Sequence record: OZ035743.1 | Direction: 5' to 3' (one strand) | Origin: Phapecoctavirus DIJ07P1 | DNA length: 64,000 nucleotides | Shown here: positions 1-64,000 of the stretch, in pieces | How the letters are laid out: every line of letters starts with the position of its first letter | Position numbering within the stretch: position 1 is the first letter of the stretch | The notes under the pieces: model-generated | What the model was told of the DNA's origin: nothing | Seen by the model: the letters and a program-made list of their open reading frames with translations, nothing else | The model's database searches: none | Program-made: the position numbers and the translations under genes

Positions 1-7
1 GAGATAA

Positions 8-2032
8 ATGAATTTAACAAGACCTAATAGTGCGATAGCCGATCTAGTAGAAGCTACTTATCGAAAACGTCGCAGTTTTGAGGCAGGTTTTACATTACGT
101 AATTCCCGTGAAGTTTTGCTGTTAGCGGCAGAAGGGAATTATTACCAATGGAAAGGAACTTTTCCTAAAGTAGTTCCAGCAAACTCTACGCCAGCCACCA
201 CAGGTGGTATTTCTTCCCTTGCATGGCAAAGTGTTGGGACCGCTGATGATATAGCAATTATCAATGCCAAGTTTACGGCAATGCAGCAACAGATTGATGA
301 TCTGTCGGAAACAATACCTGAAGCTGGTAAATCGGCTTATCAGATCGCACTTGATAATGGTTTTGTTGGAACAGAAGCACAATGGCTTGCTTCTTTGAAA
401 GGGGATACTGGTGCTCAACTTAATATTAAAGGATCGTTAGCAAGCACTAGTGAACTACCATCTACAGGTAACGTTGCAGGGGATGGTTATATCGTAGGCG
501 ATGTGATTTACGCTTGGGACGGTTCTGTTTGGAAACTTATTTCTTCTCTTGGACCAGAAGGGAAATCAGCTTACGAGGTATGGTTGGCAGATGGTAATAC
601 AGGATCTGTTTATGACTTTCTTGCCTCTATAAAAGGTGATAAAGGAGACGTTGGTCCTACAGGTCCACAGGGTGCACCTGGTGTCAACGCTAATGGTTTT
701 GATTACCGTGGAGATTTGCCTTCTACAAGTAACTTACCACAACCCAACTCTGAAAACGTAAGCCAAGCTTATTCTATTAATGGTAATCTTTATGTCTCTA
801 ATGGGACAGCTTGGGTCAACATGGGTAATATTGTTGGTCCTCAAGGTCCACAAGGTGAGGCAGGTAAAGACGGTCTAGATGGAACAGATGGAGACGAAGG
901 GAAATCTGCATATCAAAGTTGGCTGGACGCTGGTAATGAAGGGACAGAAGTAGATTTTATTGCCTCGCTTAAAGGTCCAAAAGGAGACAAGGGAGAGCAA
1001 GGAGAACGAGGACCACAAGGCGAATTAGGTCCACAAGGACCAGTGGGTGCAACAGGATCAGGTTTAGAGATTATCGGGGTTCTGAACAGCGAAGCTGAAC
1101 TTCCTCCGACTGGAGAAGTAGGTGATGCATATAAAATTAATAATGATTTGTATGTTTGGGTTCAAGATGCTACAGAATGGATGAATGTTGGCAGTCTTGG
1201 AGGAACATCAATTACAGCCAAAGGTCATGTTCCGAACAGCGAGGCTCTCCCTGTTTATAATAACTATGGTGATGCCTACTTAACTGAGGACACTAGTAAT
1301 CTTTACATCTATACCTACGATCAAGACACCAATTCCGCATCTTTTGTTGACATGGGGAGTATTAAAGGTGACAAAGGTGAAAAAGGGGATAAAGGAGATA
1401 AGGGTGATCCTGGAACAAACGGAACCAACGGTACTGATGGAACCAACGGTAAGGACGGCGCACAGTGGTTTGTAGCAACAACTAATCCAGTCACAGGAGA
1501 TGGTGTTATCAATGATTACGCCTTCAATACTACCACTGGGGCAGTGTTTAAGAAAACAGATTCTTCTACGTGGACACTTATAGGAACTCTTCCTAGTATA
1601 CCAGAAGCCCCTCAAGATGGCTTGACGTATGGTCGTTCTGATGGAAACTGGATCGAAATATCAGGATCAGATCCTACGGAAGCTATAACACCAACTAGAG
1701 TTACAGCAGGTTTCATGGAACTTGAAACAACTACTGCCAACTCTGGAGCATCTTGGACTCCTTCTGGAACTTCCAATATGTATGTTGTTACAGTAACTGA
1801 CGCTTTGACAGTTGGAGCATGGCCTGGTGTCACTGGCTCTACAAAACCTAAAGCGTTTTCAGCAATGATTTATTTGATTCAAGATACAACGGGACACACG
1901 GTTACACTAGATGCGTCTTATGGAGCACTAAATGATACAGAAATAGCAACTACTGCTAACGCAGTAACAATTTTGCAATTAACGTATCCTGGTGTGGGCG
2001 ATATCGTGGACATGGTTGTTGTAACACGATAA
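8..2032 (+). CDS. Tail-fibre-like structural protein with collagen-like Gly-X-Y tracts
   Basis: 674-aa ORF; Gly-X-Y runs (GPKGDKGEQGERGPQGELGPQGPVGATG; KGDKGEKGDKGDKGDPGTNGTNGTDGTNGKDG) alternating with repeated GKSAYQ/GKSAYEVWL modules; terminator follows. Confidence 0.75.
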   Translation: MNLTRPNSAIADLVEATYRKRRSFEAGFTLRNSREVLLLAAEGNYYQWKGTFPKVVPANSTPATTGGISSLAWQSVGTADDIAIINAKFTAMQQQIDDLSETIPEAGKSAYQIALDNGFVGTEAQWLASLKGDTGAQLNIKGSLASTSELPSTGNVAGDGYIVGDVIYAWDGSVWKLISSLGPEGKSAYEVWLADGNTGSVYDFLASIKGDKGDVGPTGPQGAPGVNANGFDYRGDLPSTSNLPQPNSENVSQAYSINGNLYVSNGTAWVNMGNIVGPQGPQGEAGKDGLDGTDGDEGKSAYQSWLDAGNEGTEVDFIASLKGPKGDKGEQGERGPQGELGPQGPVGATGSGLEIIGVLNSEAELPPTGEVGDAYKINNDLYVWVQDATEWMNVGSLGGTSITAKGHVPNSEALPVYNNYGDAYLTEDTSNLYIYTYDQDTNSASFVDMGSIKGDKGEKGDKGDKGDPGTNGTNGTDGTNGKDGAQWFVATTNPVTGDGVINDYAFNTTTGAVFKKTDSSTWTLIGTLPSIPEAPQDGLTYGRSDGNWIEISGSDPTEAITPTRVTAGFMELETTTANSGASWTPSGTSNMYVVTVTDALTVGAWPGVTGSTKPKAFSAMIYLIQDTTGHTVTLDASYGALNDTEIATTANAVTILQLTYPGVGDIVDMVVVTR

Positions 2033-2035
2033 CAG

Positions 2036-2058
2036 AAGCCCCGAAAGGGGCTTTCTTT
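2036..2058 (+). terminator. Rho-independent terminator
   Basis: agccccgaaaggggct hairpin followed by T-run. Confidence 0.7.
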
Positions 2059-2073
2059 TTATGGAGGGTTTAA

Positions 2074-3840
2074 ATGTTTCCAATTCCAATATTTACTATT
2101 ATGACCAGCACTGGTGTCGTTCCTCTGCCAGCAGGTATTGTTAAAAAAGTAATCACTTTAGATTACCCAGATAATGCTGGTAATTCTAACAGCAGTTTAG
2201 CAATTTTGCTTAATGATGGTAGATTGTTTACTCAAGGCGCAAACCTTTTTGGTGAGATTGCAGATGGAACTCGTAGTGCACGATTCAATAATTTCCACTT
2301 AGCTTCTACTGTAGTAGCGGATGTGTTTACCGCAGATCGTTGTTTTGTTATTAAAACTAACAGTGGGGGATGGCAATATTCAGGATTGACAGCAGGGTTG
2401 GTAGGATCTATAGCAGCAGGTGGTACGGATGCATGTGTAACTACCTGGACCAGCTTTCCATCTGTAATAACAGGGACTATTTCTTTAGCCAATCTTAAAG
2501 AGGTTAAAGGAGGGTATAACAATACTCTCTGGTTAATGAATAGTGGTGTTCTTTATGGATCGGGTCAAAACACAGTGGGTAGTTTAGGTGCAAGCACTAC
2601 TAACGAAGTTTCTACTCCTCGTCAGATAACAAGCGCAGCAGTTGCTTTTGATGCAGGTTACAACCAATGCTCTTATGTCAACAATGTGGGAACCTTGCGT
2701 GTTTGTGGAGCTAGTAAAGGTTTAGCAGGTAATAATAACACAACAACAGCTTTTGTCAATGCCACAATATCCGCTACTGAAACAGTGTATGTCAAAGATT
2801 ACATCAATACAGTTTCCCAGACAATAGTTGTAGGAGATACCTCCGGTGGCACGGGTACAGTAAACTACTTATATGTTAGATCTAATACAGAAACAACCTA
2901 CACTAAACTGGATACCTTTGCAGCAGGTTTCTCAACATGGAAGTTTCCACCAAGCCGCCACTCTTTTTTCGTTGGGATCAATAATTCCTTGTGGGCTATT
3001 GGTAAGAACTACACTGCAAACTTAGGTTTGGGGTATGATTCTGCGAGCGGAGATCCACTCCAAGTGGGAAAACCAGTTAAACCTGAAGGAGTGGGTTCTT
3101 GGGATATAAACAAGCTCACAAGCGTTCATACGCTGAATATGGATGTTACTAACCAATTAGGTTATCAAGGAACCTTTTTCGTTTATAATGGAGATATGTA
3201 TTATTCCGGTATTTGGAAAGATGGGAAAGCCTCGTATCTGTTCAATAGTGGTCTAAACTATAATAAATTCACACCAATAGCAAGCTCCGTGATTACGGGC
3301 GATATTCTGGCAACTGGCTTAACTACAGATTCTTTAGGAATTTGTATTGTAGGTGGAACTAAACAGTTGACACATTCTGTTAGCCCAGAAGGAGGTAAAC
3401 TTTTCAATATTAAATACACTTCTTCTGCCCCTGCAAACATGACAATATCATCTACTGGTTTAATGACTTTCCATGCAGAAGGTGGTTTTGATGCAGGTAT
3501 GACAGCCTTAAACGCTGAAGGAACAACTTTATCAGATACCTCTGGAGGATATGCTTCAACATTGAGTGTTTACACCCCTAGCTTATCTGCGATGGATGTA
3601 GGAACAACACAAACAATGGTAGCAGAAATAACGCCAACAGGAGCAGCAAGCTTACCTGGTATGGTTGTTGAGTATTTCTCTAATGACCCTACGGTAGCAA
3701 CAGTTGACCCCGTTACAGGCGTTATTACAGCGGTTGCTGATGGAGGTTGTCGTATCGGTTGTAGAGCAACTTATCAAGGTGTGGTAACTGCCGAAGATAG
3801 TTCTTATCTCACAGTGAATGCTGTGGTGATTATGATTTGA
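2074..3840 (+). CDS. Tail fibre / structural protein with C-terminal Ig-like (Big_2-like) region
   Basis: 588-aa ORF, Gly/Thr/Ser/Asn-rich; C-terminal segment resembles bacterial Ig-like domain; RBS GGAGGG upstream. Confidence 0.65.
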   Translation: MFPIPIFTIMTSTGVVPLPAGIVKKVITLDYPDNAGNSNSSLAILLNDGRLFTQGANLFGEIADGTRSARFNNFHLASTVVADVFTADRCFVIKTNSGGWQYSGLTAGLVGSIAAGGTDACVTTWTSFPSVITGTISLANLKEVKGGYNNTLWLMNSGVLYGSGQNTVGSLGASTTNEVSTPRQITSAAVAFDAGYNQCSYVNNVGTLRVCGASKGLAGNNNTTTAFVNATISATETVYVKDYINTVSQTIVVGDTSGGTGTVNYLYVRSNTETTYTKLDTFAAGFSTWKFPPSRHSFFVGINNSLWAIGKNYTANLGLGYDSASGDPLQVGKPVKPEGVGSWDINKLTSVHTLNMDVTNQLGYQGTFFVYNGDMYYSGIWKDGKASYLFNSGLNYNKFTPIASSVITGDILATGLTTDSLGICIVGGTKQLTHSVSPEGGKLFNIKYTSSAPANMTISSTGLMTFHAEGGFDAGMTALNAEGTTLSDTSGGYASTLSVYTPSLSAMDVGTTQTMVAEITPTGAASLPGMVVEYFSNDPTVATVDPVTGVITAVADGGCRIGCRATYQGVVTAEDSSYLTVNAVVIMI

Positions 3841-3912
3841 CGCAAGAAACTATTCCGGCGGATTGGGGATCGAAGTTCATTACAGGTTTGAAATATTACG
3901 ACTAATAAAAAA

Positions 3913-3932
3913 GGGAACCCGCAAAGGTTCCC
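3913..3932. terminator. Bidirectional terminator between convergent genes
   Basis: gggaacc-cgcaaa-ggttccc hairpin flanked by A-run upstream and T-run downstream. Confidence 0.7.
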
Positions 3933-3968
3933 TTTTCTTTTATAAAAACTCTTTATAAATCAATAAGA

Positions 3969-4856
3969 TCAGAACGGAATATCATCGTCGAAGTCCATTG
4001 GAGGTTCTTCTTGATTACTTGGAGTTGGTTCTGGTTGTGGTTCAGGTTTCTTAACTTCTTTCTTCTCTTCTTTCTTAGGCTGTTCTGCGGAACCACGAAT
4101 GGCAGCAGCAACTTTATCAGACAGAGCCAGAACTTTACGAGCAGAGTCGATCAGATCTTCTACAGATACAGTCTTAATGGTATGGTCTTTACAAGCATTG
4201 AGGATAGCGTGACCAACAGATGCCCCAAGATCATAATCATTAATATCAACACCACGAGATTCAGCAATTTCCGATTTCAGTGTGACAGTTGCAGATTGAA
4301 CAACCCCAGCGATATCGAAAGCATCGCCTTTAACACCATTACGAATCAGTTCCAGTGCACCATTTACTGCGTGACCAGTTTCCAGACCTACAGTATCACG
4401 TTTTTTATAGGACTGCTTAGGAGCAGCATCGTTGGAACCTTTATTACCAGAAGATTTGTTAGACTTCTGAACACCATCGGTAGACAATACTGTAATACGA
4501 GATTTTTTAGTATTGTAGTAAGTTTTACCGCCTTTATTATCAACGCGATCAATATCAATACTTACTTCTACACCTTTTTCAATAGTGATCCAATTATCAC
4601 CTTCTTTGACTTGCAGGTTTTCATAACCTTCTTTCAGTTCAATGTCACCAAGAGAAATCCAAACACCTTTCTCATCTGGTTTAGCACCTTTCTCTTTCAG
4701 AACAAGAGAGGCTCGGTGAGTTGAAACAATCGTTTTTCCTTCCCAATGAAAAGTTTTAGGTTCAGCGAATTTATCCAGTTTAACGTAGTCTACGATACCA
4801 GTTGCATAAGTTACGGTTTTGCCTTTACGATCAGTTTCAGTATTAATTACGGACAT
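3969..4856 (-). CDS. ssb: Single-stranded DNA-binding protein
   Basis: 295 aa; C-terminus PMDFDDDIPF matches the acidic SSB tail (DDDIPF); Gly/Lys-rich linker before tail. Confidence 0.75.
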   Translation of the reverse strand: MSVINTETDRKGKTVTYATGIVDYVKLDKFAEPKTFHWEGKTIVSTHRASLVLKEKGAKPDEKGVWISLGDIELKEGYENLQVKEGDNWITIEKGVEVSIDIDRVDNKGGKTYYNTKKSRITVLSTDGVQKSNKSSGNKGSNDAAPKQSYKKRDTVGLETGHAVNGALELIRNGVKGDAFDIAGVVQSATVTLKSEIAESRGVDINDYDLGASVGHAILNACKDHTIKTVSVEDLIDSARKVLALSDKVAAAIRGSAEQPKKEEKKEVKKPEPQPEPTPSNQEEPPMDFDDDIPF

Positions 4857-4872
4857 TATTATCTCCTCTACA

Positions 4873-5265
4873 TTACATTAATTTTGCACAGAAAGAGCGG
4901 AGTCTTTCCATATCATCTTGCTCTAACAGGTATTTACCTTTACCTATTCCAACTCCAATTTCACCATTAGGAAAATGAACTATTTGCACTGGGAAACCTC
5001 CGAGTTTAATTGTGGCAGCTTTGCCTTCTTCGTCTATAACGTTTCGGATTGTATCTTGCAGTGAAATGAATTCTTTGTTTGTAACAGTGGTTTCAATTAT
5101 TTCAGATGTTTCGACACGAGCAGTTAGCTTCTTGTTTCCACCTTGAATAACCAAAATTTGAAAATAAAAAGAGTTGTCAAGACCTACAACATTTTTCTCA
5201 ACTAGTGTCAAACTGGTGTAGTTTCCATAAACAGTTTCAACAGCTATCTTAGAACGTTCAGTCAT
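4873..5265 (-). CDS. Hypothetical protein
   Basis: 130-aa ORF in compact minus-strand operon; no motif recognised. Confidence 0.55.
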   Translation of the reverse strand: MTERSKIAVETVYGNYTSLTLVEKNVVGLDNSFYFQILVIQGGNKKLTARVETSEIIETTVTNKEFISLQDTIRNVIDEEGKAATIKLGGFPVQIVHFPNGEIGVGIGKGKYLLEQDDMERLRSFCAKLM

Positions 5266-5310
5266 TGAATGCTATCCTATCATAAAATGTTTAATATTGT
5301 CAAGCTTTAA

Positions 5311-5904
5311 TTACCAAGGAATATCATCTTCTTCCAATCTGGTATCTACTTGAGGTGGACGTGGAACCTTAACCTCTTTCACAAAACGAAGATATGGGAA
5401 ACGTGTAGCAATTTTAATAACGTGTTTGGCATCTTCTCTAACATCTTTGTGCAAGAAGCAGATCCCTGTTTCCAAAGTTGTTTCAAAATCTTTAGAGTAA
5501 TAACAATCCTTCCCATCAAATGCAGCCTGGCAGATGGACAGATCAAACTCATTTAGAAAGGTTGTCATTACGCTTGGTTCCATAATCATAAGGTTGCAAA
5601 GCTGACCATCACGTTCAAACTCAAAAACGTGTTTAAGACCAGTAACACCCTCGTAGTTATCCGAAGCTTCTTTGTTTCCTAATTTACGAACATTAGTTCC
5701 CATCAAAGCAGATGCAATCAATTCTTGTATTTGCTCTTCTGATCGATGTGCAGGAAGAGACGTGTAAAAATCCAGATCACGTCCAGCAATATCAAGAATA
5801 CGCCAATCACGAACAGCGCCGCCAGCCAAGACAGAATTAGGATCAGCAATCTTTAATACGGTAAGAATTTCTTTGGCAATATTGATTTGTTTTGATTTAG
5901 TCAT
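5311..5904 (-). CDS. Pol-beta-type nucleotidyltransferase (CCA-adding-enzyme head-domain-like)
   Basis: 197 aa; LAGGAVRDW...DLD matches the GGxVRD plus DxD signature of tRNA nucleotidyltransferase head domains. Confidence 0.55.
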   Translation of the reverse strand: MTKSKQINIAKEILTVLKIADPNSVLAGGAVRDWRILDIAGRDLDFYTSLPAHRSEEQIQELIASALMGTNVRKLGNKEASDNYEGVTGLKHVFEFERDGQLCNLMIMEPSVMTTFLNEFDLSICQAAFDGKDCYYSKDFETTLETGICFLHKDVREDAKHVIKIATRFPYLRFVKEVKVPRPPQVDTRLEEDDIPW

Positions 5905-6115
5905 GGATACGCCCCACAGTTACTTTTACAACATCGTCCATATTAATCTCATCCCCCAAGACCTCAATAACACCTTCCTCATAAAGTCGAGCACATTCTT
6001 CCCACACTTCAGCTTCCGTCATTCCACCTGCAATCTTATTTGCAAGACCTTTAATAACATCTTCATTTTGTTCATCAACAAGAATTGAAACATTAAAGCT
6101 CACTAATTTACGCAT
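5897..6115 (-). CDS. Hypothetical protein
   Basis: 72-aa ORF, 8-nt overlap with upstream gene; RBS present. Confidence 0.5.
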   Translation of the reverse strand: MRKLVSFNVSILVDEQNEDVIKGLANKIAGGMTEAEVWEECARLYEEGVIEVLGDEINMDDVVKVTVGRIHD

Positions 6116-6125
6116 TGTTTTCTCC

Positions 6126-6293
6126 TTATACTTCTAAACGGAAAGTTTCTTTAGATACAAAATCGTATCCACCTTTTTCAAGCCAGTCATTGTAAACCTC
6201 ATCGGCTTGAGACTCTATCATAAAATACCGAGTGATAACTTCGTCTCCGACAATACGCACAATTTTATAGCAAATCATGATACCATTTCCCAT
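6126..6293 (-). CDS. Hypothetical small protein (below ORF-track cutoff)
   Basis: about 55-aa ORF read manually; ATG overlaps stop of upstream gene (TAATG); boundaries approximate. Confidence 0.35.
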   Translation of the reverse strand: MGNGIMICYKIVRIVGDEVITRYFMIESQADEVYNDWLEKGGYDFVSKETFRLEV

Positions 6294-6484
6294 TAATCTT
6301 CCTCCAGATCAATTTCATTATAACAATGTATGCAGAAACCATCATTGTGCATATGTTGTTCATAGGACATATCTTTACCACAAGACCAACAACGGATATC
6401 CCCATCGTCCCATTCACGTTCTTCTTCACCTTCAAATTCATCTGGTAGATAAGGCATACCAAGACAATCTAAATCGTAATGCAT
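6293..6484 (-). CDS. Small acidic zinc-ribbon protein
   Basis: 63 aa; CWSCG...CIHC Cys pairs; GGAGG RBS upstream; preferred over overlapping 6265..6462 frame. Confidence 0.6.
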   Translation of the reverse strand: MHYDLDCLGMPYLPDEFEGEEEREWDDGDIRCWSCGKDMSYEQHMHNDGFCIHCYNEIDLEED

Positions 6485-6500
6485 ATCTCCTCCTATAAAG

Positions 6501-6522
6501 GGGCAGAAGCCCCTTATAAAAC
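6501..6522 (-). terminator. Hairpin downstream of DNA polymerase gene
   Basis: aaggggc-aga-gcccctt stem-loop; weak T-tract. Confidence 0.45.
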
Positions 6523-6532
6523 AATGAGTTAA

Positions 6533-9130
6533 CTAGTGACAGGACGCCCAGGAGTTACCCACATCATATCCGGCAGTAAGCTGAACATTAAGATTGTAAA
6601 ATTCTCCAGCCTTAGTAACAGCTAAAGCAGCAAGTTCACCTGCCCGACTATAGGCTGTAAACCATCCACCTTTGGGAGATTCATGAATGTTAGCCCAAAT
6701 TTGCCCTGTCTCTTTTTCCTTATTATGCTTCCATTCTTCAACTTTAGCAAGGCATTCTTTATCAATTTTCTTTTGTTCTTCAGGATCGTCTACTTTCTTC
6801 CAACCTAATGATTCAGGTGAAAACCATTTAAATTCTACAAGGTTACGAGAAACTTCAAGCTGGGCTTCATCGTGATATGCAATCATTTGTTGCACGAAGT
6901 CTTTATTCTTCCAGTCATCTTTAAAGAAGTCAACACTTAGCCCTTCTTCTTCGATCATGTCGTCATAAATAACCATTGCACGTTTAGCACAGATAACCCC
7001 ACCACTTTGGAACAGAGAGTTAAGAATCGCGTGAGCAGAACGAGTAGGAACCTTACGACCGTCAATACCCAAAACATACTGTTTACCAGTCTTAACCCAG
7101 AAATCGTTTAAACGTTCTTTAAGACGCGCCAGTGGGAATGCAGCTTCCCAGAAAGCATCGAACACCAGTTGCCCTGTGTATTTATCGCTACCAATTGTTT
7201 TAGCAACCTTGTCTGCTTGTGCACCATAAGTGATCCCGTATTTAACAGATTTCGCCGGACTACGTTCAAATTTACGCCCAATAGTATCTGTAATACGTTT
7301 TGCCATCATGGTATGAACATCGTTAGGCTTCTCTAACAAGAGAGCGTTACAGTATTCATGAGGCTCCGGTTCGTAGCGCCAACAATAATGCGACTCAATC
7401 TTTGCTTCCAAAGAGTCGAAGTCATAACCGATCTGGAAGTATTTAGGAACTTCTACACCAAACAAGTTACGCATCTCCCATCCAAACAAAGATGTGACAC
7501 GAGGGATATTGGCTACAGACCTATGCTTCATACGAGAGGTTGCAGCATCACATGTAGCGGCTGGTGTAGGAATACGCCCATCCGCCCTTACTGCGGCTAA
7601 GAAACCTTTATCGTATTCTTGATCTTCTTCATCTTCTTCCCAATCAGCACCGCCACCTAAAATAGAGTTCCTACGATGCTTATACGTTAAGTATTCTACA
7701 ATCTGAGTAGCATAAGGAAATTTCTCACCCAAAGCTTGCAGGTTAGGACAAATTTCTTTTTCCTGGCCTTTGGTAAAACATGGGTTAGTCAATACTTTAA
7801 GACCGCGACCTTTACCTTTTGCTATACGCTCTTGAATCTTCCTTTCCAAGGTTTCCGGTGTGCACTCCAGATGATCACAACGATCCTGACAAAAATTAGA
7901 AGATAGAGTTTGCTCAACGTAAGCTCGAATACCTTTCTGAAGTTCTTCCTCGCTCTTTTTAATCTTGGTGCCAGATTTAAGAGTCAAGTCTTTATCTTTA
8001 TATTCAGACGGTACCCAACCTAATCCTACAAGCCAGTTTTTAATATGGGTTGTATCGTTCAATGTTGCAGGGATGTTAGGATCACATAGAGGTTCATCTG
8101 CTGCAACTGGCAGTTTCCACTCTTTCCCCAACATAACTAACCACCAATCGCCATCCCTCTCTTCCAAATGACCATCATGTTTCTTAGCAAAATTAATCAT
8201 ATGGTTAGTTGGCTCTAAGTTCTTTTTAATTTGCAACTTAGGTGGAATAAAAGCCTTAAGATAACCTTTTGTTGCTGGTTTAGGTGGCAAAATAGGCTCA
8301 ACGAGTAAACGAAGACGCTCCATTTCTGCATCCAAAAAAGCAAGGTTCTCTTCTGCTTGCTTCATGTTAAAAGCAAACCCACGGTGTTCCTGGCGTGTAA
8401 TAATGTCTGCTACACGTTGTTCAAGTTCAAATGGACCTTCCCATTTATCATAATCGCCCCATTCTTCCATAAGGTAATTATATACGCTCGTATTGGCTTT
8501 GTTGTCATAGATACAGTAATAAAGCATATCCGCAGCAAAAGTCTTAAATCGATCTTCTTCTGGAATCTCTTTACGGAAATCTATTTTTACATCACCACCT
8601 GCCTTTCGAGAAAGTGCTGCCAAACTATGTCCTGATTTGCCCTCAATCTTTCGATCTGGGTTTAACACTTTACTCAAAATCAAGGAGTCAATAAGTTTTA
8701 CCTTATTTTTGCCCCACGTATTATATTTAACACTGTAATCTAAGCCATAAAACAGTTTTGTAGCCAACCAGTCATAGTTGATACCGTTGTGAGCCACAGC
8801 CATTTCAACTAGATATTCAGGCTTATCTTTAAAATAACCTTCATGATTAATAAAATCTGGGAAATCTTTTAGTTGAAAATGTGTGTAATCTTGCGCCACA
8901 TATTCTTTAAGAACATATGTGTATTTACCATCTGACTCTTCATAAGGACGCCCATCAAAGATGTATTTAGGGCCATCGTGGAAAGCTACTATTTCTCCTG
9001 TTTCATGGTTCTCTAAGACAATACAGTGCATTTGAAATGTGTCTTTGAGACGATAAGGACTAGCTAAATAATCGATAGTGTCATTATTCAACAATCCGTT
9101 TGCTTCAATATCCCATGTAAACTTACTCAC
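6533..9130 (-). CDS. DNA polymerase, family A, with N-terminal 3'-5' exonuclease
   Basis: 865 aa; DIEANGL (Exo I); GYDFDSLEAKI (motif A); RSPAKSVKYGITYGAQ (motif B); YHDEAQLEV (motif C). Confidence 0.9.
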   Translation of the reverse strand: MSKFTWDIEANGLLNNDTIDYLASPYRLKDTFQMHCIVLENHETGEIVAFHDGPKYIFDGRPYEESDGKYTYVLKEYVAQDYTHFQLKDFPDFINHEGYFKDKPEYLVEMAVAHNGINYDWLATKLFYGLDYSVKYNTWGKNKVKLIDSLILSKVLNPDRKIEGKSGHSLAALSRKAGGDVKIDFRKEIPEEDRFKTFAADMLYYCIYDNKANTSVYNYLMEEWGDYDKWEGPFELEQRVADIITRQEHRGFAFNMKQAEENLAFLDAEMERLRLLVEPILPPKPATKGYLKAFIPPKLQIKKNLEPTNHMINFAKKHDGHLEERDGDWWLVMLGKEWKLPVAADEPLCDPNIPATLNDTTHIKNWLVGLGWVPSEYKDKDLTLKSGTKIKKSEEELQKGIRAYVEQTLSSNFCQDRCDHLECTPETLERKIQERIAKGKGRGLKVLTNPCFTKGQEKEICPNLQALGEKFPYATQIVEYLTYKHRRNSILGGGADWEEDEEDQEYDKGFLAAVRADGRIPTPAATCDAATSRMKHRSVANIPRVTSLFGWEMRNLFGVEVPKYFQIGYDFDSLEAKIESHYCWRYEPEPHEYCNALLLEKPNDVHTMMAKRITDTIGRKFERSPAKSVKYGITYGAQADKVAKTIGSDKYTGQLVFDAFWEAAFPLARLKERLNDFWVKTGKQYVLGIDGRKVPTRSAHAILNSLFQSGGVICAKRAMVIYDDMIEEEGLSVDFFKDDWKNKDFVQQMIAYHDEAQLEVSRNLVEFKWFSPESLGWKKVDDPEEQKKIDKECLAKVEEWKHNKEKETGQIWANIHESPKGGWFTAYSRAGELAALAVTKAGEFYNLNVQLTAGYDVGNSWASCH

Positions 9131-9924
9131 TATTCCTCCTTTCTAATGTTCTCCAGAACCCACTGAAGTTCTTTTAAACTTAAACTTCTTACTCCCGCAG
9201 TTTTACTAGCTTCAGCTTTAAGTAACGGGTAAGCCTCAATGATACGCGTTTTAAGATCAGAAGTCAAGGCTTTTAAAAAATAGGTAGATGCTTCAGATAA
9301 AGAATCTTCTTCTGATAACACTTTACCTGCACTTGCTCCCGCTCTCCTAACGGCTATATCGTAGTCTTTACTGTTACCTAATACGAATAGTCGATTCTCT
9401 CCTAAAACAACGGGAGAACGCTTCTCGTTGCGTTTAATCCATATCTGGAATACACAAGGAACATCCCAAGGTTCTCCATGAAGAATAAAAGATCCTTTTG
9501 GACATTCTTCTTCGTAAAGAAGATGCATATGGGGATTTAGTTTGTGTGCAAAAAAGATTTTTTGAAATGTGCGAGGCAAGATAAAACAAATACCACCTTC
9601 GTTATCCAGCATTTCAGCACAATGGTTAAAGAATTTAATGGCAAGACTAGCATTTTTTCCAAATGGAGGATTACCGACAAAAGCAGTTACACTACCAACA
9701 GACTCAACAGATTGAGCTAAAAAATCTGCCTCAATACAATCTTCAAACTTAGGGTCAATATCAAAAGAAGTTATGTTTTTAAAACAAGAAGAGAAAGCTC
9801 CTTCTCCCGCAGATGGTTCTACGTAGTTAGCTTCCTCTCCAAAAATTTCTTTGATCTTATCACATAAGAACCCCGCATAAGCGGGGTTAGTGTAATATTG
9901 ATCAAGTGTGTTCAACTTGCTCAA
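9130..9924 (-). CDS. DNA N6-adenine methyltransferase (orphan, no adjacent nuclease recognised)
   Basis: 264 aa; VEPSAGEGAF (AdoMet motif I) and FVGNPPFGK (NPPF catalytic motif). Confidence 0.75.
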   Translation of the reverse strand: MSKLNTLDQYYTNPAYAGFLCDKIKEIFGEEANYVEPSAGEGAFSSCFKNITSFDIDPKFEDCIEADFLAQSVESVGSVTAFVGNPPFGKNASLAIKFFNHCAEMLDNEGGICFILPRTFQKIFFAHKLNPHMHLLYEEECPKGSFILHGEPWDVPCVFQIWIKRNEKRSPVVLGENRLFVLGNSKDYDIAVRRAGASAGKVLSEEDSLSEASTYFLKALTSDLKTRIIEAYPLLKAEASKTAGVRSLSLKELQWVLENIRKEE

Positions 9925-9933
9925 TAGTCCTCC

Positions 9934-10365
9934 TTAGTTGTTAGCGAACTCAATAGTGAGGTCCACTTTACCATCATCAGAAATAACCATGTTTTTGGTA
10001 TTTTTAAAGATGATATCTACTTTACCTTCACTTACACGACAGAATGCAACACCATCTGCAACTTTATCAATATAATATTTGTAAGAAAGAATACCCACTT
10101 TACTACGACCAGCACCTTTTGTGAAAGAAGGGCTTACATCGAAACGGAAACCTTTAGAAGAAACAACACGGTAAGAACGTCCAGTTGGGATATGTTCAAT
10201 AACAGAGACATTGTTCTCAACAACTTTTACAGCAAACTCTTCAGGATGATCCTCAACAATCATGTGCGGAATGGCAAATGCCAACGCTTGTTTGTGTTTA
10301 ATAACACCAGCACCCAGAGCACCAGCAGCTTTAACTTTTGCATTCAGATCGATTGTCATACGCAT
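9934..10365 (-). CDS. Hypothetical protein
   Basis: 143-aa ORF between methyltransferase and primase-helicase. Confidence 0.6.
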   Translation of the reverse strand: MRMTIDLNAKVKAAGALGAGVIKHKQALAFAIPHMIVEDHPEEFAVKVVENNVSVIEHIPTGRSYRVVSSKGFRFDVSPSFTKGAGRSKVGILSYKYYIDKVADGVAFCRVSEGKVDIIFKNTKNMVISDDGKVDLTIEFANN

Positions 10366-10440
10366 TTTTACTTCTCCTCTTGTTTGGTTGATGAGACAAG
10401 TATAAGTCCCTTCCGCAAAGTTGTCAACAGGTATTTTTAA

Positions 10441-10459
10441 TAAAAGGGCCGAAGCCCTT
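10441..10459 (-). terminator. Terminator after primase-helicase
   Basis: gggcttcggccc hairpin followed by TTTTATT on minus strand. Confidence 0.6.
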
Positions 10460-12236
10460 AATAGTTGCTATCCGTAGGCAAATTAGCAGGATTGTTGAAA
10501 TACTGCTCTTTGTCATGCAGAGTTGCAGTTCTAATATCATAGTAAAACTGCCCTGCTGGACCAGTCTCTGAGAACTCACGGTTTTTTAGGATAAAGCAAT
10601 GAGTCGTATTTCGTTCTACAGGGTCTTCAGCGGCTTTATCTCGTTCCAAAGCCAAGGTAATACCAGCACCTTTAGCCAAGAAACTACTACCCATTGCATC
10701 GTCCTCTGTTAAGTGTTCATTGCCACCATTAGCCGATTTCTTAACGTGTGAGATGACGATAATAGTTATAGCATACTCTTTCATGATGCGCTTCAACCAT
10801 GTTGCTAACTCTTCCTGGGCTTGAACATCCATACCAGAAAGCAAATCAGAATAAGGGTCGATAACAAGAATTGTTACTCCAAAATAGATGATCATCTCCA
10901 AAACTTTTTCTTTGATAGACTCCACATCTGCTCCACGATCATCACACACATAAAAACGTGGTGATCCATCTTCTCTTTCGTAAAAATCTAGAATTTTTTC
11001 TTTATTCTCTTCCAGGATTTGAAATTTCTCTTCCGGTGTTTTCCTATGTAGAGGAATGTGCAGGAAAGAGGACAACAGGTTACGAGAATATTTCTTATAG
11101 GTTGCTTCCAATGACAGAATACCGAGGGTATGTTCTGGGTGTGCAACGATAATATGTTTGGTGATCTCGTTCACCATCAAAGTTTTACCGATACTGGTCT
11201 TTGCCAGGATAACTGTAATCTCTTCCTCTACTAAACCACCACCCAGCATATTTGCAGCAACACGCATAAAAGGAGGCAAGGTAATCATCTTGGATTCCAA
11301 GCATTCTAATGCAGCTTCATACAAGACATTAGAAGCATAAACACCTGCTGGGGTGTATAGACGAGCACTCCAAAAAGCTTTTACGAAATCTTTTGCACGA
11401 CCTTCTTCCAGATACTGATTGGCATCCTTAAGATCCATCTGCATACGGTAGACTTTGTTACGAGGCAGCACCTTAACAATATTTTCAAATGCCTCATTAC
11501 CCGCTTTGTCATTATCCATGCAAACAATAATCTTCTTAAATTTTTCAAAGAAAGGATATTGTGCCTGAACTTGTTTATACATACTGGTTTCACCAGTTGT
11601 GCCACTAACTACTGCTGGAAGTTCATATTTGTTGTCCAAGTTTTCAGACAGCATCTGATAAGCTGCCAGAGCATCGTGTTCACCACCTGTAATTACAACA
11701 GTATGAGAACGGTCTGCAAAACGAATTTGTCCAAAAAGATCTACATCTTTACCTACTTGACCAATAGGTTTACTGAAATCTTTAGGATGAATACGACGCT
11801 TAAAACCAACCAATTCTTTACCGATAGTAGTCGGATATAAACAACTTTCTACTACCATCTGATCCCCTTCCTGACGGTATTCATAACGAACACCATAGAA
11901 AGATGAAACTTTTTCTTTAATACCTCGATAACCACGTGGGTTGGTTGATGTTTCTTGAACAATTTTACGATGAATCTGTTTATTAAATTCCGAACCCACA
12001 ATCTCCTCCTCTTCTTCTAAAACTTCACCATTTTCTCGTAACCATTCTACGCTAGGAATAGTGTATTCACACGCAAAGCACTTAGCACCTTTATGCTCTC
12101 CATTAGAATCTAATCCATAAACCATCAGGTTATTACGAGAGCGATCCTTGCCATTTTTCATGCAGCGCGGACAACCTGTATGCCCTTCCTTGCTAAGATC
12201 AACATCAAATCCATATTTAGTTATAATGTGCGACAC
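10458..12236 (-). CDS. Primase-helicase (T7 gp4-like: zinc ribbon, TOPRIM, DnaB-like helicase)
   Basis: 592 aa; N-terminal CPRC...CFAC zinc ribbon; central VVITGGEHDALAAYQ; C-terminal Walker A AKTSIGKT. Confidence 0.85.
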   Translation of the reverse strand: MSHIITKYGFDVDLSKEGHTGCPRCMKNGKDRSRNNLMVYGLDSNGEHKGAKCFACEYTIPSVEWLRENGEVLEEEEEIVGSEFNKQIHRKIVQETSTNPRGYRGIKEKVSSFYGVRYEYRQEGDQMVVESCLYPTTIGKELVGFKRRIHPKDFSKPIGQVGKDVDLFGQIRFADRSHTVVITGGEHDALAAYQMLSENLDNKYELPAVVSGTTGETSMYKQVQAQYPFFEKFKKIIVCMDNDKAGNEAFENIVKVLPRNKVYRMQMDLKDANQYLEEGRAKDFVKAFWSARLYTPAGVYASNVLYEAALECLESKMITLPPFMRVAANMLGGGLVEEEITVILAKTSIGKTLMVNEITKHIIVAHPEHTLGILSLEATYKKYSRNLLSSFLHIPLHRKTPEEKFQILEENKEKILDFYEREDGSPRFYVCDDRGADVESIKEKVLEMIIYFGVTILVIDPYSDLLSGMDVQAQEELATWLKRIMKEYAITIIVISHVKKSANGGNEHLTEDDAMGSSFLAKGAGITLALERDKAAEDPVERNTTHCFILKNREFSETGPAGQFYYDIRTATLHDKEQYFNNPANLPTDSNY

Positions 12237-12248
12237 TTTGTTCTCCTG

Positions 12249-12527
12249 TTAAAATGGTTCGTTAGTCTCCATCATATATTCTGCTTCTAGTTCTTCCATA
12301 TGCTTTCTAAATTGGAAAGCAATTTCTGCTACAGTTACATTTAAATCTTTTTCAAAAACTTCTGTAGAGCCTTCATAAAAACGAATACCGTCAATTAAAA
12401 GCCCTCCGTGGTAATCCCAATCACTTTCACGAGAAAGCGGGTTAGGCTCTTCATAATAGTAATCCACCTCCACAACTAAGGCTTTCCCGTTACGAGTGGT
12501 GTATTCAAAATCAAAAGTGTTAATCAT
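12249..12527 (-). CDS. Hypothetical protein
   Basis: 92-aa ORF. Confidence 0.55.
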   Translation of the reverse strand: MINTFDFEYTTRNGKALVVEVDYYYEEPNPLSRESDWDYHGGLLIDGIRFYEGSTEVFEKDLNVTVAEIAFQFRKHMEELEAEYMMETNEPF

Positions 12528-13471
12528 TATAGCTCCTCAAATAAAAGTCTACGACGCTCATTCAACACATCAATGTGATAATGAGTCCTGACATACTTAG
12601 CTAATGCTAATCCTTTCTCCATGCAAACATTAGGAGCACTTAATAAGTATTCCGTAATATCTTTCCACTCGGAAGGTGTTTCAGCAAAGAATAACAAATC
12701 TTTAAACTCTTGTGTATGATAATTCTCACGAGGAGAACAGATCAAAGGTAAACCCTTAGCACCTGCCTCAAGAATTTTAAGATTGCTTTTTGCATTATTA
12801 AACACGTTATCAATCAATGGCGCAAGACTGATTTGATGACCATCGTAAGATTCCATGTAGTTGGCATATGGTCTTACACCTTCATAAACACAAGTTGGTG
12901 CGACATTTTCTCTGATTACAGACCATTCACGACTACTTAAAACTTCAGAATCCCTACGAAAACCACATATTGTAAGATCTTTACCAAAATCAGGCAAGAT
13001 AGCCAAATCTTGTTTATGTGTTTCACTTCCAGCCCAGACTAATGGAGTTTTGGAGTAGCGATCACGGGTCAACACAAATTGACCTTCATCGTAAGGAAGT
13101 CCATTAGGGATTATGTGCACATTATCATTGTATTGTGAAAGTTCAACTTGCAAGGCAGGTGTCGTAGTTGTAACAAGGTCACTGTGCTCTAAAAACCATT
13201 TTAAATGTTCACGAATACCTGATTCAAAAATACCTTCTAACATGTGTCCTTTTGGAATAACTAAAGAGTCATCCAAATCCATAACCATTTTAAAGCCTAG
13301 GTTTTTAAGGGCTAAAAAGCCCTCTTTACCTTTTGTTGGCACTCCGTTAAAAACGAAAACGTTGTGTTTAGGTTGTGAAGAGAACTGCCTTGAGTAAGGC
13401 AGCACTACCCTATGGAAATCGCAGACACTATAATTGATTCCGTTACGATTGTCAAGAATTATTTGTCCCAT
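12527..13471 (-). CDS. Glycosyltransferase, GT-B-like (paralogue 1)
   Basis: 314 aa; C-terminal KSNLKILEAGAKGLPLICS resembles GT1 motif; paralogous to next gene. Confidence 0.6.
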   Translation of the reverse strand: MGQIILDNRNGINYSVCDFHRVVLPYSRQFSSQPKHNVFVFNGVPTKGKEGFLALKNLGFKMVMDLDDSLVIPKGHMLEGIFESGIREHLKWFLEHSDLVTTTTPALQVELSQYNDNVHIIPNGLPYDEGQFVLTRDRYSKTPLVWAGSETHKQDLAILPDFGKDLTICGFRRDSEVLSSREWSVIRENVAPTCVYEGVRPYANYMESYDGHQISLAPLIDNVFNNAKSNLKILEAGAKGLPLICSPRENYHTQEFKDLLFFAETPSEWKDITEYLLSAPNVCMEKGLALAKYVRTHYHIDVLNERRRLLFEEL

Positions 13472-13478
13472 ACTTCAC

Positions 13479-14426
13479 CTACAAACTTTCAATAACCTGG
13501 CGTCGCAATTCGTTTGCATCTGCTAGATTATAGTGTGTTCGAACATGTTCCGCTAAGAACAAGCCACGATCTTCCCGATAGTTTGGATTGCGAAGAAGCT
13601 TAACAATTTCGTAATGCCATTCTGCTTTGTTCTCTGCGTAAGCAACAGCACGAGCATCTACAGGGTTAAAATAAGGTAATACCTTAGAACAAACAATCGG
13701 AATACCCTTTGCTCCAGCTTCCAGGATTTTGAGATTACTTTTACAATTATTAAAATCATTATCTACCAAAGGAGCTATAGCAATAGCATGACTTTCGTAA
13801 ACACTCATGTAATTATCTAAATCTTTTACAGCAGCTTTATATTTAGCGTTTGGTAAATTTCTGCGAATCTTAATCCACTCTTGTCCCGTGATGCTCTGTG
13901 ATGCTTCATATCCCGCAATAGTAAGAAGTTCATCATCGAAAGTATTAGAGACTAGTCGTAAGTCGGGTTCGTGACTAGCACCGCCAGCCCATACAACAGG
14001 GGTACCGGATGAACGATCATTTGACAAAGTGAATTGTCCACTATCAAAAGGAAGTGCATTTCGGATCACAACAACATTCCTATTTAAGTGACGGATCTTA
14101 TATGCCAAGTATTCCGTAGTCACAATAACCACATCAGCAAGCTTAACCATAGCCACAATAGCATGAGTGTTTGACTCGTATAAACTTGCCAAATAATGCT
14201 CTGGATTAAGTTGGTAAAAATCATCTAAGTCTACAACAATCTTAACACCTTGACGTTTCAAAGATAAAACGTATTCTGCACCTTTAGAGTGGATACGGTT
14301 AAACACAACAACATCTTTCTTAGGTTGAATATTATTGTTGTTAAATGGCATAACAATACGATGATAGTCACAACCGCTGTGAGGTTTTGCATCAATTTTT
14401 AGTTTAGACCATTTTTTATTTGACAT
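13479..14426 (-). CDS. Glycosyltransferase, GT-B-like (paralogue 2)
   Basis: 315 aa; KSNLKILEAGAKGIPIVCS; shares VVDLDD / ILEAGAKG blocks with 12527..13471. Confidence 0.6.
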   Translation of the reverse strand: MSNKKWSKLKIDAKPHSGCDYHRIVMPFNNNNIQPKKDVVVFNRIHSKGAEYVLSLKRQGVKIVVDLDDFYQLNPEHYLASLYESNTHAIVAMVKLADVVIVTTEYLAYKIRHLNRNVVVIRNALPFDSGQFTLSNDRSSGTPVVWAGGASHEPDLRLVSNTFDDELLTIAGYEASQSITGQEWIKIRRNLPNAKYKAAVKDLDNYMSVYESHAIAIAPLVDNDFNNCKSNLKILEAGAKGIPIVCSKVLPYFNPVDARAVAYAENKAEWHYEIVKLLRNPNYREDRGLFLAEHVRTHYNLADANELRRQVIESL

Positions 14427-15099
14427 GTGCTAGTGCCTCCTCATAGGAAATTCGGATTTTCCCATTTTTAATATCCTCTAAAGATGCTTTATATTCTTCC
14501 CAGTTAATCCCAATAGCAGCTTCTTTCTCTTCTTTTGTCAGATTAGCAAAAGGCATAGGATTGTTTCCAAAAACATCGTCTGGGTGGATATAAGCCATGA
14601 TACGAAGTGGACAAGGTGTTGCCTGAATACCATGATTCAAACCAGCAGCTTTCAAACGGTGTCCCCATTCGGCATCTTCAAAACCATAACCGTGAGTGTA
14701 AGGGCGGAAATAACCCATCTTCTCAACAACGGCACGAGAATACATTGCAAATTGACACATTGCAAGTTCCCAGAGAATAACTTCTCCTTTGCTTCCAACA
14801 ACTTTATCTTTGAAGTACTCCGGCATACCAAAAAAATCCCATCCTCCAGAAACAGCTTGATCTACAAAGTATGTTTCCCATCCTTCCATGACTGGGTAGC
14901 AATCATCATCAAAAATAAACCAATAATCATAACCTTCTTCATAAAACTGGTGCATAAGTTCATTCCTGGCGTAAGCTACACCTTTACGATCTGGATCGTT
15001 GAATACTCGAAAATCTGCATGTGGATCTGTTACAAGATAGTCTTTAAGTGGACGGACACCTACAGTGATAACACCCACTCCGATTTTAATATTTTCCAT
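14416..15099 (-). CDS. Glycosyltransferase, GT-A fold (DxD)
   Basis: 227 aa; FIFDDDCYP DxD motif and YGFEDAEWG block. Confidence 0.6.
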   Translation of the reverse strand: MENIKIGVGVITVGVRPLKDYLVTDPHADFRVFNDPDRKGVAYARNELMHQFYEEGYDYWFIFDDDCYPVMEGWETYFVDQAVSGGWDFFGMPEYFKDKVVGSKGEVILWELAMCQFAMYSRAVVEKMGYFRPYTHGYGFEDAEWGHRLKAAGLNHGIQATPCPLRIMAYIHPDDVFGNNPMPFANLTKEEKEAAIGINWEEYKASLEDIKNGKIRISYEEALAHVK

Positions 15100-15107
15100 T
15101 TTCTCTC

Positions 15108-15671
15108 CTAGATAGTTTTACTGTGATCGTGACAGTGTAATAAATGATGTATAGACCGTTGAGGATTTGTTTGACCTAATCTGTAAATGTGAAACAGATA
15201 CATTCCCCGCATCAATCCTAACCTCTTTCCTTTTTCATGTAAAGTGCGAGAGAAAATTAGGTCGAATTGGATAGATTTTTCTTCGAAAGGAATTTCATTC
15301 CACAATGATTTTCTAAAAAGCAAAAAGAAACCTGCCAGAGGTGTTCCGAAAGGAACTTCTTCAACACTCACTTTATGATATTCTCTTGCAATCTTAGCAT
15401 ATTCTATATGGTTTAGAATATCTGGATCATCGTTAATTTGGTTAGAGAAAAGCTGATAACCACTACCTAACCTGTTACAAGTTGCACCTATTACATCAAA
15501 AGGCGGGTTTGACATAACAAGCTCTTCAAGCATAGATGGTTGATCAGGCAGGAGGAACATTGTATCGGTATCTCTTAAGCACACCCAACTATCATCTGGA
15601 AGAACGGCAATAGCTTCATTGATAGCCTTGCCGATATTTCCTGTCAGATAGGGAGTAATATAATAAATCAT
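15108..15671 (-). CDS. Putative GT-A-like glycosyltransferase
   Basis: 187 aa; VCLRDTDTMF DxD-like motif. Confidence 0.45.
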   Translation of the reverse strand: MIYYITPYLTGNIGKAINEAIAVLPDDSWVCLRDTDTMFLLPDQPSMLEELVMSNPPFDVIGATCNRLGSGYQLFSNQINDDPDILNHIEYAKIAREYHKVSVEEVPFGTPLAGFFLLFRKSLWNEIPFEEKSIQFDLIFSRTLHEKGKRLGLMRGMYLFHIYRLGQTNPQRSIHHLLHCHDHSKTI

Positions 15672-15687
15672 TCTCCCCTCCGTTATA

Positions 15688-15879
15688 TTAACTGTCAGCT
15701 ACAATCCCACGTTTAATCATTTCTTGTTGGATTTGGATGACACGATCTCGTGCTTCCATATATTCTTTAAAAGATTCTTGGAGATGGTCACGAGCTACAT
15801 CCCGTAGTTTAATCAGCTTGTCGTTTGTCACTTCTTGAAGAGAGATCTCGCCAGTTTCATTGGTCCCAAGCGTTTTCAT
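15688..15879 (-). CDS. Hypothetical protein
   Basis: 63-aa ORF. Confidence 0.5.
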   Translation of the reverse strand: MKTLGTNETGEISLQEVTNDKLIKLRDVARDHLQESFKEYMEARDRVIQIQQEMIKRGIVADS

Positions 15880-16087
15880 TTACAACCTCCTTAATAGCTA
15901 CTGCACAGTTCTTACAAATACATTGACCTTTGTTCTTAGAAATTTCAATGTAAGGTTCATTTTCGTTTTCTCCGCGTCGTGAATCGTATATTACAGTATT
16001 GAAGCAGACAACGCAAATGTTTTTAATAACGACATATTTTTGCACTTTTTGTTTAGTGCGAAAATTGACTTCAATAACTTCTCCCAT
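15857..16087 (-). CDS. Small zinc-ribbon protein
   Basis: CVVC...CICKNC Cys pairs; start moved to internal Met (MGEVIEV) to avoid long overlap. Confidence 0.5.
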   Translation of the reverse strand: MGEVIEVNFRTKQKVQKYVVIKNICVVCFNTVIYDSRRGENENEPYIEISKNKGQCICKNCAVAIKEVVNENAWDQ

Positions 16088-16371
16088 CAGTGAATCTCCC
16101 CTAAAATGTTGTTTTGAGACATTACTGCGGAGCATTCTACAGCATCATGAGTCCTTGCAAAACGCTCCCACAACACAACATCTACTTTAAGAACCATACA
16201 AGGATAAATACTGTCGTTGATCATATCAATACTGTATTTATCTACATCCTTTTCATCTTCCATAAACAAAGTAGCGTATGCTTCCAAATGCTTACGGGTG
16301 TAGTATACGTCCTCTTCGGTAAGACCGACAACCAGGTAACTTGCTACAACAACAGTATTATCTTCTTGCAT
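16087..16371 (-). CDS. Hypothetical protein
   Basis: Start moved to internal Met (MQEDNT) preceded by GGGGAG RBS. Confidence 0.5.
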   Translation of the reverse strand: MQEDNTVVVASYLVVGLTEEDVYYTRKHLEAYATLFMEDEKDVDKYSIDMINDSIYPCMVLKVDVVLWERFARTHDAVECSAVMSQNNILGEIH

Positions 16372-16372
16372 T

Positions 16373-16894
16373 TTAACTCCCCTTTGGTAGATAGAAACCA
16401 TGCACTTTATCTCGATAAACAAGACGCATATCACGCTCCCAGTGTGTCTTTATATTCCGCTTCTTGAAGTATAGAGCACCTTTAGTAACATCTAAAACAG
16501 ACCGCAATTCAGGAAAATGTTTCTCTAAATAAAGTAAACGCTCCGCTATTGCTTTTGCTTCCTGCCACTTATCTTTCTCTGTTACGTTAAAAGTTTTCGC
16601 ATATGAGAATTGCCCTTTCTGGAACAAGACTCCTCTGACTGTGTTAGGAAAGTAGGCATCATTTCTTCTATTGATTACCACATTCCCAACGGCATTCATT
16701 CCTTTTTTACCCAGACCGCGACCTTCTGCGTAAATTGCACAAGCTAATAGAATTTTATCATTATATTGTTTTGTACATTTGTGAACTACTTTAGCGGTTT
16801 TTACGTTTGCAGCTTCGGCTTTCGCCACAACAGGTGTAAATGTAAAAGCAGTTAAGGATAGTAACGCAACTGTTACAAAGTTTTTTATCAGCAA
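16373..16894 (-). CDS. SleB-like cell-wall hydrolase with signal peptide (lysis-enzyme candidate)
   Basis: 173 aa; N-terminal hydrophobic signal ending AKA; resembles SleB/Hydrolase_2 family; own TTGCAA-17-TATACT promoter upstream. Confidence 0.65.
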   Translation of the reverse strand: MLIKNFVTVALLSLTAFTFTPVVAKAEAANVKTAKVVHKCTKQYNDKILLACAIYAEGRGLGKKGMNAVGNVVINRRNDAYFPNTVRGVLFQKGQFSYAKTFNVTEKDKWQEAKAIAERLLYLEKHFPELRSVLDVTKGALYFKKRNIKTHWERDMRLVYRDKVHGFYLPKGS

Positions 16895-16955
16895 ATTTTG
16901 CCTCCTTTTTAAGTTAACGAACTTCTAGTATAACACGATAGAGGCTTTATTGCAA

Positions 16956-16975
16956 GAGGGGGATTTCTCCCCCTC
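16956..16975. terminator. GC hairpin between TerD operon and hydrolase gene
   Basis: gagggggatttctccccctc perfect stem-loop. Confidence 0.5.
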
Positions 16976-16993
16976 AAAATCATTTGTTAATTA

Positions 16994-17596
16994 TTATGGA
17001 CATTCATACCATTCTTTTTTACCACCGAAGGCCATCACCACATCGCAAATATCCAGACCAGCTTTACCTACACCATATGCTTTCAGTTTCCATTCCCCAT
17101 CTTCACGAACCAAGGAAGCCACGTGGCAGATTGTGTTGCCAGCTACTTCAGGAGCCAGGAAGTCAAAATCCAGAATTTCCACATTGCGCTCGGAGTCGAA
17201 GATTTTAAGCATACCTTCAGAAGCATGACCAAAACGTTTCAGACCTGTATCATCATCAATGGTCAGAACAAAGGCAATCTCTTGTGCATCAGGAGAGATT
17301 TTAGCCAGAGTAATATCAATCTGCTCCATGCTGCCAGTTCCATCACGAACATCGTCACCAGCGAAGGTAGAACGTTCAGGATCAAACTTGTTAGCATAGC
17401 AAACCAGATGACGTGCAGACAGCATTTCAGGATTGCCAGCGGCATTGTGACGACAAACCAGTGCACTTACATCCAGATCCAGTTTAGAATCAGATTTCCA
17501 AGAGAATTCCAGGCGCAGTTCTTTCAGAGCCGGAGCAACTTTCTTCAGGGAAATTTTTTCGCTAGAGCCTTTTTTCAGGGAAATTTTATCAGTCAT
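16994..17596 (-). CDS. terD: TerD-domain protein
   Basis: 200 aa; N-terminal repeated ISLKKG/ISLKK and overall TerD-family character. Confidence 0.75.
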   Translation of the reverse strand: MTDKISLKKGSSEKISLKKVAPALKELRLEFSWKSDSKLDLDVSALVCRHNAAGNPEMLSARHLVCYANKFDPERSTFAGDDVRDGTGSMEQIDITLAKISPDAQEIAFVLTIDDDTGLKRFGHASEGMLKIFDSERNVEILDFDFLAPEVAGNTICHVASLVREDGEWKLKAYGVGKAGLDICDVVMAFGGKKEWYECP

Positions 17597-17611
17597 CTTT
17601 TGTCTCCTCTA

Positions 17612-17881
17612 TTATTTAAGTGTAATACCAGTTACAGTCAATTCTACTTCCAAAAGCTTAGATGTGTTTTGGATTGATACTAATTGTGCATGATGGTTTA
17701 GTTCTACAGCAGAATAATCGTTTTCCCCATCATCTACTTTTAAATAAACAATGACTTCACTAAGGTCTAAACCATTTTCGTCAAATGCATTTTCATAGAC
17801 GAAAGTATCTCCTACATCCAAATCCTTAATGGTAAGGCATCGTTTATTTATTTTTTGCTCATCAATTTCGAAGTTTAACAC
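17612..17881 (-). CDS. Small protein, paralogue A (immediately upstream of terD)
   Basis: 89 aa; shares FxI..E / DLG..F.Y / EVxLxVTxITLK blocks with 18903..19181. Confidence 0.6.
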   Translation of the reverse strand: MLNFEIDEQKINKRCLTIKDLDVGDTFVYENAFDENGLDLSEVIVYLKVDDGENDYSAVELNHHAQLVSIQNTSKLLEVELTVTGITLK

Positions 17882-18110
17882 TTCTTCCTCCTAATGTTAT
17901 CTCCGGTTTGTATATACGAAGAATTATAGCATTTTCATTTTCTTTGTCAACCCATTCTTCATAATCAGGCCATACATGAATCTCTACTCTACTTACAATA
18001 TCTTCCATTCGCACAGTCCCAATGAAATACTCTTTGAGACTGCGCATAATGAAAGCTTCTCTCTCGCGCCAATAATTTTCTATGACTTGAGAGGCAAGCT
18101 CGTCGATCAT
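17862..18110 (-). CDS. Hypothetical protein
   Basis: 82-aa ORF. Confidence 0.5.
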   Translation of the reverse strand: MIDELASQVIENYWREREAFIMRSLKEYFIGTVRMEDIVSRVEIHVWPDYEEWVDKENENAIILRIYKPEITLGGRSVKLRN

Positions 18111-18901
18111 TTTTTAGCACCTACTTTAACAACCCACTCTCCGAACTCTTCAGATAAGAGTTTGTCATAAAGCTCTGAATCTGTCAAGTCTAAATCTTTA
18201 ATGCCAATAAAACCAACATTATCATAAGCATTTGCCAGTTCTTTCAGGAAGCCAAACTTCTCATTACCAACGCCAACCATGAACCAATAAATAGGTTTAT
18301 TCTTATTCTCTTCAATAAGACGACGAACAGCACTAGGATCACCATTCTCACCATCCGTCTGGAAGAATACAACACCAGGGGTAACGTCAGCACCTGGTTC
18401 AGACACAGCTACAACCTTTTCACGCTCTACAGATACTGTTTCAGTTTTACCAAGCAGACGATTAAAGAAGCCTTTCTTTGGAGCCTCCTCTTGTACCACT
18501 TGTTTAGTGGTAATATATTTGGTAACAGTGCCAAAATACTCATCGTAGATATCTGCCATTACAGGGGCGTAATTTGTTCCACCTCCGATACGAACATTGC
18601 GCATACATTTACCAACATAGTCATCGTAAACGTCTGCTGTTGCTGGAGTAAGCTCTTGGGAACTCGTATTGAAGGCCCACATATCAATTTGTTGATTATC
18701 GTCGAACAGCATACCAAAAGGAAGCAGTTTACCTACAAAATCACTCACTACCCCACTAGAATATAGACCATGCATACTACCAGAAATATCTAGAGCACAT
18801 GCTACACGAAGAACAATCTTACCTTCATTCAGGTTCTTATTCTTTTTCAGAGAGAAAGCAAGGTTTTCTTGACGTTTTTTCAGGCTGATTTTCTCGGACA
18901 T
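18107..18901 (-). CDS. vWA-domain protein with TerD-like N-terminus (TerY/TerF-like)
   Basis: 264 aa; N-terminal MSEKISLKK...SLKK; MIDAS motif DISGSM (DxSxS). Confidence 0.75.
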   Translation of the reverse strand: MSEKISLKKRQENLAFSLKKNKNLNEGKIVLRVACALDISGSMHGLYSSGVVSDFVGKLLPFGMLFDDNQQIDMWAFNTSSQELTPATADVYDDYVGKCMRNVRIGGGTNYAPVMADIYDEYFGTVTKYITTKQVVQEEAPKKGFFNRLLGKTETVSVEREKVVAVSEPGADVTPGVVFFQTDGENGDPSAVRRLIEENKNKPIYWFMVGVGNEKFGFLKELANAYDNVGFIGIKDLDLTDSELYDKLLSEEFGEWVVKVGAKK

Positions 18902-18902
18902 A

Positions 18903-19181
18903 TTATTTCTCCTTCTTAAGTGTAATATTGGTAACTTCTAAATCTACTTCCACCATATTTGTATCTGGCGGGATGCAATGAGTATAGCCTCGTTGTGCTA
19001 GTGATCCATTAATACAGATCGCACTGTTTGTGGAATTTTTAATGAACACCAAGTTACGGTAGGTATCCAACCCTGCGTCTTCATAGGCATCATAATACAT
19101 GAATGTGGCCCCTATGCCAAGATCTTCGAAAGCAATAGGTAAATCCTGACTTTTTTCTTCTTGAATATTGAATCTAAACAC
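18903..19181 (-). CDS. Small protein, paralogue B (immediately upstream of vWA gene)
   Basis: Paralogous to 17612..17881; start set at GTG after GGAGG RBS (ORF-track ATG at 19247 would overlap upstream gene by 74 nt). Confidence 0.55.
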   Translation of the reverse strand: MFRFNIQEEKSQDLPIAFEDLGIGATFMYYDAYEDAGLDTYRNLVFIKNSTNSAICINGSLAQRGYTHCIPPDTNMVEVDLEVTNITLKKEK

Positions 19182-19737
19182 GCATACCTCCTCTACCAAT
19201 TTTGAAGCCCAAATCGTAAGCTTCCTTAGTGATCTTTTGTAACTCACTTATAGGAAGTGTTACAAGAGGATCATCTTCTTCAATTTCCATCTTGTCATCT
19301 TCTGTTTCAATGAGAGTATTATGCACTTTGTGATAAGGGTTGTCAACACGTTTAAACTTATTCTTTTCTGTGCTGAAAAAACAATCTGGATCTTCTTCAC
19401 CATCACCCCAACCTTGGTTAGGATCTCCGTCAGATTGTTCTGTAGGGATTTCACCTGTAAAATACTCTTCCAGCACCATAGCGATACCGTCCCTTGGATT
19501 TGAGGAATGCATCAAATCACAAACCTTACTCCAATCCATAGCCCATTCGAATCGTTCGCGAACACCATTTTCATCCTCCTTTCCAGAGAAAACACAACCA
19601 TAACTATCATAGTTGCCATACATCTCTTCAATAACAACACCGTCCTTCAAAAGAAAGAGGTAGCAAGGTGATCCGTCGAAAGAAGTAGAAAGGGCAGCTT
19701 TGCCCGATTCTTTGCACAAAAAACTAAAACAACCCAT
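19174..19737 (-). CDS. Hypothetical acidic protein
   Basis: 187-aa ORF. Confidence 0.6.
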   Translation of the reverse strand: MGCFSFLCKESGKAALSTSFDGSPCYLFLLKDGVVIEEMYGNYDSYGCVFSGKEDENGVRERFEWAMDWSKVCDLMHSSNPRDGIAMVLEEYFTGEIPTEQSDGDPNQGWGDGEEDPDCFFSTEKNKFKRVDNPYHKVHNTLIETEDDKMEIEEDDPLVTLPISELQKITKEAYDLGFKIGRGGMRV

Positions 19738-19940
19738 TACAAACCCTCCTTCAGATTATCAAGAGCTACAGTGGTTTCACAAAATTCTCCATAAGCTTTA
19801 TGATGTTCCAGAAAAGCTTCGGGTCCACCCCAGTCATTATCTTGTGTATTCCAACCATCAATAAAAGCATCTTCAATGATTGTGATCAGTTCTTGTCGGG
19901 TTAACTGGATAATATTAGGATCGTTATCGTAGTTAAACAT
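19737..19940 (-). CDS. Hypothetical protein
   Basis: 67-aa ORF. Confidence 0.55.
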   Translation of the reverse strand: MFNYDNDPNIIQLTRQELITIIEDAFIDGWNTQDNDWGGPEAFLEHHKAYGEFCETTVALDNLKEGL

Positions 19941-20106
19941 CTTCTTCCTCCTCTAAAATATGAAACCCGTAATTACAATAGTCCTGAAAGGTTTCGTGCG
20001 CAAGATCTTCTATATCCTCTTGAGACATATCATCTTCAATTTCGATATCCACAACCTCATTGCATCCACACCAAGCAGTTTCAATATTCACTCGTAATAT
20101 TTTCAT
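19936..20106 (-). CDS. Hypothetical small protein (below ORF-track cutoff)
   Basis: about 56-aa ORF read manually (MKILRVNIETAWCGCNEVVD...); ATG overlaps upstream stop. Confidence 0.35.
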
Positions 20107-20303
20107 TACTCCTCCTCCTCATTGAAGTCAATATCTGCAAGGAGTTGGAATTTACGGAAGTTACGACAACCTTCATAAATATAACAATCACGACAAACTG
20201 CTAGAACACTTGGGGGATATATGCCTCCCATCGGTGCGAATCGTTTTTCGTCATCATAACGGACACCAATGTCTTCATCAATTATATAGATACGGATTCT
20301 CAT
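20106..20303 (-). CDS. Hypothetical Cys-containing small protein
   Basis: 65-aa ORF. Confidence 0.5.
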   Translation of the reverse strand: MRIRIYIIDEDIGVRYDDEKRFAPMGGIYPPSVLAVCRDCYIYEGCRNFRKFQLLADIDFNEEEE

Positions 20304-21412
20304 TTACCAAGCCCTCGTTTCACAGCAGCTACCATCCCGTCTTCCAAAGATTGAACTTCATTAATATAATCAACACGAGCAGCACGGGCTTCCGTATTGA
20401 TGCGGTTAGTTTCTTCCAACATCTTAACCAAGTTTTCCTGATCGTGACGCAGAGTTTCAATATCCAACACTTGACGGTTAGCCAGTGCTGCTGCTTCGAT
20501 CTGATTCTGTGTGGCAAGATCGCTACCCAGTTTAATTGCCAGGTTAAATTCATCAAGAACGTTATTCTGCGTCTCTGCTGCTTTCATTTGACGTAAGCTC
20601 TCGATATACATTGAGAAGTTAGCAGAGTAAGCAGGAATAACATTATTTACTATGTTACGCGCAGATCGCATTAAGCTTGCAGAAACTTTTTGCATACCTT
20701 GTACACGCGGTCCCATTTGGACACACAGTAGGCGCAATGCTTTTAAATCTGCAATACGAATCTCCAGAAGATCCAAAGTATCTCGGATCACTTGTCGCTG
20801 TTCTACTGCATCTTCTGGAAGAGCAGCCAAAGCTTGTTCTTCTTTTTCATAGGTTGCTGTTAGAAGCTGCATATCTCGGTTCAAACTTGCAGCATATTGT
20901 CCAATAGCTTGATGTAGCTTTTCAAGATATACCAAGGAATCTTCTTCTTTGCGAATATCCATTTGAAGGTTTTTTACCAACTCTTCAATACGGTTATTAA
21001 CATTATCAAACTCCCCAAACAGATCTTCTTTCATACCCATAACTTTTTTAATGAGTTTAGTAATACCCTTGCTTTGTTTAATAGAGTTTGGATCAAGTTG
21101 TTTTGCCTGTTTAATCAAAGCTGTGAGTCGTTCACTCATCTGATCGCCTTGATTACTACGTTGATGTTTTAATACCTCGGCATTCAAGGAACGCAAGGTT
21201 GTTCCTGCCTCTGCTCCAATCTCTTCGATCTCCTGTCGGGTCATAGAAGGCAAAACTGGAACTTCTTGCGGTGCCGCTGGTGCATAAACAGGACTGGCAT
21301 CTAACACGCTTGGAGCGAATACAGATTTACTTGCATCTGTTGTTGCAGCAAATACGCTCATTTCAGGTTTCTTCTGACAGCCAGTAGCTGCTTTTAAAAA
21401 TGGACTTGTCAT
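20300..21412 (-). CDS. Coiled-coil protein, possibly TelA-like
   Basis: 370 aa, helical/coiled-coil composition; TelA assignment rests only on size, composition and Ter context. Confidence 0.6.
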   Translation of the reverse strand: MTSPFLKAATGCQKKPEMSVFAATTDASKSVFAPSVLDASPVYAPAAPQEVPVLPSMTRQEIEEIGAEAGTTLRSLNAEVLKHQRSNQGDQMSERLTALIKQAKQLDPNSIKQSKGITKLIKKVMGMKEDLFGEFDNVNNRIEELVKNLQMDIRKEEDSLVYLEKLHQAIGQYAASLNRDMQLLTATYEKEEQALAALPEDAVEQRQVIRDTLDLLEIRIADLKALRLLCVQMGPRVQGMQKVSASLMRSARNIVNNVIPAYSANFSMYIESLRQMKAAETQNNVLDEFNLAIKLGSDLATQNQIEAAALANRQVLDIETLRHDQENLVKMLEETNRINTEARAARVDYINEVQSLEDGMVAAVKRGLGK

Positions 21413-21999
21413 TCTTCATTCTCCTCTTCTGCATCTCTTATATATGGTGAAACACCGTACTCTTTAGCTACTTTAACCCAATCGTCCCATTTATACAACC
21501 ATAATTTTCCTTCGGTCCCTTCTTTATCTGATTTCAACCACATATTAGGTTGCTTACCTGGGTACATGCGATTAGGTTTACGATTATAACCTCTAACACA
21601 TCTTGTCGCAAACCTATCTACCAGAACAAGAACATATTTATATTCGTGGTTCAACGGCTCTTTGGAAGTGGCTTTAGGATTAGCCCCTAACTCTGCTGCC
21701 AGTTTTTGCCAATGAGCACCGTGTCTACTAAACTTACCCATACAACCATCAATAGCATGAGCAATTTCGTGCTTCATTGTATCCACGATCATATCTCTTG
21801 TAGAGTTCTTATGCAAGTGCCAATTTACAACAACAATTTTATCTCGGTAGTTGCACCAACCGAAAGAGTTATTCACTTTGTTTCTAACACAAGCTTTATA
21901 TCCTGCTTCACGTAACATGTTGTAGTAAACAGGAAAATCTTCTTTTATTTCCTGCATCACTTCCCACCACAAGAGTTGCAAGTCTCTCTCGGTATACAT
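21409..21999 (-). CDS. SprT-like zinc metalloprotease
   Basis: 196 aa; MKHEIAHAIDG HExxH motif. Confidence 0.65.
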   Translation of the reverse strand: MYTERDLQLLWWEVMQEIKEDFPVYYNMLREAGYKACVRNKVNNSFGWCNYRDKIVVVNWHLHKNSTRDMIVDTMKHEIAHAIDGCMGKFSRHGAHWQKLAAELGANPKATSKEPLNHEYKYVLVLVDRFATRCVRGYNRKPNRMYPGKQPNMWLKSDKEGTEGKLWLYKWDDWVKVAKEYGVSPYIRDAEEENEE

Positions 22000-22002
22000 A
22001 AC

Positions 22003-22596
22003 TTACACCTTAAAAGTGAAATGCGTGGTCGTGGTTTCAAAATCAGGACCAGATAAACGTGCACTGAAATCTGAAATATTTGTAATTAAAAAGCTTTTAT
22101 GCATACCTAACACAGCTACGCTTTCAATATCTTCTACTAACATTTCAATCATGTTAGAAACATGGCTGAACGTAGAGTTTTGTTTTTTGATGGTGTAGAA
22201 AGAAAGATTCCCACCTGCTGTATAAGATACCTCTTCAAAATCTTTAATGGTATATTGTGTGCCATCAGTAAAGAAAATGGTAGCTTTATTAGTAGCACGT
22301 TTCTTGTTTTTTGGTCCTTTTTTACGTTTACTGCGAGTAGGCAAACCGTTTGGGAACACCATAGCTACAAATTCTTCAGCAGAAACCTCCTTACCGAAAT
22401 CATAACCATAAGAAACAGCGTCTATAAACTCGTCATCTTCATTTTTAAAATAATGGAAATAGGGCCAATTTGAGAGATTATCGAGCATCTTATGCTCATC
22501 CACAGCAGAGAACGTATCCCTCAAAGCACGTGTGATTTGCAAAGCATTAGGCAAACTTTTAACACCTGTAATGGAAGTACGAATAGAAATTGTCAT
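22003..22596 (-). CDS. Hypothetical protein
   Basis: 197-aa ORF. Confidence 0.6.
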   Translation of the reverse strand: MTISIRTSITGVKSLPNALQITRALRDTFSAVDEHKMLDNLSNWPYFHYFKNEDDEFIDAVSYGYDFGKEVSAEEFVAMVFPNGLPTRSKRKKGPKNKKRATNKATIFFTDGTQYTIKDFEEVSYTAGGNLSFYTIKKQNSTFSHVSNMIEMLVEDIESVAVLGMHKSFLITNISDFSARLSGPDFETTTTHFTFKV

Positions 22597-22610
22597 TGTT
22601 TTTCTCCTTA

Positions 22611-23048
22611 TTAACGTCGCTTGCTACGAGATGAACTCTTTTTACTTAAAGGGCTATTGTAAGATTTACGAGTTGTATAGCTACTATTTGTTTTAAAAGT
22701 TTGTCTCGGCTTTTCATAAGTTTTTATCTCTTGTTTAGGCTTACTATAAAAATTAGTTTTCGGTTTAGGTGTATTATAATGTTTATTAATAATCGTTCTG
22801 TTATCGTTATAATCCCCACTGCTACGATTACTACCGCCACTCATCATATGCCCTAACAACATACCTGTAGCAAACTCACCAACACCGTTACTACTAGAAC
22901 CGCCACCATTGTTGATAATAGTTGTATCTCCGTCAGATCCTTGTTGAGCGTATTGTTGAGGAGGTTGTTGGTATTGTGCAGGATTTGTTTCATCCTCGCA
23001 AGCTGTTAAAAAGATACAACCAATTAAAATCAGGGCTAGTTTTTTCAT
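22611..23048 (-). CDS. Lipoprotein, Gly/Ser/Gln-rich
   Basis: Start set at MKKLALILIGCIFLTAC (lipobox LTAC); low-complexity mature region. Confidence 0.6.
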   Translation of the reverse strand: MKKLALILIGCIFLTACEDETNPAQYQQPPQQYAQQGSDGDTTIINNGGGSSSNGVGEFATGMLLGHMMSGGSNRSSGDYNDNRTIINKHYNTPKPKTNFYSKPKQEIKTYEKPRQTFKTNSSYTTRKSYNSPLSKKSSSRSKRR

Positions 23049-23231
23049 ATTTGCTTTCCTCGTTTTGGCTATTAATACATCTGTGTTTGAAATCTCCAGA
23101 GAAGCAATAAAGTTGCTCTCCATCTCGGTATAAACTCACTTTACTGCCGTTGATTACGCTTGTCAATACAAAAATTACAACAAACAACCCTATTGCAAAA
23201 CAAATATTTTCAAACACAACCAACAAGTATT

Positions 23232-23582
23232 TCATTTTAAAAATACCTCATCATCAGTTTCATTATCCCAGAAGAACAAGTCCCAACCATTCGGATCATT
23301 CCATTTAGCTGCTGGAGAAGTCCATATTTGCTCGATATCAATATTCAAAACTTCACCGTTTCGTTTTGAAACAGCTTTAGTTAATTCCCAACGGGATACA
23401 GGCTCCACTTCCCCTGAACCACTCCCACAACAAGCTACCACATTAGGAGGCAAATTAATTGGATCTTTGGTCACGATCATAACGCTTACCCCAGGGTAAA
23501 CTTTTGAAAGATAATCTAAAACGTAATCCACATCACCAGATAAATCCCAAACAAGTTCTTGAATTTCATCAAAATTATTCAT
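23232..23582 (-). CDS. Hypothetical protein
   Basis: 116-aa ORF. Confidence 0.6.
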   Translation of the reverse strand: MNNFDEIQELVWDLSGDVDYVLDYLSKVYPGVSVMIVTKDPINLPPNVVACCGSGSGEVEPVSRWELTKAVSKRNGEVLNIDIEQIWTSPAAKWNDPNGWDLFFWDNETDDEVFLK

Positions 23583-23602
23583 AAGTCTCTCCTATAAAAT
23601 AG

Positions 23603-23618
23603 CCTCCCGAAGGAGGCT
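23603..23618 (-). terminator. Hairpin downstream of terC
   Basis: gcctcc-cgaa-ggaggc stem-loop, A/T-rich tail on minus strand. Confidence 0.5.
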
Positions 23619-23624
23619 CATCTA

Positions 23625-24599
23625 TTAAACAGAAGCTTCTTCTTTTTCAGGGAAGATAAAGCTTGCAATAACACCAAGAGATAATGTGCCTAGAACAATC
23701 ATCAGACTTACGTTAGGGGAAATATCATGCGGGAGGAATGACCACTTGGCATGAAGTGTTTCACCGAACGGGTGATACATAAGTTTAGCACCAACAAACA
23801 CCAGAACCACAGCAACAGCTTTCTCTAAGTGAACCAGATATTTCACAGCTACACTTAACACAAAGAAAAGTGCACGTAAACCAAGAACAGCCATCAGCAT
23901 TGCAGAATAAACTAGCAGAGGTTCTTGTGTCACACCGATCACAGCCGGAACTGAATCAAAAGAGAAGACAATATCTGTAAGCTCAATAACAAACACACAA
24001 AGAAGAGCAGGAGTTGCATATTTAATACCATTCTTAATGGTGATGAACTTTTCACCATCCAGTGCATTGTGCACAGGCAGAACTTTACCTACTAAACGAA
24101 CAGCCCAATGTTTAGAGTAATCAATATCCTCTTCTTCGTCACCACCTTTGATGATAGCCACGGCAGACCAAGCTACAATCAAACCGAACAACACTTGGAC
24201 CGACCAATGAAGGTTAAACAAAGCGGTCCCTGCTGCAACAAAAATACCTCGGAAGACAATGGCTCCTGCAATCCCCCAAAGTAGAATCTTATGTTGGAGA
24301 TGTGTGCTCTTAATTCCAAAGCTTGCAAAAATTGCCATGAACACCATTAGGTTATCTACAGAAAGACTCTTTTCCAACACATAGCCACTTAGGAAAAGCG
24401 CGGCAAACTCTTTACCATGTTCTACCCAAATGAATGCGTAATACCCTAAAGCTAAAGCAATCCAAAAAACAGACCAAAGCAAAGCAGATTTAATTCCAAT
24501 TTCTTTATTCTCTTTATGACCAAAGAAATCGATACCAATAGACAATGCCAAAATACCAACTAAAACAACTACATCAATAATTGGGAAACCGAGTTGCAT
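23625..24599 (-). CDS. terC: TerC-family integral membrane protein
   Basis: 324 aa, multiple hydrophobic segments; EKSLSVDN matches TerC signature. Confidence 0.8.
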   Translation of the reverse strand: MQLGFPIIDVVVLVGILALSIGIDFFGHKENKEIGIKSALLWSVFWIALALGYYAFIWVEHGKEFAALFLSGYVLEKSLSVDNLMVFMAIFASFGIKSTHLQHKILLWGIAGAIVFRGIFVAAGTALFNLHWSVQVLFGLIVAWSAVAIIKGGDEEEDIDYSKHWAVRLVGKVLPVHNALDGEKFITIKNGIKYATPALLCVFVIELTDIVFSFDSVPAVIGVTQEPLLVYSAMLMAVLGLRALFFVLSVAVKYLVHLEKAVAVVLVFVGAKLMYHPFGETLHAKWSFLPHDISPNVSLMIVLGTLSLGVIASFIFPEKEEASV

Positions 24600-24616
24600 T
24601 CTTTTCTCCTCTCTCT

Positions 24617-24677
24617 GCGGGGGAACTATTCCCCCGCTTCATGTGATATATCTTACTCTTTTTAAGAACTATGTCAA
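24617..24677 (-). promoter_or_regulatory. Promoter-leader cassette driving terC (TTGACA-16-TAAGAT plus 5' leader hairpin)
   Basis: Minus strand reads TTGACA-tagttcttaaaaagag-TAAGAT-atatcacatgaa-GCGGGGGAATAGTTCCCCCGC-agagagaggagaaaag-ATG; same architecture as the 46.5-52.7 kb array. Confidence 0.7.
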
Positions 24678-24680
24678 CAC

Positions 24681-24902
24681 TTATTTTGTTGAATGAGAGG
24701 AAAAGATTCCTCGTAATACCGCCAGAATAAACGAAACACAAACCACGGTCCAGAAGGTTACTGGGACAGTGATATCTGCATGACCCATAACTTCAGCAAC
24801 ATAGTTGTAAGCCAGCAACAGTAACCAAGCTGGAATCAAACTAAGCATAAAAGCAATAACAAAAAAGCTTACCACTGCAACAATACCTGCAAAAACACCC
24901 AT
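24681..24902 (-). CDS. Small membrane protein
   Basis: 73 aa, two hydrophobic segments. Confidence 0.5.
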   Translation of the reverse strand: MGVFAGIVAVVSFFVIAFMLSLIPAWLLLLAYNYVAEVMGHADITVPVTFWTVVCVSFILAVLRGIFSSHSTK

Positions 24903-24914
24903 ACTAATCTCCTC

Positions 24915-25388
24915 TTAAAGTTTATAAATAGTCACATCGTGACCTGTTTTTACTAAAGTTTCTTCAATCATCACTTGGATGATAGCCCAATTACCTCCAG
25001 CATATCCAGCGCCAATCATAGGTAAGCCGATCTTACATTTTTGGTCACGGAGAAGCAAATCATTAGCCATAGCTATTAGTGCATCGTAAAGTGCATCATA
25101 GTCCAACTGACGACCTTTAGCATTGTATCCGTAACGGTATTGCCCGTATAGATTATATACCAAAGGGTCTGATTGTTCGTCTGGCACCCCTAAACTAAAA
25201 GAACCTAACTTACTTTGATCACCAGCCATTGTGTCTAAATCTGCCGCATATGCATAAGGGAATGCTCGTTTAATTTGCGGAGCAATTCCTGCTCCCATAT
25301 TACACATACAATTGCAACAATGAGCAATAACAGTTACTTCACCTGCTTTAGCGGCATCAATAAGATTACCTGTTTTCATTTTAAGCAT
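24915..25388 (-). CDS. Macro-domain protein (ADP-ribose binding/processing)
   Basis: GNLIDAAKAGEVTVIAHCCNCMCNMGAGIA and IGLPMIGAGYAGG blocks resemble macro-domain motifs; start set at Met after AAGGAG RBS. Confidence 0.65.
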   Translation of the reverse strand: MLKMKTGNLIDAAKAGEVTVIAHCCNCMCNMGAGIAPQIKRAFPYAYAADLDTMAGDQSKLGSFSLGVPDEQSDPLVYNLYGQYRYGYNAKGRQLDYDALYDALIAMANDLLLRDQKCKIGLPMIGAGYAGGNWAIIQVMIEETLVKTGHDVTIYKL

Positions 25389-25401
25389 TTTTAGCTCCTT
25401 A

Positions 25402-26229
25402 TTACAGAATGTGTTGTTTTGTGTAACGATCCAAGAATTCAAAGTTTTCAGCATACTTTGAAATTCGGTTGTAACCTTCTCCCAAACATCCGAAGAAAAG
25501 TTGCTCTACATAGTAGTGTGGCAATTGGCTAAGAATGATTTTGAAGTCTTCGTGATTTTGGCCCATAAGATACTTAATAGGACGAACAAGACACTGTGCA
25601 TCACGTTCTTCATTAATCATTTTAACAAACGCTTCTGGTGTATTGATGTAGTTAAAATTCAGTTTAGCTTCAGTATCTGCTTGATTACCTTCATATTTTG
25701 CAAAATACAAGAAGTAAACATCATTTTTAACTTGATTTTCATCAAGAATCTCAATCAGTTTGTCTTCATGAGTTCCGGTGATATTTACATCATCAATGAA
25801 CACAAGCTTCTTATCACCCCAGAATTCTTTGTTGCAGTAGAATGTATCCCCATCAATAAGTTTCTTACGACTAGCTTTATCCAAGAAACCATAATCGTTG
25901 ATATAGCTAACTTTACGATGAATAATATCCAGTTCTGCTGAACGACCTTGATCATATTGTGCTTGCAACATATTAAAGTAATTAATAAAATGATCTGTCA
26001 TCATTGTTGCAGCATTGTGCACATGGTTATAAGGAGAAGGGATGATAACAAATTGTTCCCCAATATGTTTCATTGCCACTTGAGCAAAAAACTGAAGTGC
26101 CAATTCTTTACCCATACGACGCGCAGCTTGGTTACTACCAAATTTCAATTTTGAATAGTCTTTGATATCAAAAGTAGCAGTTTCCAGGTCATCAAATTTA
26201 TTTGCAAAAATTTGAGTTTGATTACGCAT
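25402..26229 (-). CDS. Phosphoribosyltransferase-like (PRTase) protein
   Basis: 275 aa; KLVFIDDVNITGTHEDKL resembles PRPP-binding loop. Confidence 0.55.
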   Translation of the reverse strand: MRNQTQIFANKFDDLETATFDIKDYSKLKFGSNQAARRMGKELALQFFAQVAMKHIGEQFVIIPSPYNHVHNAATMMTDHFINYFNMLQAQYDQGRSAELDIIHRKVSYINDYGFLDKASRKKLIDGDTFYCNKEFWGDKKLVFIDDVNITGTHEDKLIEILDENQVKNDVYFLYFAKYEGNQADTEAKLNFNYINTPEAFVKMINEERDAQCLVRPIKYLMGQNHEDFKIILSQLPHYYVEQLFFGCLGEGYNRISKYAENFEFLDRYTKQHIL

Positions 26230-26899
26230 TTACAATTTCTCCTCTTTTAAGTTTCTCTAGTAAGTCGTTAGGGTTCTTAATATGACAGAAGTTAATCCCT
26301 ATGTCAACACATTTACCATCAAATTCTTCGCTGTCCCCAACATGTAAAATCTCTTCAGCCTTCAAAGGAATGCTTGAATATGTGGCGGTCCTAACAAAGA
26401 ATCTAGGATCTGGTTTACATAACAGATGTTCGTCTGAAAAATGCATAAATTCAAAACAATTCCAACTGTCGAACATACAAGCACGACGCAAAATATCCCC
26501 AGATATAAAATTAGTATTGCTTTTAATACTAAGATCATATTTACCAGACAAGTATAGCAAACAAACTGGCAAATCTAAAGCGATATGTGGAGGAAATTTA
26601 AGAAACCATTGCTCACACTCAAAACGCATTTGTGCAGATTCTACAGGGGTTAAACCTATCTTTCTTCCCAACATATTCCATGCATATGCTACACCTTCTG
26701 CACACCCATTTAGTGCAGCATTATCCATAATTTCTTTGGCATCTTTATATGCTTCTTTTGCCGCACGTTCAGACATTCTACCATATGTAGCAATAGTGTG
26801 CGTACGTGCATCTGCATAGTTTTGATTGGCAGAAATAAGAGTATTCCATACATCAAAAGAAATATGTTTTATTGTCATACTAGGCCCACCACGCATCAA
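26222..26899 (-). CDS. HAD-like hydrolase (non-canonical motif I)
   Basis: ISFDVWNTLI (DxWxT in place of DxDxT) and ILHVGDSEEFDG (motif IV-like); true start may be Met at 26878. Confidence 0.55.
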   Translation of the reverse strand: MMRGGPSMTIKHISFDVWNTLISANQNYADARTHTIATYGRMSERAAKEAYKDAKEIMDNAALNGCAEGVAYAWNMLGRKIGLTPVESAQMRFECEQWFLKFPPHIALDLPVCLLYLSGKYDLSIKSNTNFISGDILRRACMFDSWNCFEFMHFSDEHLLCKPDPRFFVRTATYSSIPLKAEEILHVGDSEEFDGKCVDIGINFCHIKNPNDLLEKLKRGEIVNA

Positions 26900-27485
26900 G
26901 ATTTAAGTTACTGTCTACCACAACTTGTTCTATGTGGTAGCCTTTTATCTGTATCCCACTGTTCAAGAGCATATCATACGCTTCATTGAAACGCAACTTA
27001 TCTTCTGCGGAATATAAGCGAGCATTATAAAATCGGTAATCAATTTCTTCAGCATTAGAAGAAATACGGAAGAAGTTTGTTTCTACTTCGGGATCACTTG
27101 CTGAAGTCTTAATGTGAACTTCTCCATAATTTTCTTTACTTAGATCCATGAAAAGAACACAGGCAACATGTTTAAACATTCGTTCCAGTTTGTAACGAAC
27201 AACATTGAAACCTGCATTCTCAAGTTTTTCTACACACTGCAACATTAAAGTAGTGTCGAGATCGCTTTGATACTTTGTTAACATACGATCACGTTGAGAC
27301 TTTGTATCCCGATGTAAATCAATTGTTGTGCATTTGGCACCAATAATCTTAGCTGCTTTCATCAACTCTTCAGAACTAACGTTAGATAAAGTAAGATGAA
27401 AATGGGCTTTCCACACTTTTTTAGCAGGGACACCAAAAGATTTATCCCCACTATTCGGCATGTTGACTACTACACTATGTTGCAT
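26880..27485 (-). CDS. Hypothetical protein
   Basis: 201 aa; one HxTx element (HLTL) but no second, so 2H phosphoesterase not supported. Confidence 0.55.
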   Translation of the reverse strand: MQHSVVVNMPNSGDKSFGVPAKKVWKAHFHLTLSNVSSEELMKAAKIIGAKCTTIDLHRDTKSQRDRMLTKYQSDLDTTLMLQCVEKLENAGFNVVRYKLERMFKHVACVLFMDLSKENYGEVHIKTSASDPEVETNFFRISSNAEEIDYRFYNARLYSAEDKLRFNEAYDMLLNSGIQIKGYHIEQVVVDSNLNLDAWWA

Positions 27486-27500
27486 TACTTATCTCCTCAC

Positions 27501-27725
27501 TTAAAATGGAAGTCTTTGAAGTTCATCTCCTCCAATATCAAGTAATTTAGCAACATCTCGATCAGAAAGCAACTCTTTTCTTTGTAAAATATCCACAAGG
27601 GTTGCAAGAATCTCCTTAACGTCCCGATCACTGTTCTTCAACAGTTCTCCTGCCGTCCCTACTCTATCTCCTACAGCAAAATATGTAACCATGAAACCTC
27701 CTAAGTTAATCTGATTGCCAACCAC
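27501..27725 (-). CDS. Hypothetical protein
   Basis: 74-aa ORF. Confidence 0.45.
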   Translation of the reverse strand: MVGNQINLGGFMVTYFAVGDRVGTAGELLKNSDRDVKEILATLVDILQRKELLSDRDVAKLLDIGGDELQRLPF

Positions 27726-28176
27726 TTGCCGTTTTGGTCCATAATCTTTGATTATCTGACCCTCTGAAAGGTTTTGTAGTTGGATTGTTTATTTCGTACT
27801 TTCCGTCTACAATAATGTCAATAAGATTTTTAATATACAAAGGCACTTCCTCAAAAGTATATCCTGTATACACCATTATATCTTTGCTTGACCCATAAAC
27901 GTCTCTAACCTTTTCTATAAGGCTTTTAACATTGTGAATATTCTGCGGATCTAATGGTTCTCCTCCTAAAATTGTTAAACCTTTTACAAATGGTCTTGAC
28001 AAATCTTTTAAAACTTGCTCTACATTTTCGTCAGTAAACGGTTTCCCATAAGAATAAGACCAGGCTTTTTGGTTAAAACAGCCACGACAACCGTGGCTAC
28101 AACCACTAACCCAGAGGGAGCACCTAACTCCCTCACCATTAATAAGATCTACAGGTTCATATCCTGCAAAATTCAA
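27706..28176 (-). CDS. nrdG: Anaerobic ribonucleotide reductase activating protein (radical SAM)
   Basis: 156 aa; CSLWVSGCSHGCRGCFN contains CxxxCxxC; directly downstream of nrdD with 4-nt overlap. Confidence 0.85.
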   Translation of the reverse strand: MNFAGYEPVDLINGEGVRCSLWVSGCSHGCRGCFNQKAWSYSYGKPFTDENVEQVLKDLSRPFVKGLTILGGEPLDPQNIHNVKSLIEKVRDVYGSSKDIMVYTGYTFEEVPLYIKNLIDIIVDGKYEINNPTTKPFRGSDNQRLWTKTASGWQSD

Positions 28177-29987
28177 AGATGTTTCTCCCTTTGCAAAACT
28201 TCCTGCATTTTACCTTTGTTATAAGGCCGTGAATTAGGGGCAGAAAGATACCCTGATACACGCCTAACTACAGAAATAGTTTCTTCTTCATGGTTGCCAC
28301 AATCAGGGCACTCAAACCCTTTAGCCGTTGCCTTAAATTCTCCATGAAAACCACACTTAAAGCATTGATCCACGGGCTGATTAATACCAAAATAGTGAAT
28401 ATGTTCATAAGCGTAGTCTACTAAAGTCTCCAAAGCTTCTAAGTTATTCTTTAAGTTTGGTGTTTCGACATAACTTATGTTACCACCATTGCTAATCTGT
28501 GCAAAACCTGCTTCATAATCCCATTTTTCAAAAGGATTTGTTACCAACCATACAGGTTGGTGAAAAGAGTTGGTAAGATAGTCTCTTTCTACCAAACCTG
28601 GGTATTTTTCATTTAAAGCTGTTGCAAACTTATAGCACAAGGATTCTGCTGGAGTTCCATAGAGACTAAACGCCAACTTAGATCGTTCTTTAAACACAGC
28701 ACACACATCTTTCATATGTTGCAGAACGCTTTTACCAAGTTCCTTTTTATCTTTTTCTTCTGGATAAAGGATTTCCAAAGCTTCGGCAAGACCTACATAA
28801 CCAATACTAATAGAAGCATAACCACCTTCAAACAAAACACCAATTTCATCATTGGCATTTAAACGCGCTAAAGCCCCTTCCATGAAAAGAATAGGGTTTT
28901 CAGATGCTTTGGTATGTTTAATACGGTTTACACGTAACATGTGAGCATCGTAGGCTATCTCCATATGTTTATTAAGGAGGTCGGTGAAAGATTCTCCTTT
29001 ACTTCTCGCTTCCGCAGCAATCAGAGGCAAGTTGATAGAAACTACTCCAAGGTTGAATCGTCCATCATATTTTTCTCCTTGTTCGGTGGCATAGTACGAC
29101 AAAAAGGAACGACAACCCATACTCGTAACAGTACCATCTGCTGATCCCGTAACTTCTTTGTTCAAAGGAACAGAAATAAAATCTGGATAAATGCGATCAG
29201 CACAACATGCCAAAGCTTGTTGCTTAAGGTCATAGTTAGGATCACTAGGTTTCATGTTCACACCTTCTTGTAAAAAGAAAATAACTTTAGGAAATACAGG
29301 TGTTACATGATCTTTGCCTAGACCATTACTATGCACTTTAAGATAGTTAGCTGTGATCATTCTGCCAAAAACAGAGGTATCCAGGCCCATACTGATTGTA
29401 ATAAAAGGAGATTGTCCATTTACACTCATTAAAGTATTAACCTGATACAAGAGAGTTTGCATAGCATCATATACATCTTGTTCGGTCATTTCTAGGGCTT
29501 CTTTCCTTGCATAACAACCGTAGCGACGTTTAGTTATCTCCATGTTTTTAAGGAAACTAGCTTCAACATAAGGACTAAGACCTTTATCAATGTGCGCACA
29601 CGTCTGACCTCCATACTGACTGGAGGCAACAGCTTGGATGATTTGAGTTAGCACTGTAGTAGCTACTCCAATAGATTTTGGTTTTTCTATCTGTGCAGCA
29701 CCGATCTTAAAACCATTCTCTAACATATCTTGATAATTAACAAGACAACAGTTTGTAAGAGGAGAGAGCAGATAATCCAAGTCGTGAATATGTCCAAAAC
29801 CTTCTGTATGCCATTCTGACAAGTTTTTTGGCAGTATCTGTGTCATTGCCATATGTTTGCTTAAAATCCCCGCCAAGAGATCCCTATGCGTGTTAACGAG
29901 GTGGGAAGGTTTGTTTGCATTCTCTCTAGTGTATGTTTCTGAAGTGCGATCTAAAAAAGAAAAAACATCTTGGTACAAATCTTTCAT
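28173..29987 (-). CDS. nrdD: Anaerobic ribonucleoside-triphosphate reductase
   Basis: 604 aa; C-terminal CFKCGFHGEF...CPDCGN zinc site followed by glycyl-radical motif RRVSGYL. Confidence 0.9.
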   Translation of the reverse strand: MKDLYQDVFSFLDRTSETYTRENANKPSHLVNTHRDLLAGILSKHMAMTQILPKNLSEWHTEGFGHIHDLDYLLSPLTNCCLVNYQDMLENGFKIGAAQIEKPKSIGVATTVLTQIIQAVASSQYGGQTCAHIDKGLSPYVEASFLKNMEITKRRYGCYARKEALEMTEQDVYDAMQTLLYQVNTLMSVNGQSPFITISMGLDTSVFGRMITANYLKVHSNGLGKDHVTPVFPKVIFFLQEGVNMKPSDPNYDLKQQALACCADRIYPDFISVPLNKEVTGSADGTVTSMGCRSFLSYYATEQGEKYDGRFNLGVVSINLPLIAAEARSKGESFTDLLNKHMEIAYDAHMLRVNRIKHTKASENPILFMEGALARLNANDEIGVLFEGGYASISIGYVGLAEALEILYPEEKDKKELGKSVLQHMKDVCAVFKERSKLAFSLYGTPAESLCYKFATALNEKYPGLVERDYLTNSFHQPVWLVTNPFEKWDYEAGFAQISNGGNISYVETPNLKNNLEALETLVDYAYEHIHYFGINQPVDQCFKCGFHGEFKATAKGFECPDCGNHEEETISVVRRVSGYLSAPNSRPYNKGKMQEVLQREKHL

Positions 29988-30007
29988 TATTAATCCTTAT
30001 TTTGTGA

Positions 30008-30025
30008 GTAGAACTATTATTCTAC
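30008..30025. promoter_or_regulatory. Inverted repeat upstream of nrdD (possible operator)
   Basis: gtagaa-ctatta-ttctac palindrome in nrdD 5' region. Confidence 0.3.
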
Positions 30026-30061
30026 CTCTTCCAACCGAAAAAAGCTTTGAGGGAAATCAAA

Positions 30062-30080
30062 AAAGGCGCAAAGTGCGCCT
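30062..30080 (-). terminator. Rho-independent terminator
   Basis: aggcgca-aag-tgcgcct hairpin followed by T-run on minus strand. Confidence 0.7.
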
Positions 30081-30090
30081 TTAAGTTTTA

Positions 30091-31476
30091 TCATTTGGAG
30101 AGGAATTGTCTTCCCATGATCTTACCGTTCTTCACAGCGGTCCCATCGTGTCCATTGTAATCCCAGGTTCCATCGATATTACGCAAGAAGCTATCACGAA
30201 CAGTATAGGCTTTACCGTTCTCTACTTTACTTTCTTCCACAATGATTGCCATAACAAGCTTATTTTCAATTTCGGTAGTAACCGATTCTTTGATACCCTC
30301 TGTAACTTCACGATCATATTGGATATAAACTCGCTCCTCGGTTACTTGCACGTCTACCACATTTTTAAATGTGTAGGTCTGTTGCGTAGTGTAGAGGACA
30401 CGAACGACACTCTTCTTACCTACCGGAGGCTTCTTACGAGGCTTACGGTAACGTGGTTTAGGGTTGTTAGTTGGAAGCCAACCAACAATATCCCGATCAT
30501 ATCCAACATGACCCCAAGTGAAATGCGTAGCCGATCCACTATCCGTAGTTCCGTCACGAAAGAGAACTTCTACGTGACCACCACAAGGGCGGTGTCCACC
30601 ATTATTATAGTTGTATTTTGCCGTGCGCGGGAGAATGAAGTATTCTTTAATCGCCCACTCTTCCAGATTGTCGATATTCCAAGTGAATACTGTTCCCTTA
30701 GCAACATCTGTTTGACCATTGTTGAAGCGAACCTGCACGAAATCTTCTGAAGGCATAACACCTGTGTTCGGCAGATATTCAAATGCAGTATCTTCCGCTA
30801 CAAACTGTTCTTCCTCTTGCTCCTCAATACTTGGCACAGGCGCAGCTTCATCGTATTTCGCAGCAAACATATTTTTAAATTCTTGAGCCGTGACTTCTAC
30901 AAGGCCGCGATCACCAGTAGCAGCAGAGTGTGGGCGTGGTAAATCCCCAACTTCAATATGCATTGCATCTAAGCCTGCTTGACGATCAAAGAAGATAACC
31001 TTGCGGAATTGTTTATCTTTATATTGTGGCAGTTCATACATACTTGGATCGATTGTCTTCAAACGTTCAGCATCTTCTGGCTTCCAGAAGCTTTTACCTG
31101 TTGCAAATCTAAAGTCTACCAGTAGTTTAACAACATCTCCTAATGATAAACTATCTGCATCTACGAAAACGTCTTCGATTCCCAATAACCCTGATTTCTT
31201 AAGAATCAGATCTAACATGTAACCTCCTGTGGTTTGTTCTGCATCTGGATAACGATCAACACTGGTGCTGGTTACACCGTTTATTTCACCAGTGGAGGCA
31301 TTGTAGGAAATATATGGGAAGGTCATATCGTTCATTGCAAAATCACCTGAACAGGTTGGATCATCTTCTCCCTCCCAACCATACACCTTCACAATACCTT
31401 CACACAATTTGTCATACACACCAGCGCGACGTGCTGCTTCAGCAACTTCCTGTTTACGGGCAAATTTATTAATCAT
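30091..31476 (-). CDS. Hypothetical protein
   Basis: Start set at MINKFARK after AGGAGG RBS. Confidence 0.6.
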   Translation of the reverse strand: MINKFARKQEVAEAARRAGVYDKLCEGIVKVYGWEGEDDPTCSGDFAMNDMTFPYISYNASTGEINGVTSTSVDRYPDAEQTTGGYMLDLILKKSGLLGIEDVFVDADSLSLGDVVKLLVDFRFATGKSFWKPEDAERLKTIDPSMYELPQYKDKQFRKVIFFDRQAGLDAMHIEVGDLPRPHSAATGDRGLVEVTAQEFKNMFAAKYDEAAPVPSIEEQEEEQFVAEDTAFEYLPNTGVMPSEDFVQVRFNNGQTDVAKGTVFTWNIDNLEEWAIKEYFILPRTAKYNYNNGGHRPCGGHVEVLFRDGTTDSGSATHFTWGHVGYDRDIVGWLPTNNPKPRYRKPRKKPPVGKKSVVRVLYTTQQTYTFKNVVDVQVTEERVYIQYDREVTEGIKESVTTEIENKLVMAIIVEESKVENGKAYTVRDSFLRNIDGTWDYNGHDGTAVKNGKIMGRQFLSK

Positions 31477-32023
31477 GATTCCTCCTGTTAATTGCCATAG
31501 ATGCACGAGGTTCGGCTATGGCTGTTGCATAAATATATGGATGACCTTGTGGGGACAATCTTGTTCCGAATGACCCTAATTCTAAACCATTCATGTCTTC
31601 CACGTCAAGACCAATATCTGTCTCTATGATTTGAGTTTGAACTTTGTAATACGTCCAAAAGAAATAGCGCATAGTTTCGGCATATTCTTTGACGGACGCT
31701 CCTGGATAAAACTCAATAATTTCCAACTTTAAGAAAATGTTAAAATGAGCATCATCCAACTCTTCTTCTGTTCGGTAGCAAGGTGTTAGAGCCATATAAG
31801 GATGATCTGTTGAAAATTCAAACCCATCTTTCTCCATCTGGAGGAAAGACTGCTCTGCACTGGCTACGTAGAACTTACCATTAGGATGCCCCAAGGGGCG
31901 ATCCTCTTTACCTTCTGGTAATGTATATGCAAGGATATCCGCATCTACAAGATAAGGGACTTCCAACATCTCCGCAAATCGCCCGTAGTAATCAATAGCT
32001 TGAGCAATAACAGCTACGTTCAT
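31469..32023 (-). CDS. Hypothetical protein
   Basis: 184-aa ORF. Confidence 0.6.
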   Translation of the reverse strand: MNVAVIAQAIDYYGRFAEMLEVPYLVDADILAYTLPEGKEDRPLGHPNGKFYVASAEQSFLQMEKDGFEFSTDHPYMALTPCYRTEEELDDAHFNIFLKLEIIEFYPGASVKEYAETMRYFFWTYYKVQTQIIETDIGLDVEDMNGLELGSFGTRLSPQGHPYIYATAIAEPRASMAINRRNHD

Positions 32024-32271
32024 GATCTTCCTCCTGTGCGGAAAGCGCGTTTAGTAATGCTGGACATAATGATTAAATCTTGTAAAGTCATATCTGGGAA
32101 CTGTTGTTCTAAAACTCCCTCAACAGCACCTATAATATCTGATAATTCAACAAGTTGCATTATTTTGCAATCCTGTTCAACAGCATCAAAAAGTTCTTCT
32201 ACTTCCTCTTTAATCTTTTCTATGCTGCCATAAGGTTGTTTCTTAATGTCTGTTATGTGATACCCCGCCAT
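32020..32271 (-). CDS. Hypothetical protein
   Basis: 83-aa ORF. Confidence 0.5.
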   Translation of the reverse strand: MAGYHITDIKKQPYGSIEKIKEEVEELFDAVEQDCKIMQLVELSDIIGAVEGVLEQQFPDMTLQDLIIMSSITKRAFRTGGRS

Positions 32272-33864
32272 TTAACGATCCTCTCTGATTTGATTAATCT
32301 TACGAGCAAGGGCAGCTATAAGCTTATCTTCTTCGGATACAGGAGCCGTGCTCTTACCTAAACGATGCATGTCTAGAATCTCTTGAACAGTCCGGTTCCA
32401 TTGTAGACATTTAATACAACGTGTATGTGCAACATACAGAAGATTTCGTTCTGATTCTTCAAGACCTACCCACTCACCCTTCTTATCATAATTAGAAGGA
32501 AAGTCATTTGCAACAATAACCTGATCCCATTCCAAACCTTTTGATTTGTGGGCTGTAGTTAAAGTAACTTTAGCCGTTGGAGAGTTACGGTGCATACGTA
32601 AAGTGTATGCAATATTATTAGCTTTACCAGAAACAACAATGTTTAAAAGTCGTTTTGCATCAGGATCTGATTCTGCACACTCTACAAATTCTTCCCAAGA
32701 AGTGTAAGGTAGAACTGTCTCATGCTTAACTTTGTCCAAATCACCTCTACGTAAAGCATTAACACTATCAACCATAGAAATGAAATCTTTGGTATCTACG
32801 TTAATAATAATCTCTTCTCCGTTAGCGATTCGGTCCATAGCTTCGAGCAACAAAGTCAAATTCTTACGGAAAATAATGGTGTAAGGTTTACTATAATCTA
32901 CCACATCAGAATGAAAACTTCCAGTGACAGTATCATAACCTTTGCCTACCAGCGGATGCTTCAGAGGTGAACGATCAGAAAGGATCGCATTAGCAATGTC
33001 CGCAACTTTAGGACCAAAGCGAAAACAAGCTGTCAGAGGCAACTCAACCCCATATGTAGCCGTTTGCTTCATCATGTTCTGGCTTCCACGGAACTGATAA
33101 ATACTCTGAAATTCATCACCCACAACAACAATACGTTTAGCCGATTTAGCATTGCGAAGGATAGACAGGAATGCAGGGTTAACATCCTGGAATTCATCTC
33201 CAAAAATAATATCGTATCCTAAGTCTTCTTTGCTCAATTCAAAGAGTTTCACATAGGTGTCATGAGTCATAATGGTTTCTGATTTAGGATCGATACGCTC
33301 ACGCCAAAGTTGCTTCGCATATTTAACAACTTCGTTAATAAGTTTTTGTTCGTTGATGTTTTTACGTTTTAGGTCTGACATGTGCACTTTAGGAAAATGT
33401 TTATGTCCGATATGTTCATCGTCAGAAAACTCATATTTAGCTAAAGTTTGTTTTACCATTAACCCGATCATTGCACGAGTCAGTAGCACTTTACCATTCT
33501 TATCGATCAAGTTCTGAATCTTGAATTTCTTGGCAATCTCACTACCAGTGCCAGCTACGTTAACATATTGACCTTCTGGACGAGATAATTTGTGTCGAAG
33601 GTTTTGTGGAAGACGCTGGTAACAGATAGAATGTAGCGTTCGGCACATAACATTGGGCGGCATTTTACGTCGAGCTTCCTCTGCCATACTTTTGTTAAAT
33701 GCTAAGTATAGGATACTATCATTTGTACCATTAGCCAACATATACAGCGTTGACGTTTTACCTGATCCAGATTTAGCTTGAATTGTAACGAAACGATTTT
33801 CTTGATACCCACTTTCAATAGCGTATTGTTCGTCGGTAGGTGTAAAACTCAATTGTGTAGACAC
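32272..33864 (-). CDS. UvrD/Rep-like superfamily 1 DNA helicase
   Basis: 530 aa; Walker A AKSGSGKTS, motif II GDEFQD, motif III-like QSIYQFRGS, motif VI-like TTAHKSKGLEWDQV. Confidence 0.8.
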   Translation of the reverse strand: MSTQLSFTPTDEQYAIESGYQENRFVTIQAKSGSGKTSTLYMLANGTNDSILYLAFNKSMAEEARRKMPPNVMCRTLHSICYQRLPQNLRHKLSRPEGQYVNVAGTGSEIAKKFKIQNLIDKNGKVLLTRAMIGLMVKQTLAKYEFSDDEHIGHKHFPKVHMSDLKRKNINEQKLINEVVKYAKQLWRERIDPKSETIMTHDTYVKLFELSKEDLGYDIIFGDEFQDVNPAFLSILRNAKSAKRIVVVGDEFQSIYQFRGSQNMMKQTATYGVELPLTACFRFGPKVADIANAILSDRSPLKHPLVGKGYDTVTGSFHSDVVDYSKPYTIIFRKNLTLLLEAMDRIANGEEIIINVDTKDFISMVDSVNALRRGDLDKVKHETVLPYTSWEEFVECAESDPDAKRLLNIVVSGKANNIAYTLRMHRNSPTAKVTLTTAHKSKGLEWDQVIVANDFPSNYDKKGEWVGLEESERNLLYVAHTRCIKCLQWNRTVQEILDMHRLGKSTAPVSEEDKLIAALARKINQIREDR

Positions 33865-33878
33865 GTATTTCTCCTCTC

Positions 33879-34394
33879 TTAATAAAAACTCTTGACAATC
33901 CTCATCATTTCCTTAGCTCTGCTGGCGTAAGGTTCTTTTAGATTAGGTGGCAAATGTGCATTAATGTACCCCATTTGTTTTTCCCATGTCCACTTATCTT
34001 TAAATCTTGGCATGGTGTCTCCTGCTAAACTGTTTTCTTTTCGTGTTTGAATAATCCAATTACATGGGAAATGCACACCACCTTTACGGAAGGGAATATA
34101 ATGTCCCAATGTGAATGCCTTATTGTTCTTTAAACGTCCAGCTAAATTAAGATTAACAATAAGACTACGAAACACGTAGTATTGATAAAGATTGTCAACA
34201 GTATATACAGAGTAGTATGCTCTAAGTGCATTATCTCTACTAAGATTACCAACATCCAAACTGCACCAGTTTAAATTACTTGGATCGTAGTTGTGATTAT
34301 CAATCCATTCTTCTCTTTCCTCAAATTCTGCATTAACAGCAGACTGCCCTGCTGTAGATACAAAAAGAGAATTTGCATCAAAGAACATACTCAC
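33879..34394 (-). CDS. Hypothetical protein
   Basis: 171-aa ORF. Confidence 0.55.
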   Translation of the reverse strand: MSMFFDANSLFVSTAGQSAVNAEFEEREEWIDNHNYDPSNLNWCSLDVGNLSRDNALRAYYSVYTVDNLYQYYVFRSLIVNLNLAGRLKNNKAFTLGHYIPFRKGGVHFPCNWIIQTRKENSLAGDTMPRFKDKWTWEKQMGYINAHLPPNLKEPYASRAKEMMRIVKSFY

Positions 34395-34401
34395 TCCCCC
34401 T

Positions 34402-34755
34402 TTAGTTTACATCGTTTAGAGCATTACCAATCTTTAAGATAATAACATCATTAAGAGCTTCTTCTCCATTAAGGCCAGAGAAAGCAGGAGTAACGAAAGT
34501 TACCATATAATAATGGTCTTCTTGTAGGATTGCGATAACACCGTCTAGTTTAACATCTCCTGTGAAACGAAAAACTTTCAACTTTTGTTCTAAAGGAAGA
34601 TCTCCTTCAACATTTAAAACCATATCTCCGACACCAAACTTTTCTGCCCCGATGTAGATGTAAGCTTGGTCCTCTTTTTTATGGTAATACAATGTTGCTT
34701 GTTTGTCTTGTAGTGTTGTGATACCAAACACATCTACATCAATAATATTTTTCAA
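34402..34755 (-). CDS. Hypothetical protein
   Basis: Start set at TTG after GGAGGAG RBS (ORF-track ATG would overlap upstream gene by 61 nt). Confidence 0.45.
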   Translation of the reverse strand: MKNIIDVDVFGITTLQDKQATLYYHKKEDQAYIYIGAEKFGVGDMVLNVEGDLPLEQKLKVFRFTGDVKLDGVIAILQEDHYYMVTFVTPAFSGLNGEEALNDVIILKIGNALNDVN

Positions 34756-35120
34756 AAATTCTCCTCCCAAATCCAATAATTGTCTACATAAGTAGGATGC
34801 CTTTTGTCCCACTCTTTTCTAGCCCAGGCCACGGCTGCTATCAATACATCTCCATGACAAGGTTGAGGGGAGCAGAAGCAAACTAAATCTTTCCCTTCTA
34901 ACTCTAATAAATCTTCGAGAGTGATCTTACCACAACGAATTTGCTCCCACAACCACTCTTTATACCTTTGTATAGTTGATCCTCGTGGTTCATCATCTTT
35001 TAACTTAAAAGGGTTTGCAAACTTAGAGGCTTTTAGTCCCATATGTGGCATTGCTCTACCAATATAAACAGCACCATCTGGGATTGTTTTGCCTAAATGG
35101 TAAAAGTTTAATACCTTCAT
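34752..35120 (-). CDS. Conserved phage protein (possibly DUF4326-like)
   Basis: 122 aa; FANPF...CFCSPQPCHGD block; family name is tentative. Confidence 0.5.
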   Translation of the reverse strand: MKVLNFYHLGKTIPDGAVYIGRAMPHMGLKASKFANPFKLKDDEPRGSTIQRYKEWLWEQIRCGKITLEDLLELEGKDLVCFCSPQPCHGDVLIAAVAWARKEWDKRHPTYVDNYWIWEENF

Positions 35121-35121
35121 A

Positions 35122-35484
35122 TTAACCTAAACACATACGTGCGATCAGACCCTGGATGAGTTTATCTGCTTCTTCACGATCATAGTCGGTATCTTCTATA
35201 CCACCATCTTCATCACGATAAACTTTACCTTCAAGGTAGCCAGCATCGATCAAACCAATAATCAAATCGAACTGCCAGCAAGAGTTACCGAAAGGGCGTT
35301 TTCCACTGAAACTATCTTCTTCTTCCCAAAGTGTAGAGAGCAGTCGTCTGAAATATTCACGCACAGTAACAGTGCCAAGATCATCGTCTTCAAAAACAAC
35401 ATCTAAAGCATCTGGTTCAGCTTTTTCTACAACAGGCACATAACGTTGACCATTAATAACAACATCTACAATCGTTTCTCTCAT
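35122..35484 (-). CDS. Hypothetical acidic protein
   Basis: 120-aa ORF. Confidence 0.55.
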   Translation of the reverse strand: MRETIVDVVINGQRYVPVVEKAEPDALDVVFEDDDLGTVTVREYFRRLLSTLWEEEDSFSGKRPFGNSCWQFDLIIGLIDAGYLEGKVYRDEDGGIEDTDYDREEADKLIQGLIARMCLG

Positions 35485-35843
35485 TTTTCCTCCTTCTTGT
35501 ATTCTAAGAACATGTCAACTTCATAAGCTGTCCGTTCATCAAATTTGCTAGGATCTACTAAAATAAAAAGTTGTTTATTTATATCTTGAAACTCTTTTAC
35601 TACAATGTAAAGGTGTTTCTTACAAGAGAAGCCTGTTGCTCGATAAGCATCGCCCCAATCATCCACACCTTTTAATGTTTCTACATACTTACATTTTATT
35701 TTATCTTTACCATCTTGGTAAAGTGCTTCACCTCCGAACCATGTGAAGAATTTAGTGCGATCTGCCCCAACCTTAAAGCCGTCACGAGCAAAAACACCAG
35801 CAGAGGCTAATAACAGCAAGGCAAACAGCACTTTTCTCATCAC
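35481..35843 (-). CDS. Secreted protein with signal peptide
   Basis: N-terminal MMRKVLFALLLLASAGVFA. Confidence 0.6.
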   Translation of the reverse strand: MMRKVLFALLLLASAGVFARDGFKVGADRTKFFTWFGGEALYQDGKDKIKCKYVETLKGVDDWGDAYRATGFSCKKHLYIVVKEFQDINKQLFILVDPSKFDERTAYEVDMFLEYKKEEK

Positions 35844-36151
35844 ATCTCCTCGTCGGACTTCAAGGCTTTAGAGAATACTACATTAAACATTTCACCGCAA
35901 CCATTATTAACATAATACATGATGTAATTATCATCTTCATCTACAGGCGCACGATACTCCAATTCATAACTATACAAATTAGAATTACTTGTGCAACCTT
36001 GTGGATACCAAAAGTAAAGTTCACCACAAGATTCTACCCATTTAAGACCAGTCCGATCTTCAAATACTAATGTAGATGGATTTTCTGAATCTTTTACAGC
36101 CTCTTCGTAATACTGGTGCACCGTAACTGCTAATGATAATGTACTCATCAC
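35840..36151 (-). CDS. Hypothetical protein
   Basis: 103-aa ORF. Confidence 0.55.
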   Translation of the reverse strand: MMSTLSLAVTVHQYYEEAVKDSENPSTLVFEDRTGLKWVESCGELYFWYPQGCTSNSNLYSYELEYRAPVDEDDNYIMYYVNNGCGEMFNVVFSKALKSDEEM

Positions 36152-36364
36152 GCCTCCAAATAGTGTTTACAAATGACAAAACGCCATGTTTGTTTATAAT
36201 AGTCTCTTTTTTCAAGAGCCTCTTTGTAAGAGGGTATACGTTGCGACAGAAGCATCCATTCACAATCTGCACCCATTCTTCCATAAAGCGCGTAACGGAT
36301 GTTACTTTGTTTATCTCCCATAAATGCCTCCTTAATCTTGTTTACAAGTATACCCTCTAATTAG

Positions 36365-36562
36365 TTACACTTTTTCCCAAGTACCAAAAGCACAGGAAGG
36401 GTAGATTCCAACTTGGGGGTTTCCGTTATCATCTTTGAAAGTAAAACTGTTGTTGTCTTTATCAAGAACTGTAGAATAAATCTTACCAACAGTAACGCAG
36501 TTGGAAGCTTGACCCAGTTCAGTGAGAGTAAGACATTTCATTTTCTGTTTCTTTGTAGCCAT
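36365..36562 (-). CDS. Hypothetical protein
   Basis: 65-aa ORF; TTGACA/TAGAAT promoter-like sequence upstream. Confidence 0.5.
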   Translation of the reverse strand: MATKKQKMKCLTLTELGQASNCVTVGKIYSTVLDKDNNSFTFKDDNGNPQVGIYPSCAFGTWEKV

Positions 36563-36644
36563 TTATAAAATCTCCTTAGTAAGTGAATCTTTATTCTACA
36601 CAAAGAGCTTTGCACATGTCAAGTAACTCTTTGTCAGATTAGTC

Positions 36645-36914
36645 TTAATGATTGGTGATGTTGATCACAATCTTGGTTTCAACTTTAGCCCAACAGGAGT
36701 CTGCTTCATTAAAACGACTATTCACAATGTATTCTCCTGCACGAGAACCTGTTAAACACACTGCACCTGTATCTGTAGCCAAATAGTATTCTCGTTCTTG
36801 TTCATCTACTTCTGCAATGTAATAGTAGAAAACAGACATAGGTTCAATTTCAGATAAACGGTATAACTTTGGAACAGGGGATTTCTCGATAAACTCAACA
36901 GAAGTTTTACTCAT
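36645..36914 (-). CDS. Hypothetical protein
   Basis: 89-aa ORF. Confidence 0.55.
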   Translation of the reverse strand: MSKTSVEFIEKSPVPKLYRLSEIEPMSVFYYYIAEVDEQEREYYLATDTGAVCLTGSRAGEYIVNSRFNEADSCWAKVETKIVINITNH

Positions 36915-37147
36915 TTGTTTTCTCCTAGATCTAAACTAATTAAGAAGTCACGAAGGATGATCATTTGTTCTGTAGACAATGATAATACACCTTCTCCATA
37001 AATATCACCAGACCATTCAGCAGTTAGATCTAGTGTACCAGTACCAGGAAACCAATCAACAGTGATCTGATTACCATTAGAGTCAGGTAGTATTTCACTG
37101 ACTAACATAACACACTCTCCTATTATTGTTCTTGATCTTACGATCAT
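36911..37147 (-). CDS. Hypothetical protein
   Basis: 78-aa ORF. Confidence 0.5.
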   Translation of the reverse strand: MIVRSRTIIGECVMLVSEILPDSNGNQITVDWFPGTGTLDLTAEWSGDIYGEGVLSLSTEQMIILRDFLISLDLGENK

Positions 37148-37284
37148 CTACCGATAAGAACAAGTACTTAAATCTCTGTTCTTCGAACATCTAACGATAG
37201 AGATTAATCTATTACATAATCTATACTCGCTATCGCTCGACCCTTCGGGGTTAGGGTAGCATATTTTTTGAAAAAAGTCAACAC

Positions 37285-37635
37285 TTATTTTTTGGTAAGT
37301 AGATAAATCAATTGTTCACCTGCTTCTGGTGCATATAGTGCTTTAGTATCGAAGTCAAAGAAGTGAGTGACTCCTGTTACTTTGGATGCATGAATAGATA
37401 ATCGTGCAAGCTTAAGCAGATTATCCATTTCCGCAATCTTTGCACGAAATACTGCACGTGTAGCGTCAAAAGCTGCATGTGGCATGTATTTACGATTTAG
37501 ACTACTACGTTTAAATTTACGATAATCTGCAATGATCTTGTTACGTTCTTTGTTCAAGTGCTTTACCAGTGCAGTGTATACATGTGGTTCTTTGTTAGCC
37601 ATTGTTAATCTCCTCTTCATATGTTGGTAGTGCAT
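37285..37635 (-). CDS. Hypothetical basic protein
   Basis: 116-aa ORF. Confidence 0.55.
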   Translation of the reverse strand: MHYQHMKRRLTMANKEPHVYTALVKHLNKERNKIIADYRKFKRSSLNRKYMPHAAFDATRAVFRAKIAEMDNLLKLARLSIHASKVTGVTHFFDFDTKALYAPEAGEQLIYLLTKK

Positions 37636-37807
37636 GGTATGCGATCACAGGTGCCAAGTCAAAATAAAAATGACCATTGATAACAGCTATCGTGCCATTG
37701 CGTGTTTTGTTAACTTCACAGAATCCCTTCTTGCCGTTTGCCATGATTACAAGCCACTCTCCGATAGGAACATCCTCGGTACCAGATACTTTAATCCATC
37801 CACTCAC
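37595..37807 (-). CDS. Hypothetical protein
   Basis: 70-aa ORF. Confidence 0.5.
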   Translation of the reverse strand: MSGWIKVSGTEDVPIGEWLVIMANGKKGFCEVNKTRNGTIAVINGHFYFDLAPVIAYHALPTYEEEINNG

Positions 37808-38061
37808 TTTACTTCCCCTTTGTAATCGGACACTATACCAGGTCTTACTTTTGCCTTAAGATGTTTCAACTCTACCATAGGAGTTGCCACTTGTATAGGG
37901 CTAACTTCAACCTTGTAGATAGTATATTCATAAGTCGCATATTTACCGATGGAATGCAAATACTTAATTGCGTGTTCAGGGGAATCTGCTTCAACATACC
38001 CTAAATCTTTCGTAGTACGACCTTCGGTATCGCCTTCAGTGGTTACGTGATAAAGTGTCAT
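37804..38061 (-). CDS. Hypothetical protein
   Basis: 85-aa ORF. Confidence 0.55.
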   Translation of the reverse strand: MTLYHVTTEGDTEGRTTKDLGYVEADSPEHAIKYLHSIGKYATYEYTIYKVEVSPIQVATPMVELKHLKAKVRPGIVSDYKGEVK

Positions 38062-38381
38062 AAAACCTCCTTCTGGTTGGCTGCTTCAATCATAACGTTA
38101 AGAGTCTCCATACCGCTTTCAACTGCTTGAGCAATCTCTTGGAACACTGTTTTCTTAAAGATGTATAAAGATCCTGCCTGTAAGCGTTGCACACAGCATA
38201 AGAGGGTTTGGTGATCCATAACAAAGTCTCCATAAGCACAATCAATTTTCCCTGTGATTGGGTTGTCTCGTGAGCGAGGATCGTATTCTAATGTGATATG
38301 CGTTACACCAGGTAAAGTAACAAACTGACAACGGATGTTGACACGTGGTGCAATTGACACGCTAAACAAACTGTTTGACAT
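38058..38381 (-). CDS. Hypothetical protein
   Basis: 107-aa ORF. Confidence 0.55.
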   Translation of the reverse strand: MSNSLFSVSIAPRVNIRCQFVTLPGVTHITLEYDPRSRDNPITGKIDCAYGDFVMDHQTLLCCVQRLQAGSLYIFKKTVFQEIAQAVESGMETLNVMIEAANQKEVL

Positions 38382-38528
38382 TTAAACCTCCTCGTAGTAA
38401 GGCAAAGCTTTGATCAGCTGTTCTGAAGTGCCATTCTCTGTCCATGTAACCCCGTTGTCAAGAGAAACATACCCTTTCTTATCGATAAATTTACGGAGAC
38501 AACCAGTGAACTTGTTTTTGTAGATCAT
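38382..38528 (-). CDS. Hypothetical small protein (below ORF-track cutoff)
   Basis: about 48-aa ORF read manually (MIYKNKFTGCLRKF...); ATG overlaps upstream stop. Confidence 0.35.
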   Translation of the reverse strand: MIYKNKFTGCLRKFIDKKGYVSLDNGVTWTENGTSEQLIKALPYYEEV

Positions 38529-38959
38529 TTCTTCTTTCCTTTCTTTAATTTGTTGTGACCTTTACCCTTATAAAGCTTGTGATTACGAGCAGATGGGTTA
38601 TTTTGGTTCTCCAGTCGGCTAACAGGTGTATTCCAAAGATTTCCTGCTACAAAAGATGCTGCCACAAGTTCTTCCAGGTATACAAAATCCAAAGCAGGTA
38701 TCTTTGTTTCCCTCATCTTGCGTTCTACATTAGACAACACGCCTTCTTCCTTACTGTCTTCTTTTTCAATTACAGACCAACCCTCTTCCTGCCAAGCTTC
38801 CCCTCTGAACCAAGTTTCCATGTTATAACCTTGTTCGTCGAGAATAACACCATCTCGCATCTCAAACCATTCACCACCGCAAAAATAACTGTGCTCAACA
38901 CGTCTACCTTCCTTCATTGCTTCTTTAGCTTCGGTCCAAGTCAGTTTGATGTTTTGCAT
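38525..38959 (-). CDS. Hypothetical protein, possibly DUF2829-like N-terminus
   Basis: 144 aa; N-terminal W.EA.EAMKEGRRV...W pattern; basic Lys-rich C-terminus; first gene after minus-strand promoter. Confidence 0.5.
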   Translation of the reverse strand: MQNIKLTWTEAKEAMKEGRRVEHSYFCGGEWFEMRDGVILDEQGYNMETWFRGEAWQEEGWSVIEKEDSKEEGVLSNVERKMRETKIPALDFVYLEELVAASFVAGNLWNTPVSRLENQNNPSARNHKLYKGKGHNKLKKGKKK

Positions 38960-39073
38960 TTGTTTTCTCCTCTTGTTTTGTATGAGTTGATCTTAACAGG
39001 ACTAAAAAGCATGTCAATACTTGATCTGAAATTATTTTCAGGTATCATATATGAACATTAACAAGAGAGGTAG
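38960..39073. promoter_or_regulatory. Divergent promoter region at strand switch
   Basis: Minus: TTGACA-16-TAAGAT; plus: TTGATC / TATCAT-like elements before 39074 ATG. Confidence 0.5.
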
Positions 39074-39367
39074 ATGATGAACATTACTTTAGCAACTAAG
39101 AATATTTCTGAGACAATTAACGGTTTTGGTGTCATTGTAGCCTTACACGGTAACAACGAGAAATGGTTGGCTTCTTTTGAAGAGGATCGTCAGCACAACA
39201 TTATTTTAGATGCTCCTATAAAAGTTATGCATATCGTTGGTGAAAGCAAAGTGCTCACTTCCTCCCGTTCAAAAGAACAAATTACAAATGAATTAGTAAA
39301 ACTGCTTGACAATGTTCTTAACATGTTTGATAATGCACCCATCGATACAAAACGTGTCTTAATGTGA
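39074..39367 (+). CDS. Hypothetical protein
   Basis: 97-aa ORF, RBS GAGAGG. Confidence 0.55.
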   Translation: MMNITLATKNISETINGFGVIVALHGNNEKWLASFEEDRQHNIILDAPIKVMHIVGESKVLTSSRSKEQITNELVKLLDNVLNMFDNAPIDTKRVLM

Positions 39368-39379
39368 GAGGAGAACCAA

Positions 39380-39667
39380 ATGTATTATTCACAAAATGAA
39401 GTAGCAAACATTAAACTGGCAGTTGGCGATCTTATTGTGTCACCTAACTACCATTGGGATAACACAGACTTGGTTGAAGTAGTAACTCATGTTGGGTTTG
39501 AGGGTGTTGTGCTCTACACCCTGGGTGGAGGTGTTGTTGGGGAAATGGAACGTTATACAACGACCAAGAAACTGGTAAGTTCTTATCGTATGTTCTTGCA
39601 TCAAGGCTCAGAAGAGTATGCAACCTTCTTGTTGAAATTGGACGCAGATCGGGAGAAGGCACGATGA
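39380..39667 (+). CDS. Hypothetical protein
   Basis: 95-aa ORF, RBS GAGGAG. Confidence 0.55.
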   Translation: MYYSQNEVANIKLAVGDLIVSPNYHWDNTDLVEVVTHVGFEGVVLYTLGGGVVGEMERYTTTKKLVSSYRMFLHQGSEEYATFLLKLDADREKAR

Positions 39668-40020
39668 AAATTGTACACGATGAAATTCAAATAGAAGAAA
39701 GTGACACGATGGATTTGGATGCAGCTTTGGGGAAGGTAATCTATGCAGGAATTAAAGCCTTCCGTGAGAAGGCAAACAATAGCACGTTTGTCATGATCCC
39801 CACTAAACTGATGCGTGTTTTGTATCCAAATAGAAGTGCGCCGTATACAGATGAAGAAGAGGAGACAGGTAGAAGAGAGTGGTTAAATATTTTAGAAAAG
39901 ATGGAGAATGCTTTTATTGATAGTGGTAATCCAGAAATCGTGTATGCTGAAGATCAAAGGAAGGCACGGTTAGAGGGCCGTCTTTTATTCGCTAGTTATT
40001 TTGATAATCTTTGGAGCTAA
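39664..40020 (+). CDS. Hypothetical protein
   Basis: 118-aa ORF. Confidence 0.55.
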   Translation: MKIVHDEIQIEESDTMDLDAALGKVIYAGIKAFREKANNSTFVMIPTKLMRVLYPNRSAPYTDEEEETGRREWLNILEKMENAFIDSGNPEIVYAEDQRKARLEGRLLFASYFDNLWS

Positions 40021-40199
40021 ATATGTCTGAATTCTTCACAATGGCTTTCTTAGGGATCTATCTGATTATTAGTGCTGTTGGCTTAATCATGTCTCTAATA
40101 GAGGAAATGGGAATTAAGTGGAATTGTGCATTCGGTATAGCTCTTATGCTCACTCCGGTTTGGATCTACATCTGCAAAGCAGTTGAACTCATTGGTTAA
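40011..40199 (+). CDS. Small membrane protein
   Basis: 62 aa, two hydrophobic segments. Confidence 0.5.
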   Translation: MELNMSEFFTMAFLGIYLIISAVGLIMSLIEEMGIKWNCAFGIALMLTPVWIYICKAVELIG

Positions 40200-40209
40200 T
40201 GGAGGTAAT

Positions 40210-40548
40210 ATGTTTAGTAAAGAAATGAGAGAGGTGATCGCTACTCTGGTAGTAGATCATGGTGTTGAAGTTGAGCGTCACGTTTGGAAAGATGAGCCTC
40301 CTTTCTTTGATTTGGCATCACGGGCTAAAAGTCACATGTATCTCCTTGAAGATGATAAGGATTTTATTCTGCGTATGCGTTATGATCGAGAGTTTAGAAT
40401 TCCTCTTGACACAGATCCTGATGATGTAGTATTGTGGTTGGCAGAGCATTTCGCATTTAACGCTCTACATGGAAGAAGTTTTGGTAATGAACGTTGGGAT
40501 ACCATTTGTCGTAAACATAATATTGAACCAGAATACGGGAGTATGTAA
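40210..40548 (+). CDS. Hypothetical protein
   Basis: Start set at Met after GGAGG RBS. Confidence 0.55.
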   Translation: MFSKEMREVIATLVVDHGVEVERHVWKDEPPFFDLASRAKSHMYLLEDDKDFILRMRYDREFRIPLDTDPDDVVLWLAEHFAFNALHGRSFGNERWDTICRKHNIEPEYGSM

Positions 40549-40799
40549 TGTTAAGTATCAAACCTAAAATGATTACTGAAGATCAAAAAGATTACATTTA
40601 TAAATGTGGTCGGGTGTGGAAAGAATACACTAAAGGTAATGAAGTTATTGTAGTTACGGAACATGCTATTTCTTTATCAGATCTTTTTGGTGATTATTTG
40701 CAAGTCATTAAAATTGGTATTGACAGAGGTTTGGTGCAGGTGTTAACATTATCCCAAGTTGAAGCAGAACACTTAGACAAAATCATTGTCGAGTTCTAA
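40548..40799 (+). CDS. Hypothetical protein
   Basis: 83-aa ORF. Confidence 0.5.
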   Translation: MLSIKPKMITEDQKDYIYKCGRVWKEYTKGNEVIVVTEHAISLSDLFGDYLQVIKIGIDRGLVQVLTLSQVEAEHLDKIIVEF

Positions 40800-40812
40800 G
40801 AGGAGAAAGAAT

Positions 40813-40977
40813 ATGATCTCTTTAGAATCAATAGCTTTTAAGAAGGGGTATACCGCAGGGTTCAAGTTTGGTATGTTTAATAAAGTAAATCCATATTGTC
40901 CAATGACACACAAAAAGGAATTCGAAGAATGGGAAGATGGATTTTCTAAAGGCTATCAGGCAAAAGGTTGGTTGTAA
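40813..40977 (+). CDS. Hypothetical small protein
   Basis: Start set at Met after GAGGAG RBS. Confidence 0.45.
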   Translation: MISLESIAFKKGYTAGFKFGMFNKVNPYCPMTHKKEFEEWEDGFSKGYQAKGWL

Positions 40978-40986
40978 GGAGAGAAT

Positions 40987-41151
40987 ATGATTTTAAACTT
41001 CATCATCAACTTGTGTTTGACATTGGGGTTACTCTGTGCAATAGTATCCCCTTTGGTTGGTGAATATTGTTCTGAACTGGCGATGTTTATAGTTCTTGGT
41101 GCGGCTATTGCTAATATGTTTGTCGCTGCGATTTGTATGTTGTGGGAATAG
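40987..41151 (+). CDS. Small hydrophobic membrane peptide (below ORF-track cutoff)
   Basis: about 54 aa (MILNFIINLCLTLGLLCAIVSPLVGEYCSELAMFIVLGAAIANMFVAAICMLWE); AGGAGAG RBS. Confidence 0.4.
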   Translation: MILNFIINLCLTLGLLCAIVSPLVGEYCSELAMFIVLGAAIANMFVAAICMLWE

Positions 41152-41162
41152 GAGGGAAGTTT

Positions 41163-41519
41163 ATGAAAAAACTAATCTTAGCCACATTGCTGGCTACCGT
41201 AAGCTTCACCACTTACGCTCAAAAATTTGTAGCAGTTAAAACAGATATTGGTAAAGATGTTGTGATCACAGGCAACAAGTTTTACTATACACCTGGGAAT
41301 GGTGTTCTAGAAGAGTGTAAAGATGTTGAGGCATATACGGGAAAAGAAGATAACACGGAACGTCCTTTTTATTCGATTATAGCTACTTGCAAAAATGAAA
41401 TAGTAGCTATTAAACAATACAAAGATGCCCCTGGAGGAGAATACTTATTAGTCAAGAATATTAAGAGTGAAAAAACTGCAAAGTTTACAGTAATTATTTT
41501 AAAAGGAGAAACGTTCTAA
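41163..41519 (+). CDS. Secreted protein with signal peptide
   Basis: MKKLILATLLATVSFTTYA signal; GGAGGG RBS. Confidence 0.6.
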   Translation: MKKLILATLLATVSFTTYAQKFVAVKTDIGKDVVITGNKFYYTPGNGVLEECKDVEAYTGKEDNTERPFYSIIATCKNEIVAIKQYKDAPGGEYLLVKNIKSEKTAKFTVIILKGETF

Positions 41520-42658
41520 TGAAATACACTATTTTTGGAGATGTAGCTGTTGTAAATAAGGAATATGGCGTTGAAGCTAATAAACTTCCTGCTGGAGTTT
41601 GGGTTGTCAACTGCGATCCGCACGGTAACTACTCTTTAGTGCGTGGTGAAAGTTTCTCTCTTCCGAACACTCTTTATGGGGAAACTAAAGATCGCGCCGC
41701 ACATGTTATTAAAACATTTGCTCGTCGTAGTAAAGAAGGTAAAAATACTGGGGTGTTACTGACAGGGACAAAAGGCAGTGGTAAGACGATGTTAGCTAAA
41801 CTAATTAGCATGTCTCTAATGTCCACAGAAGGTTTAGGTATTCCAACCATTTTGGTTACACAGCCTTACACAGATGCTGGCTTCTTAGAATTTATGAGTA
41901 AAATTACAGATCGTGCTGTTGTTTTATTTGACGAATTTGATAAAGTGTACGCTAAGAAAGAAGATCAGGAAGCACTGTTGACCTTGTTGGATGGAACAGG
42001 AAGTGGGAATAAACTTTACATCCTCACTAAAAATAGTGGTTATATCTCGGAATATTTTGTAAACCGTCCTAGTCGTATCTACTACAGTTTCAATTACGAT
42101 AAACTGTCTAGTGAAACTATGTTAGATTACTTGGATAAGAACTTGGTAAATAAAAAGCACGTAGATAACTTCCAACGTTTATGGGATGTTAGCACAGAGT
42201 TGTCTTTCGATGTTATTCAAGGCATTGTAGAAGAATTGAATTTCTATCCAAAAATGACTTTTAAAGAATGTCTTGAAATGATGGGTATTTCTTTAGGGAA
42301 CGATGCTAAATGGAATGTGGCTTCTATCGTAGCTAATGGCAAAACCTTGAAGGTGAATTGGATCAATAACTGGCACGACTTCACCCCTACTAAGTTTTTG
42401 TCGGGTGCTTGTTCCCTGAACATCTATCTACAAAGTTTGAAAGATGATGAAGTGGAAGCAATGGAAACCAACAGTTATGTTATCCTGGATGAAGATGGTG
42501 ATCCACATATTGATCTATGTGCAACGGCTGATGGTCTAACTTGTGATCTGATTGAAGGTGGTAAGATTCTGGTTATGAGCACTACACCAGGAAACACTTT
42601 GCGAGTGGTGCTGGAGCCTGTAACACAACGTTCCACTACACTTGGTAGCGTGTTCTAA
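41519..42658 (+). CDS. AAA+ ATPase
   Basis: 379 aa; Walker A GTKGSGKT, Walker B VVLFDEFD. Confidence 0.75.
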   Translation: MKYTIFGDVAVVNKEYGVEANKLPAGVWVVNCDPHGNYSLVRGESFSLPNTLYGETKDRAAHVIKTFARRSKEGKNTGVLLTGTKGSGKTMLAKLISMSLMSTEGLGIPTILVTQPYTDAGFLEFMSKITDRAVVLFDEFDKVYAKKEDQEALLTLLDGTGSGNKLYILTKNSGYISEYFVNRPSRIYYSFNYDKLSSETMLDYLDKNLVNKKHVDNFQRLWDVSTELSFDVIQGIVEELNFYPKMTFKECLEMMGISLGNDAKWNVASIVANGKTLKVNWINNWHDFTPTKFLSGACSLNIYLQSLKDDEVEAMETNSYVILDEDGDPHIDLCATADGLTCDLIEGGKILVMSTTPGNTLRVVLEPVTQRSTTLGSVF

Positions 42659-42663
42659 TAAAG

Positions 42664-42681
42664 ATGCCCCGCAAGGGGCAT
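42664..42681 (+). terminator. Hairpin terminator
   Basis: atgccccgcaaggggcat stem-loop followed by TTGTT. Confidence 0.55.
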
Positions 42682-42746
42682 TTGTTATGGAGGGATTTTA
42701 GTTATTCTTTTGTTGTAGGCTCGCACTAATAGCTAAAGGGGGAGGT

Positions 42747-44207
42747 GTGCCAAAAATAGTCACTTGGGAACAATATAAAACAGATATAAAACAAGCTTAT
42801 CAAGGTAAGTCTTGGACTGTTGTAGATTATATTGAGCCGTGGAACGGCAATAAAACTAAACTTAGATGCATCTGTGCTCTGCATGGAGAATGGAAAACAA
42901 CAAGCATAAATACCGCTAAACTAGGGAGGGGTTGTCCAGAATGCGGTAGGGAGATTATAAGTAAAGCAGTATCTATAAACAAATCAAAAACCTGGGAGCA
43001 ATATAAAGAAGAAGTGCAAACCACTTACAATCAGGCAGGTAAGTTTTGGACTGTTACAGGATGGCACGGAGAATGGAAAGGATGGAATACTAAACTGGTT
43101 TGTTGTTGTGCTTTACATGGGGAGTGGAGGTCTACTTCTATATCTTCTGCGAAAAACGGGAGTGGATGCAGGAAGTGTATGGGAGAAGCAAACAGAGAAA
43201 GAACATCGATTGCATGGGAGAAACATAAAGAAGAAGTAGAAGAAGCTTATAAAGAAAAACCCTGGATTGTTAGAGGCTATGTGGAACCGTGGAACGGTTC
43301 CCGCACTAAGTTGATTTGTGAGTGTAAGGTTCATGGTCAATGGTGCACTACCACTGTAAACAGTGCTAAACAAGGGACTGGATGCTACAGTTGTCAAAGA
43401 GAAATGACGAAACAAAGGAATACAATGGAGGATAAACAACATGTTGAAGATTTTATAAAAGCTTGTCCTGATAATGTAGAGCGTAAATATTATCGTAGCG
43501 ATAGAGTAGATAGATTAGGTCGTCAGGTTTACTGGATTGTAGAATGTCCTATATGTGCAGAGGATGATTATTGTAAAGAAGGCTTATGCGATAATAAATT
43601 TGAGATGAAGATGAGTCATTTGAAAAGGGGTGGCCTTCCTTGCCGTTGTTCTAAATATTATCATTACACTCCTGAACAATGGGCCTACCGTATGACCAAA
43701 GCTTGCCAGGAACGAGGGGATCAATTTATAGGATTCATTGATAAGGTAAGCAATAACAGCAAGTTTAAATATCTATGTAGGGAGCATGGAGAGCAAACGA
43801 TCACACCTACCGATTATCTCAATGGGAAAGGTTGTCCAGGCTGTAAGAACAGAAATATGCAAGAATTTTACATCAATATTATTCTTGATGAGTACGGAGA
43901 AGACACGGGAGCTTACAAGTTGGGGATTGCAAAGGACAGTGATATCAGGATCAAAGGGCAGAATGCAAACAACAATTACTCTATGCGCCGTATAGCATTG
44001 TTCGATCTGCCGTCCTACCAAGCTTGCAGGGCGTTAGAGAGTAAGCTAAAGTCTAAGACTGATCAGATTCTACCGTCTATTGGCTGTGTAGAACGCTTGC
44101 ACATGAAAGATGGTCATAGTGAAACCTTCCTGCGCGAGGATTTGGCTATCGTCTTAAGTGCTATCAACCAAGCAGGTGGAATAATGAGAGAGGAGGAAAC
44201 ATGTTAG
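42747..44207 (+). CDS. Zinc-ribbon tandem-repeat protein with C-terminal GIY-YIG-like region
   Basis: 486 aa; four tandem ~75-aa repeats (W..YK...W.V..Y.EPWNG..TKL.C.C..HGEW.TTS.N.AK.G.GC..C); C-terminal EFYINIIL...GAYKLGIA. Confidence 0.7.
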   Translation: MPKIVTWEQYKTDIKQAYQGKSWTVVDYIEPWNGNKTKLRCICALHGEWKTTSINTAKLGRGCPECGREIISKAVSINKSKTWEQYKEEVQTTYNQAGKFWTVTGWHGEWKGWNTKLVCCCALHGEWRSTSISSAKNGSGCRKCMGEANRERTSIAWEKHKEEVEEAYKEKPWIVRGYVEPWNGSRTKLICECKVHGQWCTTTVNSAKQGTGCYSCQREMTKQRNTMEDKQHVEDFIKACPDNVERKYYRSDRVDRLGRQVYWIVECPICAEDDYCKEGLCDNKFEMKMSHLKRGGLPCRCSKYYHYTPEQWAYRMTKACQERGDQFIGFIDKVSNNSKFKYLCREHGEQTITPTDYLNGKGCPGCKNRNMQEFYINIILDEYGEDTGAYKLGIAKDSDIRIKGQNANNNYSMRRIALFDLPSYQACRALESKLKSKTDQILPSIGCVERLHMKDGHSETFLREDLAIVLSAINQAGGIMREEETC

Positions 44208-44566
44208 TTGACGTTCAAATTATGCGCAACGAAAGAATGGACTTCTTTGAAGCAGTAGAGAAACATCTGATCAGATGGGACTATGAATTTGTTCCTGCTG
44301 GATGTGGACCAGTAGAGCATTTAGCGGAAGACGACGATGTATACATGATCATTCGTCAAGTGTACCAGACAGACCAGTGTGAAGAAACTCCCGAACTGAT
44401 TTTGTTTGAGTGTAAAGATCTTGCAAAATATTTTGACTATGGCGGAAAAGAGGGTCATAATCTCTCCAGATACAATAAACGTCTACTTATCTTAGACTAC
44501 ATGCGGAACAACAAACACAAACTCATCGACGCAGACGCAGTTTATGGCTACTGGTGGATGGACTAA
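44201..44566 (+). CDS. Hypothetical protein
   Basis: 121-aa ORF. Confidence 0.55.
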   Translation: MLVDVQIMRNERMDFFEAVEKHLIRWDYEFVPAGCGPVEHLAEDDDVYMIIRQVYQTDQCEETPELILFECKDLAKYFDYGGKEGHNLSRYNKRLLILDYMRNNKHKLIDADAVYGYWWMD

Positions 44567-44579
44567 CAAAGGAGAAACT

Positions 44580-44759
44580 ATGGCACGTTTAGCAGATCAT
44601 GAAATCTTTAAACCTATTCTGAACCACTATGATGAACTTAAAGCAGTGTTGGATTGTTATAGAGAGGATGAAGAACGTTTGGAAGTCAATCTTAAGATAG
44701 TTCTGATGAAAGCTTTTCAAGACGGGCAAGCTAAAGTTTTAGAAGGCATGAAAAAATGA
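44580..44759 (+). CDS. Hypothetical small protein
   Basis: Start set at Met after GGAGAAA RBS. Confidence 0.45.
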   Translation: MARLADHEIFKPILNHYDELKAVLDCYREDEERLEVNLKIVLMKAFQDGQAKVLEGMKK

Positions 44760-45298
44760 GAATAACTGATGAATATGTATTCTTCTTTTCACATAAAGAT
44801 GTGTTTAGTAATTGGTATATTGCACCCTTTACAGAAACTGAACCAGGTTACAATGAGACTTTCTGTTGTGTTGAGCAATATATGATGTGGCGTAAGGCTT
44901 TGCTGTTCAAGGATCATGCGATTGCAGCAGCTATCCTTGATCACTCAACTATACGTGACAACGAGAGGAAACAAGCATACTACAAACGTATGGGTCGAGC
45001 GGTATCTGGTTTTAATAATGATATGTGGGAAGAGAACCGTGAGCGTATTGTTATGCGAGGCTTATGCTTGAAATATGTACAGAATCCAGATTTGTATGCA
45101 GACTTACACCTTTACCAATACAAAACGTTTGTTGAAGCAAGTCCTTACGATAAGGTTTACGGTATTGGAATGGGAATGTATGAACCAGGGGTGCTAAACC
45201 CTGCTACCTGGAAAGGGCAGAATCTTTTAGGCAAATATCATAATAAACTGATCGAAATACTTTTCCCAGACAAAATACCGCAAAGACGATATTTGTGA
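44756..45298 (+). CDS. NADAR-domain (YbiA-like, DUF1768) protein
   Basis: 180 aa; VFFFSHKDVFSNWY...CCVEQYMMWRKALLF parallels E. coli YbiA INFYS...FSNF...SEHYFQAQKF. Confidence 0.65.
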   Translation: MRITDEYVFFFSHKDVFSNWYIAPFTETEPGYNETFCCVEQYMMWRKALLFKDHAIAAAILDHSTIRDNERKQAYYKRMGRAVSGFNNDMWEENRERIVMRGLCLKYVQNPDLYADLHLYQYKTFVEASPYDKVYGIGMGMYEPGVLNPATWKGQNLLGKYHNKLIEILFPDKIPQRRYL

Positions 45299-45353
45299 TA
45301 TTTTAACTTTTTTCATTTTTAGAACAAAGGTGTCACTTTGTAGCACAGAAATA

Positions 45354-45380
45354 AGGCTCCTACAGCACCGTAGAGAGCCT
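45354..45380 (+). terminator. Rho-independent terminator
   Basis: aggctc-ctacagcaccgtagag-agcct hairpin followed by gttattttgt. Confidence 0.65.
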
Positions 45381-45540
45381 GTTATTTTGTCCTATACAAA
45401 CCCTTGTCTTTTTCAGTTTGCATCACTAGGATTCGATCTGAGTGGGTTCCTGAAGGTTTACCAATAAGATTAAAGGTTATATCAAATTCCCACTATCTTT
45501 TATCTCAAAAATCCCTCAAATTATTTAAACTTTTTAAGAA

Positions 45541-45717
45541 TTTACAAAAATGAAAGTACAAAAGCAAAATTTAAAGTTTAGGAAAATTATCTTAAAATGT
45601 TAGATACAAAACAAAACTCAAAAGTCAAGGAAAATTTTAAAAATTTTGCGCGCCCACAGTATTTAAAGTTTTTTTGCTTTTACAAAAATGAAAGTACAAA
45701 AGCAAAATTTAAAGTTT
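45541..45717. repeat. 40-bp direct repeat pair in AT-rich intergenic region
   Basis: tttacaaaaatgaaagtacaaaagcaaaatttaaagttta at 45541..45580 and 45678..45717. Confidence 0.8.
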
Positions 45718-45740
45718 ACAAAAATTTTTATGCAGGTGAA

Positions 45741-45846
45741 AATGAGAAGAGTTCTCATATGGAAATGCAAATGATAATGATTCGCATTTAAGTTTATAAA
45801 TGAGATTGATTCTTATTTAATAAGGTAAATGACAATCATTCTCATT
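45741..45846. promoter_or_regulatory. Four tandem ~19-bp palindromes resembling the Fur box
   Basis: aatgagaagagttctcat; aatgataatgattcgcatt; aatgagattgattcttatt; aatgacaatcattctcatt at ~28-bp spacing; last copy matches GATAATGATAATCATTATC at 14/16 aligned positions. Confidence 0.45.
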
Positions 45847-46106
45847 TAGAGAATGACGCGCAGGGGCGGTGTTTGTCTCGCGCTCCCGTGTCCCCTCGCC
45901 ATGTAATAAGAATAACAGATCCAGCCAGGAAAGCAAGCGATTATTTTATCTTTACATTTCTTTACAAATATATAGCACCCAGCCTACCGGCGATCAACCT
46001 TCCAACCAGTGCCCCCTGGTATGTTAGCCCCGCCTTTACGCCGTGGGGTGGCGCTTCCTCTTCTGTATGTAAAACAGTATAAGCCCGATCCCTGGGCTTG
46101 TCAAGA

Positions 46107-46373
46107 TTATTTTTTGTTTTCTTGCCAGGATAGGACACCTAACCAAAAATACATATCGCCCCGCGCCCCTGGTGGTATCTTGCTTTCCCCGCCGCCACTG
46201 CAAGCCCATAGATAACCATTTGCGAACGTATCAAAATGATCTATCTCTTCCACCTTATGATCGCCCAGGTTGAGAACGGTTTCAACCTTTAAGCCCGTTG
46301 CGCTTGCTACCTGGTGCACCGTGCCGCCTTGCCAGCCCAATGAGTGCATAAGGTGTAATGTAGTATTTGTCAT
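46107..46373 (-). CDS. Hypothetical protein in GC-rich island
   Basis: 88-aa ORF; competing ORFs on both strands; weak RBS. Confidence 0.35.
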   Translation of the reverse strand: MTNTTLHLMHSLGWQGGTVHQVASATGLKVETVLNLGDHKVEEIDHFDTFANGYLWACSGGGESKIPPGARGDMYFWLGVLSWQENKK

Positions 46374-46482
46374 GATATCGCCCTTTCTTTGTTGTGCGCC
46401 CTGGTTGGCGCGGTAGAAAGATAATAGCCCTTTTCTTTATATATAGCAAGCAAAAAGAAAATAAAAAAGATTGAAAAATGGT

Positions 46483-46540
46483 TGACGTTAACCAGGCGGC
46501 GGCGTAGTATTCATCTTGTAGGGCGGCAATGGTGCCGCTC
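46483..46540 (+). promoter_or_regulatory. Promoter-leader cassette 1
   Basis: TTGACG-spacer-TAGTAT then tagGGCGGCAATGGTGCCGCtc leader hairpin. Confidence 0.6.
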
Positions 46541-46559
46541 ACTATTTGGAGTTAAGATC

Positions 46560-46757
46560 ATGGCAACATTGCACATTGTGGCGAAAGCTGGACAAATCAA
46601 CGTAGTGGTAAACGGTTTTACTGAGTTCAGTCACCCCCAGGATGATCATGAAACGGTTTTATCTTTCATTGATTCCCTGTTAGAAATGGGAGTCATTACA
46701 GAAGACCAGCACGCTACAAAATGCAAGCGCGTTAATCAAATTGCAGGAATAGAATAA
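46560..46757 (+). CDS. Hypothetical small protein
   Basis: Start set at MATLHIVAK after GGAG RBS. Confidence 0.55.
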   Translation: MATLHIVAKAGQINVVVNGFTEFSHPQDDHETVLSFIDSLLEMGVITEDQHATKCKRVNQIAGIE

Positions 46758-46763
46758 AAAGTA

Positions 46764-46823
46764 TTGACAACAAACAACAACCTGATAAGATGTATCACAT
46801 AGGGCGGCGGAATGGTCCACCGC
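46764..46823 (+). promoter_or_regulatory. Promoter-leader cassette 2
   Basis: TTGACA-16-TAAGAT-gtatcacat-aGGGCGGCGGAATGGTCCACCGC; then cacaacagaagagagattatcatc-ATG. Confidence 0.7.
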
Positions 46824-46848
46824 TCACAACAGAAGAGAGATTATCATC

Positions 46849-47121
46849 ATGGCATCATATAGCGCAACAATGATCGTAGCTGGCACCACTGGTAAACCTA
46901 TGCGCGGTGGCGGATCTTTCGCTAATATCAATATTGACGGGCGTTTATCCCTGGACGCAGCGATCACCGTGGCGCGGGAAACATTTAAGAAAGAATGTAA
47001 ATTCAATAAACAAGATTATCTCGGTTTTGCTATTGAAAAAACCGCGCGCTTTGTTGATTATAAAAGCCCGAAAATGGTTGACACTACATTAAAAGCGCAA
47101 GATGTAGCGTTTTTGCTTTAA
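46849..47121 (+). CDS. Hypothetical small protein
   Basis: 90-aa ORF after cassette 2. Confidence 0.6.
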   Translation: MASYSATMIVAGTTGKPMRGGGSFANINIDGRLSLDAAITVARETFKKECKFNKQDYLGFAIEKTARFVDYKSPKMVDTTLKAQDVAFLL

Positions 47122-47124
47122 GGC

Positions 47125-47180
47125 TTGACATTAACGAATAATTTGTTAATATGTTACATAAAGCGGGAATAGTTCCCGCT
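47125..47180 (+). promoter_or_regulatory. Promoter-leader cassette 3
   Basis: TTGACA-16-TAATAT then GCGGGAATAGTTCCCGC hairpin. Confidence 0.65.
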
Positions 47181-47197
47181 ATTTGTAAGGTGGTAGA

Positions 47198-47455
47198 ATG
47201 TTTTACATCAAATTAAAAGGTCACGTGATCGCGTTCAAAGATAACGCTTTTTACAGATTAGCAAAATATGCGTTAATACATCCCCACTATGTTTATATAA
47301 GGGGGCGTGATGAAATAAATATCTTTGATCAAACAACATGCGAGAACATCGAGATCCGCAAGGTTGGCGTACGTGATTATCGTACATCTTTCTACCCTTG
47401 CAAGGATTCAGCAAGTCTTTTTAAAGTATGCCAATTGTTGAAAAAAGGTGGTTAA
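47198..47455 (+). CDS. Hypothetical small protein
   Basis: 85-aa ORF, RBS AAGGTGG. Confidence 0.6.
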   Translation: MFYIKLKGHVIAFKDNAFYRLAKYALIHPHYVYIRGRDEINIFDQTTCENIEIRKVGVRDYRTSFYPCKDSASLFKVCQLLKKGG

Positions 47456-48014
47456 TATGGGCCGCGAATATGTGATCCAGTCTTGGGTAAAACATGAAGC
47501 AGATGATCCGCGCATCATTCCCGATCATCTTATCGATGAATCCACGGGATATAGTGGTGAGCAAATAGGTAACAGATTAGCACGTAGTAACGGCAACGTA
47601 AAAGCGCGTTATGTGCGCCCTGGTTGGCTGGCAAATGGTAACGCTGATTTATCCAGTGCGGAAGATGCGAGCGACGGCGCGAAAGATAATCCTTTGTACA
47701 AAGTTGATCCAGCTTTTCGTGTCCTGGATGAATACCCCAGCAAGATAGCGGCGCTCGATCAGGCCCTGGAAAGTAAGCGCATCACCTGGACCGCTTACAA
47801 CATGGCAAAAAACGTACTTGATGGTAAATTGATTCAAGCTGAAAGAAAATTAGCCAAAATTGCAGCCATAGCCCAGGAGGAAGACGAGGAGACAACGGAA
47901 GAGGAAGAGTACGAAGAGATCCCGCCGTTGTTGTGTGTTGATGCTTTTCCTGATTATCAGCCGACAGAGGAAGAAAAAAGGATCGCACTAGAAAACTTTG
48001 AAAATAGTCTTTGA
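47448..48014 (+). CDS. Hypothetical acidic protein
   Basis: 188-aa ORF co-transcribed with previous; start 47448 or 47456. Confidence 0.6.
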   Translation: MVNMGREYVIQSWVKHEADDPRIIPDHLIDESTGYSGEQIGNRLARSNGNVKARYVRPGWLANGNADLSSAEDASDGAKDNPLYKVDPAFRVLDEYPSKIAALDQALESKRITWTAYNMAKNVLDGKLIQAERKLAKIAAIAQEEDEETTEEEEYEEIPPLLCVDAFPDYQPTEEEKRIALENFENSL

Positions 48015-48068
48015 CATATCGCCGCCACTGGCATAATATTTACCACGTAGGGCGGCAATGGTGCCGCT
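48012..48068 (+). promoter_or_regulatory. Promoter-leader cassette 4
   Basis: TTGACA-16-CATAAT then GCGGCAATGGTGCCGC hairpin. Confidence 0.65.
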
Positions 48069-48096
48069 CATAGTGAAATTATGCAAGAGGCTTACA

Positions 48097-48192
48097 ATGA
48101 TTAATAAAGAAAATAGCTTGACGGTTGGAACGATTAACGCTATCATTCTAGCCGTTCCATTTTGGGTTGTAGTAGCGGCTATTATTTTCTAA
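48097..48192 (+). CDS. 31-aa hydrophobic peptide
   Basis: MINKENSLTVGTINAIILAVPFWVVVAAIIF read manually; RBS AAGAGG; only ORF after cassette 4. Confidence 0.4.
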   Translation: MINKENSLTVGTINAIILAVPFWVVVAAIIF

Positions 48193-48200
48193 AAATATTC

Positions 48201-48261
48201 TTGACAACGTTTTTTAATCTGATAAGATGTATCACATAGGGCGGCGGAATACTTCCCCGCC
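48201..48261 (+). promoter_or_regulatory. Promoter-leader cassette 5
   Basis: TTGACA-16-TAAGAT-gtatcacat-aGGGCGGCGGAATACTTCCCCGCC. Confidence 0.7.
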
Positions 48262-48284
48262 AAAACAAAAAAAAGGGTAACACA

Positions 48285-48647
48285 ATGAGCAAGCAAATCA
48301 ATACTATCATGTTTAATCTGGTATCTTTCCGCGATGATATGAAAAATTTACCACGTGAAACGGTTGATATTCATGTTTCAGCTTATCGCGCCCTTATTGA
48401 CATGTTACCGCTAAAACGTGATCAACATGCCGCTAATATGATGCTTAATGCTATGCTTAAAAAGATGATTCAAACGGATCTTACTCTGGCGTATGAGTAT
48501 CAAGGGCGCTTATATGCGACTTACAACAAAGCGGTACCTGGTCTGGGAAGTACCGAAGAGTTGCACGGCTTAAACCTGGATCAAAACACTTGGGATAGTA
48601 TGCGCCGCGTTATGGTATGGGCCGAAAGCGGTAAAATTTACGAATAA
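48285..48647 (+). CDS. Hypothetical protein
   Basis: 120-aa ORF. Confidence 0.6.
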   Translation: MSKQINTIMFNLVSFRDDMKNLPRETVDIHVSAYRALIDMLPLKRDQHAANMMLNAMLKKMIQTDLTLAYEYQGRLYATYNKAVPGLGSTEELHGLNLDQNTWDSMRRVMVWAESGKIYE

Positions 48648-48654
48648 AAACGGT

Positions 48655-48710
48655 TGACACTGTTTAAACTTCTGGTATAGTTTATCACGTAGGGCGGCAA
48701 TGGTGCCGCC
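48655..48710 (+). promoter_or_regulatory. Promoter-leader cassette 6
   Basis: TTGACA-16-TATAGT-ttatcacgt-aGGGCGGCAATGGTGCCGCC. Confidence 0.7.
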
Positions 48711-48730
48711 AACAATAAAAGGTTAACATC

Positions 48731-48910
48731 ATGGCTATCATTGCAAAAACTGAGATTATAGGTTTAGATTCGATCCTCCTGGCTTATGAGGAAACTTTAA
48801 AAATGTATGTAGTGACCTATGGTGATTATGTGCGTGAATACGAATACATTGATCTTGCTTTCGAATGTTACATTCGCCAGGTCAATAAAGCCTATAATGA
48901 TTATCGTTAA
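48731..48910 (+). CDS. Hypothetical small protein (59 aa, below ORF-track cutoff)
   Basis: MAIIAKTEIIGLDSILLAYEETLKMYVVTYGDYVREYEYIDLAFECYIRQVNKAYNDYR read manually. Confidence 0.5.
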   Translation: MAIIAKTEIIGLDSILLAYEETLKMYVVTYGDYVREYEYIDLAFECYIRQVNKAYNDYR

Positions 48911-48929
48911 AAGTTTTAGTCTTATACTA

Positions 48930-48981
48930 TTGACAATGAGTGATAGTATAAGCATAATAACTTTTATCGGGAATACTTCCC
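48930..48981 (+). promoter_or_regulatory. Promoter-leader cassette 7 (degenerate hairpin)
   Basis: TTGACA-17-CATAAT then CGGGAATACTTCCC. Confidence 0.55.
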
Positions 48982-49007
48982 ACTAACCAAAAAGAGAGAG
49001 TGACACC

Positions 49008-49373
49008 ATGGCTATTAATATCAATGTTTCCGCTTATGCTACCCTGGCTAACACGGCTAAAATTGAATTATCCAGCATTGAGGCGGTGCATATTAGCGCC
49101 CGTCGCTGGTTTCAACAGTCCTACGGTAACACATATTTTTCTTTAATGGTTGACGTTGAGATCGGCGGTAAACTGATCGAGGTGGTTAACGTTCCGTTTC
49201 AATATGGCTATGGTGATCATTTTGATACCGTCGCCCTGGAAGAATTTAGCAAGGTTATCAACCTTGAGGGCAAGGAATTTTCACGCGGCGCGTATCTTTC
49301 CCGTTTTTGCCGTGACAATGGGATCACTGTATACAGTCATGCAAGCGATGTAAAACGTAAAAAAGATTTATAA
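49008..49373 (+). CDS. Hypothetical protein
   Basis: 121-aa ORF. Confidence 0.6.
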   Translation: MAININVSAYATLANTAKIELSSIEAVHISARRWFQQSYGNTYFSLMVDVEIGGKLIEVVNVPFQYGYGDHFDTVALEEFSKVINLEGKEFSRGAYLSRFCRDNGITVYSHASDVKRKKDL

Positions 49374-49379
49374 AAAGCA

Positions 49380-49438
49380 TTGACAGCACGAATAAAAAGA
49401 GTAAACTGTATTACATAGAGAGCGGGAATAGTTCCCGC
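49380..49438 (+). promoter_or_regulatory. Promoter-leader cassette 8
   Basis: TTGACA-16-TAAACT-gtattacatagaga-GCGGGAATAGTTCCCGC. Confidence 0.65.
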
Positions 49439-49462
49439 CTCATTCAAAGAGAGATTATCATC

Positions 49463-49702
49463 ATGGCTATTACTAAAACTTACAACGGTCACAAAAACAA
49501 AACTCACTGGAATGTAAGCCTTTGGATTAATAACGACGAATCATTATATCGGTTGGCGAAAGAATTTATCGCCGCTAATACTAATCGTAATGATGCTGCC
49601 CGTGATATGATGTTATTCCTGGAACAAACTGGACAAGATAAAACTCCAGACGGTTTCAAGTATAGCACTACAGCGATCCGCGCCGCGATGGTTGGAATGT
49701 AA
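49463..49702 (+). CDS. Hypothetical small protein
   Basis: 79-aa ORF. Confidence 0.6.
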   Translation: MAITKTYNGHKNKTHWNVSLWINNDESLYRLAKEFIAANTNRNDAARDMMLFLEQTGQDKTPDGFKYSTTAIRAAMVGM

Positions 49703-49711
49703 TAAAAACAG

Positions 49712-49771
49712 TTGACAACGTTTAAAATTAGTGTAAGATGTATCACATAGGGCGGGAAGTGGTTTCCCGCC
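49712..49771 (+). promoter_or_regulatory. Promoter-leader cassette 9
   Basis: TTGACA-16-TAAGAT-gtatcacat-aGGGCGGGAAGTGGTTTCCCGCC (perfect 8-bp stem). Confidence 0.7.
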
Positions 49772-49793
49772 AACAACAGAGAGATTAAAGATT

Positions 49794-50021
49794 ATGGCTA
49801 TCAATATTGTTCGCGTATCCGGCACCGTTGGCACTTCCCAGGTTATTGCAGTTGTAACAAACAAAAAGATTAATGATGTATGTGAGATCTTGAATAAGTG
49901 GGCTATTGCTAATTTTGGGGAATATGCAAGCGTCGAGTACATCGAATCCTACCAGGTGCCAACCATCAGCCTGACCGATCTCAACGTTGATCGCCTGTTA
50001 TGCCTGGATGAATTAATCTGA
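49794..50021 (+). CDS. Hypothetical small protein
   Basis: 75-aa ORF. Confidence 0.6.
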   Translation: MAINIVRVSGTVGTSQVIAVVTNKKINDVCEILNKWAIANFGEYASVEYIESYQVPTISLTDLNVDRLLCLDELI

Positions 50022-50032
50022 AAAAGATTGTT

Positions 50033-50086
50033 GACACGGGAAAGAAAAAGAGTAAACTGTTACAGGTAGGGCGGGAATAGTGCCGC
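50033..50086 (+). promoter_or_regulatory. Promoter-leader cassette 10 (hybrid hairpin)
   Basis: TTGACA...TAAACT-gttacaggt-aGGGCGGGAATAGTGCCGC; 5' arm of one variant with 3' arm of another. Confidence 0.6.
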
Positions 50087-50111
50087 TCACAACAGAAGAG
50101 AGATTATCACG

Positions 50112-50324
50112 ATGGCTAATATCCGCACACTGTTAAAAAATGCAAGTCAAGTTTTATTTTCTGATCACGATCATTTTAATAAAGATATTACAGGCGTGAA
50201 GAATATCAAAGATGTAAAAAGTGTTATGGGTATATATTGCAATGTTAAACGTGTTGGAACGTTCGGTGATAAAGTATTGTACCAATCAGGTGATTACAAT
50301 TTTACTTTGACGATTATTTCATAA
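50112..50324 (+). CDS. Hypothetical small protein
   Basis: 70-aa ORF. Confidence 0.6.
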   Translation: MANIRTLLKNASQVLFSDHDHFNKDITGVKNIKDVKSVMGIYCNVKRVGTFGDKVLYQSGDYNFTLTIIS

Positions 50325-50329
50325 AACGC

Positions 50330-50391
50330 TTGCAATACTGCAAAAATAAAGTAAACTGTATTACATCAAGGCGGCGGAATGGTCCACCGCC
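50330..50391 (+). promoter_or_regulatory. Promoter-leader cassette 11
   Basis: TTGCAA...TAAACT-gtattacatca-aGGCGGCGGAATGGTCCACCGCC. Confidence 0.6.
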
Positions 50392-50415
50392 TAACAAAGA
50401 GAAGAGGAAAATATT

Positions 50416-50583
50416 ATGATCACTTTCGCTACCCGTGAAGCCGCTCGCAACGTTGCACGTAAAGTTAACGCCGCCAACCTGGGCGCTACGCTTAAAGCCC
50501 CTGTAAAAGATGAATCAGGAAAATGGATCTTCCCTGGTCTACGTCATGCTGACAAGTTAGGTACTTTAAGCCTTAAAAAATAA
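50416..50583 (+). CDS. Hypothetical small basic protein (55 aa, below ORF-track cutoff)
   Basis: MITFATREAARNVARKVNAANLGATLKAPVKDESGKWIFPGLRHADKLGTLSLKK read manually; shares MITFA start with 50836..51057. Confidence 0.5.
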   Translation: MITFATREAARNVARKVNAANLGATLKAPVKDESGKWIFPGLRHADKLGTLSLKK

Positions 50584-50585
50584 TC

Positions 50586-50625
50586 GTTGACTTTTCGTTA
50601 TAGCGCCTTATAATGGGCGCTATAG
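50586..50625 (+). promoter_or_regulatory. Promoter with -10 embedded in a palindrome
   Basis: TTGACT-17-TATAAT with atagcgcc / ggcgctat inverted repeat flanking the -10. Confidence 0.55.
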
Positions 50626-50660
50626 AGAAGAGAAACCAGTCACAACAGAGAGAAAATATC

Positions 50661-50822
50661 ATGACCAATAAAGAAAAAGCCATCATTAAAGCACATTATC
50701 CACATCTAACATTACGTTTTAAAGCCGATGGATCTGTTATGGCCTCCAGTGGGCGCGGGTATGCTTACGGTTTACTTTACACCGCACAACAAGCGCAAGA
50801 TCATTTAAACGCAGTAAAATAA
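50661..50822 (+). CDS. Hypothetical small protein
   Basis: Start set at MTNKEK after GAGAGAAAA RBS (ORF track begins 50613). Confidence 0.5.
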   Translation: MTNKEKAIIKAHYPHLTLRFKADGSVMASSGRGYAYGLLYTAQQAQDHLNAVK

Positions 50823-50835
50823 CAAGGAAACCATT

Positions 50836-51057
50836 ATGATCACTTTCGCTATTGTCGCCGTTGTTGCTGGTCAAGTTTACGTAAATGAGACATTTACTAC
50901 AGAAGACAAGGCAGCAGGAGATATAACCGCCGTTTACAATGAGTGCAAGGCAGTAGAAAGGATGTTAGCGCCTTGTATGCTAATGAGTGAACGCCAGGAC
51001 GGAATAACAGTATTTACTAACATTGGAACAGGGTACCAAATGGTAGTAACAAAATAA
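50836..51057 (+). CDS. Hypothetical small protein with hydrophobic N-terminus
   Basis: 73-aa ORF, RBS AAGGAAA. Confidence 0.55.
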   Translation: MITFAIVAVVAGQVYVNETFTTEDKAAGDITAVYNECKAVERMLAPCMLMSERQDGITVFTNIGTGYQMVVTK

Positions 51058-51060
51058 AGC

Positions 51061-51117
51061 TTGACACCGATTTAATTTTTAGTAAACTGTTACAGGTAGG
51101 GCGGGAATAGTTCCCGC
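51061..51117 (+). promoter_or_regulatory. Promoter-leader cassette 12
   Basis: TTGACA...TAAACT-gttacaggt-aGGGCGGGAATAGTTCCCGC. Confidence 0.7.
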
Positions 51118-51136
51118 TCAAAAAGAGAGAAAGACC

Positions 51137-51490
51137 ATGAAAGCACAAAATGCAATTAAAGAGTACATCCTTGCCGCTATCGATTTTAATGATTACGGTA
51201 TTACAACCGAAAAAGAGAAGATCGCGGAATTGATGCGCCGTTTTAATTCCGAGTACTGGTACCCTGATAACCAATCACGTTTTAATTATAGTATTGTTAA
51301 AGCACTTGCATCATGGTTACAAGGTTTGCCATCAGATATCAATATCGCTTTCGAATATTGGGAAATTGATCGCTTGTTAACATCCTGGGGATACATTAAA
51401 GAGAATAGCAGCGATGATAAAATCCAACGAGAAAGGGAAAATTATTGGCTTTATATTGCAGGCGTGATCCTTGCTTGCTCTTATGAATGA
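51137..51490 (+). CDS. Hypothetical protein
   Basis: 117-aa ORF. Confidence 0.6.
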   Translation: MKAQNAIKEYILAAIDFNDYGITTEKEKIAELMRRFNSEYWYPDNQSRFNYSIVKALASWLQGLPSDINIAFEYWEIDRLLTSWGYIKENSSDDKIQRERENYWLYIAGVILACSYE

Positions 51491-51496
51491 TAAACC

Positions 51497-51549
51497 TTGA
51501 CAATTTTACAAAACAGTTTAAATTAACAATATAGCGGCAATGGTGCCGC
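51497..51549 (+). promoter_or_regulatory. Promoter-leader cassette 13
   Basis: TTGACA-16-TAAATT...ataGCGGCAATGGTGCCGC. Confidence 0.6.
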
Positions 51550-51568
51550 TCATATGAAGAGGAAACAA

Positions 51569-51715
51569 AATGAATACATCTAATCGCGCAGAAAAAATTC
51601 AATCTTCCAAGATCCGCAAGGCCTGGAACGAGGAAGTGATCCGCAAAGGCGACAAGCGTAATAAAACAAAGCGCGGGAAGAGTGACAAATATAATTGGAT
51701 GGATTTAGAGGATTA
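51569..51715 (+). CDS. 48-aa Lys/Arg-rich basic protein (below ORF-track cutoff)
   Basis: MNTSNRAEKIQSSKIRKAWNEEVIRKGDKRNKTKRGKSDKYNWMDLED, codons checked manually; RBS GAGGAAA. Confidence 0.5.
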
Positions 51716-51722
51716 ACATAAC

Positions 51723-51749
51723 AAGGGCGCATCAAGCGCCCTTTCTTTT
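51723..51749 (+). terminator. Rho-independent terminator (copy 1 of a repeated terminator)
   Basis: agggcgcatcaagcgccct followed by ttcttttt. Confidence 0.75.
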
Positions 51750-51771
51750 TACATGTAGAGGATAAACAAAA

Positions 51772-51957
51772 ATGACTTTAAACGAGCTTAAAACAGCCTA
51801 CAACGCAACATTAAAAATAGCCGTGCGTTACCGTGATGCGTATGGTTTTATCGCGCAGGGCGTGATCCTGGGCTTTTCTGACGATGGTTTGATCTATGTT
51901 GATGCACATCACAACAAGGTTAAACCTGAAAACGTCATTAGCATAAAATATCTTTAA
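51772..51957 (+). CDS. Hypothetical small protein
   Basis: 61-aa ORF, RBS AGAGGA. Confidence 0.55.
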   Translation: MTLNELKTAYNATLKIAVRYRDAYGFIAQGVILGFSDDGLIYVDAHHNKVKPENVISIKYL

Positions 51958-51963
51958 AAACGG

Positions 51964-52020
51964 TTGACAGCATAACCAAGTATGATAAGATGTATCACGT
52001 AGGGCGGGAATAGTTCCCGA
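51964..52020 (+). promoter_or_regulatory. Promoter-leader cassette 14
   Basis: TTGACA-16-TAAGAT-gtatcacgt-aGGGCGGGAATAGTTCCCG. Confidence 0.7.
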
Positions 52021-52042
52021 CCACATAAAAGAGAAAAACATT

Positions 52043-52255
52043 ATGACCACTATCACAACAAAACAAGAAAAAATTATTACAGACATTGCCGCAGTAGCCG
52101 CTATTGCTATTATTGGTACCTACTATGACACCGCGCGACCTTCCTCCTTACATGAGATCGCCGCCGTTGCATCAGTTGGCGTACTGTTTTACGTTGGTAA
52201 ACGCTATTTATCACCAATGATTAACAAGCTGACACCGTGGAAAAATAAAGGTTGA
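52043..52255 (+). CDS. Small membrane protein
   Basis: 70 aa, hydrophobic core. Confidence 0.55.
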   Translation: MTTITTKQEKIITDIAAVAAIAIIGTYYDTARPSSLHEIAAVASVGVLFYVGKRYLSPMINKLTPWKNKG

Positions 52256-52261
52256 TCCTGT

Positions 52262-52316
52262 TTTATATTGTGTTATAGTTATCGTGTAGGGCGGCAATGG
52301 TGCCGCGCCCCTTTGA
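52262..52316 (+). promoter_or_regulatory. Promoter-leader cassette 15
   Basis: TTGATC-16-TATAGT-tatcgtgt-aGGGCGGCAATGGTGCCGC. Confidence 0.6.
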
Positions 52317-52326
52317 GGATGCAATC

Positions 52327-52611
52327 ATGCGTAAAGCTAACACCGTGCTAATGTTTTCCCTGATTAATAATGCCGCTTACTTGTCCAACATGACGCAGGA
52401 GGGTAACACATTAACGGCAACATTCACCAATAAGCTTGACCGAGTGATCATAATCTCACTGAAAACAGTTAGTAAAGGCTTTTACTCGTTAGCTTATCAT
52501 TGTATCACTGACACCGACGAGACAAGCCAGGACTATAGCGCCCCTTTCCCTGAATCAATGGCACGGGAGATCATCGCCGCCGTTGTAAATGATGGTTTGT
52601 TTACTGCATAA
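52327..52611 (+). CDS. Hypothetical protein
   Basis: Start set at MRKANT after GAGGATG RBS. Confidence 0.55.
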   Translation: MRKANTVLMFSLINNAAYLSNMTQEGNTLTATFTNKLDRVIIISLKTVSKGFYSLAYHCITDTDETSQDYSAPFPESMAREIIAAVVNDGLFTA

Positions 52612-52627
52612 AATAATTCAGAAAAGG

Positions 52628-52686
52628 CTTGCAATAATTTTCAGACCGTGTATATTTAATTCATAGGGCGGCGGGAATAGTTCCCT
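52628..52686 (+). promoter_or_regulatory. Promoter-leader cassette 16 (degenerate)
   Basis: TTGCAA...TATATT...catagGGCGGCGGGAATAGTTCCC. Confidence 0.55.
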
Positions 52687-52708
52687 AAGCAAACGAGAGG
52701 ATTACACG

Positions 52709-52828
52709 ATGAGCAAGTATACAGTAGAATACACGGTAGAAAATCCGGCAGTATCCGAAGGTAAAAAGATGACATTTGCCATCAGTATAATCGCTTTCGT
52801 TATCACTATCTTATCAATCATCTTATAA
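52709..52828 (+). CDS. 39-aa hydrophobic peptide
   Basis: MSKYTVEYTVENPAVSEGKKMTFAISIIAFVITILSIIL read manually; RBS GAGAGGA. Confidence 0.4.
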   Translation: MSKYTVEYTVENPAVSEGKKMTFAISIIAFVITILSIIL

Positions 52829-52966
52829 GGTGCGTACTATGAAAACAACAGACATTATCAAAGAGATCGCCCTTGCCGCTGACGTTGAGATCGAGGAAGT
52901 GATCGCGCTCAACCTTACAGAAAACGATCTACTCAATCTATGAAGCGTTATAATTGACAACAAAAC

Positions 52967-52993
52967 AAGGGCGCACCAAGCGCCCTTTCTTTT
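52967..52993 (+). terminator. Rho-independent terminator (copy 2, near-identical to 51723..51749)
   Basis: agggcgcaccaagcgccct followed by ttcttttt. Confidence 0.75.
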
Positions 52994-52994
52994 T

Positions 52995-54495
52995 GCCCGA
53001 ACAATGTTGATAGCTTTCGCCTATGAAAAACCGACACAGAACAAAACTGAATAAATCGCGGTATCGAGCTAATCAACCAGCAAACGAATAACCATACCTC
53101 CCAGGGTTACAGGCTGTTAGAGAGCCATTTAGAGCGGTTAAAATCGATCAACAACCAACAACAAACCATCAAAAACACCCTTTTACCTCCTTTCTAGTGC
53201 AATGATAACCATTATCATCTACCCATGATTATCTATGCAATATAAGCGCATAATTATAATGTTGATAATAGTTCGCAACAACTAACCAACAAACAACATA
53301 AAACAATAAGCAAACTAATCATAATCAAAGGAATAATAGCAAGATGATTGATAACGACAAACAATCAAACCATGATGAATACTAAGCAAGATAACGATAA
53401 CACGACAAAACAACCAACTAACGAACAATAACAAACGAAACCATTAAAATAATAACTATTAGCAAAATAGTGCATGAATGAAATCATTACAAAACGAATC
53501 ATTCACAGAGTCATCATTAGCACGCTATGCCGGACACATAGCGAGCTAATAATAAGCCAACTACACCCCAACAATCATAACCATCGGTGACGGTTATTTC
53601 TTGTTACTGCGTAGCTTGCAATAATTGCAAGCGTAATGACGCTTACACTTATTGCGCTGGCTTATTATTAGCATTATATGTAATTACCAAGATCATAACA
53701 TTAGCGCAATAACAATAGTCATTGTGATAATTACAAGATGAGATCATTAGCAAGATGAATAATTGCACGTAGCAACATGAGCGAATAGCGACAGGTTGCA
53801 TAGTGTGCACATAGTGTATAAACATACAAGAAAATAAAGGCTAATCTTTTGGGGGCGAATACTATCGCGTAGCGATATGTTGAGCACCTTCTCTTAAACG
53901 TAAATAAAATCAGAAAATTCTTGATTTATTTTGGCTTTTATGTTAATAAACGTTTAAATAATAATCATTCTCATATAAATAATAGTCTGCTTGTCATGAG
54001 CGGCATTAGTTGACATTGTTCCGTCATATGATGAAGTTGCCAAGCCATTGATAAATAAGTGTTTGTGTGATTTATAATCAGGTGGCCCACCTTGTCGCTA
54101 TGTTGGCATGAGCCTTGCATAAGTCATTGAATACGAATGATAATTATTCTCATTCGCATGATATTTGGGAATTGTCGCTGCGTGGACCTGACGGCCCGAA
54201 AATTCGCGTTAAGCACTTCTTACGTATGCGCCATGATTTTTGCCATATGATATTGATTCTATTAGATATTCTTGCCATTATTGCCATGAAACAGGGTGTG
54301 TCGAAATAATTGCTCCCCGTAGATATTTTGGGTTACTTTTTATACAAGAGTGGGGTGTCAAAAATAATCGGTATATATGGGATAATTGATAGGAATCCCC
54401 TATGATAATTCGATTGTAATTCCCTAAGATTGATCGTATGATGTTGGTGATTGATGATTGCCATGAAAGATGGCTAACGATGAGAGGAGATTGTC
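52995..54495. other. A/C-rich, strand-asymmetric non-coding region (~1.5 kb)
   Basis: No convincing ORF; plus strand dominated by A and C with recurring CAAGATGA / GATAACGA / ATCATTAGC words. Confidence 0.6.
53957..54157. promoter_or_regulatory. Fur-box-like palindromes (second locus)
   Basis: aataataatcattctcat (53957..53974) and cgaatgataattattctcattcg (54135..54157); same motif family as 45741..45846. Confidence 0.45.
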
Positions 54496-54840
54496 ATGCA
54501 AGAGAGTAAAAATGTTCCGTTGAGTAGTTTACGTCTAATGAAGTTTTACAAAGCTTGGCTTGCTGGTGAGGTAGAAGGTCACACAACGAGTGGTTTGTGC
54601 ATATGTTTGATTAAGTATGTAGAGGGAACATATCCTGATAAACTGTTACCTCGTCTACAACAGGAGATGAAATCACAGTTTATTAGTGCAGGATTGGATT
54701 ACAATTTCCCGTTTAATGAAGGTGGTTATGAAGAATACACCTTCGAACATAAAAAACATATTTGCCATAAAAACAAACATCGTATACAATGGGTGTTAGA
54801 TAGAATTCAGGATTATGAAGGAGAGAAAAATGACAAATAG
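54496..54840 (+). CDS. Paralogue family X member 1
   Basis: 114 aa; shares FYKAWL, TSGLC.CL, AGLDYN.PFN, R.QWV.DRI blocks with 54830..55198 and 60255..60569. Confidence 0.65.
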   Translation: MQESKNVPLSSLRLMKFYKAWLAGEVEGHTTSGLCICLIKYVEGTYPDKLLPRLQQEMKSQFISAGLDYNFPFNEGGYEEYTFEHKKHICHKNKHRIQWVLDRIQDYEGEKNDK

Positions 54841-55198
54841 TATTCCGTTGAGCAGTGCAACATTGCTTCGCTTCTACAAAGCATGGATTGCCAACTATCC
54901 TGCAATGAATCGCACAACGAGTGGCTTATGTGGTTGTCTGGTAGATTATGTAGATGATTTTGTTGGTGAGACAACTAGAGAAGAAGATAGAAGATGGCGG
55001 GATAGTTTGTTAGACCGTTTGAAATATGAAATGAGGAAACAATTTACATGTGCAGGGCTGGACTACAATCTTCCGTTTAATGCAGATTGCATGGATTACC
55101 TTTCAGAGTGTATAAACTTGGCGTGTCATACCAACACGTTACGTCTTCAATGGGTGAAAGACAGAATTGAAGATGCAAATAATGCTTGCATTGAATAA
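54830..55198 (+). CDS. Paralogue family X member 2
   Basis: Start set at MTNSIPLSS after GGAGAG RBS. Confidence 0.65.
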   Translation: MTNSIPLSSATLLRFYKAWIANYPAMNRTTSGLCGCLVDYVDDFVGETTREEDRRWRDSLLDRLKYEMRKQFTCAGLDYNLPFNADCMDYLSECINLACHTNTLRLQWVKDRIEDANNACIE

Positions 55199-55247
55199 AA
55201 ATGTCTGTATGATGGATGACATAACAGATAGCCAATGAGGAGATGAA

Positions 55248-55469
55248 ATGAAGAATTTGAAAACTGTCACAATGTTCTTGACTGATCCTACACGTGTGCA
55301 AGCACTGGCTAAAGCCAGCCGTGTAGCTGTAGAATTCCAAAACTTTAAGCCGTCCGTTGTGACAGGCAGTGAAACGTGTGTTATCGATTTCATTAACGAA
55401 TACTTCCGAGGGAATCCGGTTGGTCGTTACTTCATTAAAAACTTGAAGGATGCGGAGCAGGTACAATGA
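55248..55469 (+). CDS. Hypothetical small protein
   Basis: 73-aa ORF, RBS GAGGAG. Confidence 0.55.
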   Translation: MKNLKTVTMFLTDPTRVQALAKASRVAVEFQNFKPSVVTGSETCVIDFINEYFRGNPVGRYFIKNLKDAEQVQ

Positions 55470-55705
55470 TCCTTCCAGTAGATAATGAGATAGCTATGAA
55501 TGTTCTGGATACAGAATACTTCTACAATCACTACTCTGAGACAGAGTGGATGAACACGCAAACTCTAAAAGAGAAGACGCAAGCTTTGATTAAGTGTGAT
55601 CGCTACTTGCAACGTGCCGAGGAAGATAATATAACATTAGCATCTCGCGCACGACGCGTTTCCATTTTCAATAAAATGTTAGCATTATGGGGAGGTAGAA
55701 AATGA
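55466..55705 (+). CDS. Hypothetical small protein
   Basis: 79-aa ORF. Confidence 0.55.
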   Translation: MILPVDNEIAMNVLDTEYFYNHYSETEWMNTQTLKEKTQALIKCDRYLQRAEEDNITLASRARRVSIFNKMLALWGGRK

Positions 55706-56163
55706 GACAACTATCTATACTAGAAGCGCATGTGCAATGTGTTGTAGATTATGTCAAAGAACACTCAAGTTTGTTGAATGTAACCTGTGCAGTGCAAAAC
55801 GATGTAGGTGTTGTCTGTGTGCAACATATCTTATCTGAAACTCGTTATGAAGTATTTCGTGCCACGTTGTTTGGATGTGATCGAGTGCATGTAAACTTCC
55901 TGGACTCCAATTATCGTTATGCTTTAGAAGATATTGATAAGTATTTGCCTTGCTCTCCGACAGGATATGTAATGGTAACAGCAAACGAAGTAACACCGAG
56001 CAACAGTGAACAGGAAGCTTTGTTACGGAAGAAAATACGCCAACTGCAAGTGTTGAATGAACTGAAAGAAGAGATTGAAAAAGAACTGAAAGAAGATTTT
56101 GGTATGCTTCCAAAAGACGCTTTGAAATGGTATGATGAACTAGGAGGAGAAAGTTATGAATAA
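55702..56163 (+). CDS. Hypothetical protein
   Basis: 153-aa ORF, RBS GGGAGG. Confidence 0.6.
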   Translation: MRQLSILEAHVQCVVDYVKEHSSLLNVTCAVQNDVGVVCVQHILSETRYEVFRATLFGCDRVHVNFLDSNYRYALEDIDKYLPCSPTGYVMVTANEVTPSNSEQEALLRKKIRQLQVLNELKEEIEKELKEDFGMLPKDALKWYDELGGESYE

Positions 56164-56350
56164 AGGAACTACTGTATATTTAGTGACTAAGAACACCCCA
56201 GGTTGGAGCCAATGCAGCACTGTTCCTTACAAGATCTGTGCAACATTAGAACTAGCACAACGTGCAGAAGCAGAAGTGAATACCATGCAATACAGCTATG
56301 GTGAAATCATTCCTTTTACTCTTGAACAAGAAGGAGCACATCGTGTTTAA
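56156..56350 (+). CDS. Hypothetical small protein
   Basis: 64-aa ORF. Confidence 0.55.
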   Translation: MNKGTTVYLVTKNTPGWSQCSTVPYKICATLELAQRAEAEVNTMQYSYGEIIPFTLEQEGAHRV

Positions 56351-56798
56351 AGTAGGGTTTACTTATAAATTCAAAAGCGTTGCTGACCAAGGAGATATGG
56401 CAACACATGACAAAGCAAATATTGCTGTTTGCCAAGTGATTGGAAACGAAGTTTTCAAAGTTATGAATACAGATGATAAGTATGGTCATGTTCTTGAGTT
56501 TTATATCAACGGTACCCTCTATACAGCAGGTGTTACCCCAGGGTTTAATTCGTATACTTATTTGATTGATAACGAAGAATTTAAATATTTTGAAGAAGTA
56601 AAGGAGGAAACAATGGGTAAAGCAGAACCACAATGGCATGTTGTGATTGTAGGATCAGAGTGTGTAGATGTTTGTTCTAGTTTTGAAAAAGCTTCTGAAG
56701 TCGCTACAAAAGCTAAGAAGGATTATCCGTCGAAGACGGTTGAGATTTACGCTCGTGTTGCAGTAGCAAACGCCACAATCACTATTGATAAGGAGTAA
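56343..56798 (+). CDS. MFK-family tandem paralogue 1
   Basis: Start set at GTG after AAGGAG RBS, giving (M)FKVGFTYKFKS N-terminus matching paralogues; C-terminal TVEIYARV. Confidence 0.6.
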   Translation: MFKVGFTYKFKSVADQGDMATHDKANIAVCQVIGNEVFKVMNTDDKYGHVLEFYINGTLYTAGVTPGFNSYTYLIDNEEFKYFEEVKEETMGKAEPQWHVVIVGSECVDVCSSFEKASEVATKAKKDYPSKTVEIYARVAVANATITIDKE

Positions 56799-56803
56799 AA
56801 CCA

Positions 56804-57262
56804 ATGTTCAAAGAAGGTCATGTCTACCGTTTCCAGGATGAGGATTATATGCGACTATATTCTACCTTTGATAACAGTATTGCGGCTATCATTGGAGAGA
56901 ATTTTTTCGAGGTGTTGAGCACTGATGCAAATGGTAATATCTTGTCAATGGTTGTAATAGGTATGAGAGATGGTATTATCACTGCTGGTGATGGGGATCG
57001 TTACATAATCAATTCTGCTCATATAGATTATTTTGTTGACGGTGGTGTTCGTGGTGGTCGTGGAAAACCCCAAGAAGAACCTGTTGATACAACAAAAGAA
57101 GAGTGGTATGTTGTAATGACTGATGACACCTGTATTTCTGGATTTGAAAGTTATGAAGAAGCTTTGAAAGAAGCAGCAGAGCATAAAATGGCTAATCCTA
57201 CAGAAGAGGTTGAAGTTTATAAACGTATGGTTGTTGCTACCATCGGCGTATCTTTTGTTTAA
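56804..57262 (+). CDS. MFK-family tandem paralogue 2
   Basis: MFKEGHVYRFQ... EVEVYKRMVV. Confidence 0.65.
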   Translation: MFKEGHVYRFQDEDYMRLYSTFDNSIAAIIGENFFEVLSTDANGNILSMVVIGMRDGIITAGDGDRYIINSAHIDYFVDGGVRGGRGKPQEEPVDTTKEEWYVVMTDDTCISGFESYEEALKEAAEHKMANPTEEVEVYKRMVVATIGVSFV

Positions 57263-57274
57263 AAGGGGAATGTT

Positions 57275-58060
57275 ATGTTTAAAGTAGGTTTTGTTTATAA
57301 TTTCAAATCGGAAGATACCAAAAAGAATTTTGGTAAAGCCAGTATTCGTAACGCTTTCTTTGTAGGTTGCATTCAAGATAGCAAGTTTAAAGTTTTAGAT
57401 GTTGATTTTCTAGGTTCTGTGTCAAAGGTGAAGGTATTAGACACAAATAAGATCATCGAAGGTAGTTCTGGGCTTTTTCCTGAAGGCTATAAGCTTGTAA
57501 GTTGTATAGATTATAGTCGTTTTGAAGAACATCCTCCTGAAGATTATGAGGATTCTCCTACAGGAGGTTGTGTCTTTGTAGAAGGTGGTGTCTATAAGTT
57601 TGCAAGTGAACAAGATCGTAAGCTTTTCGCCAATTATATTGACGGCGGACAAACGACAAACAATGTAAACCGAAAAATTTCCGATCTTATTGGCGATGAT
57701 CCTTTCGTGATCACAAAGATGGTTGGACAAGATGTAACAGCAATCCGTAGGCTTGTATGTAATACAAATCATGTAGCAGGTGAAGGTTGGTTCAAAGAAG
57801 CTTGTGCACTGCTAATCAAAAGCGATAACCCTTACTTTAAAAATATTAAAGATGCTGTTGAGCCTAAACAAGAGGAACCCGCAGCGAATTTTAAACACTA
57901 TGCTATTGTTAAAGGTATGAATGTCCAACTGGTGTCACATTCTTACGAAGAGATCGCCACAGAAGCAAAAAAGATGAAGGAAGAATACCCAATTTCTACT
58001 GTTGAGATCTATGAGCGTATTGGTGTTGTTAGTATTGAGCCTACTGCGGTAATAAAATAA
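57275..58060 (+). CDS. MFK-family tandem paralogue 3 (duplicated N-terminal module)
   Basis: 261 aa; MFKVGFVYNFKS at N-terminus and internal GGVYKFASEQDRKLF repeat; C-terminal TVEIYERIGV. Confidence 0.65.
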   Translation: MFKVGFVYNFKSEDTKKNFGKASIRNAFFVGCIQDSKFKVLDVDFLGSVSKVKVLDTNKIIEGSSGLFPEGYKLVSCIDYSRFEEHPPEDYEDSPTGGCVFVEGGVYKFASEQDRKLFANYIDGGQTTNNVNRKISDLIGDDPFVITKMVGQDVTAIRRLVCNTNHVAGEGWFKEACALLIKSDNPYFKNIKDAVEPKQEEPAANFKHYAIVKGMNVQLVSHSYEEIATEAKKMKEEYPISTVEIYERIGVVSIEPTAVIK

Positions 58061-58069
58061 GGAGCTATT

Positions 58070-58507
58070 ATGTTCAAAGCTAATGCTGTTTACTGTTTCA
58101 AAAGTAAAGCTGCCTGTGAAGCTTTCTCTGTGATCTCGGATGAAAATTTCAAAATGGCAGCTTTGATTGAAGGGTCTTGTTTCCGCGTCGAAGATGTTAG
58201 TGAATCAGGGTCTGTTTGCTCATTGACTTTATTGGACAGCGGGGATATTATTGAAGCTGGACAGTATCCTTTCAGAAGTTGGGAGATATTGTTAGCTCGC
58301 GGAGAGCGTAACTTTTTTATGTGTGTGTCTGCGGGGGAAGTTGTGAAAGAAACTAATGATGTTTCTGTTTACAATTCTGAATTTATAAGTTATAGTGAGT
58401 ATCAACATCTGGAAGGCATTGTTGGTCACTTGTTATCTCTGATTGACGTTGAATGTGACCTGCCTGAATCATTGAAAGAAGAATTGAAAGCATTAGATCT
58501 GTTATAA
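58070..58507 (+). CDS. MFK-family tandem paralogue 4 (divergent)
   Basis: MFKANAVYCFKSKAA... Confidence 0.6.
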   Translation: MFKANAVYCFKSKAACEAFSVISDENFKMAALIEGSCFRVEDVSESGSVCSLTLLDSGDIIEAGQYPFRSWEILLARGERNFFMCVSAGEVVKETNDVSVYNSEFISYSEYQHLEGIVGHLLSLIDVECDLPESLKEELKALDLL

Positions 58508-58534
58508 TGTTTCGCACAACGAAAGGAGAATAAG

Positions 58535-58834
58535 ATGAATCTGACCGAACAGTTACGCCGTATTGCAAAAGAAGCTTCCTTCAACTTCCCTGTTGAAGAA
58601 GTGATCGAGACATGTTTTGCTGAAGCACGAGCGGGAAACTCTTCAAGAAATTTCACGCCATCTGATTTTGGTCTGGATAATTCCCCTACCCACCCAGGGG
58701 CGATCTACAATCAGGTGAAGTGGATGGATGAAGCAGTAGCAATTCTTCGTGAGCGTGGGCTTATTGTTTATAAAGAAATGGATTTGAACGGGGCATACGA
58801 GTGGATCACTATTGATTGGTCGGAGGTGAAATAA
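58535..58834 (+). CDS. Hypothetical protein
   Basis: 99-aa ORF, RBS AAGGAG. Confidence 0.6.
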   Translation: MNLTEQLRRIAKEASFNFPVEEVIETCFAEARAGNSSRNFTPSDFGLDNSPTHPGAIYNQVKWMDEAVAILRERGLIVYKEMDLNGAYEWITIDWSEVK

Positions 58835-59043
58835 TGGTTACTATCACATTGACAGTTACACAAGAGCAAGCAGAAGAATTGCGTGATGCTGTGGCATACA
58901 TGGGACGTTCTTATTATATGCCTCATAAGTCTCAAGATGTTTTTGCTACAGCCGTTGAGAAAGCTCTAAACAAATATCGAGAAACTCATGCCGTTCCTAA
59001 AGTATCAGCAGAAGAGTTTGGCACTTGGCACGAAGTTCACTAA
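58834..59043 (+). CDS. Hypothetical small protein
   Basis: Start set at MVTITLTV after GGAGGTG RBS. Confidence 0.5.
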   Translation: MVTITLTVTQEQAEELRDAVAYMGRSYYMPHKSQDVFATAVEKALNKYRETHAVPKVSAEEFGTWHEVH

Positions 59044-59053
59044 GGAGGTTTCG

Positions 59054-59287
59054 ATGAAAGGTAACAAGATGAAAGTTAATCAGGTACCGAGCGCATACAC
59101 TCTGTGGCTTGCGCGAGCGTTAAACCAGACGATCAAAAATCCTAAGAAGCCAATGAAGAGTGGGAAGAAGTTTATGTCTAAGGGCAAAACAACCTTTGGC
59201 TTCACTCGTATGTCTGTTAAGATGAAAAGGCTGGGGTATAAGCCAAACTACGCTCGTTACCCTTCCGAATACAACTGGTTTGACTAA
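59054..59287 (+). CDS. Hypothetical basic protein
   Basis: Start set at MKGNKMKV after AAGGAGG RBS. Confidence 0.55.
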   Translation: MKGNKMKVNQVPSAYTLWLARALNQTIKNPKKPMKSGKKFMSKGKTTFGFTRMSVKMKRLGYKPNYARYPSEYNWFD

Positions 59288-59302
59288 AGAGGAGAACAAA
59301 AC

Positions 59303-59521
59303 ATGAAAACATCTATTCGCGTGAAACATGATCCGAACAGCAGTTACCCATACGCGTATGTTGAACGTCATGAAGGAGACTATTACACCATAAAACGTAA
59401 AGTCCCAACTGATACAGGGTTTAACTTTGATGTTATTGCGCTGGATGATCAAGGTGTTGATAATCTGGTGAATGCATTACTCGCATTGAAGGAAGTACGA
59501 TATGAAAATCAGACTAATTGA
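59303..59521 (+). CDS. Hypothetical small protein
   Basis: 72-aa ORF, RBS GAGGAG. Confidence 0.55.
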   Translation: MKTSIRVKHDPNSSYPYAYVERHEGDYYTIKRKVPTDTGFNFDVIALDDQGVDNLVNALLALKEVRYENQTN

Positions 59522-59693
59522 AAAGGGTGATACCATCTTCGAAACCCGTAAAGGTGAAATCACAGAGATTCCAGAAGAAAGATCAACAATCCTTGTCGAT
59601 GGTGTTTTGAAATATTGCTGTAGTGTCTATAAATCTTACGAGAAGGATCAGTATGGCGATCCAGAAATCTGGTTTGTAGGAGATGTGTATTAA
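59502..59693 (+). CDS. Hypothetical small protein
   Basis: 63-aa ORF. Confidence 0.5.
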   Translation: MKIRLIEKGDTIFETRKGEITEIPEERSTILVDGVLKYCCSVYKSYEKDQYGDPEIWFVGDVY

Positions 59694-59702
59694 GGGGGTA
59701 AA

Positions 59703-60062
59703 ATGAGCGGAGAATTTCGTAAAGTAAAAGATATCTCCTTGTTTGAAGGAGATGTTGTTAGGATCAACGGAAGATTGTTAAAATTTCACCAGTTGATGCA
59801 TCCAAGCACAACACATAACGTGATGGTGGTCTTCCAGGATGCTTTTGCTGCCAGCGATTACACTCCGTATTCAGCAGAAACTGAAGTATATTTTGAAGGA
59901 TATGTTGATCGACCACTTGCAAAAGAGATGTGGGACAAGTATCATATAAACATTACAGATTCACGGGGTGTCTTCTGGAACTACCCTAGTGAAGGTAAGG
60001 TGGCTTTCGATTCTTGTGATCGTTTAGCCGAAGAGATTGCCGAATGGCGTGATACTCACTAA
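59703..60062 (+). CDS. Hypothetical protein
   Basis: 119-aa ORF, RBS AAGGGGG. Confidence 0.55.
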   Translation: MSGEFRKVKDISLFEGDVVRINGRLLKFHQLMHPSTTHNVMVVFQDAFAASDYTPYSAETEVYFEGYVDRPLAKEMWDKYHINITDSRGVFWNYPSEGKVAFDSCDRLAEEIAEWRDTH

Positions 60063-60077
60063 AACAGGAGAAAGATT

Positions 60078-60254
60078 ATGGCTACTTTTCAACAACTGAA
60101 AGATGTTTCACGTTTAGTAAGAAAAATCCGAGAAGCAGACGCTGCTGTGCGGAATGCATTAACGCCAGCAGAGCGTGAAGATCTTGAAGAGGAGGTGAAA
60201 ACAGCCGAGAATGCTTTTGCTGTGTATCTTTCAACACTGCATACGGGAGGCTAA
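60078..60254 (+). CDS. Hypothetical small protein (58 aa, below ORF-track cutoff)
   Basis: MATFQQLKDVSRLVRKIREADAAVRNALTPAEREDLEEEVKTAENAFAVYLSTLHTGG read manually; RBS AGGAGAAAG. Confidence 0.5.
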   Translation: MATFQQLKDVSRLVRKIREADAAVRNALTPAEREDLEEEVKTAENAFAVYLSTLHTGG

Positions 60255-60569
60255 ATGTCAGAGGAACTTAAAGAATTTTATCAAGCCTATCATAATTGGC
60301 TGTTAGCTGGTGCTCCAGATAATAATCCTTTCTGGCATGATAAAGGTTTGTGCAGTTGCCTCTATCTTTGGTCTGGTGGCTATGATGATCTAAATTATGA
60401 AATGCAAATGCAATTCCGCGAAGCAGGGTTGTCTGAAGAATACCCGTTTGATGACGGAGACTGGTTTAAATATGATTTTGCACAAAGAAACGGGCTATTG
60501 CATTTGAATGCTGCCCGTATAAAATGGGTAAAGGATCATGCTACACAGGAGGATGTGCAATGCCAATAG
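60255..60569 (+). CDS. Paralogue family X member 3
   Basis: FYQAYHNWLLAG...KGLCSCLYLW...AGLSEEYPFDDG...RIKWVKDHA. Confidence 0.6.
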   Translation: MSEELKEFYQAYHNWLLAGAPDNNPFWHDKGLCSCLYLWSGGYDDLNYEMQMQFREAGLSEEYPFDDGDWFKYDFAQRNGLLHLNAARIKWVKDHATQEDVQCQ

Positions 60570-60760
60570 TGTTTAGTTTCTTGGTAATTGTTATGGTTGT
60601 TCTTTTCGCGGCATGGCTTTGGGATTTTGACCCAGGAGCAGCGCAGCAAAGAGCTACAGACTGGAAAGAACAATGTATTGTGCTCAAACATGAACGAAAT
60701 GCGGAGAAATTTCTTGACCTGGAGTGTGATCGCCTTGTAAGATACAAGCAAGATAAATAA
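60560..60760 (+). CDS. Small membrane-anchored protein
   Basis: Start set at MPIVFSFLVIVMVVLFAAWLW. Confidence 0.5.
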   Translation: MPIVFSFLVIVMVVLFAAWLWDFDPGAAQQRATDWKEQCIVLKHERNAEKFLDLECDRLVRYKQDK

Positions 60761-60774
60761 CCTTGAGGTGCAAA

Positions 60775-60963
60775 ATGGTAATTGAGATTAAACTTGAATA
60801 TGCTGGGGCTGTTGCTTTGATCGCACAAATGCTTGGAGCAAAGATTGAAGAAGTGTATATCAATGCCTGGAGCGTAGAGATTGATGTTCCTATGGACAAC
60901 ATTGCTAATCGCTTGCTGGTAGCAGAGTGTGAACGCACCAACATAATCTACAAAGGGGCATAA
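60775..60963 (+). CDS. Hypothetical small protein
   Basis: Start set at MVIEIKLEY after GAGGTG RBS. Confidence 0.5.
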   Translation: MVIEIKLEYAGAVALIAQMLGAKIEEVYINAWSVEIDVPMDNIANRLLVAECERTNIIYKGA

Positions 60964-60964
60964 T

Positions 60965-61186
60965 ATGAAAATTAGAGTTTGTGATGTATTGGGTTATGTT
61001 GGTTTTGAGAATGTTCAGATTCCTTTTGTTGTTGAAGCACATCTTGTTAGTGATGATATGACAACATTCTTTGTTACGATAGAAGAAATGTCCAAAGTTG
61101 AGGGATGGGAGTGGTTTGAAGAAGATGTTTGGGAAGGTTGTGATTACGTATTTTTCTCTGACGAAGTGAATGTTCTTTCGGAGTAG
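60965..61186 (+). CDS. Hypothetical small acidic protein
   Basis: 73-aa ORF. Confidence 0.55.
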   Translation: MKIRVCDVLGYVGFENVQIPFVVEAHLVSDDMTTFFVTIEEMSKVEGWEWFEEDVWEGCDYVFFSDEVNVLSE

Positions 61187-61188
61187 GT

Positions 61189-61395
61189 ATGTCTTGTTTT
61201 ACAAAAGCAGTGTCCATATGTAAGAAACAGTATGAAAGTGATTACGGAATATTTAATATTCCAGCGGATCATGCAGAGTATTGTTCATGTGGTGGCAGAA
61301 TGAAGAAAACAGTGATTTATGCGGATAATGGAGATGAACTTGTTCCGGTTATGGTTTGCAAAGCTTGTCATTCTGTTAAAACATTAAAAGCGTAA
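61189..61395 (+). CDS. Small zinc-ribbon protein
   Basis: CSCGGRMKK...CKACHS Cys pairs. Confidence 0.55.
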   Translation: MSCFTKAVSICKKQYESDYGIFNIPADHAEYCSCGGRMKKTVIYADNGDELVPVMVCKACHSVKTLKA

Positions 61396-61399
61396 GGAG

Positions 61400-61466
61400 T
61401 CGGGACACCCGACGATTGGAGCTAAAAATTTTGCGTACAACCCTTTCCGCCCAACAGGGGGCGCAT
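61400..61466 (+). terminator. Two GC hairpins in intergenic region (terminator/attenuator candidate)
   Basis: gtcggg-aca-cccgac and cgccc-aacag-gggcg stem-loops. Confidence 0.4.
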
Positions 61467-61491
61467 CGGGTAAACAAAGAGGAGAGTTTAT

Positions 61492-61890
61492 ATGAAAAAG
61501 ATTATCGTAGGTTTATTGTTACTCATTGCATCTCTTGGAACAGCAAATGCGTCTCAAGTTTATGAGTGTGTATCAGATGTAGTTGTTAAAAATCTGAAAG
61601 GTGAAGTGATTTCTGGTCCTAAGAAAATGGCTTCTGTTGTCATTAATAAAGATAACTCTTTTATCCTTAAAAATTCGGGTGGTGCTTTGATGAGCGGTAT
61701 TCTTCAAAACACAGGAGGAAAGAGTAAAGATGGAAGTTCTATGTACGGTTCACAGCAGTTTATTGGCACTACCGAAGTTGTGATGATGCGCACAGAGTAT
61801 CGAGACACTTTGGCTTGGTTTGCATTTCTAAAAAATGATAAAACAATAACGAATGTTCTTACTCTAGAAGCTGATTGTACGCAACGATAA
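61492..61890 (+). CDS. Secreted protein with signal peptide
   Basis: MKKIIVGLLLLIASLGTANA signal; RBS GAGGAGAG. Confidence 0.65.
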   Translation: MKKIIVGLLLLIASLGTANASQVYECVSDVVVKNLKGEVISGPKKMASVVINKDNSFILKNSGGALMSGILQNTGGKSKDGSSMYGSQQFIGTTEVVMMRTEYRDTLAWFAFLKNDKTITNVLTLEADCTQR

Positions 61891-61899
61891 GGGGATATT

Positions 61900-62148
61900 A
61901 TGCTGAATGTTTTTACTACTGATCGTGTAGGAACACCGATTACCGAAGAAGAACGTGCAGAGATTACAAAAGAGTTGGAAGATCTTTACCGTGTTTTCTC
62001 TGATGAAGAAAGCATTAAAAAAGATGCTGAAAAGATGACAGATCTGTTGGGTTTTACTTGGTCCCCAGAATGGACCGCTGTTGCTCTTAGTGCAGATATT
62101 TGGGGGTATGAAGAAACCCTACGCACTGGGGTAGTGGCAGCTTGGTAA
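61900..62148 (+). CDS. Hypothetical small acidic protein
   Basis: 82-aa ORF. Confidence 0.55.
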   Translation: MLNVFTTDRVGTPITEEERAEITKELEDLYRVFSDEESIKKDAEKMTDLLGFTWSPEWTAVALSADIWGYEETLRTGVVAAW

Positions 62149-62220
62149 TATGATAGAGACTATCATTTTCATTGTTCTGGCTATTATTTTGGGTTTCTTA
62201 ATATATGAATAGAGGTATTT

Positions 62221-62676
62221 ATGACTAAAGTGCGACATTATGCTGTAAACTGCAACGATGTTTGGCGTTTGTGTCCTGATGATCCGACAGAAGGCACATT
62301 TGTAAGATATGAGGATTATAAAGAGTTATCGGATGCTGTGATCGCATTGTTAACCGATATCCGTTCACGTTATCCAGGACAAGATTTCACTTGCCCTCAC
62401 ATCAAACTTCTTGCTTGTCTGGTAGAAGGTGAGAAAGAAGTGGAAGATGGCTTCAAGCGTGTAGAGTATCAAGGTGAAACTTTAGATGTTCCTGAATTTG
62501 TTAATTATATTGCAACAGATTCAAGTGGCGAGCGTTATGGTTACACTCATAAACCGGAGATTCCAGATTTCGTTTATGCGTGGCGTATTCCTTATGAAGT
62601 TTTTAATGTTGCAGATTGCTGGTATTTAGGAGAAGGAAACAACCTTAATTGGCGTGACTCCTTGGTTCAGGTTTAA
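62221..62676 (+). CDS. Hypothetical protein
   Basis: 151-aa ORF. Confidence 0.6.
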   Translation: MTKVRHYAVNCNDVWRLCPDDPTEGTFVRYEDYKELSDAVIALLTDIRSRYPGQDFTCPHIKLLACLVEGEKEVEDGFKRVEYQGETLDVPEFVNYIATDSSGERYGYTHKPEIPDFVYAWRIPYEVFNVADCWYLGEGNNLNWRDSLVQV

Positions 62677-62941
62677 CAATATGAAAGAAACATTGCCAGC
62701 AGCATATCGTTTGAATGATGAACGTATTTGGGAGTGGACCGACGTTTCTTGTTTTTACCCTGAAATAGTTCAATATTGGCGAGCGAAAGGATGTGTTGTA
62801 GTTATCAACCCTTGTGGACCAGTAGATGAAGATTGCTTGTATCTCGATGGGAAGTGGCACAGTTATTGTCGCTGGCCTTTTGAGTGGATGTGTAAAGAAG
62901 ATCTCCCAGAGGGTTGGGAGTATCCAATTAATGACTCTTAA
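62654..62941 (+). CDS. Hypothetical Cys/Trp-rich protein
   Basis: 95-aa ORF; start uncertain (62654 or 62681). Confidence 0.5.
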   Translation: MTPWFRFNNMKETLPAAYRLNDERIWEWTDVSCFYPEIVQYWRAKGCVVVINPCGPVDEDCLYLDGKWHSYCRWPFEWMCKEDLPEGWEYPINDS

Positions 62942-63075
62942 GCACGGTTCGTTTGAGGTTTGGTTTGATGACATTGATGTAAATGGTTTTCATCCTGGCT
63001 ATAAAATCGCTATGCAGTTATCTTATCGTAGAGAAGTTGTAGCACATTTGGGTTTACATAACTAAGGAGAAAAGA

Positions 63076-63399
63076 ATGCAAGCAGTTGTTAACGAAGCTA
63101 TTATGAACTTATCCTTCTTGTTAGCTGGTTTAGGAGGTGTTCTCATAGGTTTGGCTCTTATCTGGTGTATTCGTCGATTAATCGGGTACCGACAAAAAGG
63201 TGTTTCATGTTTTGTATCTTACAATTTTACAACTGCTTACAGCAATGAGGTTGGATCTGGCAATGCTCAAGCATTTTTACCAACATATCCTCCTACGGTG
63301 GAAGATATTCGAAACTTGGAAGTAGAACTTATGGGACTAGGTGATAACTATACATCTCTAGTTATTCAAAATATTTTTCGACTAAAACAGGGGGCGTGA
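63076..63399 (+). CDS. Membrane protein
   Basis: 107 aa; hydrophobic N-terminal segment; RBS AAGGAGAA. Confidence 0.6.
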   Translation: MQAVVNEAIMNLSFLLAGLGGVLIGLALIWCIRRLIGYRQKGVSCFVSYNFTTAYSNEVGSGNAQAFLPTYPPTVEDIRNLEVELMGLGDNYTSLVIQNIFRLKQGA

Positions 63400-63612
63400 A
63401 TGAAGGTACATTACCCTCATCCATTTGATCCTAAAAACAAAGCCGTAATTCTTCGTCAGTGGCAACGGGTTTGTCGTACTAAATGTCCAATCAATAGCCC
63501 ACACAATGTAGACAAGGACTATCTTGGGACATTTGTTGAATACACTTACATAGACAAAAACAAGCGTAAACAACATGTCGAGGAATACTGCTTAAGAGTA
63601 GAATGGCTGTAA
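63400..63612 (+). CDS. Hypothetical small basic protein
   Basis: 70-aa ORF. Confidence 0.55.
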   Translation: MKVHYPHPFDPKNKAVILRQWQRVCRTKCPINSPHNVDKDYLGTFVEYTYIDKNKRKQHVEEYCLRVEWL

Positions 63613-63672
63613 ATAATAAAGACCTTGACAAGTGTTTATTCGTTTTGTAAAGTGAGAATACAGCAATGGTTT

Positions 63673-64000
63673 AGGAGTGGTTATGAAAAAGTTTGTTGTT
63701 TACAGTCGTCTTTCTAAACAGAAAAAAGGTGAGGCACAATATGGTATGGAGAGCCAAGAGAATGATATCCGTTACTTCTTAGACTCTGTGCCTGATGCGG
63801 AAGTTATTGGTCAATTTTCTGAATACTATTCGGGTAAGGGCGATTGGAAGCAACGTAAGGAACTGGTTAAAGCGGTTGAAATGTGTAAAGCTACCGGAGC
63901 AACTTTATTGGTAGCTAAAGTTGACCGCTTGGGTCGTAACAACGCCTCCGTAGCAACTCTTCTAGAAATGATCGATGTTAAGATAGCCATCATGCCAGAC
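63673..64000 (+). CDS. Serine recombinase (resolvase/invertase), N-terminal part; runs off window
   Basis: MKKFVVYSRLSKQKKGEAQYGMESQENDI...LLVAKVDRLGRN matches catalytic-domain pattern (YxRxS...Q...D...RLxR); RBS AGGAG; TTGACA promoter-like at 63633. Confidence 0.7.

Follow-up and report, generated by a model that had tools for sequence, protein, structure and literature searches.

A conserved gene-free unit with tandem promoters, a structured RNA and Fur-box-like palindromes in phAPEC8-like phages: a candidate origin or control region beside a small minus-strand gene

The primary origin of T7 consists of the tandem promoters phi1.1A and phi1.1B followed by an AT-rich region, and the transcripts made there prime the T7 DNA polymerase. 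In the lambda ori, which is activated by transcription, four palindromic iterons lie beside an AT-rich region, and T4 oriE combines RNAE with the small repEA and repEB genes. T4-type phages further carry promoter-early stem-loop (PeSL) cassettes. For the host regulator Fur, the consensus is written either as the 19-bp sequence GATAATGATAATCATTATC or as the 7-1-7 motif TGATAATnATTATCA.

The stretch of DNA analysed here (64,000 nt, hereafter the window) belongs to an E. coli phage, a phAPEC8/ESCO13-like Phapecoctavirus. Its island at 45850-46400 is composed of two units side by side, both on the minus strand, directed leftward and antisense to the flanking early genes, namely an 88-codon gene on the right and, on the left, the GC-rich head of a conserved, gene-free unit of ~800 bp. 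The order within the latter is a predicted promoter with a hairpin in its spacer (P1), a structured element (RNA1), a second predicted promoter (P2), a second hairpin, one to five palindromes, AT-rich iterons and a terminator. Like the T7 primary origin, the unit has two tandem promoters that point into an AT-rich stretch, and the replisome of this phage group is T7-like; unlike in T7, the promoters are of the host sigma-70 type, and a structured RNA of ~92 nt, palindromic operators and long iterons intervene. With T4 oriE and the lambda ori it shares an adjacent small gene, a predicted early-promoter transcript entering the region, and regularly spaced, repeated protein-binding sites (here putative) followed by AT-rich DNA. 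However, its palindromes match host Fur and no phage initiator that is known, only one palindrome is present in many relatives, and the 88-aa gene is missing beside the unit in about half of the lineages. RNA1 resembles the HK022 put RNAs and riboswitch leaders in being a compact conserved fold, with a peripheral stem that varies, right after an early promoter, but has no sequence or model similarity to them and neither a terminator to override nor a regulated ORF. As in PeSL cassettes, a GC stem-loop is coupled to an early sigma-70 promoter (P1) at a predicted terminator/promoter junction between small early genes; here, in contrast, it lies within the -35/-10 spacer, so that its T-rich tail is the -10 element. 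A literature search returned no papers on the transcripts of this phage group, and nothing relevant on Fur boxes, an origin or non-coding RNA in it.

The sequence-only reading had described this segment as a GC-rich island with overlapping ORFs on both strands, and both observations hold. With a GC content of 49.7%, where the window averages 39.1% (sd 2.5% for 551-nt windows), 45850-46400 lies at the 99.97th percentile and is effectively the richest segment of the 64 kb (maximum 50.1%), next to the GC minimum of the whole window at 45300-45849 (28%); the sequence quoted from the island, gcaggggcggtgtttgtctcgcgctcccgtgtcccctcgcc, is found at 45860-45900. At least 11 ORFs of at least 30 aa overlap the island, a crowding that is expected in GC-rich DNA and is no evidence of coding. 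The suggestion that the island may be a structured RNA and not protein-coding proved right for the left half (46106..45850), which is non-coding and contains covarying base pairs, and wrong for the right half, which holds the gene.

Homologues, substitution pattern and predicted fold all argue that 46373..46107 on the minus strand is a genuine gene of 88 codons for an all-alpha protein, with its own predicted promoter (P0) and RBS. A clear protein homologue had been named beforehand as the finding that would speak against a non-coding island, and for this ORF one exists: the product matches phrog_19316 at 2e-59 and has 21 full-length homologues of 86-93 aa with identities down to 48%, its motifs being TLHLMHSLGWQGGTVHQVASATGL at the N-terminus and FWLGV at the C-terminus. 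Synonymous to non-synonymous codon differences number 180/252 in the gene's own frame, which is the only one without internal stops in relatives, whereas four of the other frames give 33-50/375-382, and the antisense frame, whose third codon positions coincide with those of the gene, gives 119/289. The AlphaFold model has five helices (pLDDT 93.4), and searches of Pfam, NCBIfam, PDB and BFVD gave no function match. The earlier remark that none of the ORFs has a strong RBS is only partly right, as in this ORF AAAGGG stands 7 nt upstream of the ATG (GAGGA or AAAGGA at the same place in relatives) behind a promoter-like site. The latter, P0 (46421..46449, minus strand), is a predicted sigma-70-like promoter (TTGCTA-17-TATTAT, 9/12 in a consensus scan) whose -35 CTTGCT and TAtnAT -10 are kept in 8/8 aligned relatives, and it stands back-to-back with an early plus-strand promoter at 46482-46510. 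Upstream of the RBS, a 5'UTR hairpin (GCGCC-AACCAG-GGCGC, 46396..46411, minus strand) can be read from the sequence; it is kept in seven of eight relatives, with CGCC/GGCG instead in lineage L018.

P1 (46076..46104, minus strand) begins 3 nt past the stop codon of this gene. With the near-consensus elements TTGACA-17-TATACT it is the best promoter match in the region (11/12), with a predicted start at ~46070. The arrangement of -35, 17-18 nt and -10 recurs in 45 of 47 distinct copies, and 30 sequences show no variation at T and G of the -35 or at A2 and T6 of the -10. A promoter/terminator scan places a GC hairpin (AAGCCC-AGGGATC-GGGCTT, 46099..46081, minus strand) inside the P1 spacer and also lists it as terminator-like, with a 6-bp stem including four GC pairs and the tail AUACUGUUUU, 8 nt past the stop codon. 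It is present in 43 of 45 copies with many different stems, that is with compensatory changes, and has a mean MFE of -12.2 kcal/mol compared with -6.2 kcal/mol for shuffles. Together with the T-rich -10 and the sequence downstream, the hairpin is shaped like an intrinsic terminator that would serve the 88-aa gene; it is also found where no same-strand gene sits upstream.

RNA1, the nearly invariant element of ~92 nt, sits just downstream of the predicted P1 start (45975..46066, minus strand; alignments A2, A3 and A4). The RNA structure and covariance check proposed for the island points here to a conserved structure whose base pairs covary. In helix S2, 46047-46044 pairs with 46031-46028 (alignment columns 21-24/37-40, a register that fits better than the first-tried columns 20-23/37-40), and in the variable hairpin H3, 46023-46016 pairs with 46009-46003. 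GGCG at 46042-46039 has two possible partners, CGCC at 46053-46050, which would give an H-type pseudoknot with S2, or CGCC at 45992-45989; neither of these alternatives varies, and hence neither gains support from covariation. Across the helices, 90% of cells are paired compared with 17-49% when partners are slid, and the covariation score is 0.18 against 0.07 in shuffles, of which 0/500 reach 0.18. The covarying pair types are CG 37/AU 9, AU 34/GC 13, AU 24/CG 8/GC 2 and CG 44/GC 3, and the changes are G.U-compatible on one strand only, fitting the transcribed strand. Folding stability of the 241-nt minus-strand stretch is uninformative (z -0.17 relative to shuffles), so that the case for structure rests on covariation; from a MAFFT alignment, RNAalifold recovered no more than part of H3 and the long-range helix, which is invariant.

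With a covariance model of RNA1 (R1), the window yields just one copy (90.3 bits, E 5e-28); each carrier phage likewise has one (77-107 bits), and unrelated phages have none. In rV5 the match is weak, at only 12 bits, and we do not claim Vequintavirus as a carrier of the gene-free unit. At gathering thresholds, no Rfam family matched anywhere in the window, and at E<=10 on 45700-46200 there were chance matches only, which fall on the AT-rich palindromes with none on the minus strand of 45850-46110; ARAGORN found no tRNA or tmRNA gene in the window. RNA1, present in 47 distinct copies with helices that covary and unmatched in Rfam, is a well-supported candidate for a new RNA family. Its single-stranded segments GGCGnAAAGG, CUAAC and GGAAGGUGGAUCGCCGGUAG hardly vary between phages with proteins only 40-50% identical, and because RNA1 is so invariant, it probably contacts a conserved host component or needs a particular fold while the transcript emerges. 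The element is mildly G-rich, and the idea of a G-rich R-loop or a G-quadruplex was rejected on a skew of just +0.13.

P2 (45909..45936, minus strand) was read from the sequence and is not listed by a simple promoter scan. It is a predicted sigma-70-like promoter with TTGCTT, a 16-nt spacer and an extended -10 (TGtTATTCT), its start would fall at ~45902-45904, and cTTGc/a and TG-n-TAttAT/TATATT are conserved at a fixed position across lineages. As such, P0, P1 and P2 are all predicted to be sigma-70 promoters from their hexamers, 16-18 nt spacing and conservation. In an A/T-rich stretch directly upstream of the P2 -35, two TGTAAAGA repeats 10 bp apart (45949..45966, minus strand; conserved as TTTGTAAAGAAnTGTAAAGA in most lineages) may serve as an UP element or as the site of an activator. 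Downstream follows the RNA2 hairpin region (45853..45902, minus strand), which contains gcaggggcggtgtttgtctcgcgctcccgtgtcccctcgcc. Here, ATGGCG...CGTCAT closes a GC-rich stem (AGGGG/CCCCT) around a nearly invariant GAGACAAACACC; the closing helix changes from ATGGCG/CGTCAT to ATAGCG/CGCTAT in the alignment, and the inner pairings are ambiguous.

Beyond the GC-rich head, four 21-bp palindromes with the consensus AAATGAGAATnATTCTCATTT start at 45740, 45769, 45798 and 45827 (45740..45847; repeat family D1, inverted repeats I1, I3 and I6), i.e., with a period of 29 bp. Two of the four, TGATAATGATTCGCA (45772) and TGACAATCATTCTCA (45830), differ by 2 mismatches each from the Fur 7-1-7 consensus, and the window as a whole holds 26 such matches versus 8.7 expected. 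In relatives, 1-5 palindromes occur with an unchanged offset and 29-bp spacing, and in many lineages there is a single one with a third promoter just downstream. Nearly all lineages have sites with 0-3 mismatches of 14 to the 7-1-7 consensus, L040 and L064 even a perfect TGATAATGATTATCA, and L067, L079 and L110 have other palindromes. By consensus match the palindromes are Fur-box-like, from which we infer that Fur might bind them; no Fur homologue encoded by these phages was found. A second gene-free region with the same palindromes lies at 52960-54495, where they overlap -10 elements as in classical Fur repression at enterobacterial promoters. In the unit, unlike at Fur promoters, the palindromes stand at ~+50 from P2 in a phased 29-bp array, and in relatives ~60 nt upstream of the third promoter, as estimated by reading the sequences.

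The AT-rich block that follows (45517..45726, 22-28% GC, from the GC profile and a repeat search) contains lineage-specific direct repeats, here two 72-nt copies with 88% identity and three copies of TACAAAAGCAAAATTTAAAGTTT; at the same place, relatives have three tandem units of 64-74 bp, each of which combines an A5-6T5-6 tract with AATACGATCT and with either GATCGAGAAC or CCTCAAGT. The unit ends at a GC hairpin with T-runs on both sides (45354..45380), which ARNold calls a 'putative terminator' at the equivalent place in phAPEC8. Read from its sequence, this hairpin is the terminator of the plus-strand NADAR gene, and it is likely also the end point for leftward transcripts from P1 and P2, which would require it to act in both directions.

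The gene-free unit is conserved in ~145-kb myoviruses of the phAPEC8, phi92, PVP-SE1, CR3, phiTE and Klebsiella types and occurs in the same context, one copy each, in 233 GenBank phage records of many genera; in every case it runs antisense to the genes on either side, and a gene-free stretch of 700-800 nt follows. The view of the sequence-only reading that the island may be a recently acquired fragment could draw on a GC content 10 points above that of the genome and on transcription against the local direction. It is, however, highly improbable, as the unit is syntenic, single-copy and GC-rich too in those 233 records across several genera and is absent from bacterial genomes including E. 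coli; the GC-richness itself follows from the invariant RNA and hairpin sequences. The search of bacterial species genomes returned only chance matches in GC-rich MAGs and none in E. coli, for which reason host mimicry and a prophage origin were likewise rejected.

On the evidence of indels, 46106..45850 does not code, because frame-shifting indels in near-identical phages break every overlapping ORF. A G-run (4-7 G) and a C-run (4-5 C) in this stretch differ among >95% identical phages, and other indels in it and in RNA1 among such phages are not multiples of 3; its nucleotides are almost invariant across the 47 distinct copies and the 233 GenBank phages. GenBank annotations are inconsistent over which ORFs to call. 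The candidates on the plus strand are phAPEC8 gp257 (114 aa) and Ro121lw_00257 (69 aa), equivalent to 45873-46082 and 45871-46212 of the window. That they encode protein seems next to impossible to us: they are open in this window and annotated in some records, but have no family and no homologue, their length and frame vary between near-identical genomes through 1-3-nt indels, they lie across the promoter and RNA element conserved on the minus strand, and the plus-strand frames over the 88-aa gene show no synonymous enrichment. These annotated ORFs are spurious. Three smaller frames were also rejected, namely an 18-codon ATG ORF at 45902 (the start is ATA in many lineages), the RNA1 mini-ORF GUG-GAU-CGC-CGG-UAG (the stop is lost in several lineages) and ATG-TAA at 45957 (TTG or ACG in other lineages).

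What, then, could be the role of the unit? Our favoured, albeit tentative, reading is that 46106..45850 and the DNA downstream form a transcription-driven replication origin or control region. Host RNA polymerase would fire from P1 and P2 straight after infection, transcription would pass the palindromes into the A/T-tract iterons and there open the duplex, supply a primer, or both, and this transcription would be gated by a dimeric regulator bound to the palindromes, host Fur being the simplest candidate. The existence of P1 and P2 transcripts, a replication start at this site and Fur binding are all presumed in this scheme. The replication origin of this phage group is undefined according to the rV5 paper (PMC3606486). 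As is looked for in an origin, the region is gene-free and combines direct repeats in tandem with an AT-rich segment that should melt easily, and the lowest GC of the window, the iterons and the A/T tracts support the assignment; the family-A (T7-like) polymerase and primase-helicase of rV5-type phages would fit a transcription-primed origin. No cognate initiator gene is linked to the iterons, the sole linked gene being that for the 88-aa protein, and no replication domain is encoded by the adjacent 270-aa and NADAR genes. GC skew does not switch at 45.3-46.1 kb, as both flanks are transcribed the same way, and the low skew of RNA1 makes an argument from G-rich R-loops weak. Against an origin, the near-invariance of RNA1 exceeds what a primer or activating transcript needs and fits an RNA that binds a conserved partner, and the single palindrome of many lineages is operator-like, not origin-like; moreover, 52960-54495 could equally be the origin instead.

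It is this near-invariance that feeds the main rival, according to which the unit is an early non-coding RNA locus whose abundant P1 and P2 products act in trans on a conserved host component. The products would be RNA1, RNA2 or one ~700-nt transcript ending at 45354-45380, their conceivable roles being those of a decoy, sponge, inhibitor or anti-defence RNA, and the palindromes and repeats would only regulate or terminate transcription. Single-stranded segments almost invariant between such distant phages are the pattern of binding to a host partner, P1 and P2 are both predicted to be strong host-type promoters, and the strand-specific G.U-compatible changes fit the transcribed strand. In addition, phiTE counters ToxIN with a non-coding RNA (PMC3475682), at another locus: its escape locus lies near 100 kb versus 39.7 kb for this unit, and a pseudo-ToxI antitoxin mimic was rejected as the phiTE locus (L013) has no ToxI-like 36-nt repeat (<=3 mismatches). 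We nevertheless regard the trans-acting RNA as rather unlikely, given that no intrinsic terminator follows RNA1 or RNA2 apart from a weak AT-rich hairpin (45857-45835), that there is no Hfq-type 3' end and no similarity to Rfam families or E. coli DNA, that the 241-nt fold is no more stable than shuffles, and that the conserved block of iterons and A/T tracts is left unexplained. One could also imagine RNA1 as a cis-acting leader, either a riboswitch-like sensor or a put-like modifier of RNA polymerase, that sets read-through from P1 past P2, the palindromes and the repeats. It begins within a few nt of the predicted start, its core is conserved while a peripheral hairpin varies, and, in the mutually exclusive pairings of GGCG with the upstream or downstream CGCC, it has the shape of a switch. 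There is, however, no downstream ORF to regulate, no terminator/antiterminator pair and no Rfam riboswitch match even at E<=10, and the alternative pairings lack covariation support, so that we give a leader little credence.

Overall, the annotation of this region can be corrected in 233 GenBank genomes, which are blank here or carry mutually inconsistent hypothetical ORFs, while what the region actually contains is a single small gene on the minus strand and a non-coding unit. The favoured reading makes the latter a testable origin or control candidate for a large group of phages considered for therapy, namely phAPEC8, phi92, PVP-SE1, CR3, phiTE and the Mydovirus-like phages of Klebsiella. 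The presence in a virulent phage of near-consensus Fur boxes, at positions that are conserved, suggests an input from host iron sensing into the lytic programme, a connection of which we found no description in the searchable literature. It is a long shot, from our point of view, that RNA1 represents a new class of phage RNA (pseudoknot plus hairpin, invariant across several genera) that engages a conserved host machine and, together with the Fur operators, couples the start of replication or early transcription to iron status; if true, this would be the first described link of the replication or early transcription of a strictly lytic phage to the iron status of the cell.

With 49.7% GC against a window mean of 39.1% (sd 2.5%, equal-sized windows), the segment 45850-46400 lies at the 99.97th percentile, practically the maximum of the window, and the adjoining 45300-45849 is, with 28% GC, its minimum. 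The sequence-only reading, which had described a GC-rich island between AT-rich flanks with overlapping ORFs on both strands, was correct in this respect, as at least 11 ORFs of at least 30 aa overlap the island. The surrounding 1.3 kb matches Escherichia phages of the genus Phapecoctavirus (phAPEC8/ESCO13 group, Stephanstirmvirinae) at 99.7% identity, and the GenBank annotation of the island is inconsistent between records, with a 114-aa ORF (+) in phAPEC8, a 69-aa ORF (+) and an 88-aa ORF (-) in Ro121lw, a series of tiny ORFs in WPEC1 and no annotation in many others. Two records that are 96% identical to the window phage across the locus, MG065650 and OR584014, are labelled 'Campylobacter phage B15' and 'Pseudomonas phage PsgM04F', and these host labels look doubtful. 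The island is partly ordinary, in that it contains a small conserved gene; the rest is an undescribed, strongly conserved non-coding unit, and the feature is real.

The gene is the 88-aa ORF 46373..46107(-), which along its entire length matches phrog_19316 (2e-59), a PHROG of unknown function. Its 21 homologues (86-93 aa, identity down to 48%) share an invariant N-terminal motif, T-L-x-L-M-x-x-L-x-W-x-G-G-T-V-H-Q-V-A-x-x-T-G-L, and a C-terminal FW-x-G. In a comparison of six distinct 88-codon alleles, the gene frame is the only one without internal stops, and it has 180 synonymous changes among 432 codon differences, against 33-50 of about 420 in four other frames and 119 in the antisense frame that shares its third positions. 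The earlier suggestion that the island is not protein-coding hence fails for the right half, and the remark that no ORF has a strong RBS is wrong for one ORF, which has a conserved RBS and promoter, and otherwise stands. Since the gene lies directly upstream of the unit in only about half of the lineages, the non-coding unit is the more widely conserved part; in the CR9-like locus L009 (2733-3249) the gene is inverted, and thus divergent from the RNA unit instead of tandem, and in the remaining lineages it is missing.

In eight relatives aligned over the whole locus, the gene shows ordinary third-position drift and the ~230 nt after its stop codon are nearly invariant; the left half (46106..45850) is non-coding yet more conserved than the gene. 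Among phages of >95% identity, a G-run at 46015-46019 (in the loop of helix H3, see below) has 4, 5, 6 or 7 G and a C-run at 46045-46048 (in helix S2) 4 or 5 C, and more distant copies add other indels with lengths not divisible by three, so that every ORF crossing this half is broken in close relatives. The ORFs 45873-46082, 45869-46027 and 46009-46215 (+) and 45962-46138 and 46036-46209 (-), for which no homologues were found, were therefore rejected and are artefacts of GC-richness. The element is invariant elsewhere, and these homopolymer runs are a hot spot of slippage within it.

Across IMG/VR and metagenomes, pattern scans detected 47 distinct copies of the unit, all on phage contigs of ~120-155 kb where the contig was long enough to tell, and blastn found it in 233 GenBank records of phages that infect Escherichia, Klebsiella, Salmonella, Cronobacter, Pectobacterium (phiTE), Erwinia, Serratia, Pantoea and Raoultella, none of which annotates it as RNA. 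It is absent from 5,426 E. coli genomes and from one-per-species bacterial genomes, where only chance matches in GC-rich MAGs occurred. The unit runs antisense to its neighbouring genes, left and right, in every lineage, and a gene-free stretch of 700-800 nt comes after it.

On the minus strand, the unit begins 3 nt after the stop of the 88-aa gene with a predicted promoter, P1 (TTGACA-17-TATACT, 46104..46076), which at 11/12 is the best promoter match of the region. Its layout of -35, 17-18 nt and -10 is recognisable in 45 of 47 copies (-35: TTGACA 19, TTGCAA 11, TTGACG 9; -10: TATACT 14, TATATT 11), and a 30-sequence alignment shows no variation at T and G of the -35 or at positions 2 and 6 of the -10. 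Within the 17-nt spacer lies a hairpin, AAGCCC-AGGGATC-GGGCTT, flagged as terminator-like together with the subsequent AUACUGUUUU. A GC hairpin inside or around the spacer is found in 43 of 45 copies, with a mean of -12.2 kcal/mol against -6.2 for shuffles and often with GNRA loops. The predicted stems differ strongly between lineages (AAGCCC/GGGCTT, GCCCCG/CGGGGC, GGCCCGG/CTGGGCT, GGCCCC/GGGGCC, CAGGGGC/GCTCCTG, GCCAGGC/GCCTGGT), and compensatory change is thus extensive. Most simply, the hairpin would be a terminator, with a U-tract that also serves the next promoter as -10; it is, however, retained where an upstream same-strand gene is absent. The same arrangement, a GC hairpin in the spacer with its T-rich tail as the -10, occurs at other early promoters of relatives (L009:2941-2975, 3262-3292 and 3655-3688). 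In the window, early promoters on the plus strand (TTGACG/TTGACA, 16-17-nt spacers) at 46482-46542, 46764-46827 and 47125-47185 each have a short GC stem-loop downstream, in the 5'UTR (TAGGGCGGC...CCGCTCAC; AAAGCGGGAATAGTTCCCGCT). A pseudo-ORF peptide, MSGTIAAL, is repeated on the minus strand (46282..46542 and 47988..48146), which suggests a further copy near 48.1 kb.

Downstream of P1, from about 46070, follows a putative RNA element, RNA1, a block of ~92 nt (46066..45975, minus strand), three helices of which were tested on a 40-sequence MAFFT alignment (A3) and a 47-sequence covariance-model alignment (A4). Standard pairs fill 90% of the helix cells, against 17-49% with the 3' partners slid by 1-3 columns, and column shuffles score 0.07 for covariation where the helices score 0.18, a value that none of 500 shuffles reaches. 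Helix H3 (46023-46016/46009-46003), with a loop variable in length and sequence, shows double changes at four pairs (AU 34/GC 13; AU 31/GC 4; CG 44/GC 3; AU 24/CG 8/GC 2). Helix S2 (46047-46044/46031-46028) has one clean covarying pair (CG 37/AU 9), and at a terminal pair the main clade has A.G where ten others have AU, CG or GC. The GGCG at 46042-46039 could pair with a CGCC just upstream, giving an H-type pseudoknot with S2, or with a CGCC 50 nt downstream, which would close off the entire domain; covariation cannot choose, because both partners are invariant. The few one-sided changes in these pairings give G.U, and G.U-compatible changes fit the minus strand, the one P1 would transcribe. 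Thermodynamic stability is uninformative (z -0.17). For the left half, the earlier idea of a structured RNA is thus supported by broken ORFs, nearly invariant nucleotides and covarying helices.

With the RNA1 covariance model, R1, all copies score 77-107 bits, exactly one per contig; the model found no match in unrelated phages carrying distant 88-aa homologues, and no Rfam family matched RNA1. The pseudo-ToxI RNA of phiTE was rejected as the identity of the unit, being a different locus. In rV5 itself the R1 match reaches only 12 bits (E 0.2; TGGATCGCCAGTGGTGCG), is preceded by six GTRAACAGT iterons and followed by the palindromes AATGATAACTATTCTCA and GTGATAGGTATTCTCATTCAAC, similar to those of the unit. 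It falls within a published 2.6-kb 'non-coding' box (L161:16014-18619 = NC_011041 104013-106618), as does a published skew change at 104425-105475 (PMC3606486). The resemblance is suggestive and no more.

A/T-rich DNA with two TGTAAAGA repeats separates RNA1 from a second predicted promoter, P2 (TTGCTT, 16 nt, TGtTATTCT; 45936..45909, minus strand). The P2 region is conserved, as is the subsequent GC-rich hairpin region, RNA2 (45902..45853, minus strand), which contains the sequence quoted in the sequence-only reading; its closing helix changes from ATGGCG/CGTCAT to ATAGCG/CGCTAT, GAGACAAACACC is almost invariant and the inner pairings are ambiguous.

Four 21-bp palindromes with a 29-bp period follow (45847..45740; consensus across lineages AAATGAGAATGATTATCATTC). 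Their core, TGAGAAT-G-ATTATCA, is one position off the Fur 7-1-7 consensus, TGATAAT-n-ATTATCA, which is matched perfectly in loci L040 and L064. The distance from the RNA1 anchor to the first palindrome is fixed, at 147-158 nt; several genera have further ones at 29 bp, and the palindromes at this position differ in a soil-derived clade (L067, L079, L110). Since no Fur homologue was found encoded by phages of this group, host Fur would be the simplest binder. The window holds 26 Fur-consensus matches (up to 3 mismatches) against 8.7 expected, and another cluster lies in a second gene-free stretch, 52960-54495 (~1.5 kb without ORFs >64 aa), with palindromes at 53203 (TGATAACCATTATCA), 53959 and 54138 (TGATAATTATTCTCA), the latter two overlapping promoter-like -10 elements on the plus strand. 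Apart from the palindromes the two gene-free regions share no similarity, and 52960-54495 is a possible alternative origin or regulatory region.

The AT-rich block (45726..45517) contains long direct repeats, namely two of 72 nt and three copies of a 32-nt unit; other lineages have in the same place three tandem 64-74-bp units, each with an A5-6T5-6 tract, AATACGATCT and GATCGAGAAC or CCTCAAGT; ahead of these units, immediately past the last palindrome, there is often a third promoter. The unit closes with the hairpin terminator (45380..45354) of a convergent gene. This gene, in 42747-45298(+), encodes a NADAR-domain protein (3e-35; TIGR02464 riboflavin-intermediate N-glycosidase, 4e-33), and some relatives have an unrelated 270-aa gene in its place and keep the non-coding unit. 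The same interval encodes a 486-aa protein with repeated zinc-ribbon-like units, at the position of which relatives have a shorter, 328-334-aa gene with CapR/DUF723 Pfam hits.

The question arises what the unit does. Transcription activates or primes replication at the T7 primary origin, T4 oriE and lambda ori, and the layout of the unit is like that of each of these. By this analogy the unit may be a transcription-activated or transcription-primed replication origin, a tentative reading in which we place somewhat less than even confidence: transcription from host-type promoters would activate or prime replication there, and what would be the origin components, strong host-type promoters, a structured leader, phased palindromic protein sites, A/T-tract iterons and a terminator, occupy a conserved ~800-bp gene-free slot. 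The phage group has, by annotation, a T7-like polymerase and primase-helicase, and its replication origin has been reported as undefined (PMC3606486). Against an origin, no initiator gene can be assigned to the iterons, the unit lacks a skew signal, many lineages have a single palindrome, and the window contains a second candidate region.

RNA1 is, moreover, more invariant than a primer requires, which also speaks for the main rival, an early non-coding RNA with a conserved host component as its binding partner; we consider this rather unlikely, and it is weakened by the lack of a terminator after RNA1 and RNA2. A cis-acting switch or put-like leader, compatible with either an origin or an RNA, appears quite improbable. 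Whether as an origin, as we tentatively prefer, or otherwise, the function of this undescribed non-coding unit is directly testable.

Follow-up and report, generated by a model that had tools for sequence, protein, structure and literature searches.

A block of small early genes in Phapecoctavirus DIJ07P1 carries repeated promoter and leader-hairpin cassettes

The 64,000-nucleotide stretch analysed here (the window; record OZ035743.1) comes from Phapecoctavirus DIJ07P1, a coliphage with 99% identity to vB_EcoM-Ro121lw, and matched 204 phage records. Between positions 46482 and 52708 (~6 kb) lies a block of small early genes with 17 cassettes, all on the + strand (Table 1). The ORFs of this array belong to PHROG families of unknown function, except for one small membrane protein in the PHROGs class 'moron, auxiliary metabolic gene and host takeover'; Pfam added only DUF7249, a domain of unknown function, in one ORF. 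The cassette family is limited to the array and one minus-strand copy at 24.6 kb, which precedes a gene for an integral membrane protein; the initial annotation had listed the array copies and overlooked this one. A CM search of positions 1-100 kb of the Ro121lw genome gave 0 cassette-family matches.

Each unit runs in the order A-tract, TTGACA, spacer, TAnnnT, ~10 nt, G/C-rich hairpin, ~21 unpaired nt with the RBS, and ATG. The -35 is a perfect TTGACA in 12 of the 17 cassettes, the spacer is 16 bp in 13 and 17 bp in 4, the -10 is TAAGAT, TAAACT, TATAGT, TAATAT, TATAAT or similar, and a run of at least four As lies no more than 12 nt upstream of the -35 in 14/17. Because the stop codon of the preceding ORF falls 0-19 nt from the -35, and within it in two cassettes, the intergenic gaps (71-97 nt each) are cassette throughout. 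Promoter matches of at least 10/12 in the 6.2 kb array numbered 14 on the + strand, against 1.4 +/- 1.2 in first-order Markov simulations, and 1 on the - strand; promoter density in the array is beyond chance. The initial annotation had placed a unit of promoter (16-17 bp spacer), hairpin and RBS before the small ORFs, as we found. Its count of about 17 cassettes also stood, although 'near-identical' was too strong for copies that are ~60-85% identical. It had quoted three stem versions with correct sequences, but two of these are one version at unequal lengths.

Table 1. Cassettes and intrinsic terminators in the window. Each array interval starts at the first nucleotide of the -35; energies are predicted leader stabilities.
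Feature	Promoter	Hairpin and remarks	Position	Strand	Stability or source
Cassette 1	TTGACG-17-TAGTAT	46521-46540 (GGGCGGCA AUGG UGCCGCUC); RBS; ATG at 46560	46482..46559	+	-14.6 kcal/mol
Cassette 2	TTGACA-16-TAAGAT (TG-extended)	46802-46825, C.A mismatch (GGGCGGCGGA AUGG UCCACCGCUC)	46764..46848	+	-15.3 kcal/mol
Cassette 3	TTGACA-16-TAATAT	47162-47180 (AGCGGGAA UAG UUCCCGCU)	47125..47197	+	-12.4 kcal/mol
Cassette 4	TTGACA-17-TAATAT	48050-48069; upstream stop codon within -35	48011..48096	+	-14.7 kcal/mol
Cassette 5	TTGACA-16-TAAGAT	48240-48261, bulged C (GGCGGCGGAA UAC UUCCCCGCC)	48201..48284	+	-14.0 kcal/mol
Cassette 6	TTGACA-16-TATAGT	48693-48710 (GGCGGCA AUGG UGCCGCC)	48654..48730	+	-14.4 kcal/mol
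Cassette 7	TTGACA-17-CATAAT	48969-48981, degenerate (GGGAA UAC UUCCC)	48930..49007	+	-5.5 kcal/mol, z -0.45
Cassette 8	TTGACA-16-TAAACT	49418-49441 (GAG.GCGGGAA UAG UUCCCGCCUC)	49380..49462	+	-15.4 kcal/mol, z -3.6
Cassette 9	TTGACA-16-TAAGAT	49751-49771 (GGCGGGAA GUGGU UUCCCGCC)	49712..49793	+	-15.2 kcal/mol, z -3.8
Cassette 10	TTGACA-16-TAAACT	50069-50088, chimeric; 5' arm that of cassette 13, 3' arm original	50031..50111	+	-11.3 kcal/mol
Cassette 11	TTGCAA-16-TAAACT	50369-50392, C.A mismatch (GGCGGCGGA AUGG UCCACCGCC)	50330..50415	+	-15.8 kcal/mol, z -3.7
Cassette 12	TTGACT-16-TATAAT	No leader hairpin; inverted repeat 50599-50624 (TATAGCGCC..GGCGCTATA) across -10	50587..50660	+	0 kcal/mol
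Cassette 13	TTGACA-16-TAAACT	51099-51119 (GGGCGGGAA UAG UUCCCGCUC)	51061..51136	+	-14.9 kcal/mol
Cassette 14	TTGACA-16-TAAATT	51533-51550 (AGCGGCA AUGG UGCCGCU)	51497..51569	+	-11.4 kcal/mol
Cassette 15	TTGACA-16-TAAGAT	52002-52022 (GG.CGGGAA UAG UUCCCG.CC)	51964..52042	+	-11.2 kcal/mol; best CM hit
Cassette 16	TTGATC-16-TATAGT	52289-52309; upstream stop codon within -35	52252..52326	+	-14.1 kcal/mol, z -0.13 in GC-rich leader
Cassette 17	TTGCAA-16-TATATT	52673-52685, truncated, outer 3' arm gone (GGGAA UAG UUCCC)	52629..52708	+	-7.8 kcal/mol, z -0.11
Isolated cassette	TTGACA-16-TAAGAT	24617-24637 (GCGGGGGAA UAG UUCCCCCGC)	24600..24677	-	-19.4 kcal/mol
Terminator within array		AAGGGCGC AUCAA GCGCCCUU + UCUUUUU	51723..51743	+	terminator scan
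Terminator closing array		Near-identical to the one within the array	52967..52987	+	terminator scan

A leader hairpin was present in 16 of the 17 array cassettes, 8-14 nt past the -10. Under a rule that sets the transcript start ~7 nt after the -10, it is predicted to begin at about +4. Of 44 stems, 28 started 10-11 nt past the -10 and 75% started 9-12 nt past it, and the median distance from hairpin end to ATG was 21 nt; other promoter-like sites in the window had no such distance peak (0/23, 0/7 and 2/26). All 11 perfect family hairpins in the 64-kb window were linked to promoters; every family hairpin there, perfect or not, lay at the fixed distance behind a promoter, and none was free-standing. 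Predicted stability was -11 to -16 kcal/mol in 14 of the 17 array leaders, with the RBS region unpaired, and was weak in cassettes 7 and 17. Across 77 strong promoters at five loci, median leader dG was -9.3, compared with -3.4 upstream (Wilcoxon p 3e-9) and -4.0 in coding sequence (p 2e-6).

The same promoter-hairpin geometry occurs with very different stems before orthologous genes in Justusliebigvirus, Citrobacter phage Tr1 and a Vequintavirus, and the distance from hairpin to -10 is constant within ~2 nt across two phage subfamilies. When VEcB, Tr1 and B9-1 were compared, orthologue stems at unchanged position included GGCGGCGGAA/TTCCCCGCC, GGCGGGAAA/TTTCCCGCC and GGGGCGAG/CTTGCCCC; those of the cassette 5 orthologues in VEcB and B9-1 differ, and at cassette 11 the mismatch is a U-A pair in VEcB and the Tr1 stem is GGGGA/UCCCC. 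Shared geometry with unlike stems before orthologous genes supports selection on structure and position. Within the hairpin alignment, 90.7% of cells were base-paired, and two-sided changes affected 5 of 9 pairs. The covariation score was 0.192, versus 0.072 in shuffled alignments (0/500 as high) and at most 0.078 with partners slid, in an alignment that was fitted to the model and in which many 'covarying' cells reflect cassette duplication, not independent events. Only two or three independent compensatory events lie inside the window alone, and the relatives carry most of the weight. Compared with its Ro121lw counterpart, the minus-strand copy has an additional G on one arm and an additional C on the other, a gain of one G-C pair.

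Not every early promoter carries an intact hairpin. A ~130-nt leader stands in place of the hairpin behind the cassette 1 promoter in Mt1B1_P17 and VEcB, the cassette 7 hairpin has decayed further in VEcB, and roughly one in two strong early promoters of VEcB, Tr1 and B9-1 has none. Such hairpin-less promoters, together with the weak or absent hairpins of cassettes 7, 12 and 17 and the damaged one of cassette 10, indicate that the hairpin is not essential gene by gene. Decay in cassettes 7 and 17 and breakage of cassette 10 by conversion would suit a hairpin that is a mere passenger of a duplicated promoter cassette, kept by recent common ancestry, as would the two or three stem types, possibly inherited, that make up most window copies. 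This explanation is already disfavoured, and we rate it very improbable, given unrelated stems at equal distance from the -10 in Phapecoctavirus, Justusliebigvirus, Tr1 and a Vequintavirus and compensatory changes above controls. The hairpin looks like a selected structure of the mRNA 5' end, held at a fixed site, beyond mere repeated sequence; the differing orthologue stems, the covariation above shuffled and slid controls, and leaders far more structured than their flanks all favour what the initial annotation had proposed here.

Might the structure act as an attenuator of the PeSL ("promoter-stem-loop") type, damping upstream read-through in a tandem array and preventing downstream over-expression, with its place after the promoter incidental? 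The block has 17 co-directional promoters and just two true terminators, and in the Schickermooser record ARNOLD annotation labels the hairpin orthologous to that of cassette 3 a 'terminator'. Moreover, the RB49 PeSL stem-loop lowered lacZ expression about as much as rrnB T1 (PMC2839356), and its stem (GGGGATCACGTATCCCC, between ORFs 210 and 211, followed by TATACTAC) has no T-run in the sequence that we inspected. However, none of the 16 array hairpins is followed by a T-run or passes a + strand terminator scan, a hairpin past its own promoter would also damp its own transcripts, and the promoter-less intergenic gaps at 47455/47457, 50822/50836 and 52828/52839 contain no hairpin. Attenuation also gives no need for the constant spacing from the -10 across subfamilies, and we consider it unlikely.

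Cassettes have exchanged parts. The counterpart of cassette 10 in five relatives is an intact GGGCGGCA AUAG UGCCGCUC, which implies that cassette 10 of the window holds a gene-conversion tract from cassette 13. Among relatives, three alleles occupy the slot downstream of cassette 12; their junctions lie in the leader and directly before the next ATG. The cassettes also mix promoter types, stem types and post-hairpin leaders in mosaic fashion. Judged from these comparisons, the cassette repeats (70-95 nt) evidently serve as recombination substrates for gene conversion and, at leader junctions, for the insertion or swapping of ORFs. Neither this recombination nor the PeSL counterpart had been noticed in the initial annotation.

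That cassettes do recombine would fit a palindrome acting in DNA, where it might drive the shuffling as a cruciform or recombination signal, or else bind an early-gene repressor as its operator, with transcription irrelevant. Positions +4 to +25 are a classic operator site, and for PeSLs it was speculated that a recombination protein could target the G..C stem (PMC2839356). An operator, however, predicts conserved half-sites, whereas the arms change together and orthologous stems are unrelated. For homologous recombination the repeat suffices without a hairpin, and the stem holds no more junctions than do the leader and RBS. Internal mismatches were G.U in 14 cases and A.C in 4 (G.T tolerated over A.C on the coding strand), which is weak evidence in the same direction. 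We regard a DNA-level element as quite unlikely.

Array composition differed modestly: GC was 0.409 versus 0.390, GC3 0.40 versus 0.31-0.35, and the correlation of codon usage with E. coli r 0.50 versus 0.12-0.17. The region had been described as GC-richer and more host-like in codon choice, which is true but holds weakly, the effect being small. Horizontal acquisition accounts for this shift no better than does translation of the early genes before the 11 phage-encoded tRNAs are made.

We propose that these are, very probably, sigma-70 immediate-early expression cassettes of a PeSL-like kind. Each small array ORF would have its own compact cassette, in which an UP-like A-tract and a near-consensus sigma-70 promoter that unmodified host RNA polymerase would read precede a G/C-rich stem-loop from ~+4 and ~21 unpaired C/A-rich nt with the RBS. 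The hairpin would work as RNA, a 5'-terminal stem-loop with ~2-5 unpaired 5' nt that adjoins the RBS. It may impede 5'-end-dependent decay (RppH, RNase E 5' sensor) and hold the RBS context uniform, and these two effects together would give strong, immediate expression of many unrelated early ORFs. In work by Emory, Bouvet and Belasco in 1992 and by Arnold et al. in 1998, both cited in PMC3997798, E. coli mRNAs were reportedly protected by 5'-terminal base pairing. With 3-5 unpaired 5' nt, the hairpin would lie at the edge of the reported protective range; for the RppH of B. subtilis, as few as 2-3 unpaired nt suffice (PMC3997798). RNase E is able to bypass orthogonal stem-loops while scanning (PMC9943677), so protection would demand real occlusion of the 5' end. 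The reading as a whole, a hyperplastic immediate-early block of per-ORF cassettes whose hairpin serves as mRNA stabiliser or insulator, has in our estimate an even chance of being right.

A hairpin acting as RNA could also be a recognition site to which a phage or host protein binds, tagging immediate-early transcripts for nut/boxB-like antitermination, timed shut-off or cleavage of the kind carried out by T4 RegB, which cleaves early mRNAs. It lies at a constant distance from the 5' end, it is confined to one temporal gene class, and its apex (GAAUAGUUC / GCAAUGGUGC; G-[GC]-AAU-[AG]-G-U, invariant in 17 copies in the window) is conserved within DIJ07P1 beyond the needs of a purely structural role. 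Loops, by contrast, vary freely among cassettes and relatives (UAG, AUGG, UAC, UGG, UGU, AAC, GCAA, AUGA, CAA), neither an Rfam family for the hairpin nor a candidate binding protein was found, and boxA-like elements were not enriched beside it (mean best mismatch 2.8 versus 3.0 in random segments for lambda boxA, and 6.2 versus 5.6 for rrn boxA). Protein recognition seems improbable to us.

Among known systems, the PeSL cassettes of T4-like phages come nearest to the immediate-early expression cassettes proposed here. There the stem lies within or upstream of the promoter, whereas in DIJ07P1 it lies just past the promoter, at the transcript 5' end, and the DIJ07P1 cassettes look like a new positional variant. 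The inverted repeat across the -10 of cassette 12 resembles RB49-type PeSLs. Through recombination among its cassettes the DIJ07P1 block evolves by modular shuffling, a trait that it has in common with PeSL regions.

The initial annotation had described about 17 promoter/hairpin/small-ORF cassettes in tandem, and this count was borne out by sequence reading combined with a mechanical scan: 17 cassettes (c01 to c17), units of promoter, leader hairpin and ribosome-binding site (RBS), lie on the plus strand, and a further complete cassette lies on the minus strand (see table). The -35 element is TTGACA in 12 of the 17 and a one- or two-mismatch variant in the others, and a spacer of 16 or 17 bp separates it from a -10 of the form TAnnnT. 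Four cassettes (c02, c03, c05 and c15) have a TG at the extended -10 position, 1 nt upstream of the -10, and 14 of the 17 have an A-run of at least 4 within the 12 nt upstream of the -35. Because the preceding stop codon stands 0-19 nt from the -35, and twice within the -35 itself, the 71-97-nt intergenic gaps consist of the cassette and nothing else. Promoter matches of at least 10/12 number 14 on the plus strand of the array versus 1 on the minus strand, and Markov simulations gave 1.4 +/- 1.2. Very probably, each cassette is an immediate-early expression unit under sigma-70 control, of a kind resembling PeSLs, the promoter-early stem-loop cassettes of T4-like phages.

Coordinates of the cassette array, its neighbouring features and the corresponding loci in relatives (window positions unless another sequence is named)
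Feature	Sequence	Position	Strand	Remark
Cassette array, c01-c17	window	46482-52708	+
c01, -35 start	window	46482	+
c04, -35 start	window	48011	+
c05, -35 start	window	48201	+
c07, -35 start	window	48930	+
c09, -35 start	window	49712	+
c10, -35 start	window	50031	+
c11, -35 start	window	50330	+
c12, -35 start	window	50587	+
c13, -35 start	window	51061	+
c14, -35 start	window	51497	+
c17, -35 start	window	52629	+
Further complete cassette	window	24600-24677	-
7-codon mini-ORF, c04 leader	window	48081-48104		ATGCAAGAGGCTTACAATGATTAA; overlaps 31-codon membrane ORF starting at 48097
Common RBS and MITFA start	window	50405-50431; 50825-50851
ATGGCTA starts	window	48731; 49008; 49463; 49794; 50112		MAI/MAN
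Convincing terminators, array region	window	51723; 52967	+
Terminator ending the array	window	52967-52987
Repeated terminator module	window	51715-51750; 52959-52994		AACAnAACAAGGGCGCAyCAAGCGCCCTTTCTTTTT
Gene preceding the array	window	46107-46373	-
Junction of 4.4-kb absence	window	52926-52947 (and 52830-52943)
Stretch absent from window genome	Ro121lw	144475-148849
~130-nt leader at c01	Mt1B1_P17 (L004)	1075-1260
~130-nt leader at c01	VEcB (L006)	5049-5180
87-bp insertion	Schickermooser (L001)	6298-6386		between window 49702 and 49704
Tract with A/C runs	window	53000-53880		~0.9 kb
Fur-box-like 29-mers	window	45797-45854 (tandem pair); 53955-53983; 54134-54162		TAAATGACAATCATTCTCATTTA / CGAATGATAATTATTCTCATTCG
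72-nt direct repeat	window	45517-45588; 45655-45726		88% identity

Megablast of window positions 46400-52800 against the phage collection matched 204 records, headed by Escherichia phage vB_EcoM-Ro121lw (Ro121lw; 99.0% identity, 97% coverage) and followed by other Phapecoctavirus genomes. The window phage belongs to Phapecoctavirus within the Stephanstirmvirinae and not to the T4-like myoviruses. The genes below this match are all annotated as hypothetical proteins; at the cassettes themselves, the Schickermooser record labels one hairpin an ARNOLD 'terminator' and the ESCO13 record annotates only ribosome-binding sites. A small plus-strand gene cluster and one minus-strand gene precede the array, and the window covers both the end and the start of the Ro121lw record. 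We compared 20 array proteins with Pfam and PHROGs in search of an RNA-binding or regulatory partner; nearly all fell into families without known function, the exceptions being DUF7249 in one and, in another, a PHROG 'membrane protein' family of the category 'moron, auxiliary metabolic gene and host takeover'. That the hairpin is a recognition site for a protein we hold to be improbable.

Several further features surround or fall within the array. The tract at its downstream side lacks a convincing ORF and has many A/C tracts and short tandem repeats; it adjoins the junction between start and end of the Ro121lw record and may represent a terminus or origin of the genome. A Fur-box-like 29-mer occurs four times in AT-rich non-coding DNA on either side of the array, and a direct repeat is located in very AT-rich DNA (GC 0.34) that is apparently non-coding and also holds several TTTACA..CAAAAT promoter-like sites. 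A scan detected no tRNA or tmRNA in the window. Within the array, the c04 leader holds a mini-ORF, two unrelated ORFs have their RBS and first five codons in common and five ORFs begin with ATGGCTA; cassette homology, or second-codon selection, therefore extends into coding sequence.

A G/C-rich hairpin lies 8-14 nt past the -10 in 16 of the 17 cassettes, and c12 has instead an inverted repeat spanning the -10. Folding from the predicted start to the ATG gave a 5' hairpin of -11 to -16 kcal/mol in 14 of the 17 array leaders, weak hairpins in c07 and c17, none in c12 and one of -19.4 kcal/mol in the minus-strand copy. Individual folding z-scores ranged from -1.2 to -3.8, the RBS region was unpaired in every folded leader, and RBS and ATG lie 17-27 nt beyond the hairpin, so that, as in PeSLs, the stem-loop is followed by a Shine-Dalgarno sequence (SD) and start codon. 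A general scan of the whole window found every hairpin of the cassette family linked to a promoter at equal distance and none standing alone. The leader singled out by the initial annotation was also recovered by a covariance model built from 11 cassette copies, which found 15 copies in the window and none in positions 1-100 kb of Ro121lw (replication, nucleotide-metabolism, tRNA and structural genes). At least seven more cassettes occupy a 4.4-kb stretch of Ro121lw that is absent from the window genome.

The hairpins were ruled out as intrinsic (rho-independent) terminators, being without T-tails: no T-run follows any of them, their tails are C/A-rich and none is listed in the plus-strand terminator scan, where the array region has only two terminators of convincing form. 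These two form a 94% identical pair, and each also scores as a terminator in minus-strand orientation; the terminator is thus a repeated module too. Strict promoter coupling, fixed spacing and the lack of terminator tails favour a hairpin that serves the transcript of its own promoter and speak against one that stops upstream transcripts. We regard attenuation as unlikely. Rfam (E up to 1, 44-56 kb) matched no family, and likeness to a T-arm or tRNA minihelix was rejected by eye, the loop mismatching the T-loop consensus.

The cassette layout is also present in Justusliebigvirus VEcB, in Citrobacter phage Tr1, an unclassified member of the Stephanstirmvirinae, and in Vequintavirus B9-1, of another subfamily. 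Across 77 strong promoters from these loci, a 38-nt leader window had a median dG of -9.3, versus -3.4 upstream (Wilcoxon p = 3e-9) and -4.0 in coding sequence (p = 2e-6), and 57% of leaders versus 12% and 17% of these flanks reached -8 kcal/mol or lower. Among the 44 promoters with a hairpin, pairing begins 10 or 11 nt past the -10 in 28 and 9-12 nt past it in 75%, with a median of 21 nt from hairpin end to ATG; promoter-like sites elsewhere in the window gave no hairpin-start peak. Stems are varied (GGCGGGAAA/TTTCCCGCC, GGGGCGAG/CTTGCCCC, GGGCA/TGCCC, GGGGA/TCCCC, GGCGCA/TGCGCC and CGGGGGAA/TTCCCCCG), and when orthologous ORFs were traced by tblastn the stem changed and its position was conserved. 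In front of the gene after c05 the window has GGCGGCGGAA/TTCCCCGCC, VEcB GGCGGGAAA/TTTCCCGCC and B9-1 GGGGCGAG/CTTGCCCC; a C.A mismatch in c11 is a T-A pair in VEcB, and in Tr1 the whole stem is GGGGA/TCCCC; c13 and c14 likewise have changed stems at a conserved position. Compared with its counterpart in Ro121lw, the minus-strand copy has an additional G in one arm and an additional C in the opposite arm.

In an alignment of 57 distinct copies, fitted to the structure model and including many paralogues, 90.7% of cells pair, two-sided changes occur in five of nine pairs and the covariation score is 0.192, versus 0.072 for shuffles (0 of 500 reach 0.192) and at most 0.078 for slid partners. Different stems at orthologous promoters and covariation exceeding controls agree with what is expected of a stabiliser, in which structure counts and sequence does not. 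The opposite reading, that no structure has been selected, is very improbable. Internal mismatches comprise 14 G.T and 4 A.C, most of the G.T representing one inherited position, and the excess leans towards constraint at the RNA level. The conserved regulatory module is real and statistically solid; its function is what we infer.

Cassette copies also differ between close relatives in ways that point to recombination. In c10, the 5' arm and upstream block come from the window's own c13 (identical over AGTAAACTGTTACAGGTAGGGCGGGAATAGT) and the 3' arm is the original one; at this place GGGCGGCA-ATAG-TGCCGCTC is intact in VEcB and in all four Phapecoctavirus relatives compared. This is a short gene-conversion tract, and it weakens the c10 stem to a predicted -11.3 kcal/mol. 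The slot after c12 has three alleles, whose junctions fall within the leader and immediately ahead of the following ATG: in ESCO13 the cassette directly drives a 'MITFAIV' ORF, in the window a 53-codon ORF is inserted with its own leader of post-hairpin type, and in Ro121lw, Schickermooser, Ro121c4YLVW and Mt1B1_P17 there is a different 72-codon ORF with extra intergenic DNA. At c01 the window has a hairpin, and Mt1B1_P17 and VEcB have a ~130-nt leader instead. The c12 alleles, c10 conversion and c01 leader place the cassettes, like PeSLs, in an ORFan hyperplastic region with indels and replacements between close relatives. The long c01-orthologue leader carries a 6-codon mini-ORF (ATGCAGGACGGGCAAAGGTGA) downstream of a strong AGGAGGG site.

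Every combination of promoter block, stem type and post-hairpin leader is found (four stem types accompany TAAGAT-GTATCACAT, and two promoter blocks accompany the C-type stem), a pattern that must involve exchange between copies. Since nearly every intergenic gap is a cassette, junctions would to some extent fall in cassettes in any case. Such exchange would be congenial to a role for the hairpin at the DNA level, and the mismatch pattern leans the other way; we consider a DNA-level role quite unlikely. The absence of the 4.4 kb of Ro121lw DNA, which created a fused 37-codon ORF, was rejected as a cassette-mediated event, the junction being a short GATCT-centred microhomology inside ORFs. In Schickermooser, an insertion between the stop codon and the c09 -35 brings in a mini-ORF of 26 codons together with an AGGAG site of its own.

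The array had been thought GC-richer and closer to the host in codon choice than its surroundings, and both impressions held on computation, although weakly. Its GC content is 0.409 versus 0.390 for the rest, a value reached by only 3 of 289 equal-length windows, and GC3 is 0.40 in array ORFs versus 0.31-0.35 elsewhere. Relative synonymous codon usage (RSCU) correlates with that of E. coli at r = 0.50 (bootstrap 0.25-0.61), versus 0.12-0.17 in other gene groups, a comparison that is indicative only. Ro121lw has 11 tRNA genes, and expression of early genes before phage tRNAs accumulate is enough to explain host-like codons; a horizontal origin is therefore not required.

A hairpin near the 5' end that abuts the ribosome footprint is the arrangement that protects E. 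coli mRNAs such as ompA from 5'-end-dependent decay. In the cassettes, a strong host-type promoter would yield a transcript with the hairpin at about +4 to +25 of its own RNA, followed by an unstructured C/A-rich leader and, ~21 nt further on, the RBS; such a hairpin would protect early mRNA from the same decay. We tentatively read the hairpin as a stabiliser or insulator, a role whose probability we place somewhat short of even. Assuming a transcription start 6-8 nt past the -10, the predicted 5' overhang is 2-5 nt, set beside the roughly 0-4 unpaired nt of a stabiliser; because 2-3 unpaired nucleotides are enough for B. subtilis RppH (PMC3997798), this overhang is borderline for protection. 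RNase E is able to bypass orthogonal stem-loops during scanning (PMC9943677), and protection must therefore come from occlusion of the 5' end. Activation of RNase E by Srd as a motive for a protective hairpin was dropped, as the Srd-like gp11 of rV5 had no tblastn match in the window or Ro121lw.

On a further, improbable reading, the +4 hairpin would serve across the whole lineage of phi92-like and rV5-like phages as an 'identity tag' at the 5' end of immediate-early mRNAs, to be recognized by a dedicated factor of phage or host. The tag might exempt phage early messages from a phage-induced, 5'-end-dependent wave of host mRNA decay; alternatively, it might time the shut-off of early messages. 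If true, such a tag would be a new layer of post-transcriptional control and not a generic stabiliser.

Whether stabiliser or otherwise, the module has practical bearing. Phage-therapy and biocontrol collections make wide use of the ~150-kb coliphages of this group, yet annotation of their early regions amounts to rows of hypothetical proteins, and the cassettes are unannotated in public records or, once, mislabelled as a terminator. Recognizing the module supplies the starts of about 20 early transcription units in each genome and offers a compact, naturally insulated strong-expression unit for E. coli. Paralogous, orthologous and degenerate copies, together with one chimeric copy, make a clean natural test of the required distance from hairpin to 5' end.

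Literature searches for a leader hairpin in rV5-, phi92- and phAPEC8-like phages (also under Phapecoctavirus, Vequintavirinae and Stephanstirmvirinae) gave only generic counts of promoters and terminators. N4 promoters contain a DNA hairpin (5-7-bp stem, 3-nt loop) upstream of the start that is used by the virion RNA polymerase. Such a promoter was excluded here: the hairpin is downstream of a canonical sigma-70 promoter, and none of the 292 annotated Ro121lw features is an RNA polymerase gene. Lambda nut sites (boxA/boxB) and rrn leaders likewise place a short GC-stem hairpin in promoter-proximal transcript, but the cassettes have no boxA, conserved purine-rich pentaloop or identified N-like protein, and number 17 versus one site per operon. 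Lambda and rrn boxA matched the sequence beside the hairpins no better than random segments, and a lambda-type nut or rrn antiterminator was excluded by this lack; the loops are also variable and have no Rfam match. Lambdoid morons are similarly autonomous expression units with accessory genes, inserted between other genes, but morons are single and terminator-ended, whereas the cassettes are tandem, with a leader hairpin and two terminators for the whole array. The stem-loops that stabilise E. coli mRNAs at the 5' terminus (ompA 5' UTR), reportedly the work of Emory, Bouvet and Belasco in 1992 and Arnold and colleagues in 1998 (both cited in PMC3997798), share a sequence-independent hairpin a few nt from the 5' end, then an efficiently used, unstructured ribosome-binding site. 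Those, however, belong to single cellular genes with measured half-lives, whereas here at least 17 copies per genome are inferred from sequence, with a predicted overhang (about 2-5 nt) at the limit of the protective range.

The closest relatives are PeSLs, known from the T4-like phages RB49/phi1, T4/PST and KVP40/nt-1 (Arbiol et al. 2010, PMC2839356; Comeau et al. 2014, PMC4122927). Both are compact intergenic units that combine an A/T-rich tract holding the upstream stop codon with a strong early promoter of sigma-70-like type, a G..C stem-loop, an SD and an ATG, reiterated before small ORFans in a hyperplastic early region, and in both the copies recombine to give ORF indels and replacements with junctions between -10 and ATG. 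In the RB49 hyperplastic region, read directly, stems (GGGGATC..GATCCCC) either start within the spacer, ~24 nt before the -10 end (6 of 13), or extend across the -10; in PST and nt-1 the stems precede the promoter and have been interpreted as terminators. The stem here starts instead 10-11 nt past the -10, within the promoter's own transcript; only c12, with its stem across the -10 exactly as in many RB49 PeSLs, has the PeSL position. The mini-circles and terminator activity of PeSLs were shown experimentally, whereas our cassettes are described from sequence, and the lineages are Straboviridae for PeSLs versus Stephanstirmvirinae and Vequintavirinae here. The cassettes are therefore PeSL-like at the level of DNA evolution and differ in the defining stem position and in lineage, and their stem probably differs in function. 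They form a new positional variant among phage regulatory cassettes, and extend the PeSL idea of regulatory cassettes as linkers in modular gene shuffling beyond T4-like phages.

Follow-up and report, generated by a model that had tools for sequence, protein, structure and literature searches.

Conserved genes for tiny, predicted membrane-anchored proteins in and near a promoter–hairpin cassette array of a phAPEC8-like phage

Proteins of about 30–50 aa with one transmembrane helix, such as MgrB, AcrZ, MgtS, KdpF and CydX, bind a larger membrane protein in bacteria. Other very short helical peptides are the type I toxins TisB, Hok and DinQ and the ssRNA-phage protein LysM (37 aa), which inhibits MurJ; in some of these, a proline within the helix is conserved. 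Regulators of ≤50 aa among the small membrane proteins of bacteria have been reviewed (PMC12648545), and the type I toxin DinQ has been described separately (PMC3567139). In phage PhiNM1, the early small membrane protein Gp11 blocks division of S. aureus by binding MurG and DivIC (PMC11237401). Promoter-early stem-loop (PeSL) cassettes are known from the T4-type phages RB49/phi1 (Arbiol et al. 2010, PMC2839356; Comeau et al. 2014, PMC4122927); their stem-loop serves as terminator or attenuator, and PeSL–PeSL recombination gives rise to mini-circles (Arbiol 2010, PMC2839356). In one published subclass of PeSLs, the stem-loop follows the −10 hexamer.

The window described here, which is the whole 64-kb stretch of DNA that was analysed, comes from a Phapecoctavirus, a phAPEC8-like E. 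coli myophage of the subfamily Stephanstirmvirinae, and is 94–99% identical to Phapecoctavirus genomes. It contains an array of 17 tandem early-gene units at 46482..52995 (this and all other features given below are on the plus strand), which we defined from the repeat families D1–D8, a promoter scan, a motif count, a cassette alignment and a hairpin table. Each cassette runs from a sigma-70-type promoter through a GC hairpin and a purine-rich Shine-Dalgarno (SD) sequence to the ATG of a small ORF, and the array ends at an intrinsic terminator with an 8-bp GC stem and a T-run (52967..52995), of which a second copy (94% identity, repeat family D19) lies at 51715–51750. The promoter-leader cassettes reported in the preliminary description are real: 17 of them lie between 46482 and 52711, the core motif TAGGGCGGNAATNGTNCCGC occurs nine times against 0.04 copies expected, and 15 of the 17 cassettes have a hairpin of ≤ −11 kcal/mol that starts 7–13 nt past the −10. 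The exceptions are cassette 17, whose hairpin is degenerate, and cassette 12, whose hairpin overlies the −10. The promoters, called from sequence alone, have spacers of 16–17 nt and mostly match the consensus at 10–11 of 12 positions (9/12 in c01, c16 and c17; the c11 promoter is missing from the promoter-scan list). The hairpins share the core GGNAAT-GT-CC, lack a U-tract or following T-run, and occur in relatives as many stem variants in which base pairing is kept. Annotators label them inconsistently, as promoter (PHIRE) or as terminator.

This arrangement resembles PeSLs. Both combine a strong, near-consensus sigma-70-like promoter and an adjoining stable, GC-rich stem-loop with the SD/ATG of a small ORFan, in many repeats within a hyperplastic region; in both, ORFs are gained, lost or replaced among close relatives, and crossovers fall within the element, including the stem-loop, beside small ORFans. 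PeSL phages, however, are T4-type, whereas the source phage is an rV5-like myophage of the Stephanstirmvirinae, and our literature search found no paper that links PeSLs with rV5-like phages. The hairpin lies nearly uniformly after the −10 in the array but mostly between or over the hexamers in PeSLs, and its conserved core is its own.

Cassette content varies between close relatives, and all products of the array, the two peptides described below aside, belong to PHROGs with unknown function. A scan of the entire window for ORFs of 20–60 aa that follow an SD sequence and contain a strong hydrophobic segment gave six, four of which are ORFs of 31, 39 and 54 aa and a 58-aa neighbour. The first three had been singled out in the preliminary description as hydrophobic peptides, with coordinates that proved right, and each has an SD sequence 6–7 nt upstream. 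Their Kyte–Doolittle 17-residue maxima are 2.4–2.95 (2.88 and 2.95 for the 31-aa and 39-aa ORFs), with a strongly hydrophobic segment, or two of them, in each. As judged from sequence comparison, all three are conserved, previously annotated genes for tiny proteins that are predicted to be membrane-anchored.

The 31-aa ORF (48097..48192, MINKENSLTVGTINAIILAVPFWVVVAAIIF) is predicted to encode a peptide whose first 12 residues are polar and whose C-terminal part forms a transmembrane helix. The ORF belongs to cassette 4, whose promoter (48011..48039) consists of TTGACA, a 17-nt spacer and TAATAT, matches 10/12 consensus positions and is unchanged in relatives with the same upstream context. The cassette 4 hairpin (48050..48069, GGGCGGCA-AUGG-UGCCGCUC) starts about 4–11 nt past the −10, near the predicted mRNA 5' end, and forms an 8-bp stem within a structure of −15 kcal/mol; the SD sequence AAGAGG (48085..48090) lies 6 nt ahead of the ATG. 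Between this promoter and the next (48201–48228) there is no plausible ORF besides that of 31 aa, as had been proposed, and its cassette is complete. The same solo arrangement is found in some 60 closely related phages and in KP2025, a distant Klebsiella phage, but is one of several: in phAPEC8, phi92, SKA64 and phiWec181 the homologue is the first or second cistron and a 93-aa gene follows 10 nt behind it. No such partner gene is present in the whole 64-kb window.

Homologues of 31–39 aa were found in 113 phage records, from Phapecoctavirus, Justusliebigvirus and Klebsiella relatives, and the exact sequence is present in NCBI as a hypothetical protein. The family is patchy among close relatives (113 records vs 204 matching the region). 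The frame is intact at all 16 loci examined, with length changes confined to the termini. M1, G11, N14 and P21 are invariant and W23 is nearly so; G11, N14 and P21 are retained even in the Klebsiella-phage homologues at 52–56% identity. Variable columns fall 8/5/18 on the three codon positions (chi-square p = 0.011), and pN/pS is 0.28 when pooled and drops to ~0.08 in those pairs from E. coli phages that diverge most. The peptide gave no significant profile match in PHROG, Pfam, NCBIfam or PADLOC, and a search of 1.84 billion proteins returned a single 50%-identity representative at E ≤ 0.001.

The 31-aa ORF occurs in at least five distinct upstream contexts, and its homology begins at the ATG. 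In Justusliebigvirus, the ORF travels as one module with the promoter and the 5' half of the hairpin of cassette 5 (48201..48245). In phage alia, homology extends from 2–3 nt before the ATG to GGGCGGC in the next hairpin, beyond which lies the counterpart of cassette 2 of the source DNA. From these alignments, the module breakpoints are at the ATG and within the following hairpin, as in the PeSL cassettes of T4-type phages.

The 39-aa ORF (52709..52828, MSKYTVEYTVENPAVSEGKKMTFAISIIAFVITILSIIL) comes first of the two cistrons in cassette 17. Its predicted product begins with 20 residues that include a conserved motif, followed by KK and a C-terminal transmembrane helix. An AlphaFold2 single-sequence model has a helix at residues 13–38 with pLDDT > 90 in the hydrophobic part. 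The SD sequence GAGAGGA (52695..52701) is placed 7 nt ahead of the ATG. The claim of a complete cassette does not extend to this unit: its promoter (52629..52656; TTGCAA, 16-nt spacer, TATATT) is weaker at 9/12, and its degenerate hairpin (52668..52690), of which GGGAA/UUCCC and two outer pairs are left, folds at −7.8 kcal/mol, not better than shuffled sequence. Nor is the 39-aa ORF the sole product, because a second cistron of 34 aa (52839..52943) starts 10 nt past its stop, and the unit is closed by the terminator that starts at 52967. The second cistron is a truncated, chimeric form of a 53-aa phrog_35944 protein; the truncation is due to a deletion that removed ~4.3 kb relative to phAPEC8 (about 1205 to 5458 there), with its junction at 52926..52947, between the short repeats GATCT...CTATGAAGCG.

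Over its entire length (residues 1–39 on profile 1–39), the 39-aa protein matches phrog_10979, 'membrane protein', at E = 4.9e-23, in the category moron, auxiliary metabolic gene and host takeover; the FENT2 homologue carries the same PHROG label, and NCBI lists the identical sequence as a membrane or hypothetical protein. Homologues of 38–39 aa occur in Phapecoctavirus, Justusliebigvirus and Seunavirus, and out to Seunavirus, at 35–40% identity, length and the motif Y-x-V-E-Y-T-x-E-N-P stay the same. In every case the ORF is the first cistron and the next follows 10–15 nt past the stop. The helix varies in sequence and keeps its hydrophobicity. For divergent pairs pN/pS is about 0.2–0.4; one close pair exceeds 1, resting on just six differences, and the codon-position variation among five close sequences (16/12/24, p = 0.12) is not significant alone.

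The 54-aa ORF (40987..41151; SD AAGGAGAG at 40976–40983) exists and is hydrophobic as had been noted; it sits in a tightly packed operon, without a cassette. A 54-aa soluble ORF is on one side and a 118-aa protein, whose N-terminus resembles a signal peptide, on the other, with an ATPase downstream. The predicted form is a hairpin of two transmembrane helices with a short turn between them. The protein matches phrog_27459 (unknown function; E = 1.4e-38, 1–54 on 1–54), is found in 70 phage records and has syntenic 53-aa homologues in phiWec179 (47% identity) and PsgM04F (40%); the exact sequence is already in GenBank as a hypothetical or membrane protein. It is best read as a separate two-helix membrane protein of a conserved operon.

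Since their frames are intact across genera, variation is in excess at third positions and pN/pS is below 1, these comparisons show the 31-aa and 39-aa ORFs to be genuine protein-coding genes of two unrelated families. Profile and sequence searches revealed no similarity of either family to any characterised protein. A literature search brought up no paper on the transcriptome or ribosome profile of these phages, and no report of target, toxicity, localisation or expression for the two families.

We consider it fairly probable that the two coding families, expressed from an early array, are tail-anchored inner-membrane microproteins that serve as dispensable takeover or exclusion factors with a specific partner. 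Host RNA polymerase would transcribe the array straight after infection. Each mRNA would carry a hairpin right at its 5' end or close to it, and this would most likely shield the short transcripts from 5'-end-dependent decay; because the transcription start sites are predicted ones, so is this 5'-terminal position. Lacking U-tracts, the hairpins could instead work as DNA elements or be bound by proteins. They may also offer homology for recombination between cassettes. The peptides would enter the inner membrane with a cytoplasmic N-terminus and one C-terminal helix, directly preceded by KK or RK, and would act there in host takeover or exclusion. Dispensability and shuffling are suggested by the patchy distribution of the 31-aa family, the absence of the 93-aa partner, the truncation of the 39-aa partner and the breakpoint inside a hairpin.

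The preliminary description had suggested that such peptides may target host membrane proteins, which is plausible on the grounds of analogy and of position-specific conservation in both families. The latter hints at a specific contact with a membrane-associated partner. In the 31-aa family, this contact might be made by the juxtamembrane stretch K-E-N-S-L-T-V-G-T-I-N together with P21 and W23 within the helix. For the 39-aa family, the candidate is the cytoplasmic Y-x-V-E-Y-T-x-E-N-P motif, tethered to the membrane by the sequence-variable helix.

The poor conservation of that helix also fits a generic membrane-perturbing role. The peptides might form oligomers within the inner membrane that dissipate the proton-motive force or change permeability, like TisB, Hok, DinQ or proteins of the holin/antiholin type, whereby host metabolism would be shut down, superinfecting phages excluded or the timing of lysis tuned. 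Small size, a single very hydrophobic helix without any further domain, and a helix free to vary while hydrophobicity is preserved all agree with this, and more hydrophobic micro-ORFs in the arrays of relatives suggest that a generic property is useful. We nevertheless regard such an action as unlikely, because conservation is positional beyond mere composition (G11, N14, P21 and the near-invariant W23 in one family, a soluble motif outside the membrane in the other). In addition, a phage whose replication programme is long would itself suffer from a depolarising toxin that is expressed early and strongly, lysis genes do not adjoin the two genes in the window, and known toxins and holins have no homology to the peptides in PHROG, Pfam and NCBIfam searches.

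It is even less probable that the act of translation counts rather than the product, with the ORFs opening or positioning ribosomes for a cistron 10–15 nt downstream. The constant presence of a second cistron behind the 39-aa ORF, the 93-aa gene behind 31-aa homologues and the similarity of these junctions (TAAGGNGCRYACYATG) would be explained by such coupling. Purifying selection, however, acts on the amino-acid sequence, and a conserved transmembrane helix would be superfluous in a leader. Moreover, the 31-aa ORF is kept where it stands solo, in the source DNA, the close relatives and KP2025, and the 39-aa ORF is kept here despite its truncated partner. That the frames arose by chance, in cassettes that yield non-coding RNAs or serve only as regulatory or recombination elements, is very improbable: the ORFs are very short, the transcripts fold somewhat better than shuffles (z = −2.3 for the 31-aa transcript, z = −2.56 for cassette 17) and the hairpin labels are disputed, but the frames are intact over genera and subfamilies with a third-position excess and pN/pS well below 1, the SD sequences are good and correctly spaced, homology starts exactly at the ATG, and Rfam is empty at the gathering score and at E ≤ 1 bar one chance miRNA match, which leaves the non-coding outcome named in the preliminary description unsupported.

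A bolder version of the preferred reading, in which the peptides specifically inhibit or modulate machines of the host inner membrane and the array undergoes integron-like, PeSL-type shuffling outside T4-type phages, is a possibility that we raise tentatively. If it is true, possible targets are envelope synthesis or division, a transporter that rival phages exploit, or a defence effector bound to the membrane; a shuffling array would be common to Stephanstirmvirinae and Vequintavirinae, with a self-expressing exchange unit of down to 31 codons.

Among known protein families, phrog_10979 and phrog_27459 match the 39-aa and 54-aa proteins end to end, whereas the 31-aa family is outside every PHROG. 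Type I toxins and lysis peptides are of comparable length and also have a single hydrophobic helix, but they share no homology with the peptides; no antisense RNA partner is seen here (no Rfam match in the region), and the peptide genes belong to an array of early accessory genes in a large lytic phage, not to a toxin–antitoxin or lysis locus. With a length of ≤50 aa and a single transmembrane helix, indicated by hydropathy and the AlphaFold2 helix, the phage peptides resemble regulators of the MgrB/AcrZ type in size and helix; those are chromosomal host genes, and the peptides have no Pfam or NCBIfam match. Gp11 has no sequence relationship to the peptides, acts in a Gram-positive host and has a function established by experiment, whereas the peptides are known from their sequences. 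It is an early phage product and a small membrane protein, as the peptides are predicted to be, and its mechanism is of the kind that the preliminary description had proposed.

The 31-aa ORF (48097..48192, + strand) and the 39-aa ORF (52709..52828, + strand) code for proteins under constraint, each with a predicted membrane anchor; sigma-70-type promoters precede both genes, the array that contains them is prone to shuffling, and some relatives dispense with them. The array, which was defined by reading 45300-53400 together with repeat finding, a promoter/terminator scan and alignment, consists of 17 tandem units on the + strand (46482-52711), each laid out as TTGACA, a 16-17 nt spacer, a TAnnnT -10 box, a conserved TCACATAGGGCGG... 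hairpin, a purine-rich Shine-Dalgarno (SD) sequence and ATG. The core motif is present 9 times, where 0.04 occurrences would be expected. Window 46400-53000 shares 94-99% identity with many Escherichia phages in the phAPEC8-like genus Phapecoctavirus (subfamily Stephanstirmvirinae, genomes ~150 kb), and the annotated relatives carry the same series of small hypothetical genes. Near-identical Phapecoctavirus genomes have also been deposited as Campylobacter phage B15, Acinetobacter phage vB_AbaM_ABPW7, Pseudomonas phage PsgM04F and Klebsiella phage ZCKP1, host labels that look doubtful.

The hairpin has a folding energy of -11 to -17 kcal/mol in 15 of the 17 units and starts 7-13 nt past the -10 box, near the predicted 5' end of the transcript. 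The relatives yielded 62 distinct hairpin sequences located 3' of promoter-like sites, and many variants change both arms yet keep the pairing (GCGGCA/TGCCGC, GGCGGGAA/TTCCCGCC, GGGGAGAA/TTCTCCCC, GGCCGGGA/TTCCCGGTC). The promoter/terminator scan of the array found no T-run after the cassette hairpins, and it gave only two true terminators in the region, at 51723-51743 and 52967-52987. In GenBank the hairpin is labelled "promoter determined with PHIRE" (phAPEC8) or "rho-independent terminator" (ASO2A); the conflict indicates that the element was noticed before and interpreted inconsistently. Rfam returned nothing useful at the gathering threshold over the window or at E<=1 over 45300-54600, and no tRNAs were found.

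The area just 5' of the array (45517-46480), annotated as repeat_region in relatives, contains two 72-nt AT-rich direct repeats (45517-45588 and 45655-45726, 88% identical), a 29-nt tandem repeat (45769-45853) and then a GC-rich block with a minus-strand 87-aa ORF (46107-46373, phrog_19316). The ~1.5 kb at 53000-54495 has short tandem repeats and no + strand ORF of >=50 aa; conservation across 45 Phapecoctavirus records is 95-99%, its phAPEC8 counterpart (5512-7022) has no annotated CDS, and the rV5 paper likewise draws a "non-coding" box.

Homologues of the 31-aa ORF, which has AAGAGG 6 nt upstream, were detected by tblastn in 113 phage records, and the frame is intact (31-39 codons) in 16/16 extracted loci. 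The sequences upstream of them are of at least five unrelated kinds. Besides the window-type leader, there is a leader of 110 nt in Justusliebigvirus; in phiWec181 a hydrophobic ORF of 27 aa comes first, Klebsiella phage KP2025 has another cassette, and in Klebsiella phage 05F01 the homologue is internal to an operon. Homology among these loci starts 2-3 nt ahead of the ATG. Within the family M1, G11, N14 and P21 are invariant and K4, L8, T9, V10, I13, V20 and W23 nearly so; 13 distinct nucleotide sequences give 8/5/18 variable columns at the three codon positions (chi-square p=0.011), and pN/pS is 0.28 pooled and ~0.08 in the most divergent E. coli-phage pairs. The peptide has a polar head of 12 residues, and the remaining 19 form a hydrophobic stretch up to the C-terminus.

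Depending on the record, the 31-aa ORF is annotated as 31, 44 or 51 aa, or is missed. The 44-aa reading, which would start at an ATG in the hairpin loop (48058), and the 51 aa annotated in phage Eryne are both ruled out, because cross-context homology begins at the 48097 ATG and this is the only one of the ATGs with an SD. The exact peptide is present in NCBI as a hypothetical protein, and it has no family assignment in PHROG, Pfam, NCBIfam or PADLOC. An exhaustive HMMER search against 1.84 billion proteins returned a single 50%-identity representative, the peptide being too short for detection of the Klebsiella homologues (52-56% identity) found by tblastn. The sole other cassette protein without a PHROG is the first product of cassette 12 (53 aa, 50661-50822). 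Inside the 31-aa ORF, 48118-48146 contains a promoter-like match (TTGACG, 17-nt spacer, TATCAT; 10/12), and GGAAC...GTTCC pairing extends over codons 11-21 (whole-transcript fold z=-2.3). The idea drawn from these two features, that the ORF originated from a decayed cassette, obtained no support, and both may be coincidental products of the conserved codons. The 27-aa micro-ORF immediately 5' of the phiWec181 homologue (MFTTSLFFAINFIPGFRAALEIILWTL, extracted locus L007 ~1421-1504) is unannotated.

The preliminary description took each of the two peptides to be the only product of a complete cassette. For the 31-aa ORF this is right in the window, where it is the only plausible ORF between the promoters at 48011-48039 and 48201-48228, but not as a general rule, since the solo state is one of several arrangements among relatives. 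In phAPEC8, phi92, SKA64, nepoznato and phiWec181 the homologue is 34-35 aa long and a 93-aa gene (Phi92_gp225 type) lies 10 nt past its stop; in phAPEC8 a 63-aa gene intervenes between the two. The 93-aa partner is missing from the window. In the window lineage and some Justusliebigvirus the 31-aa ORF leads directly into an AT-rich stretch ahead of the next -35, and in phage alia the homologue reads through to a TGA within TTGACA. Klebsiella phage KP2025 (~55% identity) also has a peptide-only cassette. A full cassette given over to 31 codons is thus real and recurs, yet is one arrangement among several.

The claim failed for the 39-aa ORF, because a second cistron lies 10-15 nt past its stop in all genomes examined. 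Nor is its cassette complete in the window, where the promoter is weaker (TTGCAA/TATATT) and the hairpin has decayed (-7.8 kcal/mol); GAGAGGA lies 7 nt upstream of the start. The Seunavirus homologue, too, is preceded by a TTGACA promoter, a GGCCGGGA...TTCCCGGTC hairpin and an SD. The protein matches phrog_10979 ("membrane protein") end to end, and its homologues (38-39 aa) show 59-100% identity in Phapecoctavirus, ~40% in Justusliebigvirus and 35-40% in SalP219 and FENT2 of Seunavirus (Vequintavirinae). The head is conserved across the family (M-x-x-Y-x-V-E-Y-T-x-E-N-P-x-Y-x-E) and leads through a basic pair to a hydrophobic tail freely variable in sequence. Its pN/pS is 0.12-0.4 in divergent pairs, and the codon-position skew of 16/12/24 (p=0.12) is only suggestive with five close sequences. 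AlphaFold2, run on the single sequence without an alignment, predicted a confident helix at 13-38 and an unstructured, low-confidence head. The junction after the ORF (TAAGGTGCGTACTATG, 52826-52841) resembles TAAGGGGCACACCATG and TAAGGCGTACACTATG behind the 31-aa homologues of phAPEC8 and phi92 (loci L003 3213-3228 and L010 603-618), and these similar junctions may represent a shared coupling or linker sequence. In alia, an unannotated hydrophobic 31-aa micro-ORF, MPYLHLFFGILLSGSFFFCILVSIVNHVLRH, is located immediately 5' of the 39-aa homologue (locus L021 ~483-578).

A deletion lies beside the 39-aa gene. Homology with relatives ends at 52947 and picks up at phAPEC8 5473 onward; sequence comparison places the crossover between GATCTgcgcaaCTATGAAGCG and GATCTactcaatCTATGAAGCG. 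The loss, at 52926-52995 between the short repeats GATCT...CTATGAAGCG, amounts to about 4.3 kb of cassettes that phAPEC8 and most relatives possess, and the second cistron of cassette 17 is shortened from 53 to 34 aa and joined to the terminal terminator, so that the 39-aa gene persists without an intact partner.

The 54-aa ORF (40987..41151) lies outside any cassette. It has a strong SD (AAGGAGAG), matches phrog_27459 and is represented in 70 records; syntenic 53-aa homologues of 47% and 40% identity retain two hydrophobic helices, an S/A-P-x-x-G-E turn and a C-M-L-x-E/D end. The gene sits in a tightly packed operon, with a 58-aa two-helix predicted membrane protein (40023-40199, phrog_22639) on the 5' side and, on the 3' side, an ATPase and a 118-aa protein whose N-terminal sequence resembles a signal peptide. 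Searches of Pfam, NCBIfam and PADLOC gave no match for any of the three peptides, only sub-threshold chance matches to DUF6358 (54-aa protein) and DsbD_2 (the Klebsiella 05F01 homologue of the 31-aa peptide). Hydrophobic segments occur in 6/33 small ORFs at 39664-52943, and the product of cassette 15 (70 aa, 52043-52255, phrog_30003) is a further predicted membrane protein. A whole-window scan added two SD-preceded hydrophobic ORFs on the - strand, of 37 aa (34255-34142) and 51 aa (23780-23625).

As for how the peptides might act, host polymerase would transcribe the array early, the 5' hairpin may stabilise the short mRNAs, and the products would be inserted as tail-anchored proteins (N-in/C-out) and, at the inner membrane, act by way of a specific partner. 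Precedents for such action are PhiNM1 Gp11 (PMC11237401) and bacterial small membrane-protein regulators (reviewed in PMC12648545). The main rival is a generic perturbation of the membrane by the peptides; action on a specific partner is suggested because conservation is position-specific. A role as leader ORFs and a non-coding reading of the ORFs are both poorly supported.

No function is known for the majority of early genes in large lytic phages, and microproteins are the class that annotators most often miss or mis-start. The two narrowly distributed, clearly constrained membrane-microprotein families could be used as probes of host membrane targets; each is on its own promoter, and synthesis and testing are cheap. 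The gain is modest, because databases already list the genes as hypothetical proteins, with part of them classified, small membrane proteins of phages are a familiar class, and there is no sign of a new or unexpected mechanism. The finding is a modest, testable lead.

A more general point than the peptides comes from the array. The alignment of window and alia is unbroken from the 31-aa ATG through the next promoter to GGGCGGC, the 5' arm of the following hairpin; past it, alia continues as window cassette 2 (90-aa ORF) and the window itself proceeds to cassette 5. The mobile unit is therefore the ORF plus its downstream promoter, with one crossover lying in a hairpin. Such shuffling leaves a peptide solo, first or second in its unit among relatives. 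In the promoter-early stem-loop (PeSL) cassettes of T4-type phages RB49 and phi1, a strong sigma-70-like promoter and a stem-loop flank ORFans in hyperplastic regions, crossovers have been mapped within the element, even in the loop, and a subclass with its stem-loop past the -10 has been described (PMC2839356; PMC4122927). Cassette 12 (50587-50622) is without a hairpin after the -10 and has a ATAGCGCC/GGGCGCTAT inverted repeat flanking its TATAAT box, resembling another PeSL subclass. The literature searched showed no link between PeSL and rV5-like phages and no relevant paper on Phapecoctavirus transcriptomics or on stem-loop promoters in phAPEC8 or PVP-SE1; within it, PeSL-like behaviour in rV5-like phages appears to be undescribed. 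The exchange of modules between window and alia is the behaviour described for the T4-type cassettes, and the array carries PeSL-style modular shuffling over to rV5-like phages.
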